The notes under the pieces are model-generated. The model was not told where the DNA came from and did no database searches. It saw only the letters and a list, made by a program, of their open reading frames with translations. Both the position numbers and the translations under genes were made by a program. Shown here in pieces: positions 1 through 64,000 of a stretch of DNA of 64,000 nt (the stretch's first letter is position 1; each line of letters starts with the position of its first letter). This DNA comes from Candidatus Moanibacter sp. (GTDB taxonomy: Bacteria; Verrucomicrobiota; Verrucomicrobiia; Opitutales; UBA2987), in assembly GCA_965226025.1 (NCBI GenBank), contig CBDDCD010000002.1, positions 2,662,216 to 2,726,215 of the forward strand, read 5' to 3'.

Positions 1-177
1 TAAAGTCCGATAGGCTGCTAGCGCATCAACCCACATGAAATGCCGGGCAAACGCGTTTCGATCTTGGATTATCCCTGGCCTCACGGCCAGAGCTACGATC
101 CCGCCATCCGTAGCTCGGCCGGTGACGGCCGGGATGGGCAAATTCGTTTAACCCGTGAAAAAACAAGGGATGATGCA

Positions 178-1332
178 TTAGGGTGACGGAATGCGACACG
201 GCCGGGCCGCGGCGCCGTCGCGTGCGGATTCAAGCATGGCCTCGATGACGGCGACGTCACGCAGTCCCTCTTCAGGTGTGCTTGGGCTCTGGATCGGTTC
301 GTCCGAACCCAGCGACTCAAAGAAGCCCTTCAGCGTCTCGTAAACGCCCCCTTTGTTCCACGGATCCTCGGGGAAATGGTAGGTCCTGTTTCCGGTGCGG
401 CAGTGCACTTGCAGATAGCCGGACTTGAAGTGAGCGTGAACGGCGCCTCGGGAGCCCACCACACTTAGCTCCAGCTGATCGTTGTCCTGTTTCCGGGCAG
501 CGAAAGAGAGATCAAAGCTGCCCTCGACCCCGCTTTCGAAGCGGAGGTGGGCGTGGAGTGAATCTGCCGGCGGTAGGTGGGTCAGGCGCTGGCTGGTCTG
601 GGCGTTCACCTGTTCGACCTCGCCAACAACCTTGCGCAGCAGGGCTACGAAGTGTACCCCGACATCGAGCAGGTGGCCGCCTTGGTAGCTCGGCTGACCC
701 CTCCAGCCCTGGTCTCGGTTGGGCGGGAAGAAGAAGAGTCGACGGAACCGGATGAGCTGCGGCTCGCCAATCTCACCTCCCCGCACGATCTCCTCTAGCC
801 GGCGAACGCTCTTCTTGAAGCGCCAGTTTTCGCCCACAGCCCAGATCCGAGGGCGGGAGAGATTCCGGTGGATATTGAGAAGCCTGAGTCCTTCTTCCAC
901 GCTTGGAGCACAGGGTTTCTCGCTGAAAACGTGCTTTCCCGCACCTAGCGCTGCTTCGATGGCGTCGGGCATGGCAGGTATGGGAAGGACCAGGTCGACG
1001 ACATCAATCTCTTTGTCGCAGAAGAGCTCCGCCAGATCTGTGGACCGCTGGATCCTCGGTCTGCCGAGTTGCCGGGCCGCTCGGGCGAGAGAGTCCTCCG
1101 AGCGGCTGCAGAGAGCCGCGAACTCGAGCAGGCCCTGGTTCTCCAACCTTTGCAGAGCCGCGAAGTGCGCCACCCGGGCGAACCAGCCGCAACCCACCAG
1201 CGCCAGCCGGGGCCGCTCCCCGACTGGCGGAGCACCGCGGCGCAGGGAGAAACGAGTCCGCTCCCAGTAATCGACCGCGTGAAGTCCGAACTTGACTGGG
1301 GTGTGGCGGAGCCTTAGCCACCACGGATTCAC
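178..1332 (-). CDS. Gfo/Idh/MocA-family NAD(P)-dependent oxidoreductase
   Basis: 384-aa ORF. N-terminal Rossmann-type motif RPRLALVGCGWFARVAHFAAL, followed by a C-terminal alpha/beta region typical of this family. Confidence 0.8.
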   Translation of the reverse strand: MNPWWLRLRHTPVKFGLHAVDYWERTRFSLRRGAPPVGERPRLALVGCGWFARVAHFAALQRLENQGLLEFAALCSRSEDSLARAARQLGRPRIQRSTDLAELFCDKEIDVVDLVLPIPAMPDAIEAALGAGKHVFSEKPCAPSVEEGLRLLNIHRNLSRPRIWAVGENWRFKKSVRRLEEIVRGGEIGEPQLIRFRRLFFFPPNRDQGWRGQPSYQGGHLLDVGVHFVALLRKVVGEVEQVNAQTSQRLTHLPPADSLHAHLRFESGVEGSFDLSFAARKQDNDQLELSVVGSRGAVHAHFKSGYLQVHCRTGNRTYHFPEDPWNKGGVYETLKGFFESLGSDEPIQSPSTPEEGLRDVAVIEAMLESARDGAAARPCRIPSP

Positions 1333-1415
1333 GGTAATTGGGATCTCCTTAGCACGAAAAACTTACACCCGACTACCCCCAGTAGAGCTACGGCGAGGCA
1401 TGGAATTTCCGGACT

Positions 1416-1512
1416 AGGAGTCTGTCGGCCTTTAAGCTTTGTAACACCGTTCAGCTTCAGATCGACGGGTTAAGGTTGTAAATGTGGACCCATCTCATAC
1501 CGACAGTTTCCT
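1416..1512. repeat. Family-E hairpin repeat
   Basis: Arms AGGAGTCTGTCGG (1416-1428) and CCGACAGTTTCCT (1500-1512) are reverse complements. The same arm consensus recurs at 3320, 11987, 13164 and 37795. Confidence 0.75.
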
Positions 1513-1516
1513 TTCA

Positions 1517-3284
1517 AGAAAATGAAACTGAGAATTGAGACGATTTGTCATTACTTTCCAAGGTCTTCCGAAATTCTGGAGGTATACATTCATTTTCTTA
1601 TTGCTAGGAGTCTTATAGTAGCTCCAAGTTATTCATCAGTGGGGCCGAGTGGAGCCGTAGGAGTAACTCGGCGAGGCCCCATTGTGAGTAACTTGGCAGA
1701 AGCTGGGTTGGCTATGAGGCAAGGAGTTTGTTTCTCTAGAGGAGTTAATTTTCAAAGGCGGCCGTCCACTACGAACTTAGGAGGCAGTCGTGAGACGACT
1801 TCCGACAGAATTTCGAGTAGACGGCTTGCCTGGATGACCGATAACGAACCCTCAGTTTGTATCCTCATAGCAGGATCCACTATAAGAACTTCGCCTGGAC
1901 ATCCAGCGCCTTTGAAAACCACAAAACGAATAAAACAGAAGGGAAGGTAATTGATCAAAGGGATGCAGAAAAGCGAAAAAACTAATCCATACAGTGTGGT
2001 TATAGGGATCGATTGGGCGGATCAGAAAAATGATCTTTGGATGATCGAGAGGGAAACGGCAGGAGGGAGTCACCGGCAGGTGGCTCAGGATGCGATAGCG
2101 TTGCATGGTTTTGCCGTGGAGATGAGAGAAAGGTATGGGCGTGAGGGAAAGCGCGTCGCCATCGTGGTGGATCAGAAGCGTGGCGGGTTGATCAATTTTC
2201 TGATCGGATTGGAGTTTGTCGATATCTATCCGGTGCATGCGGCCAGTGCGAAGGATTATCGACAGGCATTGTATCCTTCCAGGGCCAAGAGCGATCCGGT
2301 CGATGCGCAATTGCACGCGGAATTTTTCCTCAAACATCCCGAGCACTTTGAGAAGTGTCTGAGACCGGACAGTGTGGAGACGCGCGAGCTCAACCTGTTG
2401 TGTGAGGACCGGCGTGGATTCGTCGATCAGGCGACTCGCTTCGAGCAGCAATTGTGCAGTTGTCTGAAGCAGTATAACCCATTGGTGTTGAAACTGTTCG
2501 ATGACTTGGGCAGTGCTATGTGTCTGCGCTTTGTTCTACGCTGGCCGACGCTTAAGAAGGTCAAGAGCGCATCGGCGCAAGGGTTGCGAAAGTTCTTTTA
2601 TAAGCATAACAGTCGCAGCGCCGCGAAAATCCAGGAGCGCCTGGAGTTGATCGGCCGGGAAGAGGCCTTGACCGAGGATCCCGCGACTCTGGAGGCGTTC
2701 AGTCGCAAAGCGCAGACTCTGGCCAAACAGCTTTTGGCCCTGCAACCGCAGATCGAGGCCTACGAGGAGCGTATCAAGGAACTTTTTCACACCCATCCCG
2801 ATGCCCCTGTGTTCAGCGGCCTTCCCGGAGCCGGCGAGGCCCTCAGCCCTCGGCTGCTGTGCGCCTTTGGGACCGATCGATCGCGTTTCGAAACGGCCCG
2901 GAACATGACCCAGTGGAATGGTTCGGCTCCAGTCACCATCAGCAGCGGTCAGCACAAAAAGAGCAGCCAGGCAAAACGACTGGTCACCTGGCGGTGGTCC
3001 GCGCCCACCTTTGTCCGCCAGAGCTTTGTTGAATTTGCCGCCCATTCGATCCGAAACTGCGACTGGGCCAACACCTACTATCAAATTAAAAAAGAACAGG
3101 GCAAATCCCGCCAAACCATCCTTCGAGCGCTCGCTCTGAAGTGGACCCGCATTCTCTTTCGCTGCTGGCAAAATAACCAGAATTACGACGAGCACAGATA
3201 CCTCGAATCACTCCAAAGGCGCGGTTCACCGGTATGGCATAGACTCCAGCAACTAAACGGCCACGCCCTCTAAACAGAAAATGA
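1517..3284 (+). mobile_element. IS110-family insertion sequence (approximate bounds)
   Basis: Transposase ORF preceded by about 425 bp of AT-richer non-coding DNA. A 9-bp direct repeat AGAAAATGA sits at 1517-1525 and 3276-3284. No terminal inverted repeats were seen, which is usual for IS110. Confidence 0.45.
1951..3273 (+). CDS. IS110-family DEDD transposase/recombinase
   Basis: 440 aa. N-terminal RuvC-like region (SVVIGIDWADQKNDLW, DPVDAQLHAEFF) and C-terminal motif FSGLPGAGEALSPRLLCAFG. The first codon is TTG; an ATG lies 12 nt downstream. Confidence 0.85.
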   Translation: MIKGMQKSEKTNPYSVVIGIDWADQKNDLWMIERETAGGSHRQVAQDAIALHGFAVEMRERYGREGKRVAIVVDQKRGGLINFLIGLEFVDIYPVHAASAKDYRQALYPSRAKSDPVDAQLHAEFFLKHPEHFEKCLRPDSVETRELNLLCEDRRGFVDQATRFEQQLCSCLKQYNPLVLKLFDDLGSAMCLRFVLRWPTLKKVKSASAQGLRKFFYKHNSRSAAKIQERLELIGREEALTEDPATLEAFSRKAQTLAKQLLALQPQIEAYEERIKELFHTHPDAPVFSGLPGAGEALSPRLLCAFGTDRSRFETARNMTQWNGSAPVTISSGQHKKSSQAKRLVTWRWSAPTFVRQSFVEFAAHSIRNCDWANTYYQIKKEQGKSRQTILRALALKWTRILFRCWQNNQNYDEHRYLESLQRRGSPVWHRLQQLNGHAL

Positions 3285-3319
3285 GTACTATTTTAAAAAA
3301 TCCCTTGACGGACCACCTC

Positions 3320-3384
3320 AGTTTTCTGTCGGACGAGCTCTTCTAATTGCACAGCAATCGAATCACAAAGTCCGACAGACTCCT
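3320..3384. repeat. Family-E hairpin repeat (short loop)
   Basis: AGTTTTCTGTCGGAC (3320-3334) pairs with GTCCGACAGACTCCT (3370-3384). Confidence 0.75.
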
Positions 3385-3401
3385 AGCGCAAAACACGCCG
3401 C

Positions 3402-4597
3402 TTACAGATTCAGATCCCACCCGTGGATATCCTCAAACAAGCATGTCCCATCGAAGGCCACGAATCCGATCCTCCCGGAGAACGGGTCTGGCATGCGATA
3501 GGTCTGCACGTAGTAATCATCAATGTAGAACTCGAAGAAGTCGCCGCGCGCGATGAGGCGGAAAGAATGTCTTTCCCCGTGCCGAACGCCGCAATAGGAG
3601 GCGTGCCCTAAGGGACCGACTGTATCTTCGCAAGCAAAGCTGCAGATGCCCTGCAGCTTCCCTGACCTGTCCACAACCAGTCCCTTGCCTGTGTCTGCGT
3701 AAATATCGCAATCGGTGATCCTATGGTCTGCGTAGGCCATGCTGCCCGTTCGTGTAGTTCCGAGAGAGTCGGGTATGATTGCGCAGCCCCGGCCTGGATA
3801 CTCTTCCAGATAGAAACCCGCGGCAGCCGCGTGTTGGTGTGACTCGATCCTTCCCCTGCGCTCCCGGACCGTGACATGCCCTTCGATCACGAATCCTCCA
3901 GTTCTGTCAAAAAGGCGATCGGTCATCACGATCGATCCATCGCGTCCGGCTGAGAGTAGAATCCTCTTCTCATCGCAGGAAAACGTGTCCCGATTCGTTC
4001 ACAGAAGTTGAGCTCCATGTGCTGGGAGGGAAGTTCTCCCCACTCAATCACCGGAGGCGGCAGGACTTCCCAGTTGATGCCGTCGAAGCTCTTCAACATT
4101 CCGGTACTCGGAGCTCCGACATCGTCTCGAACTTCGGAGGAGATGTAGCCGAGATAGACGCCTCGCCCACCTTCCTGTTCCTTGATGATGTAAATCTCGT
4201 CCCACCGTTCACGGTAGAATTTACAGTCCGGCACCACATCATACCGATCGCCAAGGTGTTTCCAATGCAGCAGGTCCTCCGATTGATAGATCTTGAAGTG
4301 AACGCCCTTCTCCTCGGTGGAGCAAGTGGGGTAGTAGTTGTGCTTATTGGCGATTCGGATGACCCCAAACCCTGCGTGGGCACCGGGGATGGGAACAAGA
4401 TCCCGCCCGATGAAGCGCCAGTGCACCCCGTCGTGGGAAACTGCGATATCGATGCCGATTGCTCGCCCACTCGGGTTTGATTGAGTCAGATGTCCGGTGC
4501 CGAAAAATGCGTAAAATCTGTCGTTGTCAAAGATTGTGAAGTTCTCCCAGGCCTTCTTGCCGGGATTCTTGAATTTGTCCACAGGTGATACGAACAT
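3402..4597 (-). pseudogene. Beta-propeller glycoside-hydrolase-like protein with C-terminal beta-sandwich (GH32/43-type fold), split by a 1-nt frameshift
   Basis: ORFs 3926..4597 and 3402..3929 overlap by 4 nt. The N-terminal part has blade motifs SHDGVHWRF, SEDLLHWKH and SFDGINWEV. The C-terminal part reads FRLIARGDFFEFYIDDYYV. The downstream frame stays open upstream of its nominal start and reads like protein (TFSCDEKRILLSAGRDGSIVMTD). Confidence 0.6.
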
Positions 4598-4697
4598 CTT
4601 GGTCTCCTAGGAGGAATCTGTCGGTAGAAACTACGTAGGTTCTGGGCGAGACAAAAATCTCCCCCTTTCGCAGCTCGTATCCAGCGCCACCTCCGTT

Positions 4698-6917
4698 TTA
4701 TTGTCCCCTTGCCTCACCTTCGCGCCGATAGCTCTGAAGCCGCTTTTTTAATGCCTCGGTCTGCTGTTCTGGCGGTAGCAAATTGATCGCGCGTTGAAGA
4801 GATTCCTCGGCCTTGTTGAACTGTCCCGCTGCGGCGTGCGCCATTGCCAAAGTATCGAATATGACGGGATCCGGTTCGCGGTTAAGCTGAGCAGCCCGCT
4901 CGGCGAGATCTATCGCCTCTTCAGGAGCTCGCAGGTCGGCGTCGCTGGTTGTGGCCAGGATCCATGCGGCAACGCCCAAGGGCGCTGCCCAATCGGGATT
5001 TAGGCGTCCCGCTTCCCGTAAGGCTTGCAAGGCCTCAGACTGCAGCTCGGCAGCCACCAAAGCGACTCCGAGATTGTAGTGGGCGACAGCGAAATCGGGC
5101 TGGGCGCGCACCGCTCGGCGATATTGGCCAATGGCTTCGACCAACCTGCCCTGCTGTTGCAGCAGGCGGCCCAAGAAGAGATGGGCTTGAGCCGATTCGG
5201 GATTTACGGAGAGGGCCTGACGGTAGTGTGCTGCCGCTTCTTCGAGCAGGCCTTGGCTTTGCAGAGCTTGACCGAGGTGAAGATAGGCTTCGGCCCGTTC
5301 GGGATCGAGTTTTAGGACTTCTCGAAAGTGGCCTATCGCATCGTCGAAGAGCTGCTCGCCGTTGAGGGCCAGACCCAGGTTAAAGTGCGCGTCGGTGTGA
5401 TTCGATTCATACTCGAGGACCTGTCTGAACTGGTCCATGGCTTCGGCAGTCTTTCCCGCCGCTTGGAGGGCGATGCCAAGATTGTTTCTCGCCTTGGGTT
5501 GGTGCGGATCCAGTTCCAGCGTCCGGCGATAGTGCGCGATCGCTTCATCAAGGGCGCCGATGCGCTCCAGGCTGTGCCCCAAAAACAATTCAATATACGC
5601 ATCGTCCGGTATTTCGAGAACCGCCTTCCGAAGGTACTTAACAACGTCGTGGTCAAACTCGCCCTTTTCGAACTGCCGCGCCAACCAGATCGCGGCGATA
5701 GGGCGCGGTTTTTCCTCCCAACGTCCGCGAAACGGAGCGGCCCGGGCCAGCTGCACATCTGCGGCCGCCCCTAGATGGGCAACATCCGCCAGCAGAGATG
5801 CGATATCAACGGGGCCGCGGTAGAGGGCCCGGATTCGGCCCTCGCCGTCAACGAGGACACTCGTGGGAACGGCCAATGGGACGACTCGATAGAAAATCGT
5901 GTCGAGAAGGATTTGAAGCTTGTTGAGCATGCGTGGCGTGGCTAGGCCGCTGGGAAACGGAAAACCGAGTTGCTGTAGATGTTTTCGGGCGTCCGAGGGT
6001 TCTGTTGCTTTGTTCTCATCCAAACCGTCCACACTCAAAGCAAGTATTTCGACTCCTACCTCCCACAGCCGATTTTCATTTTGCATCAGATCCCTGAGCT
6101 CCGCGTGGCAGGGCACACACCAGCTCGCCCAGAGGTTGACGAGAACAGGGCCGTCAAGATTTTCATTGAGCAAGATGTCGTTGCCTTGCCAGTCGCGGTA
6201 GGAGAGCGCCGGCAAGTCTGGCCCCGTCGGGAGGAAGATGCGGCCCGTGCTACTGGACGGTACGGGGTCGAGGCTAGAGGCGCGCAGGTTTACCTTTCTG
6301 GCGGGCGCCGGTAACGGTTGTACCAGGCCGCTTCCCTCCACAATCCGGTAGCGGCGATTGGCTTTTAAGCCGGTGAAGGTTTCCTCTGGGCCGCCCGGCC
6401 AGCGGACCACGAGACGGTCGATATCCGACCTGGAGCCCAACCCGAAATGCAGCCATTTGCTGGACTGGGCGACAAATCCGCTACCGGCGGAAACGGTCCT
6501 AACGAACCTCGCGGTTGCTTTCTGCCTGCCGCCCATCTGAATCTCGACGCGCGCTCCGATCGCGTCGCGATTGGCTGTTGTGCCCACCAGACGGAGGGCC
6601 AGATAGTGATTACTCGACGGCGTTTCGTTGCGCGCGAAACGCACTTGCGGAGCAGTGCGATTGGAGATCCACAGATCCAGGTCGCCGTCGCCGTCCCAAT
6701 CTACGGTCGCCACGCCTCGCCCGTCGTCGATAAAGTCCAGCCCGCTGGTTGCCGAGATGTTTGCGAACTTCCGTCCACCGGTGTTGAGGAAAACGCAGTT
6801 TCGCTCGTAACCGCTGAAGGAGCGTCCCTCTGCCAACATTCGGTAGAGAGTTTGGAATGCCTCTACATAGTCCCCTGCCGAATCCATTCCGACTTCTTTC
6901 GATGGTGATCGCGACAC
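4698..6917 (-). CDS. ASPIC/UnbV + TlpA-like thioredoxin-fold (WCVPC) + TPR-repeat protein; probably the C-terminal part of one CRTAC1-like protein
   Basis: ERNCVFLNTGGRKFANISATSGLDFIDDGRGVATVDWDGDGDLDLWISN and the ...VRWPGG region match ASPIC/UnbV. VNLWASWCVPCHAEL matches a redoxin. The C-terminal half is a series of TPR-like repeats. The nominal start is a GTG lying in frame only 7 codons after the TGA of the upstream ORF. Confidence 0.8.
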   Translation of the reverse strand: MSRSPSKEVGMDSAGDYVEAFQTLYRMLAEGRSFSGYERNCVFLNTGGRKFANISATSGLDFIDDGRGVATVDWDGDGDLDLWISNRTAPQVRFARNETPSSNHYLALRLVGTTANRDAIGARVEIQMGGRQKATARFVRTVSAGSGFVAQSSKWLHFGLGSRSDIDRLVVRWPGGPEETFTGLKANRRYRIVEGSGLVQPLPAPARKVNLRASSLDPVPSSSTGRIFLPTGPDLPALSYRDWQGNDILLNENLDGPVLVNLWASWCVPCHAELRDLMQNENRLWEVGVEILALSVDGLDENKATEPSDARKHLQQLGFPFPSGLATPRMLNKLQILLDTIFYRVVPLAVPTSVLVDGEGRIRALYRGPVDIASLLADVAHLGAAADVQLARAAPFRGRWEEKPRPIAAIWLARQFEKGEFDHDVVKYLRKAVLEIPDDAYIELFLGHSLERIGALDEAIAHYRRTLELDPHQPKARNNLGIALQAAGKTAEAMDQFRQVLEYESNHTDAHFNLGLALNGEQLFDDAIGHFREVLKLDPERAEAYLHLGQALQSQGLLEEAAAHYRQALSVNPESAQAHLFLGRLLQQQGRLVEAIGQYRRAVRAQPDFAVAHYNLGVALVAAELQSEALQALREAGRLNPDWAAPLGVAAWILATTSDADLRAPEEAIDLAERAAQLNREPDPVIFDTLAMAHAAAGQFNKAEESLQRAINLLPPEQQTEALKKRLQSYRREGEARGQ

Positions 6918-6937
6918 GACCTGCCGCCAAAAGAAAC
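6892..6937 (-). other. Candidate SECIS-like stem-loop immediately 3' of the in-frame UGA
   Basis: Hand-folded. mRNA positions +5..+15 pair with +40..+50; the upper stem is GGUC/GAUC; the 7-nt apical loop is GUGUCGC. Confidence 0.3.
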
Positions 6938-6938
6938 T

Positions 6939-8858
6939 TCACAAGTCTCCTGTGTCCGGAGCACTGACAAAACCGTTGGCCACTACGAGGTCTTCCCATC
7001 CGTCGTTGTTCAGATCTGAAAATACGGAACTCCAAGCCCAACGGCCCATGGTGACTCCGCAATCCACGCTGACGTCGGAAAAAGTGCCGTCACCGTTGTT
7101 GGCAAAAAGGCTGTTGCCGCGGGCCAGCCGCTGGAGCATCACTTTGGTCGACCGATCGGATTTTGGCTGAAATTGCGGGTGAAAGGTGATCCGCCCGCCG
7201 GCGGAAGACCACATGTTTCCGACGTAAAGATCCATCCACCCGTCGCGGTTGAAATCTCCCCAACTGGTCGACATGCCGGAAGCCATGTCCTCGATTCCGG
7301 CCTCGACCGCCACATTTACAAACCGCGCGCCGTCATTGCGATAGAGACAGTTGCGGCCGAAGTCGTTGGCCACGTAGAGGTCGGGATCTCCGTCTTGATC
7401 ATAGTCTTCCCAACTGGCGGCGAAGGTCCATCTGCGATTGTCGACATCCATCCCGGATTCCGATGTGACATTCGTGAATCTCCAATCGCCGTCGTTCCGC
7501 AACAACAGATTCTCCGGACCATTGTTTGCGTCGTGGTAGGGGACGGGATTGGGCACATCAAAGGTCAGTCCCGATCGCATGTAGCGGCTGACATAAATGT
7601 CGAGATCCCCGTCCAGATCGTAGTCGGCCGCGGCCAAACCGAAAGCTTGCGCCGCTGCCGGGACCACTTTACTCCGCTCGAATCGCCCGCTTCCGTCATT
7701 GGACAAAAACATCAGACCGGAACGCATCCCCAGGACGAGGTCTTCGTCGCCATCGTTGTCCAGGTCGACAAGGAGGGCGCAACGAGTCAGGTCCAACCAA
7801 TCGACCCGGGCCCATTCCGAGCGATCGCTGGCTGTACCGTCCGCATTCTGCAGCAACAGCCGATTAGGCAGTCCGCCATTCTGGCAGATGAAGACATCTT
7901 CCAAGCCATCGCCGTTAACATCACTCACGGCGAGTCCCTGATAAGCAGGTAGGTCGATATCCATCGTGGATTCGATTCGAGCCCCCCAGTCGAAAGTACC
8001 GCGCGACACTTGGGAGGTAAAGTCGTCGTTGTGGCCCACCACAGCCTCGGTACAATCCGAAAATAACACCTGGGTGTCGGACCTGACTTGCGTCTGCTCA
8101 TACTCGGTTAGGGTGATGGATTTAAGGAGCGGTGGTTGCGATTCGCTACCATCCGTCCAGCGGCACTTCCAGGTCGCGTGTTGTTCGAGGGAACCTGTTC
8201 CGTGAAGCCCGCTGACCGTAAAGTATTGCTCGGTGGTCGTCTCGCCGGCCTCGCCCTTGCGGACGCGGAATATTTTCGCCTCGAAGCGGACGTTGTTAGC
8301 CCCTTCGAACGGTGCCGCGAGATCCGTGAGGGCCTTTGCCAGGCCATCCGCGCCGTGATGACTTTCGCCGTCTTGAATCGCTTCCCCGGGGCCCGGCCAC
8401 CGCTTGACGGTGATGGCGCGGTCTTCAAACACTTTGCCCAGATTTCGGGGGAGCAGGTAGGTGCAGGAGAACTCCGGCGCTGTCAGAGTCTCCAAATTCG
8501 CCCGACTTATTTTCGATGGTTCAAACAGTAGTTCGCCGATGCGCTTTAGCTGGTCGCTTGCGAGGCCGGCGAATACTTCCGAATCCCATCCATCCGCTGC
8601 CGGATCGTCCGTCTCGGGCACCCGCCGCGAAGGCTCGTCGGGCTGGCGAGCCGGCGATGGATCTTGGGCAGATGTGACCTGGCCGACTAAGAAAAGAACC
8701 GGCAGTCCGGCCACCGCCAGTCCACGCAATACGCGGCTCCCCGACCGTAGCGATCCCTCTTTTTTGCCGCTGGTTCGACCGAAACACCTAGGCTTCTGCC
8801 CAACTGTCGCCATGTAAACAGGTTGCTTCGCCGTCAGGAAATTACAATCCCCATTCAA
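6939..8858 (-). CDS. FG-GAP/VCBS-repeat protein; probably the N-terminal part of one CRTAC1-like protein, ending at an in-frame TGA
   Basis: Repeated Ca-binding-type motifs: DVNGDGLEDVFICQNGG, DLDNDGDEDLVLG, DYDLDGDLDIYVS, DYDQDGDPDLYVANDFGRNCLYRNDG and DLNNDGWEDLVVANG. An N-terminal hydrophobic signal-like segment is present. Confidence 0.8.
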   Translation of the reverse strand: MNGDCNFLTAKQPVYMATVGQKPRCFGRTSGKKEGSLRSGSRVLRGLAVAGLPVLFLVGQVTSAQDPSPARQPDEPSRRVPETDDPAADGWDSEVFAGLASDQLKRIGELLFEPSKISRANLETLTAPEFSCTYLLPRNLGKVFEDRAITVKRWPGPGEAIQDGESHHGADGLAKALTDLAAPFEGANNVRFEAKIFRVRKGEAGETTTEQYFTVSGLHGTGSLEQHATWKCRWTDGSESQPPLLKSITLTEYEQTQVRSDTQVLFSDCTEAVVGHNDDFTSQVSRGTFDWGARIESTMDIDLPAYQGLAVSDVNGDGLEDVFICQNGGLPNRLLLQNADGTASDRSEWARVDWLDLTRCALLVDLDNDGDEDLVLGMRSGLMFLSNDGSGRFERSKVVPAAAQAFGLAAADYDLDGDLDIYVSRYMRSGLTFDVPNPVPYHDANNGPENLLLRNDGDWRFTNVTSESGMDVDNRRWTFAASWEDYDQDGDPDLYVANDFGRNCLYRNDGARFVNVAVEAGIEDMASGMSTSWGDFNRDGWMDLYVGNMWSSAGGRITFHPQFQPKSDRSTKVMLQRLARGNSLFANNGDGTFSDVSVDCGVTMGRWAWSSVFSDLNNDGWEDLVVANGFVSAPDTGDL

Positions 8859-8963
8859 GGTATAGCCGCAACTCTGTCGACAATATGAAATAAGGGAAAT
8901 AAAAATAGGGTCAGGAAGAAAATAGTTGACTGGGTCGAGTCTCGAATCTAGAAGGAGATTAGG

Positions 8964-9971
8964 ATGCGGCTAAGGCGATTGAAGATATGGGGAGCGAGCG
9001 CGGTATACCACTGTATCAGCCGTAGCGTAAACGGGGAGTTTCTGTTCGATAGGTTGGCCAAGGAGCGGTTGCGCCGGCAGCTGTGGCAAGTGGCGGACTT
9101 TTCCGGGGTGGAGGTGCTGACTTACGGTCTGATGAGTAATCATTTTCATGTTCTGATCAAGGTGCCGAACAGGGAAGCGGTGGTTGTATCGGACCGGGAG
9201 CTGGTGCGCCGTTACGCGGTGCTCTACCCGGAACCGAGTCCCTATGAGCCGATGACGGTGAAGTATCTGGCCGGGGCATTGAAGCGGGGAGGCGAGGAGG
9301 CGAAGCTGTTGAGGAGACGACTCCTGGCGCGGATGCATGATGTCTCCGAGTTCATGAAGACTTTGAAGCAGCGCTACACCATCTGGTATAACCAGACCCA
9401 CGCACGGTATGGGACATTGTGGGCGGAGCGGTTCAAGAGCACTGTAGTGGAAGGGAAGGAAGCGGCCCTGCGAGTTACGGCGGCCTATATCGATCTGAAT
9501 CCGGTACGAGCCGGGATAGTAGAAGATCCGAAGGACTACCGCTGGAGCGGGTACGGAGAGGCTGTGGGAGGGAATCTTGAAGCGAGAAAAGGAATCGCTG
9601 AAGCGGTTGGAGACTCGTATGGCACGCCTCTGAAGTGGAGGAAGGCATCACGGGAATATCGACAGCTGCTCTATTGCACGGGGTCTTTGGGCGTTCCTCA
9701 GGAATCGCTTCGGGGAAGAATACCGACTGAAGCATGGATCAAAGTGATGGAAGAGGGAGGCAAGCTGCCGGTGGCGGCGGCTCTGAGGTGTCGAGTGCGC
9801 TATTTCACGGACGGCGCGGTCCTTGGATCGAAGGAGTATGTGGAGAGTATCTTCTCCCAATATCGAGAACAATTCGGGAGGAGACGTCGAAGTGGAGCCA
9901 GGAGGATGAAGGGCAGCGACTGGGAAGGATTGACGGTGATACGCGACCTGCGAAAGCAGGTGTTCGGCTAG
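8964..9971 (+). CDS. IS200/RAYT-like HUH (Y1) transposase-family protein
   Basis: YHCISRSVNGEFLF; HUH motif in LMSNHFHVLIKVP; tyrosine region YIDLNPVRAGIVEDPKDYRWSGY. Confidence 0.75.
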   Translation: MRLRRLKIWGASAVYHCISRSVNGEFLFDRLAKERLRRQLWQVADFSGVEVLTYGLMSNHFHVLIKVPNREAVVVSDRELVRRYAVLYPEPSPYEPMTVKYLAGALKRGGEEAKLLRRRLLARMHDVSEFMKTLKQRYTIWYNQTHARYGTLWAERFKSTVVEGKEAALRVTAAYIDLNPVRAGIVEDPKDYRWSGYGEAVGGNLEARKGIAEAVGDSYGTPLKWRKASREYRQLLYCTGSLGVPQESLRGRIPTEAWIKVMEEGGKLPVAAALRCRVRYFTDGAVLGSKEYVESIFSQYREQFGRRRRSGARRMKGSDWEGLTVIRDLRKQVFG

Positions 9972-10081
9972 CCCTACTTGACCAACTCAACTTCCGAAAC
10001 GGTTTTTTTCGGGGGTAGTAGGGCTCAGGAGGCGCATCAACAGTAGAGGTGGGTTGGCGAAACCGCCTGTAGTGTAGACCT

Positions 10082-11913
10082 ACGCTCTTCCCAGGGCGGG
10101 ATTTTTTCGTATAATGGTGGGCCATCATGTTTCTGAGGTGTAATCGTCGGCGCAAAGATGGCAAAGAGCACTACTATTGGAATATCGTTGAGAACAAGCG
10201 TGTCAGCGGGGGGCGGGTGGTCCAAAGACAGGTCCTCTACCTTGGAGAGATCAACGATAGCCAACACGAAGCGTGGCGCAAGAGCATCGAGATTTTCGAA
10301 GAGGGCAGGGAAAGACCCGAACAGGTGGCGCTGTTTCCGGAAGATCGTGCCCCGCCTGTGGGCGACGAAAGTATTGTTAGAATACGGCTCAAAGATCTCA
10401 GGATCGAGAAGCCGCGGCAATGGGGAGGGTGCTGGCTTGGGTGCGTTCTATATGAGCAGTTGGGACTGGGAGAATTCTGGCGGGAGCGTCTCAGACCCTC
10501 CCGTCAGGGTACCCGCTGGGCCCATGTGCTGCAGACCCTGGTGGTTTACCGGCTGATGGCACCGGGAAGCGAGTGGCGGCTGCATCGGGAATGGTATGAG
10601 CGAAGCGCGATGGGCGATCTGATGGGGGAAGACTTTGGGATCGCCGAGAAGAACACGCTCTATCGCTGCCACGATCGATTGCTCAGGCACAAGAAGGCCC
10701 TGTTCAGGCACCTGACCGAGAGGTGGAGCGATCTGTTCAATGCCCGTTACGAGATTTTGCTATACGATCTGACGAGCACCTATTTTGAGTGCGATCCGAA
10801 CCAGGAGCCGGCGGCCTCGAGCCGACTGCGCAAGTTCGGCTACAGCCGCGATAAGCGACCTGACTGCGTGCAAGTGGTGATCGCCCTGGTGGTGACTTGT
10901 GAGGGCTTGCCGATTGCCTATGAGGTACTTCCGGGTAACACGCAGGATAAAACCACCTTAAAAGATTTTCTTTCTCGGGTGGAAGAGAACTACGGTAAGG
11001 CGAACCGGGTGTGGGTGATGGATCGGGGCATTCCGACCGAGGAAGTCTTGCAACAGATGCGCCAAAGCGAACCCAGGATCCACTATCTGGTGGGTACCCC
11101 GCGCTCCTGGCTGGGTCGCTTCGAGCAGTCGTTGCTGCAGAAGGATTGGAAGCAGTTGCGTCCCGGTATCGAGGTGAAACTCCTCAGCGAGGGAGGTGAA
11201 ACCTACGTTCTGGCTAAAAGCGACGATCGGGTGCGCAAAGAAAAAAACATGCGCCTGCGTCGTTTACGCCGTCTTATCGAGGCGCTCAAGAAGCTGCGTG
11301 AGAGCAAACGGCGCTACCAACGCGATACCATCCTGATCAAACTGGGCGAAGCCAAAAAGGAGGCCGGTCCCCGGATCTTTGGATTACTCGACATCGAGAT
11401 CGCCCCCAAGGGCGCCCCCACTGAAAAGCCGCCTTTGAGCTTCCGGTTGAACTTAAAAAAATACCGCCAAGCCTATCGCCGCGAAGGCCGCTATCTGTTG
11501 CGCAGCACCCTCAGTGCCGAGAACCCCGAGCAACTCTGGCGCCTTTACCTGCAGCTCACTGAGATCGAGCAAGTCTTCAAGGAAATCAAGAACGACCTTT
11601 CCATCCGCCCCATCCATCATCAGAGAGATGATCGCATCGAGGCGCACATCTTTATCAGCTTCCTTGCTTACTCTCTGTGGGTCACCCTGAAACGTCGACT
11701 CTACCCGATGGCTCCGGGACTGACCCCAGCCGAGGTGCTCTCCAAAATGGCGGCCATCCAAATGCTCGATGTGAAACTGCCCACCACCGACGGACGCACC
11801 GTTGTGCTTACCCGTTACACCGAGCCCGGTGAGGACCAAAAGCTACTACTGAACCGGTTACACCTCGAACTTCCTCCCCAACCACCCCCCCAAATCGAAT
11901 CCAAATAACCCCT
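10082..11913 (+). mobile_element. IS1634/IS4-like element (bounds inferred from a flanking 16-bp direct repeat)
   Basis: CCTGTAGTGTAGACCT occurs at 10066-10081 and 11914-11929, bracketing the transposase ORF. I could not identify terminal inverted repeats. Confidence 0.4.
10127..11908 (+). CDS. IS1634-family DDE transposase
   Basis: 593 aa. The characteristic N-terminus MFLRCNRRRKDGKEHYYWNIVENKRV is followed by a long DDE-type core. Confidence 0.85.
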   Translation: MFLRCNRRRKDGKEHYYWNIVENKRVSGGRVVQRQVLYLGEINDSQHEAWRKSIEIFEEGRERPEQVALFPEDRAPPVGDESIVRIRLKDLRIEKPRQWGGCWLGCVLYEQLGLGEFWRERLRPSRQGTRWAHVLQTLVVYRLMAPGSEWRLHREWYERSAMGDLMGEDFGIAEKNTLYRCHDRLLRHKKALFRHLTERWSDLFNARYEILLYDLTSTYFECDPNQEPAASSRLRKFGYSRDKRPDCVQVVIALVVTCEGLPIAYEVLPGNTQDKTTLKDFLSRVEENYGKANRVWVMDRGIPTEEVLQQMRQSEPRIHYLVGTPRSWLGRFEQSLLQKDWKQLRPGIEVKLLSEGGETYVLAKSDDRVRKEKNMRLRRLRRLIEALKKLRESKRRYQRDTILIKLGEAKKEAGPRIFGLLDIEIAPKGAPTEKPPLSFRLNLKKYRQAYRREGRYLLRSTLSAENPEQLWRLYLQLTEIEQVFKEIKNDLSIRPIHHQRDDRIEAHIFISFLAYSLWVTLKRRLYPMAPGLTPAEVLSKMAAIQMLDVKLPTTDGRTVVLTRYTEPGEDQKLLLNRLHLELPPQPPPQIESK

Positions 11914-11986
11914 CCTGTAGTGTAGACCTTTGGCCCACTATCAACGACTTACGTCGAAATCAGGCCCCAGTTGAGAAAGACGGGCT

Positions 11987-12083
11987 AGGAATCTGTCGGA
12001 CTTCGCTCTGCGATTTTGCAACGCGCTCGGATCATCTGGGTGCCTTCATGGTTCGCGGCCGATTCCTCCACCGACATCTTCCT
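11987..12083. repeat. Family-E hairpin repeat
   Basis: AGGAATCTGTCGGAC (11987-12001) and a degenerate partner CCGACATCTTCCT (12071-12083). Confidence 0.6.
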
Positions 12084-12184
12084 ACTCGCTCTCCCGAGAG
12101 GCAGAGAGGGGACTCAATCGAATCGCGCGATAGGGCTACGGAAAGGCATTGAAAGGCAGCGATTCCCGGCGTGCCGGGATCTCG

Positions 12185-13042
12185 CTACGAAGTGTGTGAA
12201 ATGTCCCGGCTAGCGAGTTCTCGAATTTTCAGGTATGCCTCACACGCTTTAGAGTCCCTGATCTCGAAATCTCTCTGACTATCTTCGCTTTTATTCTTAG
12301 CGGAAAATACGGCGTCTCCAATCAAGGCCTTGTCGTGATTTGAGATGGAGAGCTTTTCCAACAGGGATTGTACCTTATTACGATCATGCAAGTTCGTATT
12401 CTCGACAAAGATTCCCGTCTTATTTTTCTTGGCGAACTCGATGTATAGATCGGAGAGTGAGGCATAGTTTTCGATGAACGAATCAACGGATTTGGAATAA
12501 TCCCAATAATCCTGAGCCTGGACCGATTGGAATTGCGAAACCGGATCCCGAAACAGGAAGACGAATTTGCTTTTGGGGAACAATTCCAGGAGAGATTCGA
12601 GATCATCGACTGAGTCGGCTTCAATGTCCTTGAATCCGAATCGTAATCCCCCATGTAAGGGTTTCAGCAATGCGACTACGGAATTTCTAATTAGGCCCGA
12701 ACACTCGGAAGTGTTCAATGCCATGGAGTAGACTCGATTGTGTTTTTTCTTGGCGAAGCATTTTTCAAATCTGTCATAGTTATCGTGAAATTCTTCATGG
12801 AAGAGGTCTAACGCTTTCAAGGTATGGAGCAGCTGCGCGACGATTCCCTTGCTCTCCCCGGAGATTGTGATTTCGCCGCTGGAATTGAGGATTCGTTGAA
12901 GGGCGGTTGTCGAACATCTGCCCAAGACACCAAAGATGAATATGTGCTCGCTCTTACGAAACCGATGATAGGATGAATTGGAATCATGAGACTCGAGGGA
13001 CTCATTCCGGGTACGACGATATAGTCGACCTAACATTGTCAC
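12185..13042 (-). CDS. Sulfotransferase-family protein
   Basis: PAPS-binding-type motifs: GVLGRCSTTALQRIL (5'-PSB-like) and FVFLFRDPVSQFQS (3'-PB-like). The gene is visibly more AT-rich than its neighbours. Confidence 0.65.
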   Translation of the reverse strand: MTMLGRLYRRTRNESLESHDSNSSYHRFRKSEHIFIFGVLGRCSTTALQRILNSSGEITISGESKGIVAQLLHTLKALDLFHEEFHDNYDRFEKCFAKKKHNRVYSMALNTSECSGLIRNSVVALLKPLHGGLRFGFKDIEADSVDDLESLLELFPKSKFVFLFRDPVSQFQSVQAQDYWDYSKSVDSFIENYASLSDLYIEFAKKNKTGIFVENTNLHDRNKVQSLLEKLSISNHDKALIGDAVFSAKNKSEDSQRDFEIRDSKACEAYLKIRELASRDISHTS

Positions 13043-13163
13043 TGAGTTCGCGAGTGGTTCTATCTGGATAAGAGCCGTACTTGGATTTCGTTTTCTAGAG
13101 GGACATGGCTAACAGGATTGCGCTGTGAGGGTCAACAAGCGGATCTGTCGGGTTGGGTGGGCT

Positions 13164-13262
13164 AGGAATCTGTCGGACTTTGAATATCGCAACATCGCGG
13201 AGGTTCGGATTCGACGGTGAAGGGTGCAAATCTAGACCAAGTCCAAAATCCGACAGATACCT
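13164..13262. repeat. Family-E hairpin repeat
   Basis: AGGAATCTGTCGGAC (13164-13178) pairs with TCCGACAGATACCT (13249-13262). The right arm abuts the TAG stop of the GT2 gene on the minus strand. Confidence 0.75.
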
Positions 13263-14178
13263 ACGGCGCAACGGTTTTCCCCAATCTTCCCGTCAGACCG
13301 TGAACGATTGCTGACCAAAGAAGCTTCGTGCTTTCCACCTTCCGCCGGCGCCACAGCAAGATACCGATTTGAGTTCGAACTGTTTTCAGGACCAGACAGA
13401 CATAGGAAGTTAAGCCAAAATACCCGTACTTCTTATAGGTGAAGATCAGGTTCCGGCGCATGTAGTAGGATCTCCAGGAGAGAGGGGCATTGAATGGGCC
13501 CTTGTCCCGCGCTTGGCCGCTGTCGTGTACGATCCGGCTTTTCGGGACATTCACAATTCTGCCCCCACTGCTGCGTATTCGAAGTGAATATTCAAAGTCA
13601 TCGCTATAGATGAAGAAGCCTTTCAAAGGCAGACCAACTTTGGCGATGGCGTGGCGACCTACAAGGACACCCACAAAAGTAGCAAGATCAATCTCGAAAT
13701 ATTCCTTTTCCGTGTAGAGGTTCCTGGCGACCGGCCGTGGATTCTGCATCGGCGGGTGAAGGAGGCGCCTATCGATGAGGCTGATACTCCGATCGGGATT
13801 CAATACGGCGGTGGTTATGGCATAGACACTTTTATCCTTTAACAGATCGTGATGAAGAAGCCGATCCAGGGCGTCCGCATCAGGTATTGCATCGTCATCC
13901 ATGATCCAGATCCAATCGTGTCCCAATTCGTAGGCCAATTTCATGCCCTCGTGAAAGCCACCGGCGCCCCCGATGTTTTCCGGCAGTGGCAGATGCCTAA
14001 CAGTTGAAAACTCCGCTGAGATGACATCGCCCGTGCCGTCTGTGCTCGCATTGTCGACGACGATGATTTCATCAAGGGGTCTGGTCTGGGCGCGTAAGGC
14101 GTTGAGGCACTCTCGTAGAAGATCCTTTCGATTGTAGGTTACGACAACGGCGGCGATGCGAAGCTGATTCGGTTCCAT
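13261..14178 (-). CDS. Family-2 glycosyltransferase (rhamnosyl/galactofuranosyl-transferase-like subgroup)
   Basis: VVVTYNRKDLLRECLNALRAQTRPLDEIIVVDNASTDGT, ENIGGAGGFHEG and IWIMDDDAIP. Confidence 0.8.
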   Translation of the reverse strand: MEPNQLRIAAVVVTYNRKDLLRECLNALRAQTRPLDEIIVVDNASTDGTGDVISAEFSTVRHLPLPENIGGAGGFHEGMKLAYELGHDWIWIMDDDAIPDADALDRLLHHDLLKDKSVYAITTAVLNPDRSISLIDRRLLHPPMQNPRPVARNLYTEKEYFEIDLATFVGVLVGRHAIAKVGLPLKGFFIYSDDFEYSLRIRSSGGRIVNVPKSRIVHDSGQARDKGPFNAPLSWRSYYMRRNLIFTYKKYGYFGLTSYVCLVLKTVRTQIGILLWRRRKVESTKLLWSAIVHGLTGRLGKTVAP

Positions 14179-14264
14179 TTCTATCCTTTACACCTGCTGA
14201 GGACTCGTCGGATTAGGTCCTCGAATTGCCTTAATGCAGCAGTACTGCATTCAGCGGAGGAGTT

Positions 14265-14390
14265 TCGAGACAAGGTTCGAGACGAGGTTTTCTCCGCTGA
14301 CATCGAAGCTGGCAACTGGTAGCGGAGTATCCTGAACGAGTTAGAAACGAATTTCGGAACACCCTGGTAACCTTGTCTCGAACCTTGTCT
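14265..14390. repeat. Family-A hairpin repeat (12-nt-unit arms)
   Basis: TCGAGACAAGGTTCGAGACGAGGTT (14265-14289) pairs with AACCTTGTCTCGAACCTTGTCT (14369-14390). The loop ends are shared with the copies at 44441 and 44655. Confidence 0.8.
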
Positions 14391-14483
14391 ATTGCACGAC
14401 ATTGAATACCAACATGTCAGACTCCCAAACGTGTTCAAGAGACCAAATTCTGTCTCAACGTATCACAGAAAGGTGTGGATATA

Positions 14484-15812
14484 TCACACTCTGTTTCGAA
14501 AGGCAGCCCCGGCCGTTAGACCATCTCTGATGGATTCAGCAATTCCCTGAAATACCCAGCGAGCATAGCGACCGACTTGAACGATGTCATGTTGGTCGAG
14601 AGCCTTCAGGGCTTGATCTTTCCATTGTGATTCGGGCCAGGACCAGGTGTAGGCGACGTCGATCCAAGTAGGATCGAGCACTTCTACATCGTTGATCCAT
14701 TCCCAATCTTGCAGTTCAGAAACGACTGCGCTGCACAGATTGTCGATCTCAGTTTCCTTCGGCTTGTGACCCTCCCGAAACGCCTTCTCGACATAGATGC
14801 CGACACGATCCTGGGTTTCGCGAAATGGAGCCGGAAGAAAGGAGGCATCCACATTGCTGTAAAATCCAACTCTGTGAAAAGAGGCTCTGCTCTTTGGGAT
14901 GTAGACCCAATGATCCAGCGGAGTCCGGGGGCCCTTGGTTGCACCTACATTGATGACGAGAACAGATGGAGATGGGTCGGGCTTGTTCTCGGTCTTTAGG
15001 TTGGTCAATTCGAGCATCCGGTTGAGAGGGAGGGTTGAAAGTAAGCTATCATAGGGCACGGCGCTGGCGTCGGCAAAATGCACTTCTCTATGTTCCACAT
15101 CAATGCTCGTGACTCGCTTGCCGTAACGGATGTCTCCCGTTGCGGCCATCCGCTGGGCCAAGGTGCTGAGGCCTTCTGTGGGGTAGATGTAGGTCGCATT
15201 ATAGCCGACGGGAGGGGCCTCATCAACAGCACCTTGATGGACAAGCGGCAGGTTCACAGGAGACTTGTAGGCGTCCTGAGGGGCGATGGCATTCCAGAGT
15301 CCGGCGGTATAGAGCTCGTGGAAGGGATCAAAAAAGAGCTGACAAAGGGTAGGCCCAAAGTTCTGGAGCAACCAATCAGCCATAGTGACCACGGTCTTGT
15401 CATTTGTTGTTGAAGCCTGCTCCATCTCCCGAAGCGATTGGGCCGCCAGTTCCGGGCCCAGAAAGCGAAGATGATTCTGAAGAGGGTAGGGTAGCAGAAG
15501 CTCCTTATCGGGCAAATAGACGGAGGATCTACGTTCGTAAGATCTGACGGGCGCGATTGAAAGGATGAACCGCAGCACCAGCGGATGGGCTCCGAAGATC
15601 CAGTGGCCCCCGCCGATCTCAAAGCGATAAGCGGATTCATCTTTGGGAGCAACACGGAGGCGTTTCTTCTCTCCTGGGCGCATGTAATATGAGGAGCAGA
15701 TGCCACCCCCTGATTTCTCCGCCTCATAAACCGGAAGACCGGAAGCAAGACCGGCGGCAAGTCCTGTCATTCCCGCGCCTAGAATGCAGACTCGATTATT
15801 CGTTCTTCGCAT
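14484..15812 (-). CDS. FAD/NAD(P)-binding oxidoreductase, UDP-galactopyranose-mutase-like
   Basis: GxGxxG motif in VCILGAGMTGLAAG. EIGGGHWIF and LLLPYPLQNHL resemble, from memory, the GGHVIF and VPYPFQNN motifs of eukaryote-type UGMs. Confidence 0.55.
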   Translation of the reverse strand: MRRTNNRVCILGAGMTGLAAGLASGLPVYEAEKSGGGICSSYYMRPGEKKRLRVAPKDESAYRFEIGGGHWIFGAHPLVLRFILSIAPVRSYERRSSVYLPDKELLLPYPLQNHLRFLGPELAAQSLREMEQASTTNDKTVVTMADWLLQNFGPTLCQLFFDPFHELYTAGLWNAIAPQDAYKSPVNLPLVHQGAVDEAPPVGYNATYIYPTEGLSTLAQRMAATGDIRYGKRVTSIDVEHREVHFADASAVPYDSLLSTLPLNRMLELTNLKTENKPDPSPSVLVINVGATKGPRTPLDHWVYIPKSRASFHRVGFYSNVDASFLPAPFRETQDRVGIYVEKAFREGHKPKETEIDNLCSAVVSELQDWEWINDVEVLDPTWIDVAYTWSWPESQWKDQALKALDQHDIVQVGRYARWVFQGIAESIRDGLTAGAAFRNRV

Positions 15813-15964
15813 CCTCTGATTGATGAATCTGTTTTTTCACGGTGCAGGGCGATTGGCTAACGTTTCTAAATCAGACCCATTGAGCGAGTTTAACTGTTAG
15901 GTCTTCACTTCGACGTTGGATGTTGAACGTTCGATGTTCAATGTTCAATGTTCTCACCGCGATC

Positions 15965-16052
15965 GTCGACTACACCTACGATCACGAGAGTCGATTGTAG
16001 GAAGATGGAGATCGGGGCTTCTAATCGAAATTCGCAATCCTAAGCGTAATCG
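15965..16052. repeat. Family-F hairpin repeat
   Basis: About 90 nt, homologous to 27288-27376. Arms are GTCGACTACACCTACGATCACG and CGCAATCCTAAGCGTAATCG. It is preceded by a GATGTTCAAT-type tandem tract at 15918-15952. Confidence 0.7.
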
Positions 16053-16121
16053 AAACTTGCGTTCTATCGGAATTCGACTTCAGAGCACGATTGAGAGGCA
16101 CGATGGGAGAAGGGAACCCAT

Positions 16122-18677
16122 TTACAACAACCCGAACTGCAACTGGGTGGAGTCAGCCACATAGAAGAGAAAGAGGTCGATGACAAAGAAGAGACCCTGG
16201 GCGGCCACGGCGGCGAGGAAGATCCCGGCGGAGAAAGGCAGCAATTTTTCCCGAACGGTAGCCGCCCCTCCCAATTTAAGGACTGTAAACCGAGCCACGC
16301 AGGCGACAAAGAGGCTGGCCCAGATGTGGTACATTACCCATGTCGATCCGAGGATAATACCGCCGGGATGGAACCAGAACCCGGTAAAGGTGTGACGAAG
16401 CAGGGTAACAATAAAGGTGAGCCCTCCCGTGTAGGCGAAGGCCCATACACCCGGTGAGATGGCGCCTTGCCCCTTCTCTTCGGGCGGCAGGGTGGCATCC
16501 AAGGTGGCGGTTGCGTGATAGATACCGTACTGGGACGTCCATGCATTGACACCAGCATAGTCCGCCGAGTCGGGGAAACTATCCATCCCTTTGGCATAGA
16601 CACCGGAGAGTACGATCCAGCCGCCAACGAGAAAGCCGCCGACGATGGCCACGACGTTGACTGTCAGTATGGCGCTGCGCTTGAGGCGGAAGCGCCGACC
16701 GAGCTCCAGAAACTCCAGTTGCATACCGGGAATAAGGAGGAATCCATGGTAGGCGATGATAACCGAAATAAAGGTGGCGAACATCATACCCTGGGTGCCG
16801 GAAACCGGCATGCCGCCGGTGAACGCAACGATGACCATGAGATGGGGAAACATCACGCATGAAGGGACGCCGCAATCCGCTCGCAGCTTCATGGCCACAA
16901 GGCCAAAGCTCAGGAGTGCTAGATATACTACGAACGCACCGCCCAGGGGCATGCCGATCGCTCGCGCCCACAGCACCACACCAGAAATTGCAGCAATGAA
17001 GAGAAGAATCGCTCCCCGGCTGGAGAATACTTCCTCCCCCCGATCCTCACCGCGGAGGGCGGAGCGAAGAATGCGATAGAGATATTTCCGGGAGAAGAAT
17101 ACAATCAGGACGGAATAGACCACATAGCCGGACAATCGCTGTTCAACAACGTGGGGATAGCCTGCCTGGTAGGTCAGACCGTAGAATTCTCCCACCAGGT
17201 ACTGCGCTCGGAAGAGAAAGAAGCCCACGATCACGCTGAAAAGGACATTGACTTCGAGGAACATGGCCAGTCCCAGGTATAATGCGATGACCTCGAGATT
17301 GAGTCCCGCCAACATGCGCGAGAAATAGGGGTTTTCGATATAGGCATTGATGCGTAGGTTGATGTCGAGATTGGGTATAGCGGAGTTTATGTCGTGGAAG
17401 CCCCGGAGGGCGCACCAGATGAAGGTGGTGGCAAAACCCGCCCACATATAACGGTTTCGCCATCCCTCGGGCAGGAACCGCTCGTCCGTGGTTTCCCTTC
17501 TCTTACTCCCAAGGAAAAAAAGAGGAATCTGGGCAAAGGAAAGAGGAAGGCGTTGGTTGTCCACCCATTCCCGGCGCATAATGACGGCGATGGAAAACGA
17601 TGCCATGAGGATGAGGACAAGGAAGGTACCCCAGCTCGTCATGGGCCGGAGCCAATCCTTCCAAGGAATATAAGCCGTGAGCAGATAGCGCAGTCCGGCA
17701 ATACTGAGGAGGCGGTCCGGTTCGACTAGGAGCCCGGCTCGCTCCTCTTCCGGCAGTTGGGCGAAATCCTCCTCATGAATGACCATCCGGCCCCGAAAAG
17801 AACTCTCGATCGCCTCGACATTCATGAATTGCAAGTCGCGAAAGACAACATGGCCGGGCCCTTTCAGACCGAGTTCCAGAGTGACAAATTCCTTCACGGT
17901 TTTGGGTAGGACGACACCGTAAGCGCCGGCGCGACGAAATCCATCCGGGCGCGCGTAGGTCCTTTCCGCCTCCTCCGCGGAGGTGAATGCTTCCTGCAGG
18001 AAGTGCCTCTCAGTATCGTAGGTGACTCGACAATAATAGTAGGATTCGAGGCCGAGTCCCTCCGCTCTTGCGAGCACACTGAGAAGATAGGGTTGGCGGA
18101 GGATTACGGCGCCCTTCCTGCCTTGACCAGCTGGGAGGCGCACGAGTAGGCGTGAATTATCCGATTCGCCGGCTTGTTCGATTACGGGCGCCTGCTCGAT
18201 GCGCCCATCGGAAAGGGAGAGGGATTCCCATCGAATGCTGCCCTCCGTTTCAATACCGGATACAGTTGGCTGGGTGAGAATACCTTCAGTCAGATTAGGT
18301 CCGTGGGGCCACAGATTAGGGTTAATCGCATCGAGGAACTCGAAATTCTCCGACCTTGGAAACGTTGCCACATTTGGAACCAGGTAGCGCCAGAAGCCCA
18401 CAGTCATGATGGGCGACGCCATGAGCCCGGCGAACAAGATACAGAGCAGTTCCGCCCTCGAGAGCAACTCGTAGCGCGCCAGAGTTTTTAGGAGAACGGT
18501 GAAAAAAAGAAGCAGAAGAAAGGCCCAAAATACCGGCACCGACAGGGCGCTGGAACCGAGTTCCCGGCCCGTCTCCGAAACCGTCCCCATGAGCACGCCG
18601 GCCAACTCGATGAATACCGCCGTAAGGACAAGCATCAGCAGCGAGTAGACGAGGATACGGGCGATGGAGACGTTCAT
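16122..18677 (-). CDS. Large polytopic membrane protein with a soluble insert; function unknown
   Basis: 851 aa with numerous long hydrophobic segments. A hydrophilic beta-rich insert follows the first few helices (..VTLELGLKGPGHVVFRDLQFMNVEA..). No catalytic motif was recognised. Confidence 0.7.
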   Translation of the reverse strand: MNVSIARILVYSLLMLVLTAVFIELAGVLMGTVSETGRELGSSALSVPVFWAFLLLLFFTVLLKTLARYELLSRAELLCILFAGLMASPIMTVGFWRYLVPNVATFPRSENFEFLDAINPNLWPHGPNLTEGILTQPTVSGIETEGSIRWESLSLSDGRIEQAPVIEQAGESDNSRLLVRLPAGQGRKGAVILRQPYLLSVLARAEGLGLESYYYCRVTYDTERHFLQEAFTSAEEAERTYARPDGFRRAGAYGVVLPKTVKEFVTLELGLKGPGHVVFRDLQFMNVEAIESSFRGRMVIHEEDFAQLPEEERAGLLVEPDRLLSIAGLRYLLTAYIPWKDWLRPMTSWGTFLVLILMASFSIAVIMRREWVDNQRLPLSFAQIPLFFLGSKRRETTDERFLPEGWRNRYMWAGFATTFIWCALRGFHDINSAIPNLDINLRINAYIENPYFSRMLAGLNLEVIALYLGLAMFLEVNVLFSVIVGFFLFRAQYLVGEFYGLTYQAGYPHVVEQRLSGYVVYSVLIVFFSRKYLYRILRSALRGEDRGEEVFSSRGAILLFIAAISGVVLWARAIGMPLGGAFVVYLALLSFGLVAMKLRADCGVPSCVMFPHLMVIVAFTGGMPVSGTQGMMFATFISVIIAYHGFLLIPGMQLEFLELGRRFRLKRSAILTVNVVAIVGGFLVGGWIVLSGVYAKGMDSFPDSADYAGVNAWTSQYGIYHATATLDATLPPEEKGQGAISPGVWAFAYTGGLTFIVTLLRHTFTGFWFHPGGIILGSTWVMYHIWASLFVACVARFTVLKLGGAATVREKLLPFSAGIFLAAVAAQGLFFVIDLFLFYVADSTQLQFGLL

Positions 18678-18722
18678 TGCCGTCTTCTTCTGTCGTGCCA
18701 GCCAATCATCTCTCTGAAAACT

Positions 18723-18832
18723 CTTCTCGTAAGCCTTCTCGTAAGCCTTGTCGTGAGCTTCGTCGAGATAAAGGTTTCCTGTGTCTGCGAAGAATAGGGT
18801 TTAGGGTTCACGGTTCACAGTTCACGGTTGGG
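18723..18832. repeat. Tandem short-unit repeats (CTCGTAAGCCTT-type 12-mers, then GGTTCAC-type 7-mers)
   Basis: TTCTCGTAAGCCTTCTCGTAAGCCTTGTCGTGAGCTTCGTCGAG at 18723-18766; GGTTCACGGTTCACAGTTCACGGTT at about 18804-18829. Confidence 0.7.
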
Positions 18833-19029
18833 AAACTTTGTTGGAGGCCTCGTCGTCAACCCCTCGACGTTGCTCGGATCCCGAAGCGAGCCGAAGGGCT
18901 TTGTCGATAATTCGAGTAGCATCAGTTCCGAATCGGCCTTTCTGGGAGTGGGATTCCAGTCATCTCCGGCCTCCGGAAGCACGGGCTTTCTTGAATAATC
19001 GAGTTGGAAACGATCGGCGTTCCAGAAAA

Positions 19030-19093
19030 CGAAATGCTCACGCATTCCGCTACCTCCCATTCGGTGCTCGTAGCGGAATGCTTGAGCATTTCG
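19030..19093. repeat. Family-D hairpin repeat
   Basis: CGAAATGCTCACGCATTCCGCTA (19030-19052) pairs with TAGCGGAATGCTTGAGCATTTCG (19071-19093). Related copies lie at 39561-39625 and in the ends of the 50825-51403 element. Confidence 0.8.
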
Positions 19094-19217
19094 ACGAACT
19101 TGCCATTGATTTCGTTGTCTCGGCCGGGTCCGGATACCCGCATGTAGGTTGAAGTTTCAGGTTGGCGACTTCCTTTTACTCTTGTCATCAGGAGAGTATT
19201 CGGTGTTACTGTAATCC

Positions 19218-20243
19218 ATGGCCAATGATCGCATATCGATGCAGGAGATCGCGGAGGATATTGGAGTATCGCGGATGACCGTCTCCAGGGCCTTGCGAAA
19301 CGACCCTAAGATATCGGAAAGGACTAAGGAACGTGTTCGCAGAGCATGCGCGAAGGCCGGCTACCAACCGGATCCCCGTCTGTCCGAACTGATGAGCCAT
19401 CTTCGAAGGACCAAGGGGCGGCGTTCAACGGAGACCATTGCCTACTTACACTTATTGCCGGAAGAGCCGATGGGGGACTCCCTGCTCAACGAGCGGCGCA
19501 TCTTCGACGGCTGTTGCTCGCGGGCAGGGGAGTTGGGATTCCAAATCGATGAGTTTCCCTGGGTGCCGTCCAATTTGTCGGTCAAGCGACTGGTAGGCAT
19601 TCTCAGGTCTCGAGGTATTCGGGGTGCCGTCCTCCGAATCACCGGTTCCGTACCCAAGGGTATGGGTGAGTTGTACTCCGAGATTGCTATCGCCACCTCG
19701 GACGAGACGTTGACGGTTTTCAATCACGCTATTCCTGACCATTTCCAAGGCATGTCGGAGGTGTTGGAAAAGCTCAGGAAAATGGGATATCGGCGAATCG
19801 GTTTTTACCACCTCGACAGCGTCAAAGACTGGGCCGCGGACCAGTGGAAGGCGTCCTTTTCCTATCGCCTCTCGAAACTCGATGCATTCCATAAAGGCAG
19901 CATCAAGACCGACCCGTTGCCAAGGCCGAAGCCTCTCATGCGGTGGATCAGAAGTTATCGCCCGGACGCAATTATCTCACACTTGCCGGCTGCTAAGGTA
20001 CTCGAGCTGGTCCGAATTGAAGGAATCAAAGTCCCGAAGGAGTTGGGAATCGCCACCGTCTCATGGCATCCGAATTTTCCAGAGGTAGCCGGAGTCGATC
20101 AGAACTCGGAGCAGGTTGGAGCCGCCACCATCGACCTGATCGCCCGACAGCTCACTTATAATGAATCCGGTATCCCTCCTTTTCCAAAGAAGATGCTCAT
20201 CCCCTCCACCTGGAAACCGGGTTCAAGCATCCGGAGGGTGTGA
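19218..20243 (+). CDS. LacI-family transcriptional regulator
   Basis: N-terminal HTH ISMQEIAEDIGVSRMTVSRALRNDPKISERTKERVRRACAKAGYQPD, followed by a periplasmic-binding-protein-like effector domain. Confidence 0.85.
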   Translation: MANDRISMQEIAEDIGVSRMTVSRALRNDPKISERTKERVRRACAKAGYQPDPRLSELMSHLRRTKGRRSTETIAYLHLLPEEPMGDSLLNERRIFDGCCSRAGELGFQIDEFPWVPSNLSVKRLVGILRSRGIRGAVLRITGSVPKGMGELYSEIAIATSDETLTVFNHAIPDHFQGMSEVLEKLRKMGYRRIGFYHLDSVKDWAADQWKASFSYRLSKLDAFHKGSIKTDPLPRPKPLMRWIRSYRPDAIISHLPAAKVLELVRIEGIKVPKELGIATVSWHPNFPEVAGVDQNSEQVGAATIDLIARQLTYNESGIPPFPKKMLIPSTWKPGSSIRRV

Positions 20244-20303
20244 GTCGTTCGATTCAACAGTTTTCAGTGTGGGATTTCCTAGTGAGGTCCCGTCTACGTG
20301 GCC

Positions 20304-20569
20304 CTTTGTCGCGAGCTTTGGCGCGAGCCTTGTCGATTATTCATCATGAGCTTTAGTCACGAAAACGTTGAGGTTCATCAGCGAGCATTAGCCCTCAATA
20401 CGAGAGTCAGCGTATGGATCGGTGGACTGGGACAGCATGCATTGGATCTCTGCGTCGTCCAGAGCCTACTGCCGAGAGAAGAAGCTCCTATAGAGACTGT
20501 CGGCAATGACATCGGCCATGATCAGGAATACTGTCTCGCCTTCTGAAATCGCCAAGGCTCGCGACAAAG
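20304..20569. repeat. Family-A' hairpin element enclosing a truncated four-helix-bundle gene remnant
   Basis: Arms are CTTTGTCGCGAGCTTTGGCGCGAGCCTTGTCGA (20304-20336) and TCGCCAAGGCTCGCGACAAAG (20549-20569). In the loop, the ATG at 20346 opens MSFSHENVEVHQRALALNTRV, which resembles helix 1 of IVS-protein-family members. Confidence 0.6.
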
Positions 20570-20875
20570 AAGCTTAATCTGGGACATCTTCGGTAAAATC
20601 TGAAATCCCAAACGAATTGCCGCGAAATCGGGTTTACGGTAACATTAATTTCTGTTGGATTCGAACTTGCGCTTAATGGGATTTGGAGTTTTCTTTTTGG
20701 CTCTATCCTTAAATTATCTAACCTCAAAATACCCAACCTGAGCTAACGTGCCCCGAAAACGTTGACTTGATTGCAAGAAAAGGAGCCTACGCTTTTATGG
20801 CTTCGTTCCGTACTCTTACGAATTTCCTAACTGTTAATAAAACCCATTGCGCGATCGACTCAAACGATCGACTTA

Positions 20876-23800
20876 ATGCTTACCAAACCAAAACTGAAGA
20901 AAACCCAAACACCAAAAGAGATTATGAATAAGCAACTAAGCGAAATCCTGAAACGTCGTCTGTCGTGGTTCATGATACCACTACTGACGATTGCCTTCGC
21001 CCCGGCCTACGGGCAGGGTGAAGCCTCGGAAGAGGACGAAGGCGGCGAAATCATCGTGCTCTCTCCATTCTCCATTGTGGAAGATACGGACGAGGGTTAT
21101 GTTGGAAAAGAAACCCTGGCCGGTACCCGAGTAAAAGCCAATGTAGCGGATCTGGGGGCCTCCATCACGCTGCTGACCGAGGAGTTCATGAATGACATCG
21201 CGGCCAACGACCTGATGGAGATCCTGCCCTATGTCGGCCAGACGGAAGTCGGCGGCATCTTCGGAAACTTTTCCGGGGAGGGTAACACCAACTTCTTCGG
21301 GCAGAATCGACCGACGACGTTCCTGCGCCAGCACCCCCACACCCAGACCCGGGTTCGCGGGCTGGATGCGGCCGACCTGACTCGGGACTACAGTCTGACG
21401 GATATCCCCTTGGACGGATACATTGTCGACCGTGTGGCGATTCAGAGGGGCGCCAATGCCATGCTCTTCGGCCTGGGCAGCCCTGCTGGACTTATCAACA
21501 GCCAGGTACTCACGGCTCGAATGGATCGGGACCGGTTCAGAGGCATGATACGGACCGATAATTACGGGAGCTTTCGTGCCACCATGGACGTAAACAAGAT
21601 TATCTGGGAAGATAAGCTGGCGGTTCGCGTTGCGGCCCTTTACGAGGACCAGGAGTATGTGCAGGAGCCGACTTTCGAGGAGGACCGCCGCATCTTCACA
21701 ACTTTCACCTTCAAACCCTACAAGTACACCACCATCAAGGCCAGTTTCGAGGCAGGCGAGATCACCTCCAACCGTCCCGATATTATGGCGCCAATGAATC
21801 TCATGAGCCAAAATTGGTTCGATGCCGGCATGCCCGCCGCCACGCTTGAGGATTATGAGGCCGACCAGCAGATAGGCCACCCCTTCGCCACCGGTCCTTT
21901 CTGGGGACACATTACTGCACCCTATGAAGTCTATGCCAACTCATCGGACGTGCCCAATGGGCAGTATGGAGGCGTCGGTTTAATGCAGAGGCGAAACCTG
22001 AGTCAAATCGAATGTTGGACCAATAGGGCAAACCAAGCCAATCCGAACGCTGACGGAACCCTCCCGGGTCTCGTTGATTTCGGCACGAAAGGAACAAGCT
22101 GTTATGAGTTGAACACAGACGGCACCAAAGCAACGAACAGTGCAGGACTTTTCATTCCCATCGTTGATCCCCTCGGGCCGATACAGTTCATGACATCGGG
22201 AGGCTTTCACCCGCAGAATATCGGCGGTGGAAGAGAGAGCAACGATCCGGCGGCGAATTTTTGCGTCGCGTCGGACCCGGTTACGGGCGGGCCCCTCTGT
22301 CATTCCCGCAGTCAAGAGGAGAGTTTCAACCTGGATGACATCAGCTGGGTCCAATATGACAAGTTTAAGTTTATGTCCCCGGAGCTGGGTGAGGAGGACT
22401 TCACCTCTATCGATATCAATATCCAGCAGCTGTTACTGACCGACAGGGAGGGAATGAGCCTCGCAGTTGATTTCCTATGGCACCTTGAGGACTATAATGC
22501 CAATTTCTGGGATGGACAGTGGGACGGCCTCACCAGCGGGATATTTGTGGATGTCAATCCCATCCTTTTTGACGGCAGGACCAATCCCAACTTCATGCGC
22601 CCCGCTGTGGCGAATTTCCGTCCGGAGAATCAGCACGATAATTTCGAGCGTGAGTCCAGGCGGGTAACCGTTAACTTCGAAATCGATCTCACCAATCATG
22701 AGGGCATTTTGAAACACCTGGGACGGCACTCCATCACGAGTCTGTTCAACGATCAGTACAACTACGCGTTTCACGGGGAAGGATTCACGAGGACGAGTCC
22801 GGCGCCCCGGAACGATGACGAACGCGATGCCTGGTTCGGCTCGGTTGGGGGAAATTCCTTCGAACTGGGAGCGGAACACGGCTATATATGCTATGTGGGT
22901 CCTCCCATTGCTCCAGGCACTGCGCGCAACCAGGTCGTAATCAACGATACCTGCCCGGCGTCCGCCCTTCCCATAATAAACGAGGACTTTTCATTTACCG
23001 CCTGGGACCGTAATTCGCCGAATGACACTTTCTATGGTCAGCAATTTGTGGAATTAGATGGTGTGGTTTCAGGCGCGCGTCACAGGAAGGTGAATGTCTC
23101 CCTGGAGAACGCGGAATCCATCGTATTCATCGATCATGCTCACTGGTTCAACGGGAATCTGGTCAGCACCCTCGGTTGGCGGCAGGATGAGGTGTTTCTC
23201 GAAAATTTCCCCGGAGACCGGGACAATCAGGCTCTCCACAGACCGCTTTCGTGGCTCAACACGAGCATGGCCGGAGATGCCAAGACGACCATTTTCTCCT
23301 GGGGACTCGTGGGCCACGTGCCGGACGGTATCTTGCCGGACGGATGGGGTCTGAGAGGTCACTACAGCAAATCGCAGAACTTCCTGCCCGCCGCGGGCCG
23401 GACCGACGCCGAGGGTATGCCCCAGGATCCTCCGGGTGGAACCACCAAGGAGTACGGCTTCAGTGTAGACCTGGGCAGCAGGGTGACGTTGAAAATGAAT
23501 TGGTACGAGAGCGCCGTGGCCAATAACGCGGTGGCCACCGCCATCGGCCATAACGAAAACTTCGGCAGCTCGTTGATCTTCGGCCACGCCATCGGCTGGA
23601 TCAGCGGTGCCGGAAACCAGTTCAATGAAGGAGATCCCTACGGCATCGTCACAACGATGGAGGATATGGCTGCGAGAGTCATCGCCACGTCTTCCCCGAC
23701 CCATCAAACGGCATGGAGCTGGTCCCGCCCGAGCCGATTCACCGCTACTGAGGGCGACCCGGCAAATACGGTGCAAATCGCGGACACGGTCAGCGAAGGG

Positions 23801-24559
23801 CTCGAAGTTGAGCTGATGGGCTCGCCCATCCGCGGTCTGAACGTCGGCCTCAATCTCTCCCAGCAGAAGGTGGTACAGACAAACATCGCTCGCCGATTCA
23901 TCGCCCTTTTCGAGCGCGAGCGTGCGGAACTTGAAGCGCTTACCATCTCCTCGCAAAACGGATTCGTGTATAATTCCGCTGAATTCGGACTGCCAGGGTC
24001 GGGTGAGTATCAAAGGATTGAAGAGATTATGTTCAGAATCAATAACGGCTCCGGCGAACCCATGCCGGTCCAGAAACAGGGTTTCCAAACTCAGATTAAC
24101 AGCCTGTCGAGCAGGGTCGAGCAGGTCAAACGGACCGATGGACAGGTCAGCCTGGAAGTCCGGGAATGGCGTTTCAACGCCTTCGGCAATTACGCTTTCC
24201 AGGGCGACGGCTTGCTCAAGGGATTCGGCATCGGTGGTGCGGTCCGCTGGCAGGACACCGTCGCTCTCGACTACCATTCTGAAATCTTCGTCGATGATAC
24301 GGGGCAAACACTCCTGACGGCCAACCTGAATGACCCGGTCATTGATAAGGCCCAAACCCAGGCGGACGTCTGGTTCAACTATCGGAGAAAGATCTTCGAC
24401 ATGGACTGGACTTTCCGGCTCAACGTCCGTAACGCCGTTCGAGGCGATGCGGCAGTTGCGGCGATTGGCCAACCGGACTACAGGTCCGTCACGGAAGTTG
24501 CCATGTATCGGATCGTGCAGCCCACCACCTTTATTGTCTCGGCTGCATTTGAGTTCTAA
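20876..24559 (+). CDS. TonB-dependent receptor-like outer-membrane protein
   Basis: 1227 aa. A signal-like N-terminus is followed by plug-domain motifs LSPFSIVEDTDEGYV, TRVRGLDAADLTRDY and VAIQRGANAMLFGLGSPAGLINS. The C-terminus is aromatic (..AAFEF). The true start may be the internal MNKQLSE. Confidence 0.8.
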   Translation: MLTKPKLKKTQTPKEIMNKQLSEILKRRLSWFMIPLLTIAFAPAYGQGEASEEDEGGEIIVLSPFSIVEDTDEGYVGKETLAGTRVKANVADLGASITLLTEEFMNDIAANDLMEILPYVGQTEVGGIFGNFSGEGNTNFFGQNRPTTFLRQHPHTQTRVRGLDAADLTRDYSLTDIPLDGYIVDRVAIQRGANAMLFGLGSPAGLINSQVLTARMDRDRFRGMIRTDNYGSFRATMDVNKIIWEDKLAVRVAALYEDQEYVQEPTFEEDRRIFTTFTFKPYKYTTIKASFEAGEITSNRPDIMAPMNLMSQNWFDAGMPAATLEDYEADQQIGHPFATGPFWGHITAPYEVYANSSDVPNGQYGGVGLMQRRNLSQIECWTNRANQANPNADGTLPGLVDFGTKGTSCYELNTDGTKATNSAGLFIPIVDPLGPIQFMTSGGFHPQNIGGGRESNDPAANFCVASDPVTGGPLCHSRSQEESFNLDDISWVQYDKFKFMSPELGEEDFTSIDINIQQLLLTDREGMSLAVDFLWHLEDYNANFWDGQWDGLTSGIFVDVNPILFDGRTNPNFMRPAVANFRPENQHDNFERESRRVTVNFEIDLTNHEGILKHLGRHSITSLFNDQYNYAFHGEGFTRTSPAPRNDDERDAWFGSVGGNSFELGAEHGYICYVGPPIAPGTARNQVVINDTCPASALPIINEDFSFTAWDRNSPNDTFYGQQFVELDGVVSGARHRKVNVSLENAESIVFIDHAHWFNGNLVSTLGWRQDEVFLENFPGDRDNQALHRPLSWLNTSMAGDAKTTIFSWGLVGHVPDGILPDGWGLRGHYSKSQNFLPAAGRTDAEGMPQDPPGGTTKEYGFSVDLGSRVTLKMNWYESAVANNAVATAIGHNENFGSSLIFGHAIGWISGAGNQFNEGDPYGIVTTMEDMAARVIATSSPTHQTAWSWSRPSRFTATEGDPANTVQIADTVSEGLEVELMGSPIRGLNVGLNLSQQKVVQTNIARRFIALFERERAELEALTISSQNGFVYNSAEFGLPGSGEYQRIEEIMFRINNGSGEPMPVQKQGFQTQINSLSSRVEQVKRTDGQVSLEVREWRFNAFGNYAFQGDGLLKGFGIGGAVRWQDTVALDYHSEIFVDDTGQTLLTANLNDPVIDKAQTQADVWFNYRRKIFDMDWTFRLNVRNAVRGDAAVAAIGQPDYRSVTEVAMYRIVQPTTFIVSAAFEF

Positions 24560-24598
24560 TTCTGCATAGTATAACTTTTAGAGTTAGTTGAGTTTCCA

Positions 24599-24639
24599 AA
24601 ACGGGCTGGACCGGTGGTTCCAGCCCGTTTGCTTTTTTT
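24599..24639 (+). terminator. Rho-independent terminator of the TonB-dependent receptor gene
   Basis: The 12-bp stem AAACGGGCTGGA/TCCAGCCCGTTT has an 8-nt loop and is followed by GCTTTTTTT. It lies 40 nt after the stop codon. Confidence 0.85.
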
Positions 24640-24815
24640 GGCCCACGACATCCTTTCCCAATCTTCCACGTGAGCTTTGGCCTGCCTCGGCGTTTCCCTC
24701 TCAGCGGGAGAAGAAAGGTCGCAAGCTTCCACCCTCCGTCCCGCTGAGCGCATACGCGTCAACTTAAAGAGTGCCTGTTTCCGGAGTAAGCAGTGATTTC
24801 GCGTGCGTAACTCTA

Positions 24816-24945
24816 TCGAGTGCGGTGGCTTGACACCGCTTACCCGGGCGAGGCTTGACTCGTCCGCCCCATTAACAAGCGAATTACGATCCGGCAGGCA
24901 TCAAGCTGCCTGCCAACGAAAGCGGTGTCGAGCCACCGCACTCGA
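24816..24945. repeat. Long inverted repeat (family C, single copy in this window)
   Basis: TCGAGTGCGGTGGCTTGACACCGCTT (24816-24841) matches AAGCGGTGTCGAGCCACCGCACTCGA (24920-24945) as a reverse complement at 25 of 26 positions. An inner hairpin GGCAGGCATCAAGCTGCCTGCC is present. Confidence 0.75.
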
Positions 24946-25260
24946 AATTCCTCGACAGGCAACCGGAAGAACGAAGGTAATTAATGCATTGTCAGGAGGT
25001 TACAAAGGTAAGGTGGACGCCTATGGGCCAAGCGGGACTGCGGAGGACGGGTTGTCGAATTGGAGATGTAGGTTTTGGGTGTCAGCTGGAAGAGCAAGAG
25101 TGGTTCACGGTTCAAGGTCGGAAGGTAATACCGCAAGTGTGGTGACAATCACCTAATCGAAGCACGTGGAGGTTGAAAGTCGTTTGCGCTTAGGGTTAGG
25201 ACTTCGCCGTTTGATCCCTCTTGAATGCGTTGCGCGAATTTACTGGTGGAATCAAAGGTT

Positions 25261-25394
25261 GTGGAGAGGCGAGGGCTCTCGAGCCCCCGAAAGCCTTTGT
25301 TCGCCTTCAGAGCGTAATGGCAGCAGATAGACTCGAATCGTTAGGGAGTTCCGGGAGGTCTCGGATCGGGGCTCGAGAGCCCTCGCCCCTCCAG
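25261..25394. repeat. Family-B GC-rich palindrome pair (REPIN-like)
   Basis: GTGGAGAGGCGAGGGCTCTCGAGCCCC ... 80 nt ... GGGGCTCGAGAGCCCTCGCCCCTCCAG. Confidence 0.85.
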
Positions 25395-25586
25395 CGAAAA
25401 TGCCGCTCGCGTGTTCGGTGAGTCCTCACTCATACGGCCGATTCGGCTACCTCGCGTCGATTGTTCGTCCCCGCGTAAAAGTCGATGCCTCTACCATTGC
25501 TGTTGTTAATCTGGTCCTTGGATATCGAGTTGTCATTTACGGGTTCGAGTTCGACAGTATCGGAAAGGCCGGCCGGGGCCACTAAG

Positions 25587-26834
25587 ATGGGGCCAAAAGT
25601 GATGCTGAGACTAGGTCGCAAGAAAAAAGTCCTATTTTCCGTGGTCACCTTACTGGCGCTGTGCCTGATTCTTGAAATCGGTGCTCGTGCCTATTTCGCC
25701 TTCAAAGTCGGGCCTAGTGTGCTGCTATATGGGACTTCCTTCGCTCGTAGACAGATTCAGCCGGCTTCCGAGTCTTATATTCGGCACCCTAAGACAAAAC
25801 CCGAAGCGAAAAACTATCGCTCGAGGATGAGCAAGAATGAATGGCGTAAAAGACGAACCGTCATCACCCATTCAAACGAGCTCAGCGGCTATTCAAAATA
25901 CTTTCCAAACCAGGAGAGGATCGATTTTGATATAGAGACGAGAGAGGGCTTTGATGTCATGATAAATAGCAGAGGCTTCAGAGGACGAGAGTTTACTGAC
26001 CGGAAGAAACCAGGCGTGATCAGAATTGTTACCTTAGGAGCCTCATCGACATTCGGCTATTTCAATAGGGACGAAGAGACGTATCCAGTATATCTCGAAC
26101 AGATACTCAATGATAGATACTCGGGCGAGTTGCACTTCGAAGTTATCAATATGGGAATTCCCCATCTCACAGCTGAGAATATCTATGCGCTCTTTCTTGC
26201 TGAGGGGATCCAACTCAATCCCGACATCGTGACCTTTTGTGAGGGTAATAATGATGCCGCTAGGCCTTTGCGTCGGGATATTGGGTTCTTTGCCAGTTGC
26301 TTCAGCAGAGCAGGGAGGTACTCAATCTTGGTCGGCTTAATCAACAGCATCCTTGATGTGCCCTCGAGGTCCCAATATTCACCTGACGAATTTCAACAAC
26401 ATGCTTCGGCTATCAGCAACCGTTTTATCGATATCATCTCCAGGATTCATCAGGAATGCAAAGAGAGAGGTATTCTGTTCGTAGTCGCCAACCAGCAGAA
26501 GAATTCACAGACGATGGATAGAGGAAAACTGAAGGGACTCAGTTACGAAGAGGAGGTGCGGAGGATCCGGGCCAAAGGCCTTGAGTCGGAACAGATCAAG
26601 TCAACCGGACTGAAGCTCCTCACGCATGCTGTTCTGATGAGGGATCTTGCGACATGGGCAAAGGCGAACCGGGTGCCCTTTGTGGATGTAATTGCCAGAT
26701 TGGATCAAGATCGTGACGTCATGATCAGCTGGGTCCATTTAAGTCGCAGGGGAAATCGCATGGTAGCTGAAGCATTTGCAGATGAGATTCTCAGACATAG
26801 CTGGAACCCCAGACCAGCCATGCTCCTGGAGTAG
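25587..26834 (+). CDS. SGNH/GDSL-type hydrolase with N-terminal membrane anchor
   Basis: The start is taken at the internal ATG (MGPKVMLRLGRKKKVLFSVVTLLALCLILEIG). Block I-like IRIVTLGASSTFGY and block III-like FCEGNNDA are present. The gene is AT-richer than the surrounding DNA. Confidence 0.65.
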   Translation: MGPKVMLRLGRKKKVLFSVVTLLALCLILEIGARAYFAFKVGPSVLLYGTSFARRQIQPASESYIRHPKTKPEAKNYRSRMSKNEWRKRRTVITHSNELSGYSKYFPNQERIDFDIETREGFDVMINSRGFRGREFTDRKKPGVIRIVTLGASSTFGYFNRDEETYPVYLEQILNDRYSGELHFEVINMGIPHLTAENIYALFLAEGIQLNPDIVTFCEGNNDAARPLRRDIGFFASCFSRAGRYSILVGLINSILDVPSRSQYSPDEFQQHASAISNRFIDIISRIHQECKERGILFVVANQQKNSQTMDRGKLKGLSYEEEVRRIRAKGLESEQIKSTGLKLLTHAVLMRDLATWAKANRVPFVDVIARLDQDRDVMISWVHLSRRGNRMVAEAFADEILRHSWNPRPAMLLE

Positions 26835-26869
26835 CGAAAGGTTACGTCTCTCCCATTGCACCTTCCGTA

Positions 26870-26962
26870 TTACTGCCCCCTTGCCTCACCTTCCAGCCGG
26901 TAGCTCTGAAGGCGCCTTTCTAATGCCTCGGTCCGCTGTCCCGGCGGTAGCAAATTGATTGC
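26870..26962 (-). pseudogene. 3'-terminal fragment of a paralogue of the TPR protein gene at 4698
   Basis: It translates to AINLLPPGQRTEALERRLQSYRLEGEARGQ-stop, compared with RAINLLPPEQQTEALKKRLQSYRREGEARGQ-stop at 4698-4790. The nucleotide similarity is obvious. Confidence 0.7.
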
Positions 26963-26974
26963 GAGTCGCCGGGA

Positions 26975-27125
26975 CTTGAGCAGATGCGACCTCGCACGGA
27001 CAGCAGCTTCTACGTTCCCCCGCACATTACCTCAGAAGATACCATCCGATCAGTGGCGACCCGGAATTCATCAAGAAGGAAATGGAAAGGACCGGGATGC
27101 CCAGCCCGCTTCTTTTTCTGGTTCT
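26975..27125 (+). pseudogene. Internal fragment of a third family-5 SBP paralogue
   Basis: It translates to DATSHGQQLLRSPAHYLRRYHPISGDPEFIKKEMERTGMPSP, compared with LATSHGQHLLRSPAHYLKRYHPVSGDPGFIAEEMARSGMPSP in the 32730 gene. It is bounded upstream by a stop codon. Confidence 0.7.
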
Positions 27126-27287
27126 ACTGCAACCTAGAAAAACTCGTTCGCAGGCCTTGGCGTGAGCTTTGTCGAATTGATGGTGTCGGGTTTCAGGCAT
27201 AGTGTGTCGAGAGTGAAGTGGTTCACGGTTCGAGGGCAGGCGTTATTTGCCCTCCTCGGCTCTGCTCCAACCTTCAATAGACCAGCA

Positions 27288-27376
27288 GTCGATTACGCTT
27301 ACGATTACGGTGGTCGATTGAGGGAAGATGGATATCAGGCACTGCCAATCGAAATCCGTAATCTCAAGCGTAATCG
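27288..27376. repeat. Family-F hairpin repeat
   Basis: GTCGATTACGCTTACGATTACG ... CGTAATCTCAAGCGTAATCG. Homologous to 15965-16052. Confidence 0.7.
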
Positions 27377-27430
27377 CAGCTCGAAACTGTGCCGTGCCGT
27401 TGACGGCCGAAGCGACCCGCCGCTCCCACC

Positions 27431-28336
27431 TCATCCCCGCCCCTTCAACCACCGTTCCCGCGTCAATCCCCGCTCCGACCACTTGTGTCCGATGCCTTCA
27501 GCCACTTTCTGAATATACCGGTAGGCCCGTTCGCGTTGAACCATCCTATCAACGGCTGGGTCGTTAAAGTGCTCGAGAGAGAACAGTTTCCAGGGTTCGA
27601 GTTTGTCGGATGCTTCAATGACTGCTTCGTGATTCAAGAGCCCGGTGCCCATGGGCGCTTCGTAAATCTGCATGACAAGATCAGGTGCGACCCGAACATC
27701 CTTGACGTGCAGCTGGCCGATTCGGTCGCCGAGATAGGCCATTGTCTCTCGCATCCATCGCCCGGACTCATGGACCCGGCCGGGGCGCATGTGGTTCACC
27801 GGATCGAAGGTGATCTGGACATAATCTGACCCCACTCGGTCGACAAACTCCTTCATTCTCTCAGGCGAGTGAATGATACACCATTGGGTGGTCTCCGGGC
27901 AGATGCAGACACCCGCATCCTCCGCATACGGAGCCAGCTTTTTCACCTCGTTGACCACGTCGTCGAGCGCTTCATCGGTAAAATTCTTTGGGTGGTACCA
28001 CCAACCCGAACCGTCGTAGCTGCCACCGGTGATGTGAATCAGATCACCTCTGAGCAATTTCATCTTGTGCAGGATGTCTTTGAGGCGGTCGTGTTCGGTC
28101 TGGCGCTTGGTGGTATCGGGGTGCGCGGGTTGGGATCCGCACGGCGACATAGCCGCCGTGATGCCGTGTTCCTCCGCCAGGTCGCGGAATCGAAGCACGG
28201 CGTCATCTGTGGCCTCTGCGATCCCATGTACACCGATCACTTCGAAGCCGATTTGACTGAGGCGTTTCAAGTTCGCCTCATTCGCGGCCATGTCTTCAGT
28301 CAGATTGATACTGGTATCGTTGCAGCAGAATCTCAT
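27431..28336 (-). CDS. Sugar phosphate isomerase/epimerase (xylose-isomerase-like TIM barrel)
   Basis: 301 aa. The overall pattern fits the AP-endonuclease-2/xylose-isomerase-like barrel family (..HITGGSYDG.., ..VCICPETT.., ..QITFDPVNH.., ..QLHVKD..). No search was run. Confidence 0.6.
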   Translation of the reverse strand: MRFCCNDTSINLTEDMAANEANLKRLSQIGFEVIGVHGIAEATDDAVLRFRDLAEEHGITAAMSPCGSQPAHPDTTKRQTEHDRLKDILHKMKLLRGDLIHITGGSYDGSGWWYHPKNFTDEALDDVVNEVKKLAPYAEDAGVCICPETTQWCIIHSPERMKEFVDRVGSDYVQITFDPVNHMRPGRVHESGRWMRETMAYLGDRIGQLHVKDVRVAPDLVMQIYEAPMGTGLLNHEAVIEASDKLEPWKLFSLEHFNDPAVDRMVQRERAYRYIQKVAEGIGHKWSERGLTRERWLKGRG

Positions 28337-28509
28337 GGGTGATTGTTCCTTTGTGGTTTAGGCTTTCTTATTCGCAGTAACCGAAAATGCACTTCACATT
28401 CGTAGAAGACCTCTGGTGCTGAAGGGGAAAGGCCTGCGTGTTTTCCCGTCCCGAGAATAAAATGCGGGAGCCGCTCGCCTGTGCTATTCGGCAATAACGG
28501 TACGTTCAA

Positions 28510-28656
28510 GTGGAGGGGCGAGGGCTCTCGAGCCCTGATTTCATCGTTATTCATCGAAGGAGCCTTTCTTAGTACGGAGAGTGAACTCGATCTTGTCAAC
28601 CACGTGGTTTTGCCGAGTGTCCAAGCCTCTGGGCTCGAGAGCCCTCGCCCCTCCAG
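28510..28656. repeat. Family-B GC-rich palindrome pair
   Basis: GTGGAGGGGCGAGGGCTCTCGAGCCC ... 95 nt ... GGGCTCGAGAGCCCTCGCCCCTCCAG. It lies 29 nt from the 3' end of the RAYT pseudogene. Confidence 0.85.
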
Positions 28657-28684
28657 AATAAATCTGAGTGTTCCCAAGAAAGTC

Positions 28685-29174
28685 TCAATCGTGCCAATCC
28701 AGCGTCCCAATTTCCCCCTTGTAAGGCCATTTATTTACCGCCTCAACCAAGCCATGTCTAACCGGATTGTTCCTAACATAGTTCCACTTATCCGTATAAG
28801 ACTCACCCGAGCGCAGTTGCCGGTCCCAGTAGTCTCTTTGCCACAATTGTTTGTTTTTCGGCCTGTGCCAGCGGCGGGACACCTGACTGCGCCAGAAACT
28901 GACCCATGACCTCATGGAACGTACCGGCAAAGTCCCGGGAGCGCAGAACAGATGGATGTGGTCGGGCATAATTACAAATCGACCAACGACCCAGCCATGA
29001 CTCTCCCGCCATGCCTGTGTGATCTGTTCCATTGCTTCGTGGGAGGCTAGGATGGGTTGTCGATCTTTTGCGCAGAACGGTTAGATATACGATGTTTGAG
29101 CGATTGTGGGATTCGACGACTGGCCAATGAGGGGGCCGTTTTCTTCTCGGTGGGGTAACGGGATCGTCGGACAT
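28685..29174 (-). pseudogene. RAYT/IS200-like HUH transposase gene with a frameshift
   Basis: Frame 1 reads MSDDPVTPPRRKRPPHWPVVESHNRSNIVYLTV. A second frame continues CAKDRQPILASHEAMEQITQAW..IMPDHIHLFCAP..YVRNNPVRHGLV. The frames switch near 29073-29085. Confidence 0.7.
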
Positions 29175-29252
29175 CTGTAATGAAGAGTTACGAATGTTCG
29201 AGGTCGGTGCAATCTGCGATCGCGAATAGGGATTAGGAAATCGTGGCCGGCG

Positions 29253-29389
29253 CTGGAGGGTCGAGGGCTCTCGAGCCCCAAAGGTCGTAGTTTTCCCTTA
29301 ATGATTTTCCTTGGTGGTCGGCCATTGGAATCCGATCTCCGTTTTTGGTACAATCGACTGAGGGGGCTCGAGGGCCCTCGCCCCTCCAG
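29253..29389. repeat. Family-B GC-rich palindrome pair
   Basis: CTGGAGGGTCGAGGGCTCTCGAGCCCC ... 83 nt ... GGGGGCTCGAGGGCCCTCGCCCCTCCAG. It lies about 80 nt upstream of the RAYT pseudogene start. Confidence 0.85.
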
Positions 29390-29423
29390 CAGAAGGCGGC
29401 TCCAGAATGCAGCAACTCTCTAC

Positions 29424-30569
29424 TCATACTCCCTCCGATTCGGCTGGTCCCCAAACCCGCAACATACACAGCCCAGCCCCCTGCCGGCGCCCCCACGAGG
29501 CGCCCTCTTCGCCATCTGTGACCGGGTGGGCGTCCAGTTTCTCTTGATCGAAAGTGAATCCCAATCCGGGTTCATCGTTCAACATAATCCAGCCATCTTC
29601 TATCTCATGAGTATGCGTGAAGACGGCATCACGACCGTTGTTGAGTACCTCCATCGTAATATGGTTGGGTAGGACCGCTGCCAGGTGTGCCATGAAGCTG
29701 CCGGGGCAATTCATCATCGTTACGGGTGTTTCGTAGGCGTAGGCAAGGTCGGCAACTTTCAAGGCGCCGGTGATACCGGTTGTCCCCACGCCAACGTTGA
29801 GGACGTCGACCGCGTGTTCGTGGAGGAGGGGAACATAGTCATCGAGGGAGTCGAGATTCTCGCCCGAAGCAACGGCAGCTCGAATGTTGTCGGAGACCTT
29901 ACGCAGACCGTTCACATCCCAACGCCGGGCCGGTTCCTCGAGCCAGGTAATGTCGTATTCCCTTTCGATTTCGTGCATGTAACGAATGGCCTGCTTGGGT
30001 GACCAGTATTCATTCACATCGATCATAAGCTCGGGCTTCTTTCCTGAAGTGGCGAGGGCGTCCCGCATGATCCCGATTCGCCGCATGTCGACATCCAGGT
30101 CCAATCCAATCTTGAGTTTGCCGCCTTGGACGCCCTTTGCCGCCATTCCCTCGTAAAAAGCGCGCACTTCTTCGTCAGAGAGCGGGTAGTCGATTCCGCT
30201 GGCGTAGGCTCTCAACCGATTGGACGAAGCCCCCAGCGTTTTCCACAAAGGCTCGCCATTGATGCGCGCCTTCAGATCCCAGAGCGCTACGTCGATGGTG
30301 CCGATGGCGGCGCTCGCACCACCGCGATTACCTCCTTTAAAGACACGATCAACCATGGTGTTCCAATGACCAAGCACACCCCGCGGATCTTTGCCCACGA
30401 GGAGTTCGTCGACCATCGACTCGACCAAATCGCCGCCTTCCATGGCTATTCCGGAGATGCCTTCGTCGGTGTCGAGCCACAAGGCGGTGGGCCGCATCAC
30501 GTTGGCGTCCCCGATCGGCCGAATCATCCTTATCTCGAAGGGTTGGGTCCGTAATCCGGTGATTTTCAT
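29424..30569 (-). CDS. Enolase-superfamily enzyme (mandelate racemase/muconate-lactonizing family; sugar-acid dehydratase-like)
   Basis: KLKIGLDLDVD, LMIDVNEYW, ITWLEEP and ASGENL match the KxK and metal-ligand D/E/E pattern of this family. Confidence 0.85.
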   Translation of the reverse strand: MKITGLRTQPFEIRMIRPIGDANVMRPTALWLDTDEGISGIAMEGGDLVESMVDELLVGKDPRGVLGHWNTMVDRVFKGGNRGGASAAIGTIDVALWDLKARINGEPLWKTLGASSNRLRAYASGIDYPLSDEEVRAFYEGMAAKGVQGGKLKIGLDLDVDMRRIGIMRDALATSGKKPELMIDVNEYWSPKQAIRYMHEIEREYDITWLEEPARRWDVNGLRKVSDNIRAAVASGENLDSLDDYVPLLHEHAVDVLNVGVGTTGITGALKVADLAYAYETPVTMMNCPGSFMAHLAAVLPNHITMEVLNNGRDAVFTHTHEIEDGWIMLNDEPGLGFTFDQEKLDAHPVTDGEEGASWGRRQGAGLCMLRVWGPAESEGV

Positions 30570-31245
30570 ATTCTTACCTAACTCTAGCCCGCTTCTCTTA
30601 CGAATTTTCGAGGATCCAATTGCGGCAGAGTGCTCCTCCCGACTTGGTGCTGCAATCCGGCCACAGAAGCGGGCTGTTCAACAAGAGGGCACAGAAGAGT
30701 CGTGTTATTTGAACAAAACGGAATGTCACCGGGAATCTTTCTATGAGCTAGAAAAAAACACGTAACTAACCTGAAACTTCATTGTACATGCGGGTACTCG
30801 GGCGACAGTTCGCTTCCTGTAAGAGCAGGATGTATGAAACCTTCCATTGAAGTTTCAGCCTCGATTGATCCCGTTCCGAAGTGGCAACCGGCGGCTGGAG
30901 CTGACTAGAACCCCACCTATTAGTGTTCGTCAGGTTTGGATTGCGAAGTAGGAGATTCATGCGGTGCAAGTTAGCCGGGAAAGAGAAAAAGAATCGGCAA
31001 TCTCGGCAACCGGAGTTCGCAAAAGAGCGGATTGCTCCAATGGTCCCAGTGCGTTCTTTTTCCGAATCGGTTGGGAATCGTCTTGATCGCTGCGGATAAA
31101 TAAACAGCAATGAGTTTGGAACGGAAATCGTACTACTTGATCATTCAGAAAAGATCTCTATCCGTTGCCGTGCTTTGATCGGGTGCAAATCTTCCGGAGG
31201 ATTTCAAGACGTCATACACAATCGTAATCAGCGATACCGGTAACC

Positions 31246-32273
31246 ATGATTCCGGTATTCGAGGAACGCGCGCATTTTGGTGGCTGGCCGGTCGAATCGG
31301 CGCCTACGCCGAGCTGGGGCTCTACTGGTTTCTCTGCGAGTATTTCGGCCGCTCCTCTGTAAACCTCATTCGCCCGTCCGAGCTGCTTGTGAGCTCGTCC
31401 AAGTACAAGACCGATTGGCTATTCGTCGGCTTACCAACCTCCTTGAACAAGGAGCACCTCGAGCAGATTGAATACCGCCGAATCGCCCTTTACGATTCCA
31501 GCGATTTCAACGGCGTTAATTTCGGCTACTCGGAGAAGGCTTTCCTGCTCTCGGAAACGGACCTCTGCCTCAAGAATTGGCGAGACCGGAGATGGAATTA
31601 CGATTTTTCGATCGGCCTGCTTCCAATTAAGAGACCGCCTCTGAACAATATGTTGCACTACGCCGTTCGAATCGCGTCGGCCAAAGATCGATTGGGATGC
31701 TTACCCGAAAAGAGATACGACGTTGGGTTTGTTGGGCGCCCCTCGGGCGGTAAGTCAGAGAATCAACGCCTGAAGTGGCTTGTCGAATTGAAGAGTCACC
31801 GCCCGAATCTGAAACTCTGGGGCGGTCTGGTAGGGGGCAGAAATTGGCGGCACTCGCTCGAGCCGGCATTTGATTCGGCAACTCTGGATACGTGCTGGCT
31901 AAGCGGTCGAAGGATGGATTTCCTCCAGTACTTCGCCGGTCTTCGTGGATCAAAAGTTACTCTCGCTCCGGCCGGCTATGCGCCCTGGACCTATCGCCAC
32001 TACGAGGCAATTTACGCAAGGTGTATTGTCGTCTCCAACGATCTCAGCCATTACGAATTTCTGGTTCCTTTTCCTCGGGAAGGTTTGATTGAAGTTCCGG
32101 ATGGCGAGTCTGTTGTTCACGGAGTTGACGCCGCCCTTGCCTTATACGAAAACTCGCCAGAGATAGTGGATGCGAACGTTGAAGATCTGAACCGGTGGCT
32201 CAATGCGGGAACGTATTCTCGCGATCGACGGGATACACTGGACCGATTCTTCGCCGAACTCGATGGACAGTAG
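31246..32273 (+). CDS. Hypothetical protein, possibly glycosyltransferase-like; N-terminus probably displaced by a 1-nt indel
   Basis: The listed ORF 31389..32273 starts at GTG, but its frame is open back to 31179 with no start codon. The ATG at 31246 in the +1 frame would join it if the T4 run at 31275-31278 were T5. The C-terminal motif LAPAGYAPWTYRHYEAIYARCIVVSND is reminiscent of exostosin/CgeB-type glycosyltransferases (weak). Confidence 0.45.
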
Positions 32274-32447
32274 GAATCTGTCGGTGCGCCGGCTTCGCCC
32301 TTGACGGACTTTCTCGGGGGAACGCTTGCGTGTAGACGGATAAATCGATGGAGAAATCGACTAATCTCTTGGGTGCTTAGGAGAGAAAATGGCTCGGGTA
32401 TGGAAGAAGCATTGAATGGCATTGAGGTTGTTCAATGAGCCGCCAAG

Positions 32448-32590
32448 CTGGAGCAGGGGCGAGGGCTCTCGAGCCCCCGATTCACCGTCGTTTTCGGTCT
32501 CCTGATATCGCTTTGCTAGGATGATCCGCTGGCAAAGCGGGAGCGGAGACGTTGGTCTTATACCGCACAGGGCTCGAGGGCCCTCGCCCC
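32448..32590. repeat. Family-B GC-rich palindrome pair, followed by a T6 run
   Basis: CTGGAGCAGGGGCGAGGGCTCTCGAGCCCC ... 92 nt ... GGGCTCGAGGGCCCTCGCCCC, then TTTTTT. Confidence 0.85.
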
Positions 32591-32729
32591 TTTTTTAAGG
32601 TCGTTTCCATATCGATTGCCGAAAATCTATGGCCCAGGAACTCGCATGGGCACTGAAGTTTAGGTAGACATCGATAATGCGCTGGCCAGTCGGATGGGAG
32701 TGTGAGATTCTGTCCTTCGTCCCCTTAAG

Positions 32730-35700
32730 ATGAATTCGACCAACCTTCAGGCATTTCCCCGAACAAGGTTGATCAGGATGGGGACCTTCCTTCGTCCGGT
32801 CCTCCAGTTCCTCGTCGCGTTCGCCGGACTGTTGGTTTTTCTCGGCATTTGGGCGCTCGGTTTTAAACCTGAAGTGCGAGACGAGCAGCTCGTCGTGGAT
32901 GCGAAAGAGGCAGCTGAAGCGGATAGAATGAGGGGTGCGCGAATCGATCCCGAAAATCCCGTTGTAATCTGGCGGGAGGCGGATTATTCGCAAGGAGAGA
33001 GCGGCTCCTGGTGGCCCAAGGGCGAATCGCCCGTTCTGACCGACCTAGTCTCCGAAGGAGTATTGCCCCCGGTGGAGGAGCGTGTCGGCCCTGAGCCGGT
33101 GGTCCTCGAGGGTCCTGATGGGATAGGCCGCTATGGGGGCGCCCTGATCAAAGTGGAGACGGCAACGTCCGGGGAAGCGGTGCACATGTCGGGCTCTTAC
33201 AGCGGTTGTTCGTTGGTGCGCTGGTCTCCCTACGGGTATCCCATCGTCCCTCATTTTGCCAAGAGTTGGGAAATCCGTGATGAGTTTCGCGAGTACACCT
33301 TTCACCTCCGAAGAGGCGTCCGCTGGTCCGATGGGCACCCTCTCACCACCGAGGACATTATGTACTACTGGGACCACGAGGCCAATGAGCCTGCCATCAG
33401 TCAGCGTCCCACTCATATATTCTGGCATATGGGGAAACTACCCGCTTTCACCCCTATCGATGAATATACCCTCCGGATCCGTTTTGAAGATCCGTATCGC
33501 GACTTTCTCGACCGTCTGGCTACGTCGCACGGGCAGCACTTGCTTCGCTCACCTGCTCATTACCTAAAGAGATACCATCCGGTCAGCGGCGACCCCGGAT
33601 TCATTGCCGAGGAGATGGCAAGATCCGGGATGCCCAGCCCGCAAATGCTCTACTCCTATGTCAGGCGCTGGAACAACACGAATCACCCACGACTCTGGCC
33701 CTGGGTCTTCCGCACCTACAAGCCCAATCCACCGTATATATTTGTCCGCAATCCCTATTATTTCGCGGTCGATCCCCAGGGCAATCAGTTACCCTACATT
33801 GACCGCTACGTCATGGAGGAGCGCCAAGGCGACATGGCGGAGGTCGCCGCGATCAATGGCGAACTGAGTTTCCACGCCGGTTTCGTTTTCAGTCAATACA
33901 GTCTGGCGATGGCCCAGCGGGAGACGGGAGATTACGAAGTGTATCACTGGGCGAGACTGAACGGAACGGAATTTCTGGTTTTTCCAAACCAGAATCTCAA
34001 GCCTCTCTCCGACGATCCCGAAGTCATCAAGAAACGGGAGCTGATCCAGAACAAGACCTTTCGCCAGGCCCTCTCCCTGGCCATGGATCGGGAGTTTATC
34101 AGCACCGTGGAATACAGCGGTCTGCTCCAGCCGGCGCAATTGGCGCCCGCTCCTGAGTCCAATTTCTATCACGAAGGACTCATGAATTCGCACATCGAGC
34201 ATGATCCTGTTCGTTCCGGTGAACTGCTTGACAGCATTGGTCTGGTCGGTCGCGACGAAGAAGGATTCCGCACCTTTTCCGACGGTTCTCGGTTGCTGAT
34301 ATACTTCGATTTTCTCTCGTATAACAAGCGGGATCTGGCGCAGGTGGTAGCTGCACAATGGAAGGAGGTAGGCTTGCGCGTGATCGCACGCTACCGGGCC
34401 CCGCGCATCTGGTATACGGCCCTCGATGCCCTCGAGCTCGAACTCTCGGCTGGGGGCATGAGCGGAAAAATCAATCTCTTTGTAGAGTCTAAGAACTACA
34501 TTGCGACGAAAGAGGCTCACTGGGCTCGCGGCTACGGAAACTGGTATTCCCAAGGTTCACTGTTCGACAATCCCCATGCCACTGGTAGAGGGGCGATCGA
34601 GCCGCCTGAAGGCTCCATCTATCGCAAAATGATGCATCTGCACAGCCAGGCGGCCAGCGCGCCGAGCCTGGAGAAACAAAAGGCGATCATGCGCGAGGCC
34701 CTCGATATCAGCGCGGAGCATCTCTGGGTGATCAGTACCGGTTTCGCTCCGCCAATTTTGGTCATCGTGAAAAACGGCCTCAAGAACGTGCCCCGCGTGG
34801 GCGTCTTGAATCACGATTTCCAGGCCCCGTCCAGCGCCGGCATCGAGACTTTTCATTGGGAGAAGGTCACCCACGACCCCCAAGTAGGGGAGAATATCAA
34901 ATCCGCTCTTAGAAAGATTACTCCCAAGCCGGGTTCCGCCCAGGATGAAAGCGGGGCCGGCGGGGACAGTCTGCTGGCAAGGTTTATCCGACTCTCCCTG
35001 TGGACGATCGCCGGGTTGGGGTTACTCCTGTTCGCTATAAGGCATCCCTTTGTTGGCCGGAGGCTGATCATCATGGTGCCGACTCTGGCAGTGGTTTCCA
35101 TGTGTGCATTCACTATCATCGAATTACCTCCGGGGGATTTCCTCACTTCTTACATGGCCCTTCTGGAGCTTGGAGGAGACGAAGTAGACCAGGAACAGAT
35201 TGAGGATCTGCGGTCCATGTTCGAGTTGGATAAGCCGGTGGTCTTTCGTTACTTGAAATGGGCAGGGCTGATCTGGTTCACCACCTTCAAGGAGGAGGAC
35301 CGCGGATTGCTCCAAGGAGACATGGGTCTGGCCATGGAGTCTCAGAACCCCGTCAACGACATTGTGGGTGATCGGCTCATTCTCACCCTTAGCATCAGTC
35401 TGTTCGCGGTTCTTTTTACCTGGTCAGTGGCACTGCCGATCGGCGTGTATTCCGCAGTCAGGCAGTACTCACCAGGCGACTACTTTGCCACCTTCATCGG
35501 TTTCGTCGGCATGTCCGTGCCCAACTTCCTCCTCGCCCTTATCCTCATGTACTTCAGCAATCGCTATTTTGGAATTCCCATCACGGGACTATTTTCGGCC
35601 GAGTTCGTGGCCCAGCCCTACTGGGATGGGGCCAAGGTAGGTGATTTGCTCAAGCACATCTGGGTGCCGGTCGTAGTTGTCGGTTTCCAAGGAACGGCGG

Positions 35701-36077
35701 CGATGATCCGTATCATGCGGGGTAACCTGCTCGACGAGTTGAACAAGCCCTATGTCACCACCGCCCGTGCCAAAGGGGTGCGACCCGTTAAGCTCCTCTT
35801 CAAGTATCCGGTCCGCCTGGCCCTTAATCCTTTCGTCTCCGGGCTGGGAACCCTCTTCCCCCAGTTAGTCTCCGGTGGTGCCATTGTCGCCCTCATCCTC
35901 AGCCTGCCCACGGTCGGGCCCTTGCTACTGAAAGCGCTACAGATGGAAGACATGTACCTGGCCGGGTCCATGCTCATGCTCCTGAGCCTGCTGGGGATTG
36001 TCGGCACCTTGGTCAGCGATCTGCTCCTGCTTCTCCTTGATCCTCGCATCCGGATGGAGGCGGCGGGTTCGCGCTAG
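32730..36077 (+). CDS. Fused ABC-importer subunit: membrane-anchored family-5 (DppA/OppA/YejA-type) substrate-binding domain + DppB/YejB-type permease
   Basis: 1115 aa. An N-terminal TM segment precedes the SBP motif FAKSWEIRDEFREYTFHLRRGVRWSDGHPLTTEDI. The permease part starts at RRLIIMVPTLAVVSMCAFTIIELPPGDFL, with an EAA-type region ..YVTTARAKGVRPVKLLFKYPVRLALNP. Confidence 0.85.
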   Translation: MNSTNLQAFPRTRLIRMGTFLRPVLQFLVAFAGLLVFLGIWALGFKPEVRDEQLVVDAKEAAEADRMRGARIDPENPVVIWREADYSQGESGSWWPKGESPVLTDLVSEGVLPPVEERVGPEPVVLEGPDGIGRYGGALIKVETATSGEAVHMSGSYSGCSLVRWSPYGYPIVPHFAKSWEIRDEFREYTFHLRRGVRWSDGHPLTTEDIMYYWDHEANEPAISQRPTHIFWHMGKLPAFTPIDEYTLRIRFEDPYRDFLDRLATSHGQHLLRSPAHYLKRYHPVSGDPGFIAEEMARSGMPSPQMLYSYVRRWNNTNHPRLWPWVFRTYKPNPPYIFVRNPYYFAVDPQGNQLPYIDRYVMEERQGDMAEVAAINGELSFHAGFVFSQYSLAMAQRETGDYEVYHWARLNGTEFLVFPNQNLKPLSDDPEVIKKRELIQNKTFRQALSLAMDREFISTVEYSGLLQPAQLAPAPESNFYHEGLMNSHIEHDPVRSGELLDSIGLVGRDEEGFRTFSDGSRLLIYFDFLSYNKRDLAQVVAAQWKEVGLRVIARYRAPRIWYTALDALELELSAGGMSGKINLFVESKNYIATKEAHWARGYGNWYSQGSLFDNPHATGRGAIEPPEGSIYRKMMHLHSQAASAPSLEKQKAIMREALDISAEHLWVISTGFAPPILVIVKNGLKNVPRVGVLNHDFQAPSSAGIETFHWEKVTHDPQVGENIKSALRKITPKPGSAQDESGAGGDSLLARFIRLSLWTIAGLGLLLFAIRHPFVGRRLIIMVPTLAVVSMCAFTIIELPPGDFLTSYMALLELGGDEVDQEQIEDLRSMFELDKPVVFRYLKWAGLIWFTTFKEEDRGLLQGDMGLAMESQNPVNDIVGDRLILTLSISLFAVLFTWSVALPIGVYSAVRQYSPGDYFATFIGFVGMSVPNFLLALILMYFSNRYFGIPITGLFSAEFVAQPYWDGAKVGDLLKHIWVPVVVVGFQGTAAMIRIMRGNLLDELNKPYVTTARAKGVRPVKLLFKYPVRLALNPFVSGLGTLFPQLVSGGAIVALILSLPTVGPLLLKALQMEDMYLAGSMLMLLSLLGIVGTLVSDLLLLLLDPRIRMEAAGSR

Positions 36078-36106
36078 CGCCGCAGCGCGGCGCTAGCGCG
36101 AACCCG
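36064..36106 (+). promoter_or_regulatory. GC-rich hairpin containing the stop codon of the fused SBP-permease gene
   Basis: CGGGTTCGCGCTAGCGCC (36064-36081) pairs with GGCGCTAGCGCGAACCCG (36089-36106), giving 18 bp. The TAG stop at 36075-36077 is in the stem. The structure is conserved at 43148-43188. Confidence 0.6.
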
Positions 36107-36191
36107 AGTTTCGAGTTCCGGGTTGCGAGTTGCGCGGCCTTTTCTGTCTAACTCCTAAGTAAAGATACAATTCAAAAGGACTTACTTACTC

Positions 36192-36551
36192 ATGGCACAG
36201 GATAGCCTGGAGAATTTTGGAGCATACCGGAAGGCGAACGAACTCTTCGATCTCGCCGTAGAAGATATGAGACGCTTGGAGCAAATTCCGATGTGTCGGC
36301 GTTTGATTTCTCAACAGATCGCAAGTGCCGACTCCATCCCCGCTAACATCGAGGAAGGCTATGGCCGAGAGTCAACGAAGGAGGACCGCCACTACCTTGT
36401 AATCTCGCGAGGTTCAGCTCGAGAGACCAGAGGACGCTATCGCCGAATGAAACATTGGCTCGAGTCCTCCCTAATCGAAGATAGAGTCAACCGGTGTGAT
36501 GAGATCATCGGTATCTTGACGAAGGTTATCAATCGGATGAAGGATCAATGA
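36192..36551 (+). CDS. Four-helix-bundle protein (23S rRNA intervening-sequence protein family)
   Basis: 119 aa. ..FGAYRKANELFDLAVE.., ..QIASADSIPANIEEGYGRES.. and ..ISRGSARETRG.. match the family pattern as I recall it. Confidence 0.75.
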   Translation: MAQDSLENFGAYRKANELFDLAVEDMRRLEQIPMCRRLISQQIASADSIPANIEEGYGRESTKEDRHYLVISRGSARETRGRYRRMKHWLESSLIEDRVNRCDEIIGILTKVINRMKDQ

Positions 36552-36608
36552 TGGTCTGTAGTTTGATTCCTAATGGAGGTATTACGTCGATTCTGAGAGA
36601 ATCACCAA

Positions 36609-37796
36609 ATGGACAGTCCCAACGGTAACGCGCCAGCCGCAACTCGAGACACGCAACTCGAAACGCGCAACTCGAAACTCTGGGAAAGCGATCAAGGATC
36701 GCTTTCCCAGTGGCAGCTCATCCGCCTGCGCTTCACGAAGCACAAGGCGGCAGTGGTTTCGCTATACCTTATTTTGGTCCTCTATTTCGTTGCCCTATTC
36801 GCGGAGTTTTTTGCACCGTATTCGAGGGACTGGAATGACACGGATGCAATCTATCACCCTCCTCAGGTGCCTGGTGTGAACCTCGAGCACGGGATTCACG
36901 TGCCCAAATTGCGCCTCCAATTGCACCCGGTCACACTGAGCAAGTATTACATTCGCGAAGAAGCGGACCCAGTGCCGCTCGGATTCTTTGTCATAGGTGA
37001 GCCCTACAAGCTGTGGGGCCTGGTTCCGATGCAGAGGCATTTTTTCGGAGTCGATCTGGAGGAGTACGGCGCCACCCACGAGAACGACGGTTCGGCTCCG
37101 GTCTTCATGTTCCTCGGGGGAGACCGCTACGGAAGGGATATTCTCAGCCGGCTTATTTCCGGCGCCCGCATCAGTCTCTCGATTGGGCTGGTGGCCATCG
37201 CCATCACTTTTGTATTCGGCATCATCATGGGCGGGGTGTCCGGTTACTTTGGAGGCAAAACGGACATCCTGATCCAGCGCCTTATTGAGATCATGAACTC
37301 GTTCCCCCACATTCCGCTGTGGTTGGCGATTGGCGCCATCCTCCCTTCGGAATGGTCACCCCTTAGGATCTATTTTTCCATCACCCTCGTCCTCAGTTTC
37401 CTCAACTGGACCGGTCTGGCCCGCGTCGTGCGCGGCAAGATTCTATCACTTCGGGAGGAAGATTATGTGACTGCCGCGCGCCTCATTGGGGCTGATCATA
37501 CGCGCATCCTTTTCCGGCACCTGGTCCCAGGATTTACTAGCCATATTATCGTTGTTCTGACCTTGAGCATACCAGCGATGATTTTGGGCGAAACCGCCCT
37601 CAGTTTTCTTGGATTGGGATTGCGCCCTCCGGTGGTCAGCTGGGGAGTGATGATGCAGGATTGCCTCAACCTTCAGGTGCTCAACAACTACCCTTGGCTC
37701 CTCATGCCGGTTATAATGACCGTCGTAACGGTGCTCAGCTTTAACTTCCTGGGCGATGGTCTGCGTGATGCAGCGGATCCGTATTCGGCGAATTAG
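36609..37796 (+). CDS. ABC transporter permease (DppC/OppC/YejE-type)
   Basis: FLGGDRYGRDILSRLISGARISLSIGL plus a BPD-transporter core. The first ~25 codons overlap the 3' arm of the hairpin element, so the start is uncertain. Confidence 0.85.
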   Translation: MDSPNGNAPAATRDTQLETRNSKLWESDQGSLSQWQLIRLRFTKHKAAVVSLYLILVLYFVALFAEFFAPYSRDWNDTDAIYHPPQVPGVNLEHGIHVPKLRLQLHPVTLSKYYIREEADPVPLGFFVIGEPYKLWGLVPMQRHFFGVDLEEYGATHENDGSAPVFMFLGGDRYGRDILSRLISGARISLSIGLVAIAITFVFGIIMGGVSGYFGGKTDILIQRLIEIMNSFPHIPLWLAIGAILPSEWSPLRIYFSITLVLSFLNWTGLARVVRGKILSLREEDYVTAARLIGADHTRILFRHLVPGFTSHIIVVLTLSIPAMILGETALSFLGLGLRPPVVSWGVMMQDCLNLQVLNNYPWLLMPVIMTVVTVLSFNFLGDGLRDAADPYSAN

Positions 37797-37891
37797 GAAT
37801 CTGTCGGACTTTGCACTTCGCCACACACTTGAACTTCCGATTAGAGCTTGACGGTCGTAAATTGCAGCAGAGTTCATCCCGACAGATTCCT
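37795..37891. repeat. Family-E hairpin repeat
   Basis: AGGAATCTGTCGGAC (37795-37809) pairs with CCCGACAGATTCCT (37878-37891). The TAG stop of the permease (37794-37796) is the T-A-G of TAGGAATCTGTCGG. Confidence 0.8.
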
Positions 37892-37985
37892 TCCAAGAAA
37901 ATGAAACTGAGATTTGAGACGGAGTGTCATATCGTTTTTCGGCTTTCTGAGAATCCGACGCTGGAAGTTAGCGGCCATTCAATCG

Positions 37986-39464
37986 TCAGCCGAAATAAGT
38001 GATGATCGTCTTGAGCCCGAGGCCAAAGAGGGCCAATCCCGAAATCAGAACGATACCTTTTAGGCCGAGGCCCATACGAAGAGCCTTCGGTAGACGAACT
38101 CTATCGACCCAGAGCATAGCGAAACACCAGAGACCACAGGTCGTGGAGCCACCGATAATCGTCGAGAATGTTAACCGGTCGATGATATTTCCGGCGATCG
38201 ACTGGGGAAGCCAAACCAGGGTCAAACCGCCGACAAAGCAGTAGGCGTAAACCCACCGACGCCAACGCGGCGATGATTGACCGGGGACTTTCTTTTTGAA
38301 GATGCTCACCAGGCACTCGGCCACGGTGTGGCGATAAATAAGAAATGCCCCATACAAAGTGCCGATGAAGGCGAGAAACACGCCCATACGATAGAGAATC
38401 GCCAGTTTCGGATGTAGTAGGGTGAGGTAATTCTCCTGCACGGTCAGAAACTCGCCTCCGTCTGGTATGAGTTGGCGAGGATGGAGAACCTGCGTGCCGA
38501 GGATGGCGAAAAGAAGGGTGACCAGAATGACTAAGAAAAACGATATGCTGGTATCCAGCAGAGGTGCCCGGATCCAGATTTTGGCTTTACTCAATTCGAC
38601 TTTATTCGCTATCGCCGCCTCCAATTCATCCTTCGAAGCGCTTTTTCTCCCAGCCAGGCCCCAACCTTTCTCACGGATGATTCCCACATAGCCTATGTAG
38701 TCAAAGGTTCCTCCTCCGACCGCGCCCAGATAAAGTGCAATCTCGAGCCATTGGCTGCGTTCGACCAACCCTTGATACGCCGCATTCTCAACGATCCACG
38801 GATCGTACCCATGAACCTGGGGTATGAGCATGCCTTGTAGAATCTCCACCAGGTTGGGGCCGAACACAGCCGCGGAAACAATAACGCAGAGGAGCAACGC
38901 GCCCAGAACAACACTGGATACCCGTTCCACCCAATCGTAAGAAGACCATAGGGCCAAGGCGAGGCAGCCAACAAGCGTCGTCGTCGCCCACAAGTTGTAC
39001 CAGAATTCCTCATGACCCCAGGCGGCCACGGAGGGACCTTCCAGCGGCATCTTCAAGAGTCGGTGAATGAAGGTGCCGAGAATCTCGGGCAGGGCCGAAA
39101 AGGCAATCGGCATGACACAGATCGTTGGGATGGTCAGAAGGATGGGAAACCAGAGCGGCGGCCCGGGTATCGCACCCCAACTCACCATAGGATGTTCGCC
39201 CGTGAGAGTATAATGCCGCAGTGCGCTATATACCTGAGCCGCTTTGAAAATCCCGGCATAGAGGAAGCACCACATCATGGTGTAGCCGAATATGGCGCCG
39301 CTACGGGAGGCCATCACCAGTTCGCCGCTTCCAATCGTCACCGAGGCCACGATCAGGCCAGGCCCAACATATTTCAAACCATGCCGAAAGCTGAGGTTGG
39401 ACAACAATTCGGGCGGTTCCGGATAGAGCCCATCTTGTGATTTGGACATCGTTTTAATAGTCAA
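37986..39464 (-). CDS. Nramp-fold (APC-superfamily) transporter lacking the canonical metal-binding motif
   Basis: 492 aa. LKYVGPGLIVASVTIGSGELVMASRSGAIFGY resembles the Nramp TM1 region but reads IGSGE where DPGN is expected. The protein is polytopic throughout. Confidence 0.65.
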   Translation of the reverse strand: MTIKTMSKSQDGLYPEPPELLSNLSFRHGLKYVGPGLIVASVTIGSGELVMASRSGAIFGYTMMWCFLYAGIFKAAQVYSALRHYTLTGEHPMVSWGAIPGPPLWFPILLTIPTICVMPIAFSALPEILGTFIHRLLKMPLEGPSVAAWGHEEFWYNLWATTTLVGCLALALWSSYDWVERVSSVVLGALLLCVIVSAAVFGPNLVEILQGMLIPQVHGYDPWIVENAAYQGLVERSQWLEIALYLGAVGGGTFDYIGYVGIIREKGWGLAGRKSASKDELEAAIANKVELSKAKIWIRAPLLDTSISFFLVILVTLLFAILGTQVLHPRQLIPDGGEFLTVQENYLTLLHPKLAILYRMGVFLAFIGTLYGAFLIYRHTVAECLVSIFKKKVPGQSSPRWRRWVYAYCFVGGLTLVWLPQSIAGNIIDRLTFSTIIGGSTTCGLWCFAMLWVDRVRLPKALRMGLGLKGIVLISGLALFGLGLKTIITYFG

Positions 39465-39560
39465 TTGATTAGTCTCGATATCGCAAGCCTCGGCGAAGCC
39501 CCCCGGCGCATTGACCGTTTTGGGATCAGTCGTGGGTGAAGCTTTCTGAATCCACTAAGA

Positions 39561-39625
39561 CGAAATGCTCACGTATTCCGCTACAGTCTGCGACACGGTC
39601 CGTAGCGGAATGCGTGAGCATTTCG
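39561..39625. repeat. Family-D hairpin repeat
   Basis: CGAAATGCTCACGTATTCCGCTAC (39561-39584) pairs with GTAGCGGAATGCGTGAGCATTTCG (39602-39625). Confidence 0.85.
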
Positions 39626-39815
39626 ACGATCTTGCCGGTGATTTAGGCCTCTCTGAACCTTCCGGAAATCCGTAGGGGGGATAGAAATTTCAAGTCGGGA
39701 ATTCGAACGTTAAGCAGTGGTATTCTGCTTTATAGTATCTATGTTTCCAAAGAGTGAAGTCTGATAGATTCCTAGCACGGACAATTCACACACTTCAAAG
39801 TAGAAGATTTGTGAA

Positions 39816-42800
39816 ATGTTCGGGCTAACGAATAGCAGAACCCTCAAGTCAGCCCTCGAAGCAGGGCTGGTATTGCTCGCATTTTTCTCATCCTGGGTTC
39901 TGCTGGCAGCCCTTTTCAGTTTGGGAGGACACGAAGCAAATCTGTCCTCTCGGGATAGGTCCATCGTTGAGGGGGAGCAGCCGGTTGCCGAGCAAGATAC
40001 CGATGCCTACGCGCCCGTGATCTGGCAGGAGGTGGACTACTCCCTCGGTTCGATTGTCGATTGGTATCCTAAGAACGAGTCGCCCATTCTCGCCGAGTTG
40101 GTGGCGCGGGGCCAACTTCCCCCAGTTTACGAGCGGGTCGGGGAGGAGCCGGTGGTGCTGGAAGGGGTCGACGGTATCGGGAGATACGGTGGAACCTGGT
40201 ATACCGCCAACACGAGTTTCAGACGCATAACAGGAATGCTGGAAGACGTTATGTGCGGTCCCAATCTCGTGCGGTGGTCGCCCATGGGTTATCCGCTGGT
40301 TCCACATATTGCCAAGGCCATTGAGGCCAGCGATGAAAACCGGCAGTTCGTTATTCACATGCGGAAGGGAATGCGATGGTCGGACGGCCATCCTTATACC
40401 GCCGACGATATCCTCTATTTTGCTGAAAGAGAGGCCTACGAACCGGAAGTAGGTGCTCCACCTGCTCAAAATCTACTCCTCTATCGTGGAGGTAAAGCCA
40501 CCGTTGAAAAGCTGGACGACTACACCGTGCGGGTCCGGTTCGAGGCTCCCAACGGTGTTTTCATGGAACGCCTGGCGACTTGGCGGGGGCTCCCGTGGTG
40601 CAATACTCCGGCCCACTACCTGACTCAATTCCATCCCGTGGACGGCGATCCGGAGGTGATCGAGGCCGCCATGAAAGCCTACAGCATGCCGAGCCGGCGA
40701 GCGCTCTATATGTTCCTCAAGGACCCGCAGAATACCGAGCACCCGAGGCTCTGGCCGTGGATCTTTCGAGGCTACAAGGCCAATCCGCCTCTTTCATTCG
40801 TGCGCAACCCTTACTATTTCGCAGTCGATACAAAGGGAAACCAGCTTCCCTATATCGACCGTCTCTTCTTCGATCAAAAACAGAAGGATCTGATCGGAGT
40901 GGCGGCCGCACATGGTGAGTTTTCGTTTCAGTCGGCGAATATCGGTTTCGGCCAATTTACACTGCTCATGTCGGATCGGGATCTTGGCAACTACGAAGTC
41001 CGCCAGTGGCAGCCGACAAACGGAGGGGACTTTGCCATATGCTTCAACCTGAACCATAGGGTTGAAGATTCCAAGCCGGTGTCACCGCTGAAGAGAGAGT
41101 ACTTAAACAATAAGATTTTTCGAAGAGCCCTTTCTCTGGCGATTAACCGGGAAGCCATCATCCACTCCCTCTATGCCGGGATCACGAGACCGTCTCAGTC
41201 GGCGCCACCTCCTGACTCACCCTTCTTCGAGCCTTCTCTCAACAACGCTTATATTGCCTATGACCCGGACGAGTCCAAACGTCTGCTCGATGAAATCGGG
41301 TTGAATAACCGGGACGTAGATGGACTTCGGACATTTCCGGATGGATCGGCCATGCACTTCTTTCTCGATTCCGCTGACCATCACGCCTTTCCTCGAGGAC
41401 TGCCGGAATTCATCGCGGAAGATTGGGCCGAAGTAGGGGTCCGTGTTACTTCGCGCCAGCGAGCCCAGCGCTTGTACACGCTCACTTCCTATTCCTCTCT
41501 CGGAGACATGATTCTACGGGGAGGGCCGATCGATTTCCTGCCCCTGATCAATCCCGAGTTGTACGTTCCCGTGCTGACCTCCGCATTTGCTCCAACCTAC
41601 GGGAAATGGATGGCGAGAGGCGGACTATACGGAAGTCCTGAAGCCTTGCTGCCGGGCGCGGAAGAACCCCCTGAGGGACATCCTGTAAGACGGGCAATGG
41701 AACTCTATGATCGGGCTCTGCAGGCGAGCGGGCTGCCCGAGCAAGTTGAGGTATTCCGTGGAGTTTTGCAGATCGCGGCGGAAAACCTCTGGTCGATCAA
41801 TGTTTCGACTCCCGCGCCGGTAATTGGTGTGGTCAGTAGGGACATGCACAATGTCCCACGCCGAATGCGTTTCTCATGGGAGTTTCTTTCACCTTCCAAC
41901 GCGGGAGTGGAAACTTTCTTTTTCGGCCATCCGGCCGATTCGGCCGGTGCGATCAAGCAGATGCAGCAGGAAATTCTCGAGCCTACTCCGATCTACGGTC
42001 GGGAGGGGGATCGCCCGGCGGAAGCCGAAGGTGCAGGTATTGATAGCGGGCGCATCATTGCCGTCGCGATCAAATATCTCCTCATCGCGATTTTGTTCGG
42101 CTTCTTATTCATGATCTGCCTTCGGCACCCCTTCGTCGTCCGGCGACTCGCCCTGATGGTTCCCACGTTACTTGCTGTATCTGTGTTGATCTTCGTCGTT
42201 ATCGAACTCCCACCGGGAGATCTTCTCGATACCTATATTGCTGAAGTCGAGGAATCGGGCCGGGCTACCGGAGAAAGAGAGCTTGAGGATATCAAGAAAA
42301 TGTTCCTCCTCGATCAGCCCTCATCCTACCGTTACCTGCATTGGCTTGGGTTGCGTTGGTTCCTGACCTTTGACGAGAACGATCGCGGTCTCTTACAGGG
42401 AAACCTGGGGCGTTCAATGTACAACTTTTCCTCCGTCAACGACCTCGTTGGCGATCGTCTTATCCTCACCCTCTGTATCGGCGTGAGCACCGTGCTCTTC
42501 ACCTGGTTGACGGCACTCCCAATCGGGATCTACTCAGCCGTGAAGCAGTATTCGGCTGGTGACTATCTCGCTTCTCTGATCGTTTTCTTCGGAATGTCGA
42601 TGCCCAACTTTCTCCTCGCTCTCCTTCTCATGTACGCCGGAACAAAATTCCTGGGAGTCCAAGTCACGGGACTCTTCTCGGCCGAATTCGCCGGCCAACC
42701 GGAATGGTCGCCGGCCAAGGTCAGAGACCTGCTTCAGCACCTGTGGCTCCCGGTTCTCGTGGTCGGTATCGGGGGGACCGGGCAGATGATCCGCATCATG

Positions 42801-43160
42801 CGTGCTAACCTTCTCGATGAAATGAAAAAAGCCTATGTCATGACGGCCCGCGCCAAGGGAGTTCGTCCCTTCAAGCTGATATTGAAATATCCCGTGCGAC
42901 TCGCCCTCAATCCCTTTGTCTCCGGCCTCGGAACGCTTTTCCCACAGCTGATCTCGGGGGGTACGATCGTCGCTCTGGTGCTCAGCCTTCCCACGGTGGG
43001 GCCGTTGTTGCTGGAGGGGCTCCTGCGGGAGGATATGTTTCTTGCTGGTTCGATGCTCCTCATCCTCAGTTTGATGTCCGTGGTGGGCACGCTGGTGAGT
43101 GACCTGTTGCTCCTAGTTCTCGATCCCAGGATTCGGATGGAGGAGGCCGGTTCGCGCTAG
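39816..43160 (+). CDS. Fused ABC-importer subunit (paralogue of 32730..36077): family-5 SBP domain + DppB/YejB-type permease
   Basis: 1114 aa. HIAKAIEASDENRQFVIHMRKGMRWSDGHPYTADDI and RRLALMVPTLLAVSVLIFVVIELPPGDLL. It is colinear with the first copy along its whole length. Confidence 0.85.
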   Translation: MFGLTNSRTLKSALEAGLVLLAFFSSWVLLAALFSLGGHEANLSSRDRSIVEGEQPVAEQDTDAYAPVIWQEVDYSLGSIVDWYPKNESPILAELVARGQLPPVYERVGEEPVVLEGVDGIGRYGGTWYTANTSFRRITGMLEDVMCGPNLVRWSPMGYPLVPHIAKAIEASDENRQFVIHMRKGMRWSDGHPYTADDILYFAEREAYEPEVGAPPAQNLLLYRGGKATVEKLDDYTVRVRFEAPNGVFMERLATWRGLPWCNTPAHYLTQFHPVDGDPEVIEAAMKAYSMPSRRALYMFLKDPQNTEHPRLWPWIFRGYKANPPLSFVRNPYYFAVDTKGNQLPYIDRLFFDQKQKDLIGVAAAHGEFSFQSANIGFGQFTLLMSDRDLGNYEVRQWQPTNGGDFAICFNLNHRVEDSKPVSPLKREYLNNKIFRRALSLAINREAIIHSLYAGITRPSQSAPPPDSPFFEPSLNNAYIAYDPDESKRLLDEIGLNNRDVDGLRTFPDGSAMHFFLDSADHHAFPRGLPEFIAEDWAEVGVRVTSRQRAQRLYTLTSYSSLGDMILRGGPIDFLPLINPELYVPVLTSAFAPTYGKWMARGGLYGSPEALLPGAEEPPEGHPVRRAMELYDRALQASGLPEQVEVFRGVLQIAAENLWSINVSTPAPVIGVVSRDMHNVPRRMRFSWEFLSPSNAGVETFFFGHPADSAGAIKQMQQEILEPTPIYGREGDRPAEAEGAGIDSGRIIAVAIKYLLIAILFGFLFMICLRHPFVVRRLALMVPTLLAVSVLIFVVIELPPGDLLDTYIAEVEESGRATGERELEDIKKMFLLDQPSSYRYLHWLGLRWFLTFDENDRGLLQGNLGRSMYNFSSVNDLVGDRLILTLCIGVSTVLFTWLTALPIGIYSAVKQYSAGDYLASLIVFFGMSMPNFLLALLLMYAGTKFLGVQVTGLFSAEFAGQPEWSPAKVRDLLQHLWLPVLVVGIGGTGQMIRIMRANLLDEMKKAYVMTARAKGVRPFKLILKYPVRLALNPFVSGLGTLFPQLISGGTIVALVLSLPTVGPLLLEGLLREDMFLAGSMLLILSLMSVVGTLVSDLLLLVLDPRIRMEEAGSR

Positions 43161-43188
43161 CGCCCCGCAGCGGCGCTAGCGTGAACCG
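43148..43188 (+). promoter_or_regulatory. GC-rich hairpin containing the stop codon (paralogous to 36064-36106)
   Basis: CGGTTCGCGCTAGCGCC pairs with GGCGCTAGCGTGAACCG. The TAG stop at 43158-43160 is in the stem. Confidence 0.6.
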
Positions 43189-43214
43189 AAGTATCGAGTT
43201 TCGAGTTTCGTGTC

Positions 43215-44402
43215 ATGTTCTTCGAAATTGGTAAAAAAAATACAATCTTGAACGCTAACCCGTCACTCGAAAGCCGTGACTTGGAACTCGCAACTCCCGC
43301 CCGCGAAGCGGCCGGGCAGTGGCGGCTTATCGGAATGCGGTTTCGACGTCACCGATTGGCGGTATGGTTTCTCTATATCCTAACGGCCCTTTACGTTCTG
43401 GCGGCCGTTGCGGAAATTGTCTCCCCCTATTCCAAATCTCGAAAAAACGTTCAGTACTCATACGCTCCGCCGCAGATCCCCGGGTTCAGTTTTGGCGACG
43501 GTTTCTATGTCTACGACCAGGTACAGAAGACGGATGAGGTGACCCTTGCACGATACTACGAGGTAAACCGTGAAGTTCGCATACCACTCGGATTTCTAGT
43601 AAAGGGAGAACCCTACCGAATTTGGGGCATATTTGGGGCCCAGCGTCGACTCTTTGGCGTTAAGCAGGAGTCGTTCGGGAGAAAATATCCGGAAAGGGAA
43701 ACTCCCGATTTTCACTTTTTTGGCGCCGATCAATTTGGGCGCGACATTCTCAGCCGTATCATTTTCGGATCACGCATCAGCCTCTCGATCGGACTTCTCT
43801 CTATATTCTTCACTTTCGTCCTCGGGGTCTCAATCGGAGGAGTCTCCGGCTACTTCGGAGGCAAAGTTGATATCTTGATTCAGAGGCTCATTGAAGTCCT
43901 CAATTCGTTTCCTCATCTGCCCCTGTGGTTGGCCCTTGGCGCCATTCTGCCGGCCGAGTGGAGTTCCCTCAAGGTCTATTTCTGCATCACTCTCATAGTC
44001 AGCCTTCTCAACTGGACCGGACTGGCACGCATTGTCCGGGGAAAGATCTTATCGCTGCGCGAGGAGGACTATGCGATCGCGGCACGCCTTCTTGGAGCGA
44101 ACGATGTTCGCATTCTTTTCCGGCATCTGATTCCAGGATTTACCAGCCACATCATCGTTGCTCTTACTCTGAGCGTACCGGTCATGATTCTGGCCGAGAC
44201 CTCGCTCAGTTTTCTCGGACTGGGTCTGCGTCCTCCCGTTGTCAGTTGGGGGGTGATGCTGCAAGACTGCCTCGATCTTCAGGTCGTGGCCAATTACCCG
44301 TGGCTTCTGATTCCGATCTACTTCGTCGTCGTGGCGGTTCTCGCCTTCAACTTTGTCGGCGACGGGCTGCGGGATGCTTCGGATCCATACTCCGCACGCT
44401 AA
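43215..44402 (+). CDS. ABC transporter permease (DppC/OppC/YejE-type), paralogue of 36609..37796
   Basis: FFGADQFGRDILSRIIFGSRISLSIGL. Colinear with the first copy. Confidence 0.85.
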   Translation: MFFEIGKKNTILNANPSLESRDLELATPAREAAGQWRLIGMRFRRHRLAVWFLYILTALYVLAAVAEIVSPYSKSRKNVQYSYAPPQIPGFSFGDGFYVYDQVQKTDEVTLARYYEVNREVRIPLGFLVKGEPYRIWGIFGAQRRLFGVKQESFGRKYPERETPDFHFFGADQFGRDILSRIIFGSRISLSIGLLSIFFTFVLGVSIGGVSGYFGGKVDILIQRLIEVLNSFPHLPLWLALGAILPAEWSSLKVYFCITLIVSLLNWTGLARIVRGKILSLREEDYAIAARLLGANDVRILFRHLIPGFTSHIIVALTLSVPVMILAETSLSFLGLGLRPPVVSWGVMLQDCLDLQVVANYPWLLIPIYFVVVAVLAFNFVGDGLRDASDPYSAR

Positions 44403-44440
44403 TGTAATATGGAGCTACGAAGCCGCAACGAATCCACAAA

Positions 44441-44566
44441 GTTCGGGACAAGGTTCGAGACGAGGTTTGCTTCGCTGATTCCGAACAGGTAGGTCGAATT
44501 AGGTCCGGTGCCCAGAGGGCGAAAGGAACTCCGATTACCCTGGAAACCTCGTCTCGAACCTTGTCC
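44441..44566. repeat. Family-A hairpin repeat
   Basis: GTTCGGGACAAGGTTCGAGACGAGGTTT ... AAACCTCGTCTCGAACCTTGTCC. Confidence 0.85.
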
Positions 44567-44654
44567 AATGATTCGAAAACCAAAAAGTTCAGAGATCCAA
44601 GATCAGTTCTTCTCCTATTGCACAGGAATCCTTGCCCTGTATGATTCAGAGCAG

Positions 44655-44804
44655 TCGAGGACAAGGTTCGAGATAAGGTTCGGGACGAGGTTTGCTCCGC
44701 TGAATCCGAACAGTTAGGTTGCAGGAAGTGCTTTGCCCGGAGGGCGAAAGGAACTCCGACCACCCTGGAAACCTTATCCCGAACCTCGCTCCCGAACCTT
44801 GTCC
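44655..44804. repeat. Family-A hairpin repeat
   Basis: TCGAGGACAAGGTTCGAGATAAGGTTCGGGACGAGGTTT ... AAACCTTATCCCGAACCTCGCTCCCGAACCTTGTCC. The loop is homologous to that of 44441-44566. Confidence 0.85.
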
Positions 44805-44861
44805 TGAAGTAGGACGACCAGGTTAACGACGAGGTTTACCACATAGCTTCGGTGCTAGCCA

Positions 44862-46507
44862 CTACCAATACCTCGGAACTTCCTCCTCGACCTTGGTCAT
44901 CATCTCGAGGACCGCGGGCCTCCCGGCCCTATTGGCTTCGAGACCTCGGCGAAGGGCCGCCCCTATTTGGTCAGGTGCCTCAACCCTTTCGGCGTAGGCG
45001 CCAAGTCCCTCCCCGACTTTGGTGTAGTGGCCTCCTAGCTTGTTGCTGCCCCAGTGCTCGCTGGCAAAGGGCATATGTTGGTCGTAATGAGTCATCACTC
45101 CGTTGTTGAGGACCACCGTCAGGATAGGAATCTCCGATCTGACCGCAGTTTCCACGTCCATGCCCGCCATGCCAAAGGCAGCATCACCCATAATATTGAT
45201 AACCTGCTTATCAGGATCCGCCAGCTTTGCTCCCATGGCCAGCCCCAGGCCGTAACCTAGCTGGGTCGACTTCCCCCATCCGATATATCCTCTAGGCTTC
45301 TGTGATTCCCAGAAAGGGACGAGCTGGTCCCGGGGATATCCGGAATCGTGCGTGATGATGGTGTTGGCTACATTGACCGCTCTGGCCAGTTCCGTGAATA
45401 CCCGGTAGGGGCTAATCGGTACTTCATCCGAGTTGAGCCTGGGACTCCACTCTTTCATGAACTCCGCTTTGATTTTGATTATCTCGTCGGCGACACCATG
45501 GACGTCCTCCCGCCCCTGTTCACCCAATTCTCGCTTGATCTCATCGATAACCTGTCTCAGCACAATGCGGGCATCGCCTATTGCTCCGTAGCTGATCCGA
45601 TGATCCTTGTTAACGTCATCGGAACAGTTCGTGATCTGCGCCAGGGGGATCTCCACAGGCATAGGTGCGTTGAAAGTAGTGATCGTGAAGCTGGTTCCAA
45701 TCCCAAGGACGAAATCGGTTTTTTTGAGGAAATGGTCGACCATCAACGTGCCGGTGTGACTGCCGGTGCCCAGCGCCAGTCGGTGATTCTCCGGGAATGC
45801 GCTCTTGCCCGCCAGCGTCGTCATGACGGGGACTTGGATGAGTTCGGCCAGTTCCAGCAACTCATCCGTAGCCTCTGCCCAGAGGACCCCCTGTCCCACA
45901 TTGACTACCGGACAGGAAGCCTTGAGGAGCGCGCCCACTAGTTCTTGCACATCGTCCGGATCTGCTCCCGATCGGTAGGGTCTAACCGGCTCGTAATGAA
46001 AAGCTTCCTCCGTGAATTCCTCCGTCCCTACATCACGGGGAATCTCTATCAGGACGGGACCGGGCCGCCCATGTTTGAGTTGACTGAAAGCCCTCCGCAT
46101 CAGCTCGGGAATGCGGTCTACCAGGTTGATCTCGGCCGACCACTTGGTCACTCCCCCGTAATTCCGAACCGCCTCAAAATTAGGATGTACTTGGGTGCGA
46201 TTTCGCGGTTGTCCACCGGGAAGCAGCAGGATGGGAATGGAATCAGCATAGGCCTGCGCCACCCCTCCGAAGGCGTTCTCCGCCCCGGGTCCTGTTTGCA
46301 TGATAAAAAGCCGATGTTCCTGCCGTTCCGGACCCGGCTGAACCCGTCCGCCATGTTCACGCCGGTGCGCTCGGTGCGGCTCAATATTGGCCTGATTCCC
46401 TCACGGGCCGCCTCGTCAATCAGCGGCTGGGCCGGAAATGCCCCCACCCATTCGACCCCTTCCGCCTTGAGAATCTTAGCTATAACCTGGTCCCCGTTCA
46501 TCGCCAT
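44862..46507 (-). pseudogene. Thiamine-diphosphate-dependent enzyme (acetolactate-synthase/sulfoacetaldehyde-acetyltransferase-like), split by a 1-nt frameshift in a homopolymer
   Basis: The N-terminal ORF 46148..46507 (..GVNMADGFSRVRNGRNIGF) and ORF 44862..46301 (MQTGPGAENAFGGVAQAYADSIPILLLPG .. IMGDAAFGMAGMDVETAVR) join if the A5 run at 46305-46309 is A6. Confidence 0.75.
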
Positions 46508-46765
46508 CTCCTCCTTCGACGGATGCTAAGTCTACTTTCAACGAAAAGTCGACCTTCGCTTTCCGTTGTTTTCTCAATCCGTTGGGCATGCCTCTCCTCC
46601 CCATTCGTTGCTCATAATCTCTTCAATTAGCGTAGATTTGCGTGATTCGTAATTGGTTTCCTAACACGGGTTGGTTGCGGCTTCGCTGCTCTAGATGACA
46701 TTTATGGTTCTTCCGGGTTTGGTGTGGGATTCCGTCCGCCATGGCCGGTGTCGCAGCTCTCTAAT

Positions 46766-47042
46766 CTTTGTCGTGAGCTTTGTCGCCATTCTTGGTTTCG
46801 ATCCCACGAGAAAGCTTTCGATCCCGCTCAGCGGGTCTTACGACCAAGTTTGCGAGGAGGCTCTTTATCCCGTGAGGGAAACTTCGTCGTAAGCTTGGTC
46901 GCGAGCTTAGTCGACTTCTCTCTCTCTCTCTCTCTCTCTCTCTATGTCAGAGATGAGGTTCTATCTGCCGGCACAAGATACACATGGTGGAAAGTAGAAT
47001 CGACCAAGTTTAAGCCAAAGCTCGCGACAAAGAGGCTCTCGC
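46766..47042. repeat. Two tandem family-A' hairpin elements
   Basis: First element: CTTTGTCGTGAGCTTTGTCGCC (46766) pairs with CTTACGACCAAGTTTGCGAGGAGGCTC (46837). Second element: TCGTCGTAAGCTTGGTCGCGAGCTTAGTCGAC (46884) pairs with ATCGACCAAGTTTAAGCCAAAGCTCGCGACAAAGAGG (46999). Confidence 0.65.
46917..46943. repeat. (TC)13 dinucleotide microsatellite
   Basis: Uninterrupted TCTC...TCT, 27 nt, inside the loop of the second A' element. Confidence 0.95.
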
Positions 47043-47211
47043 AGAATTCAGGGACGGAAGCTCAATAGAAAATCCCACACAATAGTCCGAGGAACGTTAT
47101 CTGTCACAGTCCAATATCATCTGGCAGATCCATCGGATAGACTGTTTGGTGCCACGTTTCCAAGGTACGAATTGACGCGAATCCTGCAGCTGATATGTTC
47201 GACACCGTATC

Positions 47212-50200
47212 ATGCGGCGATTCTGCGACAGGGAGGGGGACATCAAATTTGGAGAGAGACAATCCACTGGCAGGCACGGATTTGTCCGCATGGGTTTCGG
47301 GGGCGCTCTGCTCGTCGGTTTGTTACTCGGCTTGAACATCCCGTCGTTGGCCCACGGGACGAACAGCGTGATCCAGGGCACCATTACCGATACCGGCGGC
47401 GTGCCCCTTTCGGGCATTACCGTGAAACGGGTCTACGAGGGCGCATTCTCTTTTGAAAGCGAATCGACCACCACCAACGCTTCCGGCGAATATTCATTCA
47501 GCAACATTGCAGAGAATGCGAGTTGGATCGTGGCGGGAAAGAACGGATACGCGGAGGAGTGGTACAACAGCACCGGGGACGAGATATTCAATAAATCGAC
47601 ATTCAGTACGCCGGTACCCCCGGAGGAGGCCGAGGAGCTGATCCTTCCGGATAACACCACCCTGACCGATATCGACATTGACCTGGGCAATGCGGCTTCC
47701 ATCACGGTCACCGTCCAGGATACGACCGCCGCGCCCCTGAACGGATTCAGCGTCAAGGTATGGTATTCAGAGGACGGCAGATTCAGATCCGGTCCCTTCG
47801 TCTCTACGAACTCTTCCGGAATCGCCGTGATCGACGATCTCTGGCCCGATAGTTACCTGGTTAGGGTGGCCAACGGGAGTACCAACACTATCGACCAATA
47901 CTTTGACGGTATCGATTATTTCGGAAGTGAATCGCCGCCACCCGCCGAGGCGACATCCATTCCCCTGACCTTTGGTTCGACCGCCTCCATCGTGATGACG
48001 ATCAAGGAAGGCATTATGGCCGAAGTCGCCCTTCTGGACAACCAGGGGCAACCGGTGGCTTCCGAGTTCGTCGAAGCGCGCAGTAAGTCCGGCGGGCGGC
48101 TGGGAAAAAGTGACACGACCGACTTCAATGGCGTGGCTCGCCCCTTCAAGCTGCCTCCCGAAGAGGTATTCTTCGTGGCCCGCGAGGGCGCCAGCGGAAA
48201 CCTGACCGAGTACTATTCGGTTGAGGATGACGGGACCGACGACGCTTGGGTCACCGGAAGTTTTTCCCCACCCGTGTTCAATGCCGATTCCATCCCGCTA
48301 CAAATCGGCGTAACGGAAATTTTGACCATCAACCTCGATCGGAAACCGCGGATCAACCTCACCCTGACGGACGCAAATGCGACGATTTTCGACGATCTGA
48401 CGGTAAAGGTGTTGACCGACCGCGGCGAGGAGACGGAGCGAAAGTTCATCACTCCGGCGGACAACAACCAGCTCGTGCTCGATGCCTTCCTAGGGGTTAA
48501 TTACATCAACGTCACCCGGCAGCTCTTCGGGTCAGCCACGCCCTCCAACATCCGCCCAGGCTGGTATGATGGGATAGAGACCTACGACAATGATCATGTC
48601 CCTATCAGTGCACCCCTATCTATTTGCCCAATCCGGGAGACACCATCGACATCACTATGACCCTAGCAGAGGGTGCGACCGCAACGGTTCACGTCTTTAC
48701 CGTCGAAGAGGCGGGTCCCGCGGTCGCGGCGCAATCGGTCGAGGGGGCCGAAGATGGAATCGCGTCCAAACCCCTTGAAGAGGAGGAATTTCCGGGCTCG
48801 AAAACCGTCGTCAACGTGGATCAGGAAGACGTGGAAATCTCGTTCGAGGACCTGTTTGGCGACGAAGTCTCAAACGCGATGACCGACTCGAACGGCATGA
48901 CGACGGGGGAAGGGCTCATTCCCGGCGAGCACGAGGCCATCGCCGATCCACCGGAAGGGAGCATGTTCGCTCCGAAAAAGGAAAGCGCCATTTTCATAGA
49001 AGAAGATAATCAGGATGTATGGGAGTTTGAGCTTCCTCAAGGAGGCAGCGTGATGGGAACGGTCAGAAGTGACTGTGGGGGGGAAAACAAGCCGTTTACC
49101 CAGCTCCACATTTCGTTGATCCCCATTGTGGGCGAAATTGCGCAACAGTTCATCGGCCAACCCATGGTTGATAATGAGGGCAACTTCCAGGAGGATGGCC
49201 TGGCGCCGGGTATGTATGAGGTGAACGCCTTTGCCTTCGGGGCAGGATCAGGAATCTCCCCTACTCCGGAAGTGATGCCGGACAAGATCTTCGAAGTTAT
49301 GGAGGACATGACCACCAACCTCGAATTCTGCTTCGAGTTCGGGGGAACCGCCAAAGGAACCGTCACCTACGAATCCACCGGCGACCCGGCCGAGGGCGTG
49401 AGAGTGGTGGCCAAGGATGCCGACACCGGCGAGGACTTCGGGCTGGGCGGCAACACGGATGGCATCGGTGCGTTCGAGGTCGACGGGATCCCTGTGGACA
49501 GAAATTTCGTAGTAGTAATGGAGAACCGCAACGACGATCCCGAACCCGAAGAAAAATGCGTTGATTCTTTCGCGGTCGATGAAACCAGGACCAACTCCCT
49601 CCCGGTCGAATCCTTCAGGCCGACTTTCCCGACGGAAGCCAATAGATATGTGATCTCCGGCGCCGGCGAAGTGGTCGAAGGAATCAAGATCCTGACAAAG
49701 CCGGGCGGTAGTGTCAGCGGCCAAGTCATCTCCGACCGTGACCAGAAGCCGATCCGGAGTGTGCAGGTCCGTGCTTGGGTTGCTCCATCATTCGAGGAGA
49801 CCCTGAAGCAAACCTTCTCCGATATTGACGGGAATTGGTACCTCGACGGCCTGGATCCCGACAAGGAAGTAGTTATACAGCTCAGTACTGATACCTTCAC
49901 TGACAAGTGGTCGGGCGACGTCGATTTTGACGGCGACATTCCGCCCGCCAACGTGGAGCCGGTGACACCCGGGTCGGGGATAGACCTCGATTTCGCCTTG
50001 AGCGGCGGGGCGGGACCTGAGGTGTCCGATCTGTCGATCACGAAGATGACCCTCACCCCCGATGTCGAGCTCGGGGAGCAAACTATCATCTACGACATCT
50101 TCGTTGAGAACAGAGGGCCGCATCTACTAAACGTGGGCAACGCCGCGGACATCCTGCAGGAGGAGACCGAGGACTCGATTCCGGTTTCGGTTCCGATCGA

Positions 50201-50753
50201 CCAGATCATTTTCATCGATATCGAGCGCCTGGGCGTAAAGGAGCGGATCCCCATTACCCTGGAAGTGGTGCCCATCAAAGACGGTGTCCTGATGAACCAA
50301 GCGACGGTCATAAACATGACTGGAGTCGATCCCGATCTCAACAACAACCAGGCCTTCGTCCCGGTCGTGGTCAGCGCGCCGGTCGACAGCGACGGCAACG
50401 GAATTCCCGACTACTGGGCTCAATTGAATAATCTTGTGGAGCCGGTCGACCCCGACGGTGATCCGGACGGGGACCTCCGCACGAACGCTCAAGAATACAC
50501 ATATGGTACCGATCCCAATGTGCACAATATCGACCAATTGTTCGACGCTATCCATCGTCCCAATCTCGTCACCACCAAGCTCTCGTTCAAATCCGAGGTG
50601 GGCCGGATCTATACGCTTCAGAGGGCCAGCAACCTGGAGCTGGGAAACTGGGCCACGATTGACAAGGTCGGCGGCAACGGCAACACAATCATGTTTTCCA
50701 TCCCGTCTCTCGGCGACAAAGAATTCTACCGACTCATCGTCACGGTTCCGTGA
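47212..50753 (+). CDS. Very large secreted repeat protein (carboxypeptidase-regulatory-like beta-sandwich repeats, C-terminal DxDxDG calcium-type repeats), split by a 1-nt frameshift
   Basis: Signal-like MGFGGALLVGLLLGLNIPSLAHG and GTITDTGGVPLSGITVKRV..NASGEYSFSNI. Late in the protein: DSDGNGIPDYW..DPDGDPDGDLRTNAQEY. ORFs 47212..48660 and 48624..50753 join if C4 (48613-48616) is C5 or T3 (48623-48625) is T4. Confidence 0.7.
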
Positions 50754-50824
50754 TTAGAATCCTCAATGTTCATGCCCTTCGACGGGCTCAGGGTTTTTCA
50801 ATGGGTTTTCGGGCCATTCTGAGG

Positions 50825-51403
50825 CGACGAAATCAACGGCAAGTTCGTCGAAATGCTCACGTCCCGCTGAGCGCATTGGCGTCAACCTAACGAACAGAAT
50901 TCGACGTAAAGATTGAATCGGGTTGTTGTTTCACAGCCGTCTCGTAAGGGCATTTGTTAGAGCACTGAGATCACGTCTTCCCTTTCATTGATGCTTCCTC
51001 GATCAAAGACAATGGAAGCAACAGACCGAACTCTCCGAATCATCGCTCTTCTACTTTCCAAACTCTTCAGCGAAACCTACCCGTCACTGCAACTAAAAAT
51101 GATCCGATCGGATCATTTTTAGTTGCAGTTAGGCTCGGAATTCGGACAAAACTGGTCTGTTTGAGGTCCTGTGGTTGGGCAAAACCTCTGAGGGAATTCG
51201 ACTGAGAAGTGGCAACCACTCAGTCGGATCTCGGCTTCAGACTGCTCCAGTGGTTTTGCGAATCGCTTGGCGTCCACCTAAGGGCGATCGGCGACCAGGG
51301 TCTGAGAGGGCCGATTCTGGGCTATAGTAATTGAAGGAAACAAGGTTGACGCATTAGCGCTCGGCAGGACTACGAGCACCGAATGGGACGTGAGCATTTC
51401 GTC
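50825..51403. repeat. About 580-bp non-coding element bounded by imperfect terminal inverted repeats (family-D related)
   Basis: The left end CGACGAAATCAACGGCAAGTTCGTCGAAATGCTCACGTCCCGCTGAGCGCATTGGCGTCAACC (50825-50887) matches the right end GGTTGACGCATTAGCGCTCGGC..GGGACGTGAGCATTTCGTC (51344-51403). No convincing ORF lies inside. Confidence 0.7.
51087..51128. repeat. Perfect 42-bp palindrome
   Basis: CTGCAACTAAAAATGATCCGA followed directly by its exact reverse complement TCGGATCATTTTTAGTTGCAG. Confidence 0.95.
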
Positions 51404-51687
51404 CTCTTGGACCCCGATAGTTTCAGACTCGACTGATTCGGCTCCGTGCTAGTGCATCCACCCTCGAGAGCAGAGCTAATGAGGTAGACCGGGCACCGTG
51501 ACATGCCCGGAAAGCAGGTGCCCCCGGGAGGCCGGTCTGACTTGGGCTGTGACCAGGGATCACACCATACTCAAAGGGACTACGACTCATACATCACAGT
51601 GCACGGACAAGTACACGATTCTTGTTTCGCTACGAGGACCTTTCTCTTGTCGTGCACCCAATCGTGCTCTGTGATCGAAGCTCCACG

Positions 51688-52722
51688 ATGAAAGATAGAA
51701 GAAAGACATGTCTGATGATCGGGGCGGGCGGTATGGCCGAAAGCTGGATCGGGTGGTGGACCGAGCAGTTTGGAGATCGTGTCAGGATTGAAGGGCTCGT
51801 GGAGGTCAATCCAGAGGTGCTGCGATATCGGGGAAACTCCCTGGGGCTCGACAAAGGTCGGTTGTTTACGGATGCGGACGTGGCGATCGACTCAGTCGAC
51901 TGCGATTTCGTGGGCATTGCCACGCCGCCGGAATTTCACTCCTTGGCGGCCGTAAAAGCCTTGGAGAAGGGGCTTCCTGTCATCTGTGAGAAACCGATTG
52001 CGAGTACAGTGGACGAAGCGAAGGCAATGTTCCGCGCCGCGAGAGCATCCAGCGCACCGTGCGTCATCATTCAGAACTATCGTTACGCGCCCGACATACA
52101 GGAGCTGGTTCGAATCCGCGAAGAGGGGAGATTAGGCCGGTTGCAGCACATAGTGGGACGCTATGCCTGCGACTATCGAAAGGAGGAAGAGTGGCGTCAT
52201 GACAGGAACCTCGGCCTTTTTTTCGAGGGAGCGGTGCACCATTTCGATATGTTGCGGTTTCTCGCCGGAGGTGATTGCGAAATTTTGAGTGGATTTGGGT
52301 GGAATCCCGATTGGTCGAGTTTCCCGGATGTTTCCAGTGGCCTTTTCATTCTCCGAATGGACAATGGCGTCCACGCTTGTTACGAGGGCAACAACACCGC
52401 GGCCGGTTTGACCAACTGCTGGCATCGGGAGCATTACCGGGCCGAGTTCGAAGAGGGGACAGTTGAAGTGTCCGGTGGGACAAAGATAGCGATTCATCGC
52501 AACGGCAGAGAAGCGGAAGTCTACGACGCACCCGACATGGCCCTTGAGGGCCACGAGTATCTGTTCGCCGAATTCCTGGACTGGCTCGATGGTGGACCAC
52601 CGTCGGAGACGCGCATAGAAGACAATATCAGGAGTTTCGCTATGACGATCGCTGCCCTAGAGGCTTGTGTGGATGGCGAGACGAAGCGAGTAGGCGACTA
52701 CCTGGCGGATATAGGAACTTAG
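51688..52722 (+). CDS. Gfo/Idh/MocA-family oxidoreductase
   Basis: The start is taken at MKDRRKTCLMIGAGGMAESWI (Rossmann motif). Also ..ICEKPIAS... Confidence 0.8.
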   Translation: MKDRRKTCLMIGAGGMAESWIGWWTEQFGDRVRIEGLVEVNPEVLRYRGNSLGLDKGRLFTDADVAIDSVDCDFVGIATPPEFHSLAAVKALEKGLPVICEKPIASTVDEAKAMFRAARASSAPCVIIQNYRYAPDIQELVRIREEGRLGRLQHIVGRYACDYRKEEEWRHDRNLGLFFEGAVHHFDMLRFLAGGDCEILSGFGWNPDWSSFPDVSSGLFILRMDNGVHACYEGNNTAAGLTNCWHREHYRAEFEEGTVEVSGGTKIAIHRNGREAEVYDAPDMALEGHEYLFAEFLDWLDGGPPSETRIEDNIRSFAMTIAALEACVDGETKRVGDYLADIGT

Positions 52723-53021
52723 AAGATATGGGCACGGATTGAAACATTACGTACTATAGTTTCGTAAGGTTTCATATTTTTGCCCGCCATCTTTTTGCCA
52801 TTTTCCTTGGCGCTGACATCGTTCAACCCACCCCAAACCCCTCCCAGGAGGGGATCGACTGGAGAGCACGATTAAGATCCACGACGCGAGAGGGGAACTT
52901 GCTCAATCTATGGTCGTGCCTCTTAATCGTGTACTATAGACGAAAGGTGGGACCGTCGACCGAAGAGCACGACTAAGAATCACGACGGGAGAGTATTTGA
53001 AGAGCTTTTGAAAAAACGCTG

Positions 53022-54578
53022 ATGATCGATTACGATCAGGACAGACACTTCGATCGTATTGGGGATACCACGCAGGTTTTTCTCAATGACGATATGATCA
53101 CATGGGTGCAGAACGTGAAACGCACCTTCCACAAAGCGGAGCCCCACGAGGCGAATCCGTTGATCGTAAAGGACCGGTCTTGGGAGGAGATGCCCTACTT
53201 CACGACCTGCTATTCAGTTATTCAGGATGACGACGGTTTGTTCAAGGTATGGTACTCTGACTTTGTGGTATCGCCACCCTGTGAGCGACCGCTTCCCATC
53301 TACAGCCCTCCGGCCTGGTCGTCGCGGCTTTGCTACGCCTTCTCCGAAGACGGAGTCCACTTTGAGAAGCCCGCGCTCGGCCAGGTAGAAATCGACGGTG
53401 AGGACACCAACGTGGTGCGCTGGAACGAGGACATGGATGTTGGGGTGGCCTATCCAGTGATAAGGGATCCTACGGAAACGGATCCGTCCAGACGGCTGAA
53501 GATGACCTATTTGCCGGTCAAGCTAAACGCCAACATTCCAAAGCGTTCGACGGTCGCTAATCCGGACGAGATGGGTTTGGCCTGGGCCCATTCGGGAGAC
53601 GGGGTCAACTGGACCTCTTACCCGGGTAACCCCGTCGAGCTCGTCTGGGGCAGCGACGTCCAGATGCTGTCGTATGATCAGGACCGAGGACGCTACGTCA
53701 TATACGGGCGATGTCATTACGCGGCCGAGAGTGGCAATCCCAAAGGCGACCAGTGGTTCTCTAAGTACTACCCAAGTCAGCCTTCCGGTTGGGTCCCAAA
53801 GCGCGCGGTGTATCGGATCGAGAGCGAAGATCTCATTCACTGGTCGGATCCGAAACGTGTGCTCGCACCGGGGAATTCGCACAATCTCGATGATCAATTC
53901 TACGGTCTGCCGACCTTTCGCCTGGGGAGCGACTACTGCGGCCTGCTCCCTGTCTTGCACGGTGTGGATAATACGGTTGATTCGGAGCTTGTCTACAGCA
54001 GGGACGGCATCGAGTGGGCCCATCTCCCGCTCTCAGGTCCCTTGATCGACAGAGGCGGCCAGGGGAGTTGGGATGAATTCATGATCACCACCGCGGTGCC
54101 CCCGATCCGCGTCGGAGATAAACTCCACATTTATTACGGTGGGTCCGCGTCACATCACGACTGGTGGGCCTTCAGCGAGGGCCAGGGTCTCGATACCGAG
54201 GAAGCACAGCCCGGATACTGCGTTCGCCACGGCCTTGGGCTCGCAACGGTCAGGGCCGACGGATTTGTCTCCCTCGACGCCGGCCTCAGAGAGGGTAAAA
54301 TCTGCACGAAACCGTTCTTTTCGACCGGCGCTAAGCTCGTGATCAATGGCAGGTGTAATCCGGGTGGCACCATCGCGGCGGCGATCGTGGACATCTTCGA
54401 GGAGCCGTGGGAGGGATTCGAAGGAGAGGATTGCGTTCCCTTCTCCGGAGACGACGTAAACCATGTGTTTGCATGGAAGGGAGGACACGACATTAACATG
54501 GTTCCGGGATACACGAGGATCTGTTTCTATATAAAAAATGCACAACTGTTCTCGTATCGCATCTCGGATGAGGGTTGA
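53022..54578 (+). CDS. Beta-propeller glycoside-hydrolase-like protein (GH43/32/130-type fold)
   Basis: Blade motifs FSEDGVHFEKP, HSGDGVNWTSYPGNP, SEDLIHWSDP and YSRDGIEWAHLP. Confidence 0.6.
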   Translation: MIDYDQDRHFDRIGDTTQVFLNDDMITWVQNVKRTFHKAEPHEANPLIVKDRSWEEMPYFTTCYSVIQDDDGLFKVWYSDFVVSPPCERPLPIYSPPAWSSRLCYAFSEDGVHFEKPALGQVEIDGEDTNVVRWNEDMDVGVAYPVIRDPTETDPSRRLKMTYLPVKLNANIPKRSTVANPDEMGLAWAHSGDGVNWTSYPGNPVELVWGSDVQMLSYDQDRGRYVIYGRCHYAAESGNPKGDQWFSKYYPSQPSGWVPKRAVYRIESEDLIHWSDPKRVLAPGNSHNLDDQFYGLPTFRLGSDYCGLLPVLHGVDNTVDSELVYSRDGIEWAHLPLSGPLIDRGGQGSWDEFMITTAVPPIRVGDKLHIYYGGSASHHDWWAFSEGQGLDTEEAQPGYCVRHGLGLATVRADGFVSLDAGLREGKICTKPFFSTGAKLVINGRCNPGGTIAAAIVDIFEEPWEGFEGEDCVPFSGDDVNHVFAWKGGHDINMVPGYTRICFYIKNAQLFSYRISDEG

Positions 54579-54683
54579 GATGGGAGTCTAGAGTGCGAAT
54601 TGCTAATCTGAATCTTAGATGTCCGTACCGATTATCTTCAGGTCATGAATTCTCGAGAAATTGAGCGCAAAACGAATTCAGGA

Positions 54684-54826
54684 CTGGAGGGGCGAGGGCT
54701 CTCGAGCCCTTGGGCGAACTTTGCTGTTCGGTACCGATCTCTCTTTTGCGTAATGTCATTCGGGCGCACCAAGGACGCTTCTTTCTGGGTGTCTACGGCA
54801 TGGGGCTCGAGGGCCCTCGCCCCTCC
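54684..54826. repeat. Family-B GC-rich palindrome pair
   Basis: CTGGAGGGGCGAGGGCTCTCGAGCCC ... 92 nt ... GGGGCTCGAGGGCCCTCGCCCCTCCC. Confidence 0.85.
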
Positions 54827-54864
54827 CAACCTGGCGGTTGATCGGCCACCCTTAATCCCTGCGA

Positions 54865-55674
54865 ATGGGTAGCCAGCAGACGGACCTGCCACATACCATG
54901 CTCACTTCTGAACAGAAAAAGCACTTCGAAGTCTTCGGTTTTCTCGCATTGCGTGGTCTCTTCAGCGAGAAAGAGATGGCGATCATAACTCAGGAGGCGC
55001 AAGAGATTTTCCTCGAGGAGAGGAATGGCCGACCGTTTGCCGGAACTGAGCGTCAGAAAGTCGACAGCATGTTCCCTTTGCGCCCTTTCTTGGACCGTGT
55101 TGTAGACGACGACCGTATTCACGGCATCGCGTGCGATCTCCTGGGCTCGGACTACATACTCGACAGCACGGAAGGAAACGTCTTCGCCGAAGATACTCAA
55201 TGGCACGGCGGAGATGATCGTTTCTGCGTCCTTCGAAACATCAAGATTGCCTTCTATCTCGAATCTCTCAAGGCGGACAGTGGCTGTTTGCGAGTGATGC
55301 CGGGATCCCATGTGCCACCCTACGTCGATTCGCTCAAGCCGCTCAAGAAACAGTTCTTCGATCAAAGCTTCCGCCCCTTTGGATTGAGCGGGCCGGAGCT
55401 GTCAGGCCACGTCATCGAAACGCAGCCAGGGGATATCCTCGTATTCCCCGAAGAACTCTTCCACGCAACCTTTCACGGGAAGGCAGGCCGCGCTCAGTTA
55501 GCCATCAACTTCGCTGCCAATCCAGTCACCGAGAAACAGATCGAGTTCGTCAAGAGCCTCTACAACCGTCCCGGAAACACCGCGTTCAGGCCACCCAAAT
55601 CCTACATCAACAGCGATCGACCTAGGCTTCGCAGGATGGTGTCGCGGTTGTGTGAGCTGGGATTTGAGCCTTGA
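54865..55674 (+). CDS. Phytanoyl-CoA dioxygenase (PhyH)-family Fe(II)/2-oxoglutarate oxygenase
   Basis: LTSEQKKHFEVFGFLALRGLFS, WHGGDD and CLRVMPGSHV. The start may be the internal MLTSEQ. Confidence 0.7.
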   Translation: MGSQQTDLPHTMLTSEQKKHFEVFGFLALRGLFSEKEMAIITQEAQEIFLEERNGRPFAGTERQKVDSMFPLRPFLDRVVDDDRIHGIACDLLGSDYILDSTEGNVFAEDTQWHGGDDRFCVLRNIKIAFYLESLKADSGCLRVMPGSHVPPYVDSLKPLKKQFFDQSFRPFGLSGPELSGHVIETQPGDILVFPEELFHATFHGKAGRAQLAINFAANPVTEKQIEFVKSLYNRPGNTAFRPPKSYINSDRPRLRRMVSRLCELGFEP

Positions 55675-55866
55675 GAATGGGCGGCAATGGTGGGCCGTGC
55701 CGTCCCGGCGCGGCAGATGTATGTAGGACTGATCCGAACTTGCTCCGCGTCCGGAGGCCACGGACCACCTTCAATCGGTGCGTCAACTCTGCTCGTCGTT
55801 CGAGCTGAGTTGAAATCTGTCGATGCGGTTATCATCGTGCACTGTGATTGCATTCCTGCACATAGA

Positions 55867-57138
55867 CTATTTTGACCCGCTTTCCACCTCACGCGGTGTA
55901 AAAACCCCCTCCCGTTCGACTCGTTGCCTACTCGGCACCTTCCAGCGCAGAATGCCCAGACGGCCGCTGCCCCATTGCTCCACCTCTTCGCCTCTGGGAA
56001 CAACGGAATTGTCGTAACACCTCAGCCTCCGGCCTCGGAAATTCCAAGTCTCGCGATTGTCGTGAACGGTGATGATAGTGTCGTCATCCAGGACAATGGA
56101 GCGAGCATACTGACCACACGGATTCAGCTGATAGATGGAGCGACTCCAAGTGACGCCCGTGTCGTAACTAAGCATGAACCGTTGGCCGTAGCGTCCAAAC
56201 GTCAGAACCAACGTGTCATCGGAGAGTTTCATAATCGAGCCTGACTGCTGTGCCGATGCCGTCACCAGCCTCGGCGTCGCCCAAGTCTTTCCCCCATCCT
56301 TGCTGGAGCTGAATGCAGTGTGCTGAAACAACTGTTTGCCCACATCGGTGGGCGCTCCGGGTGGGGAATACAGTCGCGCATCAGCGGCTAATTCGGGAGG
56401 ATCCTCCGGTACTTTGTCCCGCTGGTATCGGATCGATGCTAAAAGTTCGCCGGTCGGAAGTTCGAGCAAGTCGGGCTCGGGAGAATGGTTGGTGAAATTT
56501 GAAAATCGCGACCAGGTTCGGCCGTCGTCCGTAGAGCTGAAAATGTAGGATCTGAATATGTCTTCACTCCCGGCGACCGGTCTTCCGGGACGAGCCCATG
56601 CTTGCACGCAGAAGGGGGCTATAAGCCGGCCGTCGGTCAGCTGAAGGAGTGTCGCCTGGTCTCCAATAACCTCGAAAGGTGAAGGATCGAGCGGTTCGGT
56701 TGGCGCCCAGGTCCGGCCCCGATCTTCAGTTCGGGTCATCCAGGTCGTTCTCTGAAAGCTCTCATCCTCGCGCCGGCCTTCTTCGTGCTCCACGGGGTGG
56801 CTGAAACTCATGACCCAGACCAACAGAATTGTACCTTGTTCAGTGACGCCGATTCCGGTGGTGGTGCATTCTGTAAAGGTGAGCCCTTCAGGCACCTCCG
56901 GACCGAAGGGAGGAGAGCTACCGAGGAGCGACCAGGTTCTACCCAAATCCCGGCTGTGCATAACCTGTCCTTCCGCTCCCGCAGTGAAAAGTTCCTCATC
57001 GGGCCCCTTGACGATGCAGGGTTGAAAGACCGGGGTCCAGTCGGTCTCGATGAGTTCGCAGGGCCAATCGATCGACGGTCTGATGAAGATCTCGGAGACT
57101 TCGGGATGATAGTCCGCCCAGGTGGTTATGTGGTTCAT
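55867..57138 (-). CDS. BNR/Asp-box repeat sialidase-like (GH33-like) protein
   Basis: Five Asp-boxes: SRDLGRTWS, TEDRGRTWA, STDDGRTWS, SKDGGKTWA and SYDTGVTWS. Confidence 0.8.
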   Translation of the reverse strand: MNHITTWADYHPEVSEIFIRPSIDWPCELIETDWTPVFQPCIVKGPDEELFTAGAEGQVMHSRDLGRTWSLLGSSPPFGPEVPEGLTFTECTTTGIGVTEQGTILLVWVMSFSHPVEHEEGRREDESFQRTTWMTRTEDRGRTWAPTEPLDPSPFEVIGDQATLLQLTDGRLIAPFCVQAWARPGRPVAGSEDIFRSYIFSSTDDGRTWSRFSNFTNHSPEPDLLELPTGELLASIRYQRDKVPEDPPELAADARLYSPPGAPTDVGKQLFQHTAFSSSKDGGKTWATPRLVTASAQQSGSIMKLSDDTLVLTFGRYGQRFMLSYDTGVTWSRSIYQLNPCGQYARSIVLDDDTIITVHDNRETWNFRGRRLRCYDNSVVPRGEEVEQWGSGRLGILRWKVPSRQRVEREGVFTPREVESGSK

Positions 57139-57462
57139 TTAGACAATAAGCGGTGCAAATCGATTGGAGGTCATCTTCATCTGCCTCTTTCTCGCCCAGC
57201 CGGTAGCCAAGCAAAATCTCTTTACTAGACTTCAGCCATTGGAAATCGAACCTGTGCTGCAAGGTCGAAGATAGGATCAAAGAGGATGAGGAAGACGAAG
57301 AGGAAGATAGAAATCAAGTGTATACCGCTATTGTCGAACCGCCTCCACAAAACCCTCCAATCGGACTGGACGGACACGGTCCCTTTGTGCCATCCTCGAT
57401 GGTAGGCCGATCAAAAGTTTGGCACCGGGGCATGTAGCGAAGAAAGCAGGGAGGGATCGGAG

Positions 57463-58473
57463 ATGGAACTCAGCAACGAAAAGCTATTGTGGATCTACGA
57501 ACGGATGCGGTTAATTCGAGCGTTCGAGGAGCAAGTGCATGAGGATTTCGCGGCCGGGAAGATCCCCGGCTTCGTCCATCTTTACGCAGGAGAAGAGGCG
57601 GTTGCGGTTGGGGTGTGTGCCAACCTGGCGGATGAGGATTTCATCACCAGTACCCATCGTGGCCATGGACACTGTATTGCGAAAGGCGTTGATATCGGGC
57701 CGATGATGGCCGAGATTCACGGCAAGAGTGGGGGGGCTTGCAAGGGCAAGGGAGGTTCCATGCACATCGCCGACATGTCGAAAGGCATGCTCGGCGCTAA
57801 CGGCATCGTCGGCGGAGGACCGCCCTTGGCCTGCGGCGCCGGTCTGATGGCGAAGGTGAAAGGCATCGACGCGGTCACCGTTTGTTTCTTTGGAGACGGG
57901 GCATCCAACCAGGGGACTACGTTAGAGGGCATCAACCTGGCCGGCGTGTGGAAGCTTCCGATTCTATTCGTATGCGAAAACAACCGGTACGCGGAAACCA
58001 CGGCGGCCGAGTACTCTGTCTCAGGCAGCGACATCGCCGCCCGAGCAAGCGGTTTCGGTATGCCCAGTGCAGCCGTCGATGGACAGGATGTGTTCGCCAT
58101 TTACGAAGCTGCGAGTGAAGCCCTGAACCGCGCGCGGCGCGGCCAAGGACCCTCCTTCATCGAGGCCCAGACCTATCGATACTATGGTCATTTCGAGGGT
58201 GACGCCATCACCTATCGGACGGATGAAGAGCTAGAGCGGCATAGATCGAAGGATTGCATTGATCAATTTCGAAAGACCGTTGTCGATCAGGGCCTGCTCA
58301 CTGAGGCCGAGCTGAATGCTGTCGACGAAAGGGCGAAGGAGACCATCGAAGAGGCTTCTCGTTTTGCCGAGGAAAGCCCGCTCCCGAATCCCACCGATAC
58401 CCTGACCGACGTCTATGCCGGATTCCCCGAATCAGGGTTGTGGCCGTTCCAGACGACACCGGTGGAGAATTAG
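57463..58473 (+). CDS. acoA: ThDP-dependent 2-oxoacid/acetoin dehydrogenase E1 alpha subunit
   Basis: TSTHRGHGHCIAKG, FFGDGASNQG and CENNRYAE. An RBS GGAGGGA lies upstream. Confidence 0.8.
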   Translation: MELSNEKLLWIYERMRLIRAFEEQVHEDFAAGKIPGFVHLYAGEEAVAVGVCANLADEDFITSTHRGHGHCIAKGVDIGPMMAEIHGKSGGACKGKGGSMHIADMSKGMLGANGIVGGGPPLACGAGLMAKVKGIDAVTVCFFGDGASNQGTTLEGINLAGVWKLPILFVCENNRYAETTAAEYSVSGSDIAARASGFGMPSAAVDGQDVFAIYEAASEALNRARRGQGPSFIEAQTYRYYGHFEGDAITYRTDEELERHRSKDCIDQFRKTVVDQGLLTEAELNAVDERAKETIEEASRFAEESPLPNPTDTLTDVYAGFPESGLWPFQTTPVEN

Positions 58474-58536
58474 CCAAGAGGTCTTTTCCAGAATTTGAAA
58501 CGTTAGGGCGAGGTAATCCGAACAGGAGACAATGAG

Positions 58537-59553
58537 ATGGCGGAGCGGTTGTTAAGTTATCGCGAGGCGATTAATGAGGCATTGCGTCTCGAGATGGGGC
58601 GCGATTCCACGGTAGTGGTCATGGGGGAGGATGTTTCCGGAGCGCCTCAGAGCGATGATCCGGAGCACCTCGACGCGTGGGGAGGCGTGATGGGAGTGAC
58701 GAAGGGTCTGGTTCACGAATTCGGCCGCGAGCGGGTGCGCGATACCCCAATCACGGAATCGGCCTTTGTTGGGGCCGGGGTGGGCGCGGCTGTCACCGGA
58801 CTTCGACCCGTCGTCGAACTCATGTTCATCGGTTTCATGGGTGTGTGTCTCGACCAGATTACGAATCAGGCTGCAAAGATGCGTTATATGTTCGGCGGCA
58901 AGGCCACGATTCCACTGGTCATTCGCACCATGATTGGGGCCGGACTTCGAGCCGCCGCCCAACACTCGGACTCGATGTACTCGACCTTCGTTCACTTCCC
59001 CGGGTTGAAAGTCGTGGTTCCGTCAACGCCCGGCGATGTCAAGGGTCTGCTGATCGCTTCCATTCGCGATGACGATCCGGTCATCTTCTGTGAACACAAG
59101 GTCCTCTACGATCTACAGGGTCCCGTGCCCGAGGGTGATTATGTAATTCCATTGGGCCAGGCCGATGTGAAGCGGGAGGGAGCGGATGCGACTATCGTCG
59201 CAATCTCACGAATGGTCGACTTTTCCCTTCAGGCAGCCGATGCGTTGGCTGCTGAGGGCATTAGTGCGGAAGTGGTCGATCCCCGCACTCTCGTCCCGCT
59301 CGATACCGAGACGATCCTCAACTCGATCCGTAAGACGGGACGATTGGTGATCGTGGACGAGGACAACCCGCGCTGCAGTGCGGCCACTGATATCGCTACC
59401 CTTGCCGCAACAGAAGCTATCGAATACCTGAGCGCCCCGGTCAAGTTGGTTACAGCGCCGCACACACCGGTGCCGTTCAGTCCGAGTTTGGAGGATACCT
59501 ATATCCCTTCTCCGGCGAGAATCGTTGCTGCGGTAAAGGAGACGATGATTTAG
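58537..59553 (+). CDS. acoB: 2-oxoacid/acetoin dehydrogenase E1 beta subunit
   Basis: VVMGEDVSG.., RVRDTPITESAFVGAGVGAA; transketolase-like Pyr and C-terminal domains. Confidence 0.8.
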   Translation: MAERLLSYREAINEALRLEMGRDSTVVVMGEDVSGAPQSDDPEHLDAWGGVMGVTKGLVHEFGRERVRDTPITESAFVGAGVGAAVTGLRPVVELMFIGFMGVCLDQITNQAAKMRYMFGGKATIPLVIRTMIGAGLRAAAQHSDSMYSTFVHFPGLKVVVPSTPGDVKGLLIASIRDDDPVIFCEHKVLYDLQGPVPEGDYVIPLGQADVKREGADATIVAISRMVDFSLQAADALAAEGISAEVVDPRTLVPLDTETILNSIRKTGRLVIVDEDNPRCSAATDIATLAATEAIEYLSAPVKLVTAPHTPVPFSPSLEDTYIPSPARIVAAVKETMI

Positions 59554-59619
59554 AGAAGTCAGAGGAACCGCCTTGGGAGAACCGCCTAGAACCCAAACCA
59601 GGAGTAGTCGCAACCGAAT

Positions 59620-59765
59620 AGACAAGGTTCGAGACGAGGTTCGAGACAAGGTTCGAGACAAGGTTACTACGTTAGACAGAGCCACCTACCAAGTTCGATC
59701 AGATTCGTCCTTAGAAAAGGCCACATCAGTACTCACCGGAGGAAACCTCGTCTCGAACCTTGTCT
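59620..59765. repeat. Family-A hairpin repeat inside the aco operon
   Basis: The left arm is about 3.5 copies of the 12-nt unit GAGACAAGGTTC (59620-59665). The right arm is AAACCTCGTCTCGAACCTTGTCT (to 59765). Confidence 0.85.
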
Positions 59766-59785
59766 ACACCATTCGGAACTGAACC

Positions 59786-61159
59786 ATGGCCTCTGAAGTC
59801 GTAATGCCCAAATGGGGCTTGAGCATGCAGGAGGGGCGCATCACCCAATGGCTCAAGCAGGAAGGCGAGCCCGTCGAGAAGGATGAGCCGCTGCTCGAAG
59901 TGGAAACCGAGAAGATGGTTTCGGTCGTTGAAGCGCCCGCGAGCGGGATTCTGGCTCGCGTTCTCCACCCCGAAGGAAGCACTGTTGCGATTAGCGAGGT
60001 AATCGCCTTGATCACGGACCCCGGCGAGGCGGTTCCGGAGGTCAGCGCGCCCCCTCCATCGGCTCCTGAGGAGGAGAGGAATGCCTCTGTGTCCAGGCCC
60101 GCCCCAGAGCCTATCCCGGCGCCTTCAGGCACCATCCGCGCCATGCCCGCAGCTCGGCGACTGGCGAAAGAGCGCGGCCTGAACCTGGCAGGAATCGAGG
60201 GCACTGGGCCGAGAGGAGCAATTACCCAGGGCGATGTCGAGCGAGCCCTGACCCCGGCCGTCCAACCGATTCAGAAGGCTTCCTTTTTCAGCGATGGCCA
60301 CCGACTCGACGGTCTGCTTTACACGCCTACGGATCTTGATCGGGATGAGAAGCGACCAGCGATTGTGCTCTGCGCGGGCTTTACCTACCTCAAGAGCCTC
60401 GTCCTGCCGGATATCGCCAAAGCCCTTAACGCAGAGGGCTACGTCGTGTTGACCTTCGATTACCGGGGATTCGGCGAGAGCGAGGGGCCGCGTTGGCGAC
60501 TCATCCCTGACGAGCAGGTGAACGATGTCAGGGCAGCGCTGACCTTTGTCGCGGATCAGCCGCAAGTCGATGCGGAACGCCTCGCCGTGCTTGGGATAAG
60601 CTTGGGTGGATCGAATGCGATTGTCGTAGGGGCGCTCGATCAGCGCGTAAACACTGTCGTCGCCATTGAGGCCATGGGCGACGGAGGGCGCTGGTTGTGC
60701 AGTCTGCGTCGCCACTGGGAGTGGCGCGAGTTCCAAGAGCTTCTGGCCAAGGATCGATCGCAACGGGTGCGAACGGGGAAGTCCGCTCGGGTGGATCCAC
60801 TCGAGATCGTGGTGCCGGATCCCGACTCTCGCAACTTTCTCAAGAGTGTCTATGAAGAGTATCCCCAGATGAAGTGCGACCTGCCTCTCGAAACGGCGGA
60901 GGCGTTGACCGAGTACCGGCCAGAGAGTTACGTCGCACGAATCGCGCCTCGTCCTCTGCTCTTGATCCACGGTGCAGACGACCTCCAGGTCTCCTCTGAT
61001 GAATCGCGCGAACTCTACGAGCGCGCCGGCGAGCCTCGCCAATTGGCGCTCCTTCCCGACATGGGACATTTCGACTGGGTGATGGCGGGGAGCGCTGGAT
61101 TCGAGCGGGTGGTCGGGCTCACCATCGCTTTTCTTCAGGAATATCTGCCGGCTCCATGA
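59786..61159 (+). CDS. acoC: AcoC-like E2 analogue: lipoyl domain + E3-binding (PSBD) domain + alpha/beta-hydrolase domain
   Basis: Lipoyl region EPLLEVETEKMVSVVEAPASGIL. PSBD region IRAMPAARRLAKERGLNLAGIEGTGPRGAITQGDVERAL. Hydrolase motifs VLGISLGGSNA, LLLIHGADD and DMGHFDW. Confidence 0.75.
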   Translation: MASEVVMPKWGLSMQEGRITQWLKQEGEPVEKDEPLLEVETEKMVSVVEAPASGILARVLHPEGSTVAISEVIALITDPGEAVPEVSAPPPSAPEEERNASVSRPAPEPIPAPSGTIRAMPAARRLAKERGLNLAGIEGTGPRGAITQGDVERALTPAVQPIQKASFFSDGHRLDGLLYTPTDLDRDEKRPAIVLCAGFTYLKSLVLPDIAKALNAEGYVVLTFDYRGFGESEGPRWRLIPDEQVNDVRAALTFVADQPQVDAERLAVLGISLGGSNAIVVGALDQRVNTVVAIEAMGDGGRWLCSLRRHWEWREFQELLAKDRSQRVRTGKSARVDPLEIVVPDPDSRNFLKSVYEEYPQMKCDLPLETAEALTEYRPESYVARIAPRPLLLIHGADDLQVSSDESRELYERAGEPRQLALLPDMGHFDWVMAGSAGFERVVGLTIAFLQEYLPAP

Positions 61160-62208
61160 TCACCGTCGGTATCGTTGCTAATCCGGCATCGGGCACGGAT
61201 ATTCGGCGACTGGTCGCATACGGTTCAAATTACGATAATGCCGAGAAGACAAACATCGTCCGCCGGGTGCTGCTGGGGCTCGAGGCGGTAGGCGTTGAGC
61301 GTGTCTTGATCATGCCGGATTCATTCGGCATCGGCCGGCGGGCCCTCGACGACCTTTCAATTGAGCTCGAAGCCTCGTTGCTTCCCATTCCATTGACATT
61401 CACCAAGGTCGACTCGACCCGTGCCGCTAGGGTCATGGCGACGGACGGAGCCGGTTGTATCGTTACCATAGGTGGCGACGGCACTAACCGGGCCGTGGCC
61501 AAAGCGAGCGGCAAGGTTCCTCTCATGCCTATCTCTACCGGAACCAACAATGTCTTCCCGACCATGATCGAGGGAACCATTGCCGGAATGGCCGCCGGTC
61601 TTGCCGCCCGCAGGCTCGTCGATAGCGCAGTGCACCGTATGCCGCGGTTGGAGATCTTTCATTTAAAGGACTCCGATGACAGCCGTGATATTGCCTCGTT
61701 TAAGTCCGATCCGCCGGACGATATCGCGTTGGTGGATGCGGCCGTCTACGACGAACGGTTTGTCGCCTCTCGGGCTGTCTGGGATGTGTCCAAGATAATC
61801 GAACTCTTTTTGACCCGCGCCGTACCGGGAAACATTGGACTCTCGGCCATTGGCGCTCATGTCCCAAGGGGAAATGGAGCGAGCAACAATTCCAAGCTTC
61901 CCGGTTCGGGGCAAGGGCAGGGTTTGTACCTTCGATTAGATTCCGGCGGAAAGCAGGTCCTAGCGCCGATCGCCCCCGGCCTCATCCAGAGCGTGGGCCT
62001 CGCCGAGTGCCGGCCGCTGCAGCCAGGCGATGTCGTCACCGTCAACGATAAACGACCCTGTGTGCTGGCTCTGGACGGCGAGCGCGAGATCGAACTGCGT
62101 CCCGGTTCCACTGCCCATGTCCGACTCAGTCCTAACGGACCATGGGTTGTGGACGCCCATGAAGCGATGGAAGTTTCGGCGCGTGCGGGGATTTTTGTCC
62201 GCGACTAG
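61156..62208 (+). CDS. acoX: AcoX-like ATP-NAD kinase/diacylglycerol-kinase-fold protein
   Basis: GIVANPASGTDIRRLV and VTIGGDGTNRAVA. The ATGA overlap with acoC suggests translational coupling. Confidence 0.7.
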   Translation: MITVGIVANPASGTDIRRLVAYGSNYDNAEKTNIVRRVLLGLEAVGVERVLIMPDSFGIGRRALDDLSIELEASLLPIPLTFTKVDSTRAARVMATDGAGCIVTIGGDGTNRAVAKASGKVPLMPISTGTNNVFPTMIEGTIAGMAAGLAARRLVDSAVHRMPRLEIFHLKDSDDSRDIASFKSDPPDDIALVDAAVYDERFVASRAVWDVSKIIELFLTRAVPGNIGLSAIGAHVPRGNGASNNSKLPGSGQGQGLYLRLDSGGKQVLAPIAPGLIQSVGLAECRPLQPGDVVTVNDKRPCVLALDGEREIELRPGSTAHVRLSPNGPWVVDAHEAMEVSARAGIFVRD

Positions 62209-62424
62209 AGGTTGGGAGAGACCTCTTTCTCCGTCAGGAAACATTTGTCGCGAGCCTTGGCGCGAGCTTTGTCGAGCCTACGTAGAGCCCGTCCCAGTGG
62301 TGGAAACAATTGATTTTTAATGAGTTATGGGCAAAAAAAAGGCCGGATAGAGCTGCAAAAAGCTCGATCCGGCGAAAAAGGGCGCTTATGCTTGCGTTAG
62401 TCAAATACAAAGCACGCCCTTCTC

Positions 62425-63903
62425 ATGAAAAATATTGCCGTACAAAGCTTCCTGCGTCCAGCCCTAACTCCAGTCATTCGATGCAAAGACTACACCGTGT
62501 TTCTGGAAACAATGGAGCGGATTGACCGGGTTTTGATCGACTCCTCGCTGGAAAGGGAGGCGATCGTAAAAGCCTTGGAAGGATGGGATGAAGCGGGAGG
62601 GAAGGATCGGGAGCGACGCGCTCTAAGAGCGATAAAAGCGCTGCGGGTGGAGGTGGTGCGTCATTTACTCGGAGGGATATCCTTTCGTTGTCTGTCGCAG
62701 GAGTTGGGACGCAGTGAGCTTCTGGCTAATTTTTGCCGGGTGCGTGAGGTAGACGGGATCCGGAAAATATCGAAGAGCAGTCTGGAACGGGATTCGAAAT
62801 TCTTCGACGAAGCGTATCTGAGACAGCTGCATGCAAGGATGACCGAGGTGGTGGGCAATGCTGAACATTGTGGTGAGGCAGGATTAGAGAAGCCGATCGA
62901 TACGAGGGAATGCCTGATCGACGCCACTTGCCTGGAAGCGAACATCCACTGGCCCGTGGACTGGGTCTTGCTCAAGGATGTGGGAGCAACGCTGCTCAAG
63001 GCGATCAGTCTGATCCGGCAGGCGGGAATGAAACAGCGCATGCCCCAGGGAGCAAAGGGATTGGCTCGGGAGATGAACAAACGGTGCCTGGAGATGACGC
63101 ATGCGCGTCGGCGCCGGGAGGCGGGCAAAGCGCGTAAAGGGATCCTGCGGCGGATGAAGCTATTGCTCAAGAAGATTGAGGGCCATGCCCTTCGCCACCG
63201 TGACTTATTGGAAGCTATGTGGATGCAAAGCGATTACACCGAGAAGAAGGCGAGCCGAATCATCGAGCGAATGGATGGTATGTTAGAGCAGATACCGCAG
63301 GTCATGAAACAGGCGCACGAACGGATCATAGGGGGGCGGCAGGTGAAGAATGAGGAGAAGATCCTGAGCGCCTACGAACCTGAGATTGACGTCATCGTGC
63401 GAGGCAAGGCAGATCGGGAGGTGGAGTTTGGCAACACCCTTTATTTATGCGAGAGCGCAGAGGGATATCTGTTGGACTGGAAACTGTATGGGGGGCAGGC
63501 CCCGAGCGAATTGAAGCAGCTTTGGGAAAGTCTGGAGAGGCAAAAGGGCTTCGCTTTAGAGGAGAAGATCGAAGCGATCAGTGGGGATCGGGGCTATGCC
63601 TCGAAGGCGGCCAGCAAGCGGCTCCAGGCAGAGGGGATTTTTGACGCCCTTACGCCCCGCAATCCACAAGAGCTCAAGGAGCGGATGGAGGAGCCGCGCT
63701 TTGTCCGGTTGCAGCGACGACGAGGGAGCACCGAAGGCCGGATCGGAGTGCTCAAGAACCGATGGCACGGGGGCAAGATACGCAGCAAAGGCTTTGACAA
63801 CCGTAACCTTAGCGTGGCCTGGTCGGTTCTGTCCCACAATCTATGGAAAATCGCGCAGAGACTTGCGCAAGAACATGAGAAAGAGGCAACGCAGGCGGCA
63901 TAG
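62425..63903 (+). CDS. IS4/IS5-superfamily DDE transposase (IS5/ISNCY-like)
   Basis: ISGDRGYASKA and the C-terminal GSTEGRIGVLKNRW (E-x6-K type signature). Element ends are not defined; the right end may lie beyond the window. Confidence 0.7.
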   Translation: MKNIAVQSFLRPALTPVIRCKDYTVFLETMERIDRVLIDSSLEREAIVKALEGWDEAGGKDRERRALRAIKALRVEVVRHLLGGISFRCLSQELGRSELLANFCRVREVDGIRKISKSSLERDSKFFDEAYLRQLHARMTEVVGNAEHCGEAGLEKPIDTRECLIDATCLEANIHWPVDWVLLKDVGATLLKAISLIRQAGMKQRMPQGAKGLAREMNKRCLEMTHARRRREAGKARKGILRRMKLLLKKIEGHALRHRDLLEAMWMQSDYTEKKASRIIERMDGMLEQIPQVMKQAHERIIGGRQVKNEEKILSAYEPEIDVIVRGKADREVEFGNTLYLCESAEGYLLDWKLYGGQAPSELKQLWESLERQKGFALEEKIEAISGDRGYASKAASKRLQAEGIFDALTPRNPQELKERMEEPRFVRLQRRRGSTEGRIGVLKNRWHGGKIRSKGFDNRNLSVAWSVLSHNLWKIAQRLAQEHEKEATQAA

Positions 63904-64000
63904 GGATCCAAGAATCGAGTCAGAGGCGCTTCCTTGGGAGAACTATCGACTCAAAGCGAGAGGAAGGGTGCTGGAAAGGTGCATAACGGATAAAAGGTAA

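Follow-up and report, generated by a model that had tools for sequence, protein, structure and literature searches.

The SECIS element of Escherichia coli fdhF is the hairpin in the mRNA of formate dehydrogenase H that is bound by SelB, and the G and U of its loop and its 11-nt spacing are functionally important. In PilB of Neisseria, a TlpA-like domain is fused with MsrA and MsrB, such that a catalytic redox domain is joined to a recycling thioredoxin-like domain.

For proteins with the domains described in the present study, the sole earlier mention that was found is a supplementary table of 2016 (Table S9; PMC4807772), in which four genes with ASPIC/UnbV and FG-GAP domains are given as selenoprotein candidates, with a SECIS reported in three of the four. 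The Planctomycetes reported with such genes, including the carriers P1 and P2, possess full sets of sel genes (PMC4807772). Judged by their table entries, the 2016 candidates have the same domain content as the protein examined here, and each is likewise annotated as two adjacent genes; in their closest NCBI match the aligned residue is Gly, which is also found in one relative in the present study (P0005). The 2016 report consists of four table rows, without alignment, SECIS model, distribution or discussion. An earlier note on this DNA, which knew of no described selenoprotein in the family, is corrected by this table.

The family is widespread; databases give it as two separate genes, and it is missing from selenoprotein catalogues. 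The 119 selenoprotein families of a 2026 review include no entry for FG-GAP, VCBS, ASPIC or CRTAC1, and no NCBIfam selenoprotein model scores above its own cut-off for this protein. The same four terms are absent from the deep-Sep and BSepDB papers, as are 'propeller', 'repeat' and 'integrin' from the GOS paper.

The window analysed here is a stretch of 64,000 nt from Candidatus Moanibacter sp. On its minus strand, the UGA at codon 625 of a gene for one protein of 1,371 residues very probably encodes selenocysteine; that the residue is Sec rather than another amino acid is judged from the sequence comparisons given below.

Reading frame and domain architecture

The TGA lies exactly where the earlier note had placed it, at 6941..6939 on the minus strand. 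The ORFs on its two sides, 6939..8858 and 4698..6917, share one frame, and only the TGA and the seven sense codons of SFFWRQV stand between them. At no other site in the window are two very long ORFs of the same frame (676 and 746 codons) split by one stop. The gene calls of the public assemblies cut the gene at the TGA, giving two products of 624 aa and about 729 aa.

Pfam searches agree with the previous proposal that the ORFs are halves of one CRTAC1-type protein: FG-GAP is matched upstream, and UnbV_ASPIC, AhpC-TSA/Redoxin and TPR are matched downstream (Table 1). The succession of propeller and UnbV_ASPIC, with all Pfam cut-offs passed, places the protein in the CRTAC1 / ASPIC-UnbV family. 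An N-terminal domain is also present beside the propeller, UnbV/ASPIC, TlpA-like and TPR parts. The TlpA-like domain with WCVPC, likewise claimed before, is confirmed by AhpC-TSA and Redoxin scores above the cut-offs and by the motif WASWCVPC, and its profile matches TlpA (1jfu, 2.5e-12) and also ResA. From the predicted signal peptide, the product is probably extracytoplasmic.

The UGA codon is inside the propeller, between blades 6 and 7, and the seventh blade is encoded after the stop. In the AlphaFold2 model of the propeller (pLDDT 93.2, pTM 0.94), residue 625 is two residues ahead of an alpha-helix, at the helix N-terminus, and Cys673 lies where the next beta-strand begins.

Table 1. Features of the gene and its predicted product (positions in the window; residues from the translation)
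Feature	Position	Strand	Remarks
Whole gene	4698..8813	-	start ATG 8813..8811, stop TAA 4700..4698; 1,371 residues
Predicted signal peptide/N-terminal anchor	8667..8813	-	residues 1-49: basic n-region, hydrophobic GLAVAGLPVLFLVG, TSA-QD
FG-GAP beta-propeller	6639..7961	-	seven-blade, Ca-binding; Pfam FG-GAP_3 2.2e-38, FG-GAP 7e-21
DxDxDG motifs of propeller			residues 298, 350, 397, 470, 520, 600, 705
UGA codon (predicted Sec625)	6939..6941	-	context ...APDTGDL-U-SFFWRQVVSRSP...
Spacer, UGA to hairpin	6928..6938	-	11 nt, AGUUUCUUUUG; codes S-F-F and part of W
Putative SECIS hairpin	6911..6927	-	17 nt, GCGGCA-GGUCG-UGUCGC; nt 15-31 counted from U of UGA
Hairpin 5' arm	6927..6922	-	GCGGCA
Hairpin loop	6921..6917	-	GGUCG
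Hairpin 3' arm	6916..6911	-	UGUCGC
Cys673	6795..6797	-	Sec+48, motif YERNC; candidate resolving cysteine
UnbV_ASPIC domain	6348..6563	-	Pfam PF07593, E 4.9e-19
TlpA/ResA-like thioredoxin-fold domain	5826..6218	-	Pfam AhpC-TSA 42.6 bits (cut-off 26), Redoxin 28.9 (cut-off 26.6)
WASWCVPC motif	6131..6108	-	residues 895-902; Cys899, Cys902
TPR array, C-terminal	4704..5678	-	Pfam TPR_11, TPR_1, TPR_2 and related models, E 1e-37 to 1e-39

Conservation of the UGA codon in related loci

Eighty related loci from the phyla Planctomycetota, Verrucomicrobiota and Acidobacteriota were picked by peptide motifs of the N-terminal half. They are those with the highest scores against a Sec-type query, and therefore the Sec clade is over-represented among them. 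In 79 of these loci the Sec column holds TGA, at 80 sites altogether (L065 and L079 hold two copies each), and in the remaining one (L024) it holds TGC, for Cys. In loci where no contig edge intervenes, about 430-820 further codons are open past the TGA, with few exceptions. The flanks DL and SFFWRQVVS are conserved, including the peptide SFFWRQVVSxSP right after the stop, and strong purifying selection is seen on either side of the TGA. Among the 120 best protein homologues, 91 terminate precisely at '...DL', with 53-100% identity to the query over the aligned part.

Besides L024, Cys is found in this column in P0243, which is the top junction-spanning match, and in P0258 and P0275. These forms make up a minority, as the read-through relatives mostly have E, S, D, A or N; M, Q and G also occur, the last in P0005, and Trp occurs in none. 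This preponderance of residues other than Cys is unusual for a selenoprotein of the thiol redox type.

The earlier note had named Cys or Sec at this column as supportive and a non-Cys residue in homologues as refuting. More distant paralogues, with E, S, D, A or N, formally fall under the latter. They are outweighed by two findings: Cys is the residue in the closest read-through relative, and Sec or Cys in this column co-occurs with a second Cys 48 residues downstream.

The hairpin downstream of the UGA

A conserved stem-loop follows the UGA at the canonical distance, with G and U at its apex. To that extent the SECIS-like hairpin of the earlier note stands, but the conserved element is a different one that overlaps the fold drawn there. 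Among 76 distinct sequences, the loop positions G22 and U23 do not vary, and the six-pair stem is paired in 99.8% of 456 pair cells. Covariation is observed at pair 18:28 (GU 38, AU 29, GC 5, CG 2, UA 1) and at pair 20:26 (AU 73, GC 3). Synonymous sites in the hairpin are frozen: Val+8 is GTG in 71/71 and Ser+9 is TCG in 68/68, whereas Ser+11 and Pro+12, by comparison, reach about 1.9 bits. Two of the six pairs are lost in the Cys form L024. Because the peptide WRQVVS partly fixes the sequence, non-Sec relatives retain three to six of the pairs. The closest Asp form (L083) has all six.

Folded by itself, the 17-nt hairpin has an energy of -8.9 kcal/mol; in the window, the minimum-free-energy fold favours pairing that competes with it. 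RNAfold does return a fold near the one drawn earlier, with GG/CC pairs between a lower stem of 9 bp and an upper stem, but its energy is ordinary for a sequence of such composition (z = -0.75), and 36 of 200 shuffled sequences fold equally well. The drawn upper stem, GGUC/GAUC, is paired in 66.8% of cells in the 76 distinct sequences, not above shuffles, and the 3' partner stretch of the drawn lower stem is not conserved between loci. The longer fold, which overlaps the 17-nt hairpin but lacks conservation, was rejected as the SECIS.

In comparison with the E. coli fdhF SECIS, the hairpin agrees in length (17 nt), in position (nt 15-31, with the U of UGA as nt 1) and in spacer (11 nt), and it shares the GCAGGUC core, with apical GCAGGUC..UG and the loop G and U. 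In contrast to fdhF, it is without the bulged U17, its loop has 5 nt (GGUCG) where that of fdhF has 4 nt and a bulge, and there is no conserved lower stem. By analogy with fdhF, the hairpin would recruit SelB with Sec-tRNA(Sec) to the ribosome, and UGA-625 would be read as selenocysteine during translation.

Alternative readings of the UGA

The UGA might also be read through independently of Sec, by a tRNA for Trp, Cys, Arg or Gly that is near-cognate or acts as a suppressor, perhaps with stimulation by the hairpin, which would give a full-length protein without selenium. Such a reading would suit the tolerance of relatives for E, S, D, A, N, M, Q and G in the column, and the 64-kb window, in which none of tRNA-Sec, selA, selB and selD was found. 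However, the hairpin matches the SelB-binding SECIS of fdhF in position and in its apical GGUC, which is a Sec-specific and not a general read-through signal. Moreover, in the verrucomicrobial locus L008 the genes selD, selA and selB are directly downstream of the orthologue (selD is 53% identical to the E. coli protein, and selA matches Pfam SelA at 1.4e-111). The existence of Cys forms that co-occur with the partner Cys also argues against this reading, as does the column itself, from which Trp is absent; Gly occurs in P0005 and in the closest match of the 2016 paper. Finally, UGA serves as an ordinary stop elsewhere in these genomes, since TGA, TAA and TAG all occur as gene ends at these loci. 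Read-through without Sec is, on balance, improbable.

A slightly less probable reading still is that of a genuinely split gene, in which translation would stop at the UGA and restart at the GTG seven codons on (6917), with the two polypeptides assembling. Gene callers everywhere output two genes, a GTG is indeed present seven codons downstream in the window, and the second Val codon of WRQVVS is often chosen by the callers as the start of the downstream ORF, giving products with MSQSP... at the N-terminus. Nevertheless, the stop is never TAA or TAG (0 of 81 sites in the related loci), and a metagenome-wide scan for TAA or TAG in the same context returned only two matches, both unrelated and by chance. 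Between the stop and the GTG a conserved peptide is encoded, which runs on without a break in the read-through relatives, spacer and ribosome-binding site are both absent, and the cut would land within the propeller, ahead of blade 7. The GTG itself consists of hairpin nucleotides and is constrained on that account.

That the gene is a pseudogene with a nonsense mutation, or that TGG or TGY was turned into TGA by an error of sequencing or assembly, as the earlier note also considered, is hardly credible: frameshifts were reported there elsewhere in the window and the contig is from a metagenome assembly, but a base error is excluded because the identical TGA and context are present in two independent metagenome assemblies (6x and 18.7x coverage), and a pseudogene by the same TGA in 79 related loci of three phyla with strong purifying selection on its flanks.

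The reading as one polypeptide with a recoded UGA followed by a SECIS, which the earlier note had put forward, is upheld by the UGA-only column in three phyla, the Cys relatives, the covarying fdhF-like hairpin and selD-selA-selB at L008.

Possible redox role and comparison with known systems

A Cys at Sec+48 is found in 54 of 67 Sec forms and in 3/3 Cys forms, compared with 6 of 48 relatives with other residues in the Sec column. Similarly, the CxxC is kept in 66 of 67 Sec forms and in 8 of 48 non-Sec, non-Cys relatives. Because Sec co-occurs with both Cys+48 and the CxxC, a redox relay Sec625-Cys673-CxxC is suggested as the likeliest role, which these co-occurrences make possible rather than probable. 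The place of Sec625 at a helix N-terminus in the confident model also speaks for such a role. In such a relay, Sec625 would react with an oxidising substrate and then form a selenenylsulfide with Cys673; the CxxC in cis would recycle Sec625 and might in turn be reduced by a membrane pathway of the DsbD/CcdA type.

The best fold match in the PDB is murine CRTAC1 (9etn_A; Foldseek E 1.1e-26, TM 0.66-0.68), with a profile match of E 7.5e-31; the sequence identity is 19%. The residues around Sec have no HMMER alignment to CRTAC1, and neither the literature searched nor the 2026 catalogue lists CRTAC1 as a selenoprotein. The two proteins share a core of FG-GAP beta-propeller and UnbV/ASPIC, to which the bacterial protein adds an N-terminal domain, the TlpA-like CxxC domain and the TPRs.

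The TlpA-family UGC and WAxxUGC selenoproteins (NCBIfam NF041054; 2026 review, Table 1) have the same TlpA/ResA-like thioredoxin fold, and they are also alike in being extracytoplasmic redox proteins, as is predicted here. NF041054 itself is matched weakly, at 59.5 bits where the cut-off is 300. These families carry the Sec within the thioredoxin motif, whereas that motif is all-Cys in the present protein (WASWCVPC) and lies 274 residues downstream of the Sec, which belongs to the propeller.

With PilB the protein may share a mechanistic logic, in that a TlpA-like CxxC in cis would regenerate the catalytic Sec or Cys of a neighbouring domain in the periplasm. The catalytic domains of the two are without sequence relationship, and the likeness is one of mechanism by analogy only.

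Reading frame and the in-frame TGA

The gene comprises 1,371 sense codons, and the TGA is its codon 625; its coordinates and those of the other features are collected in the first table. The TGA separates two same-frame ORFs of 676 and 746 codons, the sole very long pair in the window parted by one stop, and translation across it reads ...NGFVSAPDTGDL, then TGA, then SFFWRQVVSRSPS.... FG-GAP repeats are detected by Pfam upstream of the TGA, and UnbV_ASPIC, AhpC-TSA/Redoxin (WASWCVPC) and TPRs downstream. The shared frame and the domains on either side bear out the earlier note, which had placed an in-frame TGA between the FG-GAP and ASPIC/UnbV halves of one protein. When the whole window was scanned for further same-frame ORF pairs interrupted by a stop, no other convincing selenocysteine (Sec) candidate emerged. 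Directly upstream of the gene are two transposase ORFs, an IS200-like one and a DDE one.

A base-calling error, an alternative for which a read check had been proposed, is ruled out, because the TGA is present with identical context in two independent ENA assemblies (6x and 18.7x; 2 of 3,875 bases differ).

Coordinates of the features in the window and in L008, a related locus of a Verrucomicrobiales MAG
Feature	Location	Strand	Details
Selenoprotein gene	window, ATG at 8813 to TAA 4700..4698	minus	
ORF upstream of TGA	window 6939..8858	minus	
ORF downstream of TGA	window 4698..6917	minus	
TGA	window 6941..6939	minus	codon 625
SECIS hairpin	window 6927..6911	minus	17 nt, GCGRCA / GGUCG / UGYCGC, nt 15-31 from U of UGA
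False second start	window 6915-6917	minus	second Val codon of WRQVVS
TlpA-like domain match	window 6108-6131	minus	NF041054, sub-threshold
IS200-like Y1 transposase ORF	window 8964-9971	plus	Pfam Y1_Tnp, 3.4e-12
DDE transposase ORF	window 10127-11908	plus	DDE_Tnp_1, 9.4e-16
Orthologous selenoprotein gene	L008 951-4811		TGA at 2835
selD	L008 5083-6111		53% identity to E. coli SelD
selA	L008 6111-7445		Pfam SelA, 1.4e-111
selB	L008 from 7475		tblastn match to E. coli SelB

Conservation of the UGA column

A protein search with the fused core as query returned 7,671 relatives at E ≤ 1e-20, and 91 of the best 120 terminate exactly at '...DL', with 53-100% identity to the query over the aligned part; these proteins have lengths of about 340-790 residues. 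One genome per GTDB species was then scanned for related loci with peptide motifs taken from the N-terminal half only, so that the stop could not influence the scan. This gave 80 loci (34 Planctomycetota, 30 Verrucomicrobiota, 12 Acidobacteriota, and 4 unclassified or oddly binned); these are the top scorers to a Sec-type query, and the Sec clade is therefore over-represented among them. In the aligned column TGA stands at 80 sites and TGC (Cys) at one, in L024 from Ca. Polarisedimenticolia, and neither TAA nor TAG occurs there among the 80 loci. Among 241 million metagenome records, TAA or TAG in this context gave two matches, both by chance in unrelated sequence. Two of the loci carry paralogous copies about 4 kb apart (L065 at 3015 and 7027; L079 at 4237 and 8329); the column is TGA in each of the four, and the second copy in L079 extends into masked sequence.

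In the related loci the peptide S[FV][FY]WRQVVSxSP directly follows the TGA. In loci that no contig end truncates, the frame remains open past the TGA for about 430-820 codons, with few exceptions, and spans the UnbV_ASPIC domain, a WxxWCxxC motif and TPRs. A true stop at this TGA would cut the propeller, because six of the seven DxDxDG motifs precede Sec and one follows it. Genuine 3' ends of genes at these loci use TGA, TAA and TAG alike. UGA is thus also an ordinary stop in these organisms, and a reassigned genetic code (UGA read as Trp or Gly) is ruled out.

The probable SECIS hairpin

The first 31 nt counted from the U of UGA are almost invariant in nucleotide sequence across the loci, and they end in a conserved hairpin. 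In 76 distinct sequences its pairing holds in 99.8% of 456 pair cells. Four pairs are unchanging and two covary: pair 18:28 is GU 38, AU 29, GC 5, CG 2 and UA 1, and pair 20:26 is AU 73 and GC 3. The observed pairing and covariation scores were matched by no shuffle, and pairing drops to 12-67% when the partner columns are slid out of register. The changes at 18:28 couple a synonymous change in an Arg codon to a Ser/Pro/Ala/Thr change three codons later, which points to selection at the RNA level. Inside the hairpin, synonymous sites are frozen (Val+8 is GTG in 71 of 71, Ser+9 TCG in 68 of 68 and Val+7 GTC in 71 of 79); Ser+11 and Pro+12, two codons beyond, use all four codons, with about 1.9 bits. 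G22 and U23 of the loop are invariant.

The hairpin sequence is partly dictated by the peptide WRQVVS. In six non-Sec relatives, used as a negative control for the hairpin, 3-6 of the 6 pairs persist, so that discrimination is only partial. Two of the six pairs are missing from the Cys form L024. Rfam gave no match at window 6700-7100. The closest non-Sec relative (P0013 in L083, on a contig of 3x coverage; 60% identity) carries GAT (Asp) in place of the Sec codon, with all 6 hairpin pairs and the loop GGUGG (L083:1297-1338). This form may be a recent Sec-to-Asp conversion, and it hints that an acidic residue is able to replace Sec.

The longer fold put forward in the earlier note overlaps this hairpin but pairs differently, and as a functional element it finds no support across loci. 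A minimum-free-energy fold of the window sequence alone comes close to it, but the energy is ordinary (z = -0.75). Across loci its upper stem is paired in only 66.8% of cells, which is no more than shuffled sequences give, and the 3' partner stretch of its lower stem is not conserved between loci. On these three grounds it is rejected as the SECIS; with the SECIS corrected, the interpretation of the TGA as a Sec codon is supported.

Selenocysteine machinery

The window contains no tRNA genes, and ARAGORN found no tRNA-Sec in the window or in 60 loci, nor was one found in the L008 locus. When E. coli SelA, SelB and SelD were searched by tblastn against the window and all loci, matches were obtained in L008 only (NYWG01000027.1) and none in the window. 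In region 951-8548 of L008 the orthologous selenoprotein gene is followed directly by selD, selA and selB; the whole protein-coding Sec machinery adjoins it. Kim et al. 2016 (PMC4807772) list genes of the ASPIC/UnbV + FG-GAP kind in two planctomycetes, both of which they report to have full sel gene sets. No conserved neighbouring gene that might hint at a substrate is shared among the loci; the large clusters consist only of the gene's own alternative-frame ORFs.

Catalogues and annotation

None of the NCBIfam selenoprotein models reaches its cut-off; the one related hit, which is weak, links the TlpA-like domain to NF041054, 'ResA-like WAxxUGC motif-containing protein' (WAxxUGC_long), a different selenoprotein family with a WAxxUGC motif; the motif of the window protein is all-Cys (WASWCVPC). 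The 2026 review of 119 prokaryotic selenoprotein families lists nothing under FG-GAP, VCBS, ASPIC or CRTAC1; FG-GAP, ASPIC, VCBS and CRTAC are all absent from the deep-Sep and BSepDB papers, and 'propeller', 'repeat' and 'integrin' from the GOS paper. Full-text literature pairing selenoprotein or selenocysteine with FG-GAP or CRTAC1 yielded nothing relevant, and one prior mention was found, in Table S9 of Kim et al. 2016 (PMC4807772).

The finding is real. The family almost certainly comprises bacterial selenoproteins of a known kind, with an fdhF-type SECIS, and catalogues essentially lack it. It occurs widely, and annotation systematically makes two genes of it, essentially all database entries seen being split into a 'VCBS/FG-GAP repeat protein' and an 'ASPIC/UnbV domain protein'. 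Public calls (P0121-P0240) label the first halves 'VCBS' or 'FG-GAP repeat-containing protein'. The false second gene often starts at a Val codon, usually GTG, that falls inside the SECIS hairpin; the products begin MSQSP... and are named 'ASPIC/UnbV domain-containing protein'. Recognition of the Sec codon corrects the split entries of a large, abundant family of Planctomycetota, Verrucomicrobiota and Acidobacteriota, phyla whose selenoproteomes are, to our knowledge, poorly charted. It adds to all three a selenoprotein family missing from the 119-family catalogue and the NCBI models.

Protein architecture and the possible role of Sec625

Judged from its residues, the N-terminus resembles a signal peptide, with a basic stretch followed by GLAVAGLPVLFLVG and TSA|QD. 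An AlphaFold2 model of the 569-residue core (75-sequence alignment; pLDDT 93.2, pTM 0.94) has murine CRTAC1 as its top PDB fold match (9etn, E 1.1e-26, TM 0.66-0.68). Searched by phmmer against PDB, the core gave no match, and CRTAC1 is reached by profiles only; the CRTAC1 profile alignment skips the Sec stretch, and the equivalent CRTAC1 residue is not readable from it. In the model, Sec lies two residues ahead of the helix FFWRQVVSR, and Cys+48 (Cys673) is at the start of the next strand. The nearest matches of the thioredoxin-fold domain are TlpA (1jfu) and ResA.

Cysteine co-occurrence was tabulated in an alignment of 67 Sec forms and 51 read-through relatives.

Co-occurrence of cysteines with the residue at the Sec column
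Residue at column	Cys at +48	Both CxxC Cys
Sec	54/67	66/67
Cys	3/3	1/3
Other	6/48	8/48

Because Cys+48 and the CxxC co-occur with Sec, a relay from Sec625 through Cys673 to the CxxC is tentatively proposed. Lys-445, Asn-103, Gln-64, Ser-43, Thr-37, Met-36, Ala-13, Ser+9, Ser+42 (67/67) and Glu+280 (numbered relative to Sec625) are near-fixed in Sec forms only, and may line the active site.

In a HMMER search of 1.84 billion cluster representatives with a 261-residue query centred on the site, the best junction-spanning match is a Cys form (P0243, DLCSFFWRQVV, E 1e-105), and P0258 and P0275 are further Cys forms. Other read-through relatives have E 18, S 16, D 14, A 6, N 5, M 4 and Q 3 at the column. 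The comparison of homologues suggested in the earlier note thus cuts both ways: Cys forms exist (L024, P0243, P0258, P0275), but most paralogues have neither Sec nor Cys, which is atypical for a redox selenoprotein and leaves a non-redox role open. Sec625 would then serve not as a classical thiol-type redox residue but as a ligand to a metal, or as a catalytic nucleophile, in the active site of an enzyme built on a CRTAC1-like propeller. We regard this as unlikely; it is suggested by the Glu, Asp, Ser, Asn, Gln, Met or Cys of the paralogues, all able to be ligands or nucleophiles, together with the Asp form that retains an intact hairpin. If true, this column would be where the long-sought functional site lies in the CRTAC1/ASPIC family as a whole, vertebrate CRTAC1 included.

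Comparison with known selenoproteins

Sec is usually a catalytic residue, and the column is therefore indicative of a functional site within the CRTAC1/ASPIC fold, for which we know of no biochemical activity, even in vertebrates. Known bacterial selenoproteins are mostly small thioredoxin-fold proteins, or cytoplasmic or Tat-exported metalloenzymes; the present protein, a large, apparently secreted multidomain beta-propeller, is of an unusual type. Its very short, nearly invariant, fdhF-like SECIS is a handy test bed for SelB recognition outside Proteobacteria. In the E. coli fdhF SECIS (from NC_000913.3) the upper hairpin is also at nt 15-31, and GCAGGUC..UG is common to both.

Follow-up and report, generated by a model that had tools for sequence, protein, structure and literature searches.

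Four-helix-bundle genes between tandem-repeat inverted arms: a putative class of IVS-like cassettes in ordinary bacterial operons

A 119-codon gene of the four-helix-bundle (4HB) family, enclosed by long inverted arms and inserted between two genes of an ABC transporter operon, was found in a 64,000-nucleotide stretch of the genome of Candidatus Moanibacter sp. (hereafter the window), and comparison with related genes indicates that it is one case of a very widespread class of cassettes, which are built like the intervening sequences (IVSs) of 23S rRNA and reside in ordinary operons. In these sequence comparisons, the arms go with 4HB genes generally and not with the Opp operon; arms and gene co-diverge and have spread as one unit to short spacers in many unrelated operons. 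The class is apparently undescribed so far: the literature search disclosed no earlier description of arms around 4HB genes, a result that does not by itself prove their absence from the literature.

The paired arms of the focal cassette (36103-36134 and 36652-36683) are 88% complementary over 32 nt and lie 517 nt apart, which gives an element span of 581 nt. They are built of GAGTTNC heptamers, and several pairing registers are possible because the arms consist of tandem 7/14-nt units. The initial annotation had described complementarity of 36106-36137 with 36638-36680, forming a stem around an intact 119-aa 4HB gene and the start codon of the downstream permease gene; with the arm boundaries adjusted as above, this description holds, both the ORF and the oppC ATG lying inside (Table 1). 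In the fold of 36055-36720, the arms are paired in both the MFE and the centroid structures, with z = -7.5 against 20 dinucleotide shuffles, a score to which the hairpins H1 and H3 also contribute. The local inverted-repeat score reaches 22, compared with about 9 for shuffled flanks and with 13.5 for the highest of 258 same-geometry control positions in other loci. Moreover, the window contains 11 occurrences of CGCAACTCGAAAC (at most 2 mismatches) where 1.75 would be expected, and eight of these fall at the two ABC operon junctions, to which GAGTTNC arms are confined within the 64 kb.

Table 1. Positions of the cassette, its host genes and the related elements in the window
Feature	Positions	Strand	Description
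RAYT-like ORF	28685-29032	-	NF047646, E 4e-22
Upstream host gene	32730..36077	+	SBP_bac_5 solute-binding protein fused to ABC permease, 1115 aa (Pfam)
H1	36064..36106	+	perfect 20-bp hairpin, 3-nt loop; spans TAG stop 36075-36077 and abuts left arm
Left (5') arm	36103..36137	+	four GAGTTNC-type heptamers, G/T-rich
4HB leader	36138..36191	+	A/T-rich; AAGGA ~12 nt 5' of ATG
Four-helix-bundle protein gene	36192..36551	+	119 aa, PF05635 / TIGR02436
Cassette trailer	36552..36637	+	includes oppC start codon at 36609
Downstream host gene oppC	36609..37796	+	OppC_N + BPD_transp_1
Right (3') arm	36638..36683	+	three 14-nt units CGCAACTCGA(A/G)AC(G/A), C/A-rich
H3	36680..36710	+	perfect 14-bp hairpin, 3-nt loop, inside oppC
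Paralogous H1'	43146..43190	+	17-bp core over TAG stop 43158-43160
Paralogous gene-less relic	43194..43298	+	arms about 43194-43217 / 43262-43298, ~50-nt loop, oppC-paralogue ATG 43215

The promoter scan of the focal cassette returned nothing above chance, and the terminator scan returned one weak site (36120-36140) against 0.8 expected by chance. No T-run follows the hairpin at H1 or H3, neither of which therefore has the form of an intrinsic terminator or attenuator, and the Rfam scan of the whole window gave no match to known RNA families, rRNA included. The region was assembled identically in four independent public runs save for 2 SNPs, which shows that the focal structure is not an assembly artefact.

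The 4HB ORF, present as a single copy in the window by tblastn, belongs to both PF05635 (E 2e-14, 54 bits against a cut-off of 33.8) and TIGR02436 (E 1.6e-17, 63.7 bits against a cut-off of 24). Its AlphaFold monomer consists of four long helices with a pLDDT of 94.8, and Foldseek aligned this model with XCC0516 (2gsc) at TM 0.82-0.85, with BT_0352 (2rld) at about 0.8 and with Avd (8ub7/4dwl) at 0.6-0.68, so that the predicted structure is of the XCC0516/BT_0352 type; a profile match to 2gsc (E 2.7e-10) was also obtained. The assignment to the family of four-helix-bundle proteins encoded in 23S rRNA IVSs, made at first sight of the sequence, is therefore upheld by Pfam, TIGRFAM and fold in agreement, and the fold is indeed shared with Avd, albeit with a weaker resemblance than to XCC0516 and BT_0352. 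A pentamer is known for XCC0516 (2gsc), as cited in PMC4990558, and the homology of the focal protein to this pentamer and to that of Avd suggests that it is probably a nucleic-acid-binding pentamer as well. Twenty columns are invariant across an alignment of 44 sequences, and dN/dS ranges from 0.04 to 0.22 among pairs whose dS is measurable, with L029/L031, which are near-identical, giving 0.44; the protein is thus under purifying selection.

Further evidence came from 4HB genes in other genomes. Arms scoring above all 258 positional controls surround 61 of the 76 related genes, and 64 of the 76 loci show an arm z above 4 relative to shuffles. In addition, seven of eight distant homologues (cyanobacterial or Gemmatimonadota plasmid genes), which are approximately 25-30% identical to the focal 4HB protein and hosted by cas, integrase and conjugation operons, are armed as well, and the expectation that other 4HB genes would be flanked by tandem-unit inverted arms was hence borne out. 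Culturable carriers comprise Picosynechococcus sp. PCC 7003 (gene order cas10/4HB/cmr3), Anabaena sp. 90 and Pseudanabaena galeata (cas6/4HB/cas4), Trichormus variabilis and Thalassobacterium sedimentorum SDUM461004. Throughout the family the arms are composed of tandem 6-8-nt units, for instance GGGTGTA, GGTGACA and GGGAAAA in cyanobacteria, with the 5' arm always rich in G and the 3' arm in C. The median arm measures 29.5 nt and the median loop 427 nt, while median distances of 5 nt from the host stop to the left arm and 4 nt from the right arm to the host start were observed; the upstream neighbour is co-directional with the 4HB gene in 65 of 75 loci. The host contexts are unrelated, comprising Opp ABC, HlyD/AcrB, DegP, RmlB/RmlA, holB/SRAP and TPR/DnaG.

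The arm type tracks the 4HB tree, each clade being present at several host loci, and two arm types stand side by side in Opitutaceae. Arm sequence is common within a clade and differs between cassette clades, and among orthologous cassettes both arms change together, as exemplified by the replacement of GTGAAA units by GAGTGCG units in one of them (L067). RNAalifold detected five compensatory pairs in five orthologous mini-cassettes, for which the repeat register makes the alignment unreliable, and per-locus inverted-repeat statistics were preferred for that reason. The 15 related genes without significant arms belong mostly to the HlyD/4HB/AcrB subclade with overlapping stop and start codons, which means that the arms are dispensable once the gene has been domesticated. 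No members of the 4HB subfamily were found in viral contigs. The initial annotation had placed the 4HB gene in the loop of a stem belonging to the operon; the direction should be reversed, as arm type follows the 4HB clade and the arms travel with the gene.

At the focal junction itself, the cassette is also present in at least three syntenic contigs (L001-L003), whose products are 62-82% (4HB), 55-64% (OppC) and 46-56% (SBP) identical to the focal ones, indicating that the cassette is ancient and vertically inherited at this position. Further states of the junction were encountered in the same operon family: a metagenome locus (L090) carries H1, arms and H3 without a 4HB gene, two loci (L089 and L096) possess a 14-nt junction devoid of arms, and the closest orthologue (L086, OppC 85% identical) contains a 155-nt spacer without arms, which can be called neither an empty nor a decayed site because its similarity to the focal cassette or to the paralogue junction is not above that of shuffles. 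None of the 80 metagenome loci found with OppC contained a 4HB gene, and empty, compact and arms-only junctions were present among them. The paralogous operon in the window had been said to bear similar arms around its permease ATG without a 4HB gene, which proved correct and is complemented by the hairpin H1'. This junction, whose paired arms span 43196-43217 and 43272-43296, folds with z -4.1, and both of its ends are homologous to the cassette ends, about 480 nt between them being missing; the focal 4HB leader and the paralogue loop share short A/T-rich matches only, which are not significant.

The cassette is bordered by two perfect hairpins, of which the initial annotation had named H3 but not H1. 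The 5' half of H1 is made up of the last codons of the upstream host gene and its 3' half is their inverted copy, while the 3' half of H3, whose 14 bp were identified in the initial annotation exactly as found here, codes for S-L-S-Q(W), a conserved motif of OppC, and its 5' half is the inverted copy. Hairpins homologous to H1 occur at the paralogous junction and in L001, L002 and L090, and one homologous to H3 in L090 and L001. Stop-codon hairpins of the H1 type (at least 9 bp) lie directly against the left arm of 7 among 62 cassettes, compared with 5 of 427 controls, and H1 was not counted as a defining part of the cassette because it is enriched yet far from universal. The oppC ATG is located within the stem loop, and the right arm is read as the N-terminal tail of OppC (residues ~10-25). 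The start codon and the first ~25 codons of oppC thus consist of cassette sequence, which the gene has recruited as its translation start and N-terminal tail. Two observations concern a stem at this site: with the oppC ATG in the loop, an efficient cut would sever oppC from its start codon, which speaks against stem cleavage, and ribosomes on 4HB and oppC would tend to open a stem of 517-nt range, which speaks against a stable one.

Among the closest known counterparts are the ORF-bearing IVSs of 23S rRNA, which measure ~430-760 nt and show a sporadic distribution suggesting past mobility (PMC4990558). In that of Coxiella burnetii, a terminal stem of 28 bp encloses the S23p ORF and is cleaved in its middle by RNase III (PMC4990558); the ORF is reported as decaying and not expressed. 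Like the elements in Coxiella and Leptospira, the focal cassette harbors a 4HB/S23p ORF within terminal inverted repeats that form one long stem, with arms of 32 nt compared with ~28 bp there and ~20 bp as the lower limit for an IVS stem, and its 581 nt are transcribed within a host RNA. In contrast, this host RNA is a polycistronic mRNA, no rRNA being present in the window; the insertion lies between two ABC-operon genes instead of 23S helix 9, 25 or 45; the arms are tandem heptamers; the protein is under purifying selection, unlike the ORF of Coxiella; and oppC, a gene of the host, now extends into the element.

Exact-match contigs, obtained from three metatranscriptomes of low depth and short in length, cover 36434-36648, starting within the 3' portion of the 4HB gene and reaching beyond the oppC start codon, and both genes are therefore co-transcribed. 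In the proposed mechanism, read-through from the host operon would transcribe the cassette in the order left arm, ~55-nt leader, 119-codon 4HB gene, ~90-nt trailer and right arm. The arms would then pair in the transcript, typically over ~30 bp, and loop out the cassette, which would set the host stop and start codons ~10 nt apart and limit polarity within the host operon. Duplexes of ~30 bp are of the kind cut by RNase III in rRNA IVSs; at the focal locus, the 3' and 5' ends so produced would carry H1 and H3 as caps. Meanwhile, pairing would mask the purine-rich 5' arm and leader, by which 4HB translation may be throttled. That the focal element is a promoter-less, hairpin-bounded cassette of IVS build in an mRNA operon, acting through this arm pairing, is a proposition to which we give an even chance. 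The non-Watson-Crick arm positions comprise A·C 72 times versus G·U 34 times, and at 45 of 63 loci the better fold is that of the antisense strand (p 7e-6, the loci being phylogenetically non-independent). Selection on an RNA stem of the sense strand would predict the opposite, and a purely sense-RNA stem is not favoured. The first reading as an IVS-like cassette in mRNA accordingly stands in its anatomy, a long stem around an S23p-family ORF, and is weakened by these mismatches insofar as it calls for a purely sense-RNA stem.

The mismatch spectrum, which bears no wobble signature of a sense RNA and leans towards the antisense strand, would suit an explanation at the level of DNA. The arms would then be the ends of (formerly) mobile DNA, operating as ssDNA hairpin/cruciform or as TIRs for insertion and excision, with template-switch (quasipalindrome) correction keeping them complementary and the RNA stem as a by-product. 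The spread of arms and gene as a unit to many unrelated loci agrees with such an origin, H1 and H3, being inverted duplications of host flanks beside the arms, could be the footprint of fold-back synthesis during insertion, and the same genome contains DNA-mobilised hairpins, namely REPIN-like repeats with a RAYT. However, no transposase, integrase or RT lies in or beside the cassettes, and the arms diverge widely between cassette clades, hence no single recognition sequence exists. No target-site duplication was evident on informal inspection of the focal locus, no filled/empty pair among the compared junctions had flanks that could be aligned, and near-identical cassettes with unrelated flanks were not found, the closest pairs being orthologous. 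The placement of the cassettes, codon-tight and strongly biased to the direction of the upstream gene, argues for constraints acting on the transcript, and the gene-less arms of the paralogue and L090 have long remained complementary. On balance, we regard this explanation as improbable, though the most probable of the rivals.

A more far-reaching reading holds that these are self-contained, phylum-spanning mobile 4HB cassettes, whose pentameric Avd-like protein would bind its own arm units (as RNA or as antisense cDNA/ssDNA) and, together with a cellular polymerase or reverse transcriptase, copy or re-insert the whole hairpin-bounded unit into transcribed operon spacers and into rRNA, in which it would be known as an IVS. 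It would explain the co-divergence of arm type and protein clade, the strong conservation of the protein in every host context, and arm mismatches that are wobble-compatible on the antisense and not on the sense strand; we nevertheless consider it speculative and rather unlikely. The focal protein has the four-helix-bundle fold in common with the DGR protein Avd, but it matches 2gsc and 2rld far better, and no RT domain or other DGR component was detected in the ORFs scanned near the cassette. The search for reverse transcriptase or DGR parts that had been proposed at the outset yielded none among the larger ORFs within ~±15 kb of the cassette, where ABC transporter, Nramp-like, enolase-superfamily and TPP-enzyme genes were recognized.

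An operon-intrinsic regulator, in which stem, H1 and H3 form a native translational-coupling or attenuation structure of the ABC operon into whose loop a 4HB gene landed, is very unlikely in our estimation. The enclosed oppC start and the presence of H1, arms and H3 without a 4HB gene in the paralogous operon and L090 would accord with it, yet equivalent arms accompany 4HB genes across dozens of unrelated operons and phyla, the 4HB clade dictates the arm type, junctions of the same operon family lack arms (14 nt in L089/L096, 155 nt in L086), and the paralogue junction shows homology to the cassette ends on either side. By the arm inventory and the clade-tracking arm type, this explanation is largely refuted.

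It is highly improbable, too, that the cassette is a cargo-carrying member of the REP/REPIN population of the genome, mobilised by a RAYT. The idea draws on a RAYT-like ORF flanked by hairpin repeats in the same window, where ORF-less hairpin families with tandem-unit arms are frequent. The GGAGGGGCGAGGGCTCTCGAGCCC hairpin family, with 5 copies, flanks the REP-associated tyrosine transposase (RAYT), and its members look like REPINs, which detaches them from the 4HB cassettes, with which the initial annotation had tentatively united them in one system. The putative 4HB remnant at 20346 likewise lost its standing, for it gave no Pfam match at E <= 10 and no 4HB-profile match in any frame, and it is one of two copies (20346 and 46768-47037) of a third hairpin family, whose arms are shared and loops non-homologous. 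The arm-enclosed ORF 46724-47068 was also considered and is not a 4HB gene. REP/REPIN elements and 4HB cassettes alike form long intergenic hairpins with conserved arms and less conserved spacers; the 4HB arms, by contrast, enclose a conserved gene, lack a Y1 transposase and co-diverge with the protein, and they are no general repeat, since in 64 kb GAGTTNC arms are limited to the two ABC junctions and are not accompanied there by the repeated REP and Y1 transposase of a REP/REPIN-RAYT system. Furthermore, the focal arms resemble none of the three hairpin families in sequence, their type goes with the 4HB clade and not with the host genome (as the two types in Opitutaceae illustrate), and the cassette is vertically inherited at the focal junction. 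Finally, chance complementarity of low-complexity sequence is refuted: tandem-repeat arms inflate the number of alternative pairings, but the score of the arms far exceeds that of shuffles and is higher than at any of the 258 positional controls, and the arms are kept in orthologues of differing sequence.

Two further systems bear comparison. Integron cassettes are promoter-less ORFs transcribed by host read-through, co-directional and associated with imperfect inverted repeats whose structure is conserved over sequence; attC lies only 3' of the ORF, recombines at attI via the integrase and gives rise to arrays. The 4HB cassettes are likewise promoter-less, dependent on read-through, co-directional and bounded by imperfect inverted repeats, whereas their arms flank the ORF and they occur singly, scattered in operon spacers and without an integrase. 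In cyanobacteria, short tandemly repeated heptanucleotides (STRRs) were reportedly described by Mazel and colleagues in 1990 with no function assigned. Like the arms of cyanobacterial 4HB genes, STRRs consist of heptamers repeated in tandem between the genes of Nostocales, and no paper tying them, as inverted pairs, to 4HB genes was found in the literature.

The 4HB or "S23p" proteins are among the most abundant small bacterial protein families without an assigned function, and where the ORF-bearing IVSs of rRNA come from has been a question since the early 1990s. The present comparison would turn the IVS from an oddity of rRNA into one habitat of a general cassette, which extends from Verrucomicrobiota to the CRISPR-cas operons of cyanobacteria. 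For genome annotation, it would account for many unexplained heptamer repeat arrays at gene junctions, and it advises caution as well, in that downstream start codons, like that of oppC, may be derived from a cassette.

The four-helix-bundle (4HB) gene is situated in a compact insert, which extends from the stop codon of a solute-binding-protein (SBP)-permease fusion gene to the body of oppC. The long-range stem that the initial annotation had described around this gene is real: its arms span 32 nt at 88% complementarity, they are paired in both the minimum-free-energy and the centroid folds of 36055-36720 (z = -7.5), and the region was assembled identically in four independent public runs, two SNPs aside. 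The arm unit is strongly over-represented within the window, and the two ABC junctions account for 8 of the 11 occurrences. Layout, fold, unit excess and concordant assemblies therefore confirmed the observation, to which the bounding hairpin H1 is an addition. Of the words sampled from 35500-37500, 93-100% were found in 11 public runs under six organism labels, with smaller shares in further runs and labels, which marks the source bacterium as widespread, either associated with many samples or contaminating them. Neither ABC operon of the window has an adjoining ATPase gene.

Features of the focal junction and of the ORF-less hairpin families in the window
Feature	Position	Strand	Description
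Upstream host gene	32730-36077		SBP-permease fusion, 1115 aa
H1	36064-36106		Perfect 20-bp hairpin; 5' half formed by the upstream gene's last codons and TAG
Left arm	36103-36137		Four GAGTTNC heptamers
Leader	Between left arm and 4HB ORF		A/T-rich, 54 nt
4HB ORF	36192-36551		119 codons
Trailer			86 nt, holding the oppC ATG at 36609
Right arm	36638-36683		Three 14-mers of CGCAACTCGAAAC type
H3	36680-36710		Perfect 14-bp hairpin; 3' half codes for the conserved S-L-S-Q-W opening the OppC_N domain
oppC	36609-37796		Downstream host gene
GGAGGGGCGAGGGCTCTCGAGCCC family	25262-25393; 28511-28655; 29252-29390; 32455-32591; 54679-54833		Five copies, REPIN-like
RAYT-like ORF	28685-29032	minus	Flanked by the second and third GGAGGGGCGAGGGCTCTCGAGCCC copies
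Second family	14268-14390; 44446-44566; 44655-44795; 59619-59766		Tandem 12-nt units AGACAAGGTTCG/AGACGAGGTTCG
Third family	20304-20575; 46768-47037		Units TTTGTCGCGAGC; non-homologous loops of 208-230 nt

Flanking arms are the rule for the 4HB family. In a collection of 5.8 billion proteins, the three closest homologues (73-77% identical) are all encoded at an SBP-permease/4HB/OppC junction, on other contigs with different outer neighbours, and all three carry heptamer arms, the units being GGGTTGCG/CGCAACCC at one of them (L003). Relatives were sampled as 80 loci from one-genome-per-species contigs, mostly of Verrucomicrobiota, with a Candidatus Moanabacter MAG as the closest named relative; at the 76 usable loci, the best upstream/downstream inverted repeat within 250 nt either side of the gene was compared with shuffles, and 258 controls of the same geometry were placed elsewhere within the loci. 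The z score exceeded 4 at 64 loci, while the arm score lay above the control maximum of 13.5 at 61, as counted from the arm-test table. The arms, with a median length of 29.5 nt and a median loop of 427 nt, always consist of short tandem units (GTGAAA/GTGAGA, GGGAGTGA/GGGAATGA, GAGGGGC/GAGGGAC, CGAGTGT/CGGGTGT, GAGTTGC), and their polarity is constant, the 5' side being G/purine-rich and the 3' side C-rich. A search with the XCC0516 sequence disclosed eight far more distant members on cyanobacterial and Gemmatimonadota plasmids, seven of which display an equivalent design built from other units (GGGTGTA, GGTGACA, GGAGATAA, GGAGGGCA, GGGAAAA). Therefore, the other 4HB genes, being armed in both samples, do not refute the cassette reading of the initial annotation. 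The distant members occupy a cas6/cas4 gap, a cas10/cmr3 gap, a site 3' of an integrase and a conjugation operon, and their cyanobacterial arms look like the STRR heptamer repeats, reportedly described by Mazel et al. in 1990. Three cyanobacterial plasmid loci (L167, L169, L172) bear arm-bounded cassettes within CRISPR-cas operons, the settings being cas6/4HB/cas4-cas1 (type I-D) and cas10/4HB/cmr3 (type III-B), which may explain the past "CRISPR-associated" label on the family. Significant arms are missing at 15 of the 76 loci, most of them in a HlyD/4HB/AcrB subclade whose stop and start codons overlap and whose genes look like domesticated operon members. At L029, L031, L032, L043, L053, L058 and L072, the 4HB gene lies between HlyD-type and AcrB-type RND efflux genes with an ATGA overlap, and arms are weak or absent.

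The focal finding is rated as an intervening sequence (IVS)-type cassette in mRNA operons. No published account of 4HB genes outside rRNA that are framed by inverted tandem-unit arms was found, a provisional result of incomplete literature coverage. The cassette matches the build of the ORF-bearing 23S rRNA IVS of Coxiella, which measures 428-444 nt and combines a 28-bp terminal stem, an S23p ORF and an RNase III cut in mid-stem (PMC4990558). Metatranscriptome contigs with exact matches cover 36434-36648, that is, from the 4HB gene into oppC. In the most economical reading, the cassette would be transcribed by read-through and its arms would pair in the transcript, looping out the insert, bringing the host stop and start codons near each other again and giving a duplex of RNase III size; after cleavage, the new ends would carry H1 and H3 as caps. 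Several points argue against a stem that acts purely as sense RNA. Mismatches in the arms comprise 72 A·C versus 34 G·U across 64 cassette loci (L002, L003, L006-L085 and the window), and the antisense strand of arms-only constructs folds better at 45 of 63 loci (p 7e-6); a sense-RNA stem or a known deamination bias would predict the reverse. Moreover, stem cleavage at the focal locus would decapitate oppC, and translation would hold the stem open.

The main rival is a role at the DNA level, in which the arms may represent the termini of a formerly mobile unit, with H1 and H3 as possible inverted duplications of host flanks arising from insertion. Among 62 cassettes, 7 have an H1-type hairpin of at least 9 bp directly against the left arm, versus 5 of 427 controls, and the stop-codon hairpins of several independent cassettes are composed of host coding sequence and its inverted copy. 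Perfect hairpins over the upstream stop, adjoining the left arm, occur at L026, L061, L067 and L075 (GTCGTCATTTCGAAATGACGAC type), at L016, L041 and L051, and as H1 in the window.

The proposal that 4HB cassettes and ORF-less hairpins form one system did not hold. The window contains three ORF-less families whose arms are conserved and whose loops cannot be aligned; the second family's loops (75-102 nt) are partly conserved between some copies. Two of the GGAGGGGCGAGGGCTCTCGAGCCC hairpins (arms 26-31 nt; loops 78-93 nt, non-alignable between copies) flank an ORF that matches the REP-associated tyrosine transposase model NF047646 of NCBIfam (E 4e-22, 78.6 bits, cut-off 80), lacks the N-terminal ~38 aa and is overlapped by a second ORF, 28803-29174, in another frame, an arrangement known from REPIN/RAYT systems and distinct from a 4HB system. 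The supposed remnant at 20346 carries no 4HB signal and is a third-family copy, and no family was detected for its 66-aa ORF. The other third-family copy contains a (CT)14 microsatellite at 46918-46944. Elsewhere in the window, two near-identical 24-bp hairpins, CGAAATGCTCACG.ATTCCGCTAC, lie upstream of a LacI-family regulator gene (19030-19093; gene at 19218) and of the paralogous ABC operon (39561-39625; operon at 39816), possibly as an operator or terminator common to the two. A perfect loopless 44-bp palindrome (22 + 22; 51086-51129), in a region without long ORFs, is enclosed by a larger inverted pair (50861-50888/51343-51370). A thiamine-pyrophosphate (TPP) enzyme gene is seemingly split into overlapping minus-strand ORFs (44862-46301 and 46148-46507), the N-terminal TPP domain lying in a frame of its own, which could reflect a frameshift, a pseudogene or an error in sequencing.

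The focal locus is one old, partly domesticated cassette. The transporter proteins of the five operon copies (focal, paralogue, L001-L003) are about equally distant from one another, at 55-64% identity for OppC and 46-56% for SBP; identity among the four 4HB proteins is 62-82%. Alignment of the paralogue junction to the focal one covers H1 and the left arm and resumes ~17 nt 5' of the right arm, with about 480 nt absent in between; on this basis the paralogue junction is best interpreted as a gene-less relic. When OppC was used to scan metagenomes, 80 loci were recovered, and a 4HB gene was present at none of them. One of the loci compared (L090) has H1, H3 and arms of another heptamer (ATACGGG/CCCGTAT) without a gene, and at two others (L089, L096) the junction measures 14 nt. 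The 155-nt spacer of the closest orthologue (L086; OppC 85% identical, with a matching 492-aa gene downstream) showed neither arms nor similarity to the cassette. The start codon of oppC immediately precedes the right arm in the window, L001 and L002, and the arm consequently codes for a variable N-terminal tail of the protein; in L003, the ATG comes after the arm.

The 4HB ORF, the sole copy in the window, matches PF05635 and TIGR02436, and its product was modelled as a four-helix bundle (pLDDT 94.8, 44-sequence alignment). Foldseek placed the model close to XCC0516 (2gsc, TM 0.82-0.85) and BT_0352 (2rld, "S23 ribosomal protein family", about 0.8), with the diversity-generating retroelement (DGR) protein Avd more distant (TM 0.6-0.68); the larger ORFs near the cassette encode no reverse transcriptase or DGR parts. 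With 20 invariant columns in 44 sequences and dN/dS of 0.04-0.22 for pairs with measurable dS (0.44 at dS 0.025 for the near-identical pair L029/L031), the protein is functional, in contrast with the decaying S23p of Coxiella (PMC4990558).

Cassettes are hosted by unrelated housekeeping operons, the neighbouring gene being co-directional at 65 of 75 loci upstream and 48 of 73 downstream, by crude ORF calls that include visibly spurious minus calls. Median spacing is codon-tight: the left arm follows the host stop by 5 nt, and the next host start follows the right arm by 4 nt; inside, the left arm precedes the 4HB ATG by 18.5 nt and the right arm follows the 4HB stop by 29 nt. Between orthologous cassettes, left and right arms change in concert. 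A neighbour-joining protein tree groups the 4HB proteins by arm type, and every arm-type clade is found at several different host loci; therefore, arms and gene together constitute the unit that dispersed. Flanks are homologous in the closest cassette pairs, and no pair above 90% identity was observed in unrelated surroundings; hence the cassettes dispersed long ago and are now inherited mainly vertically.
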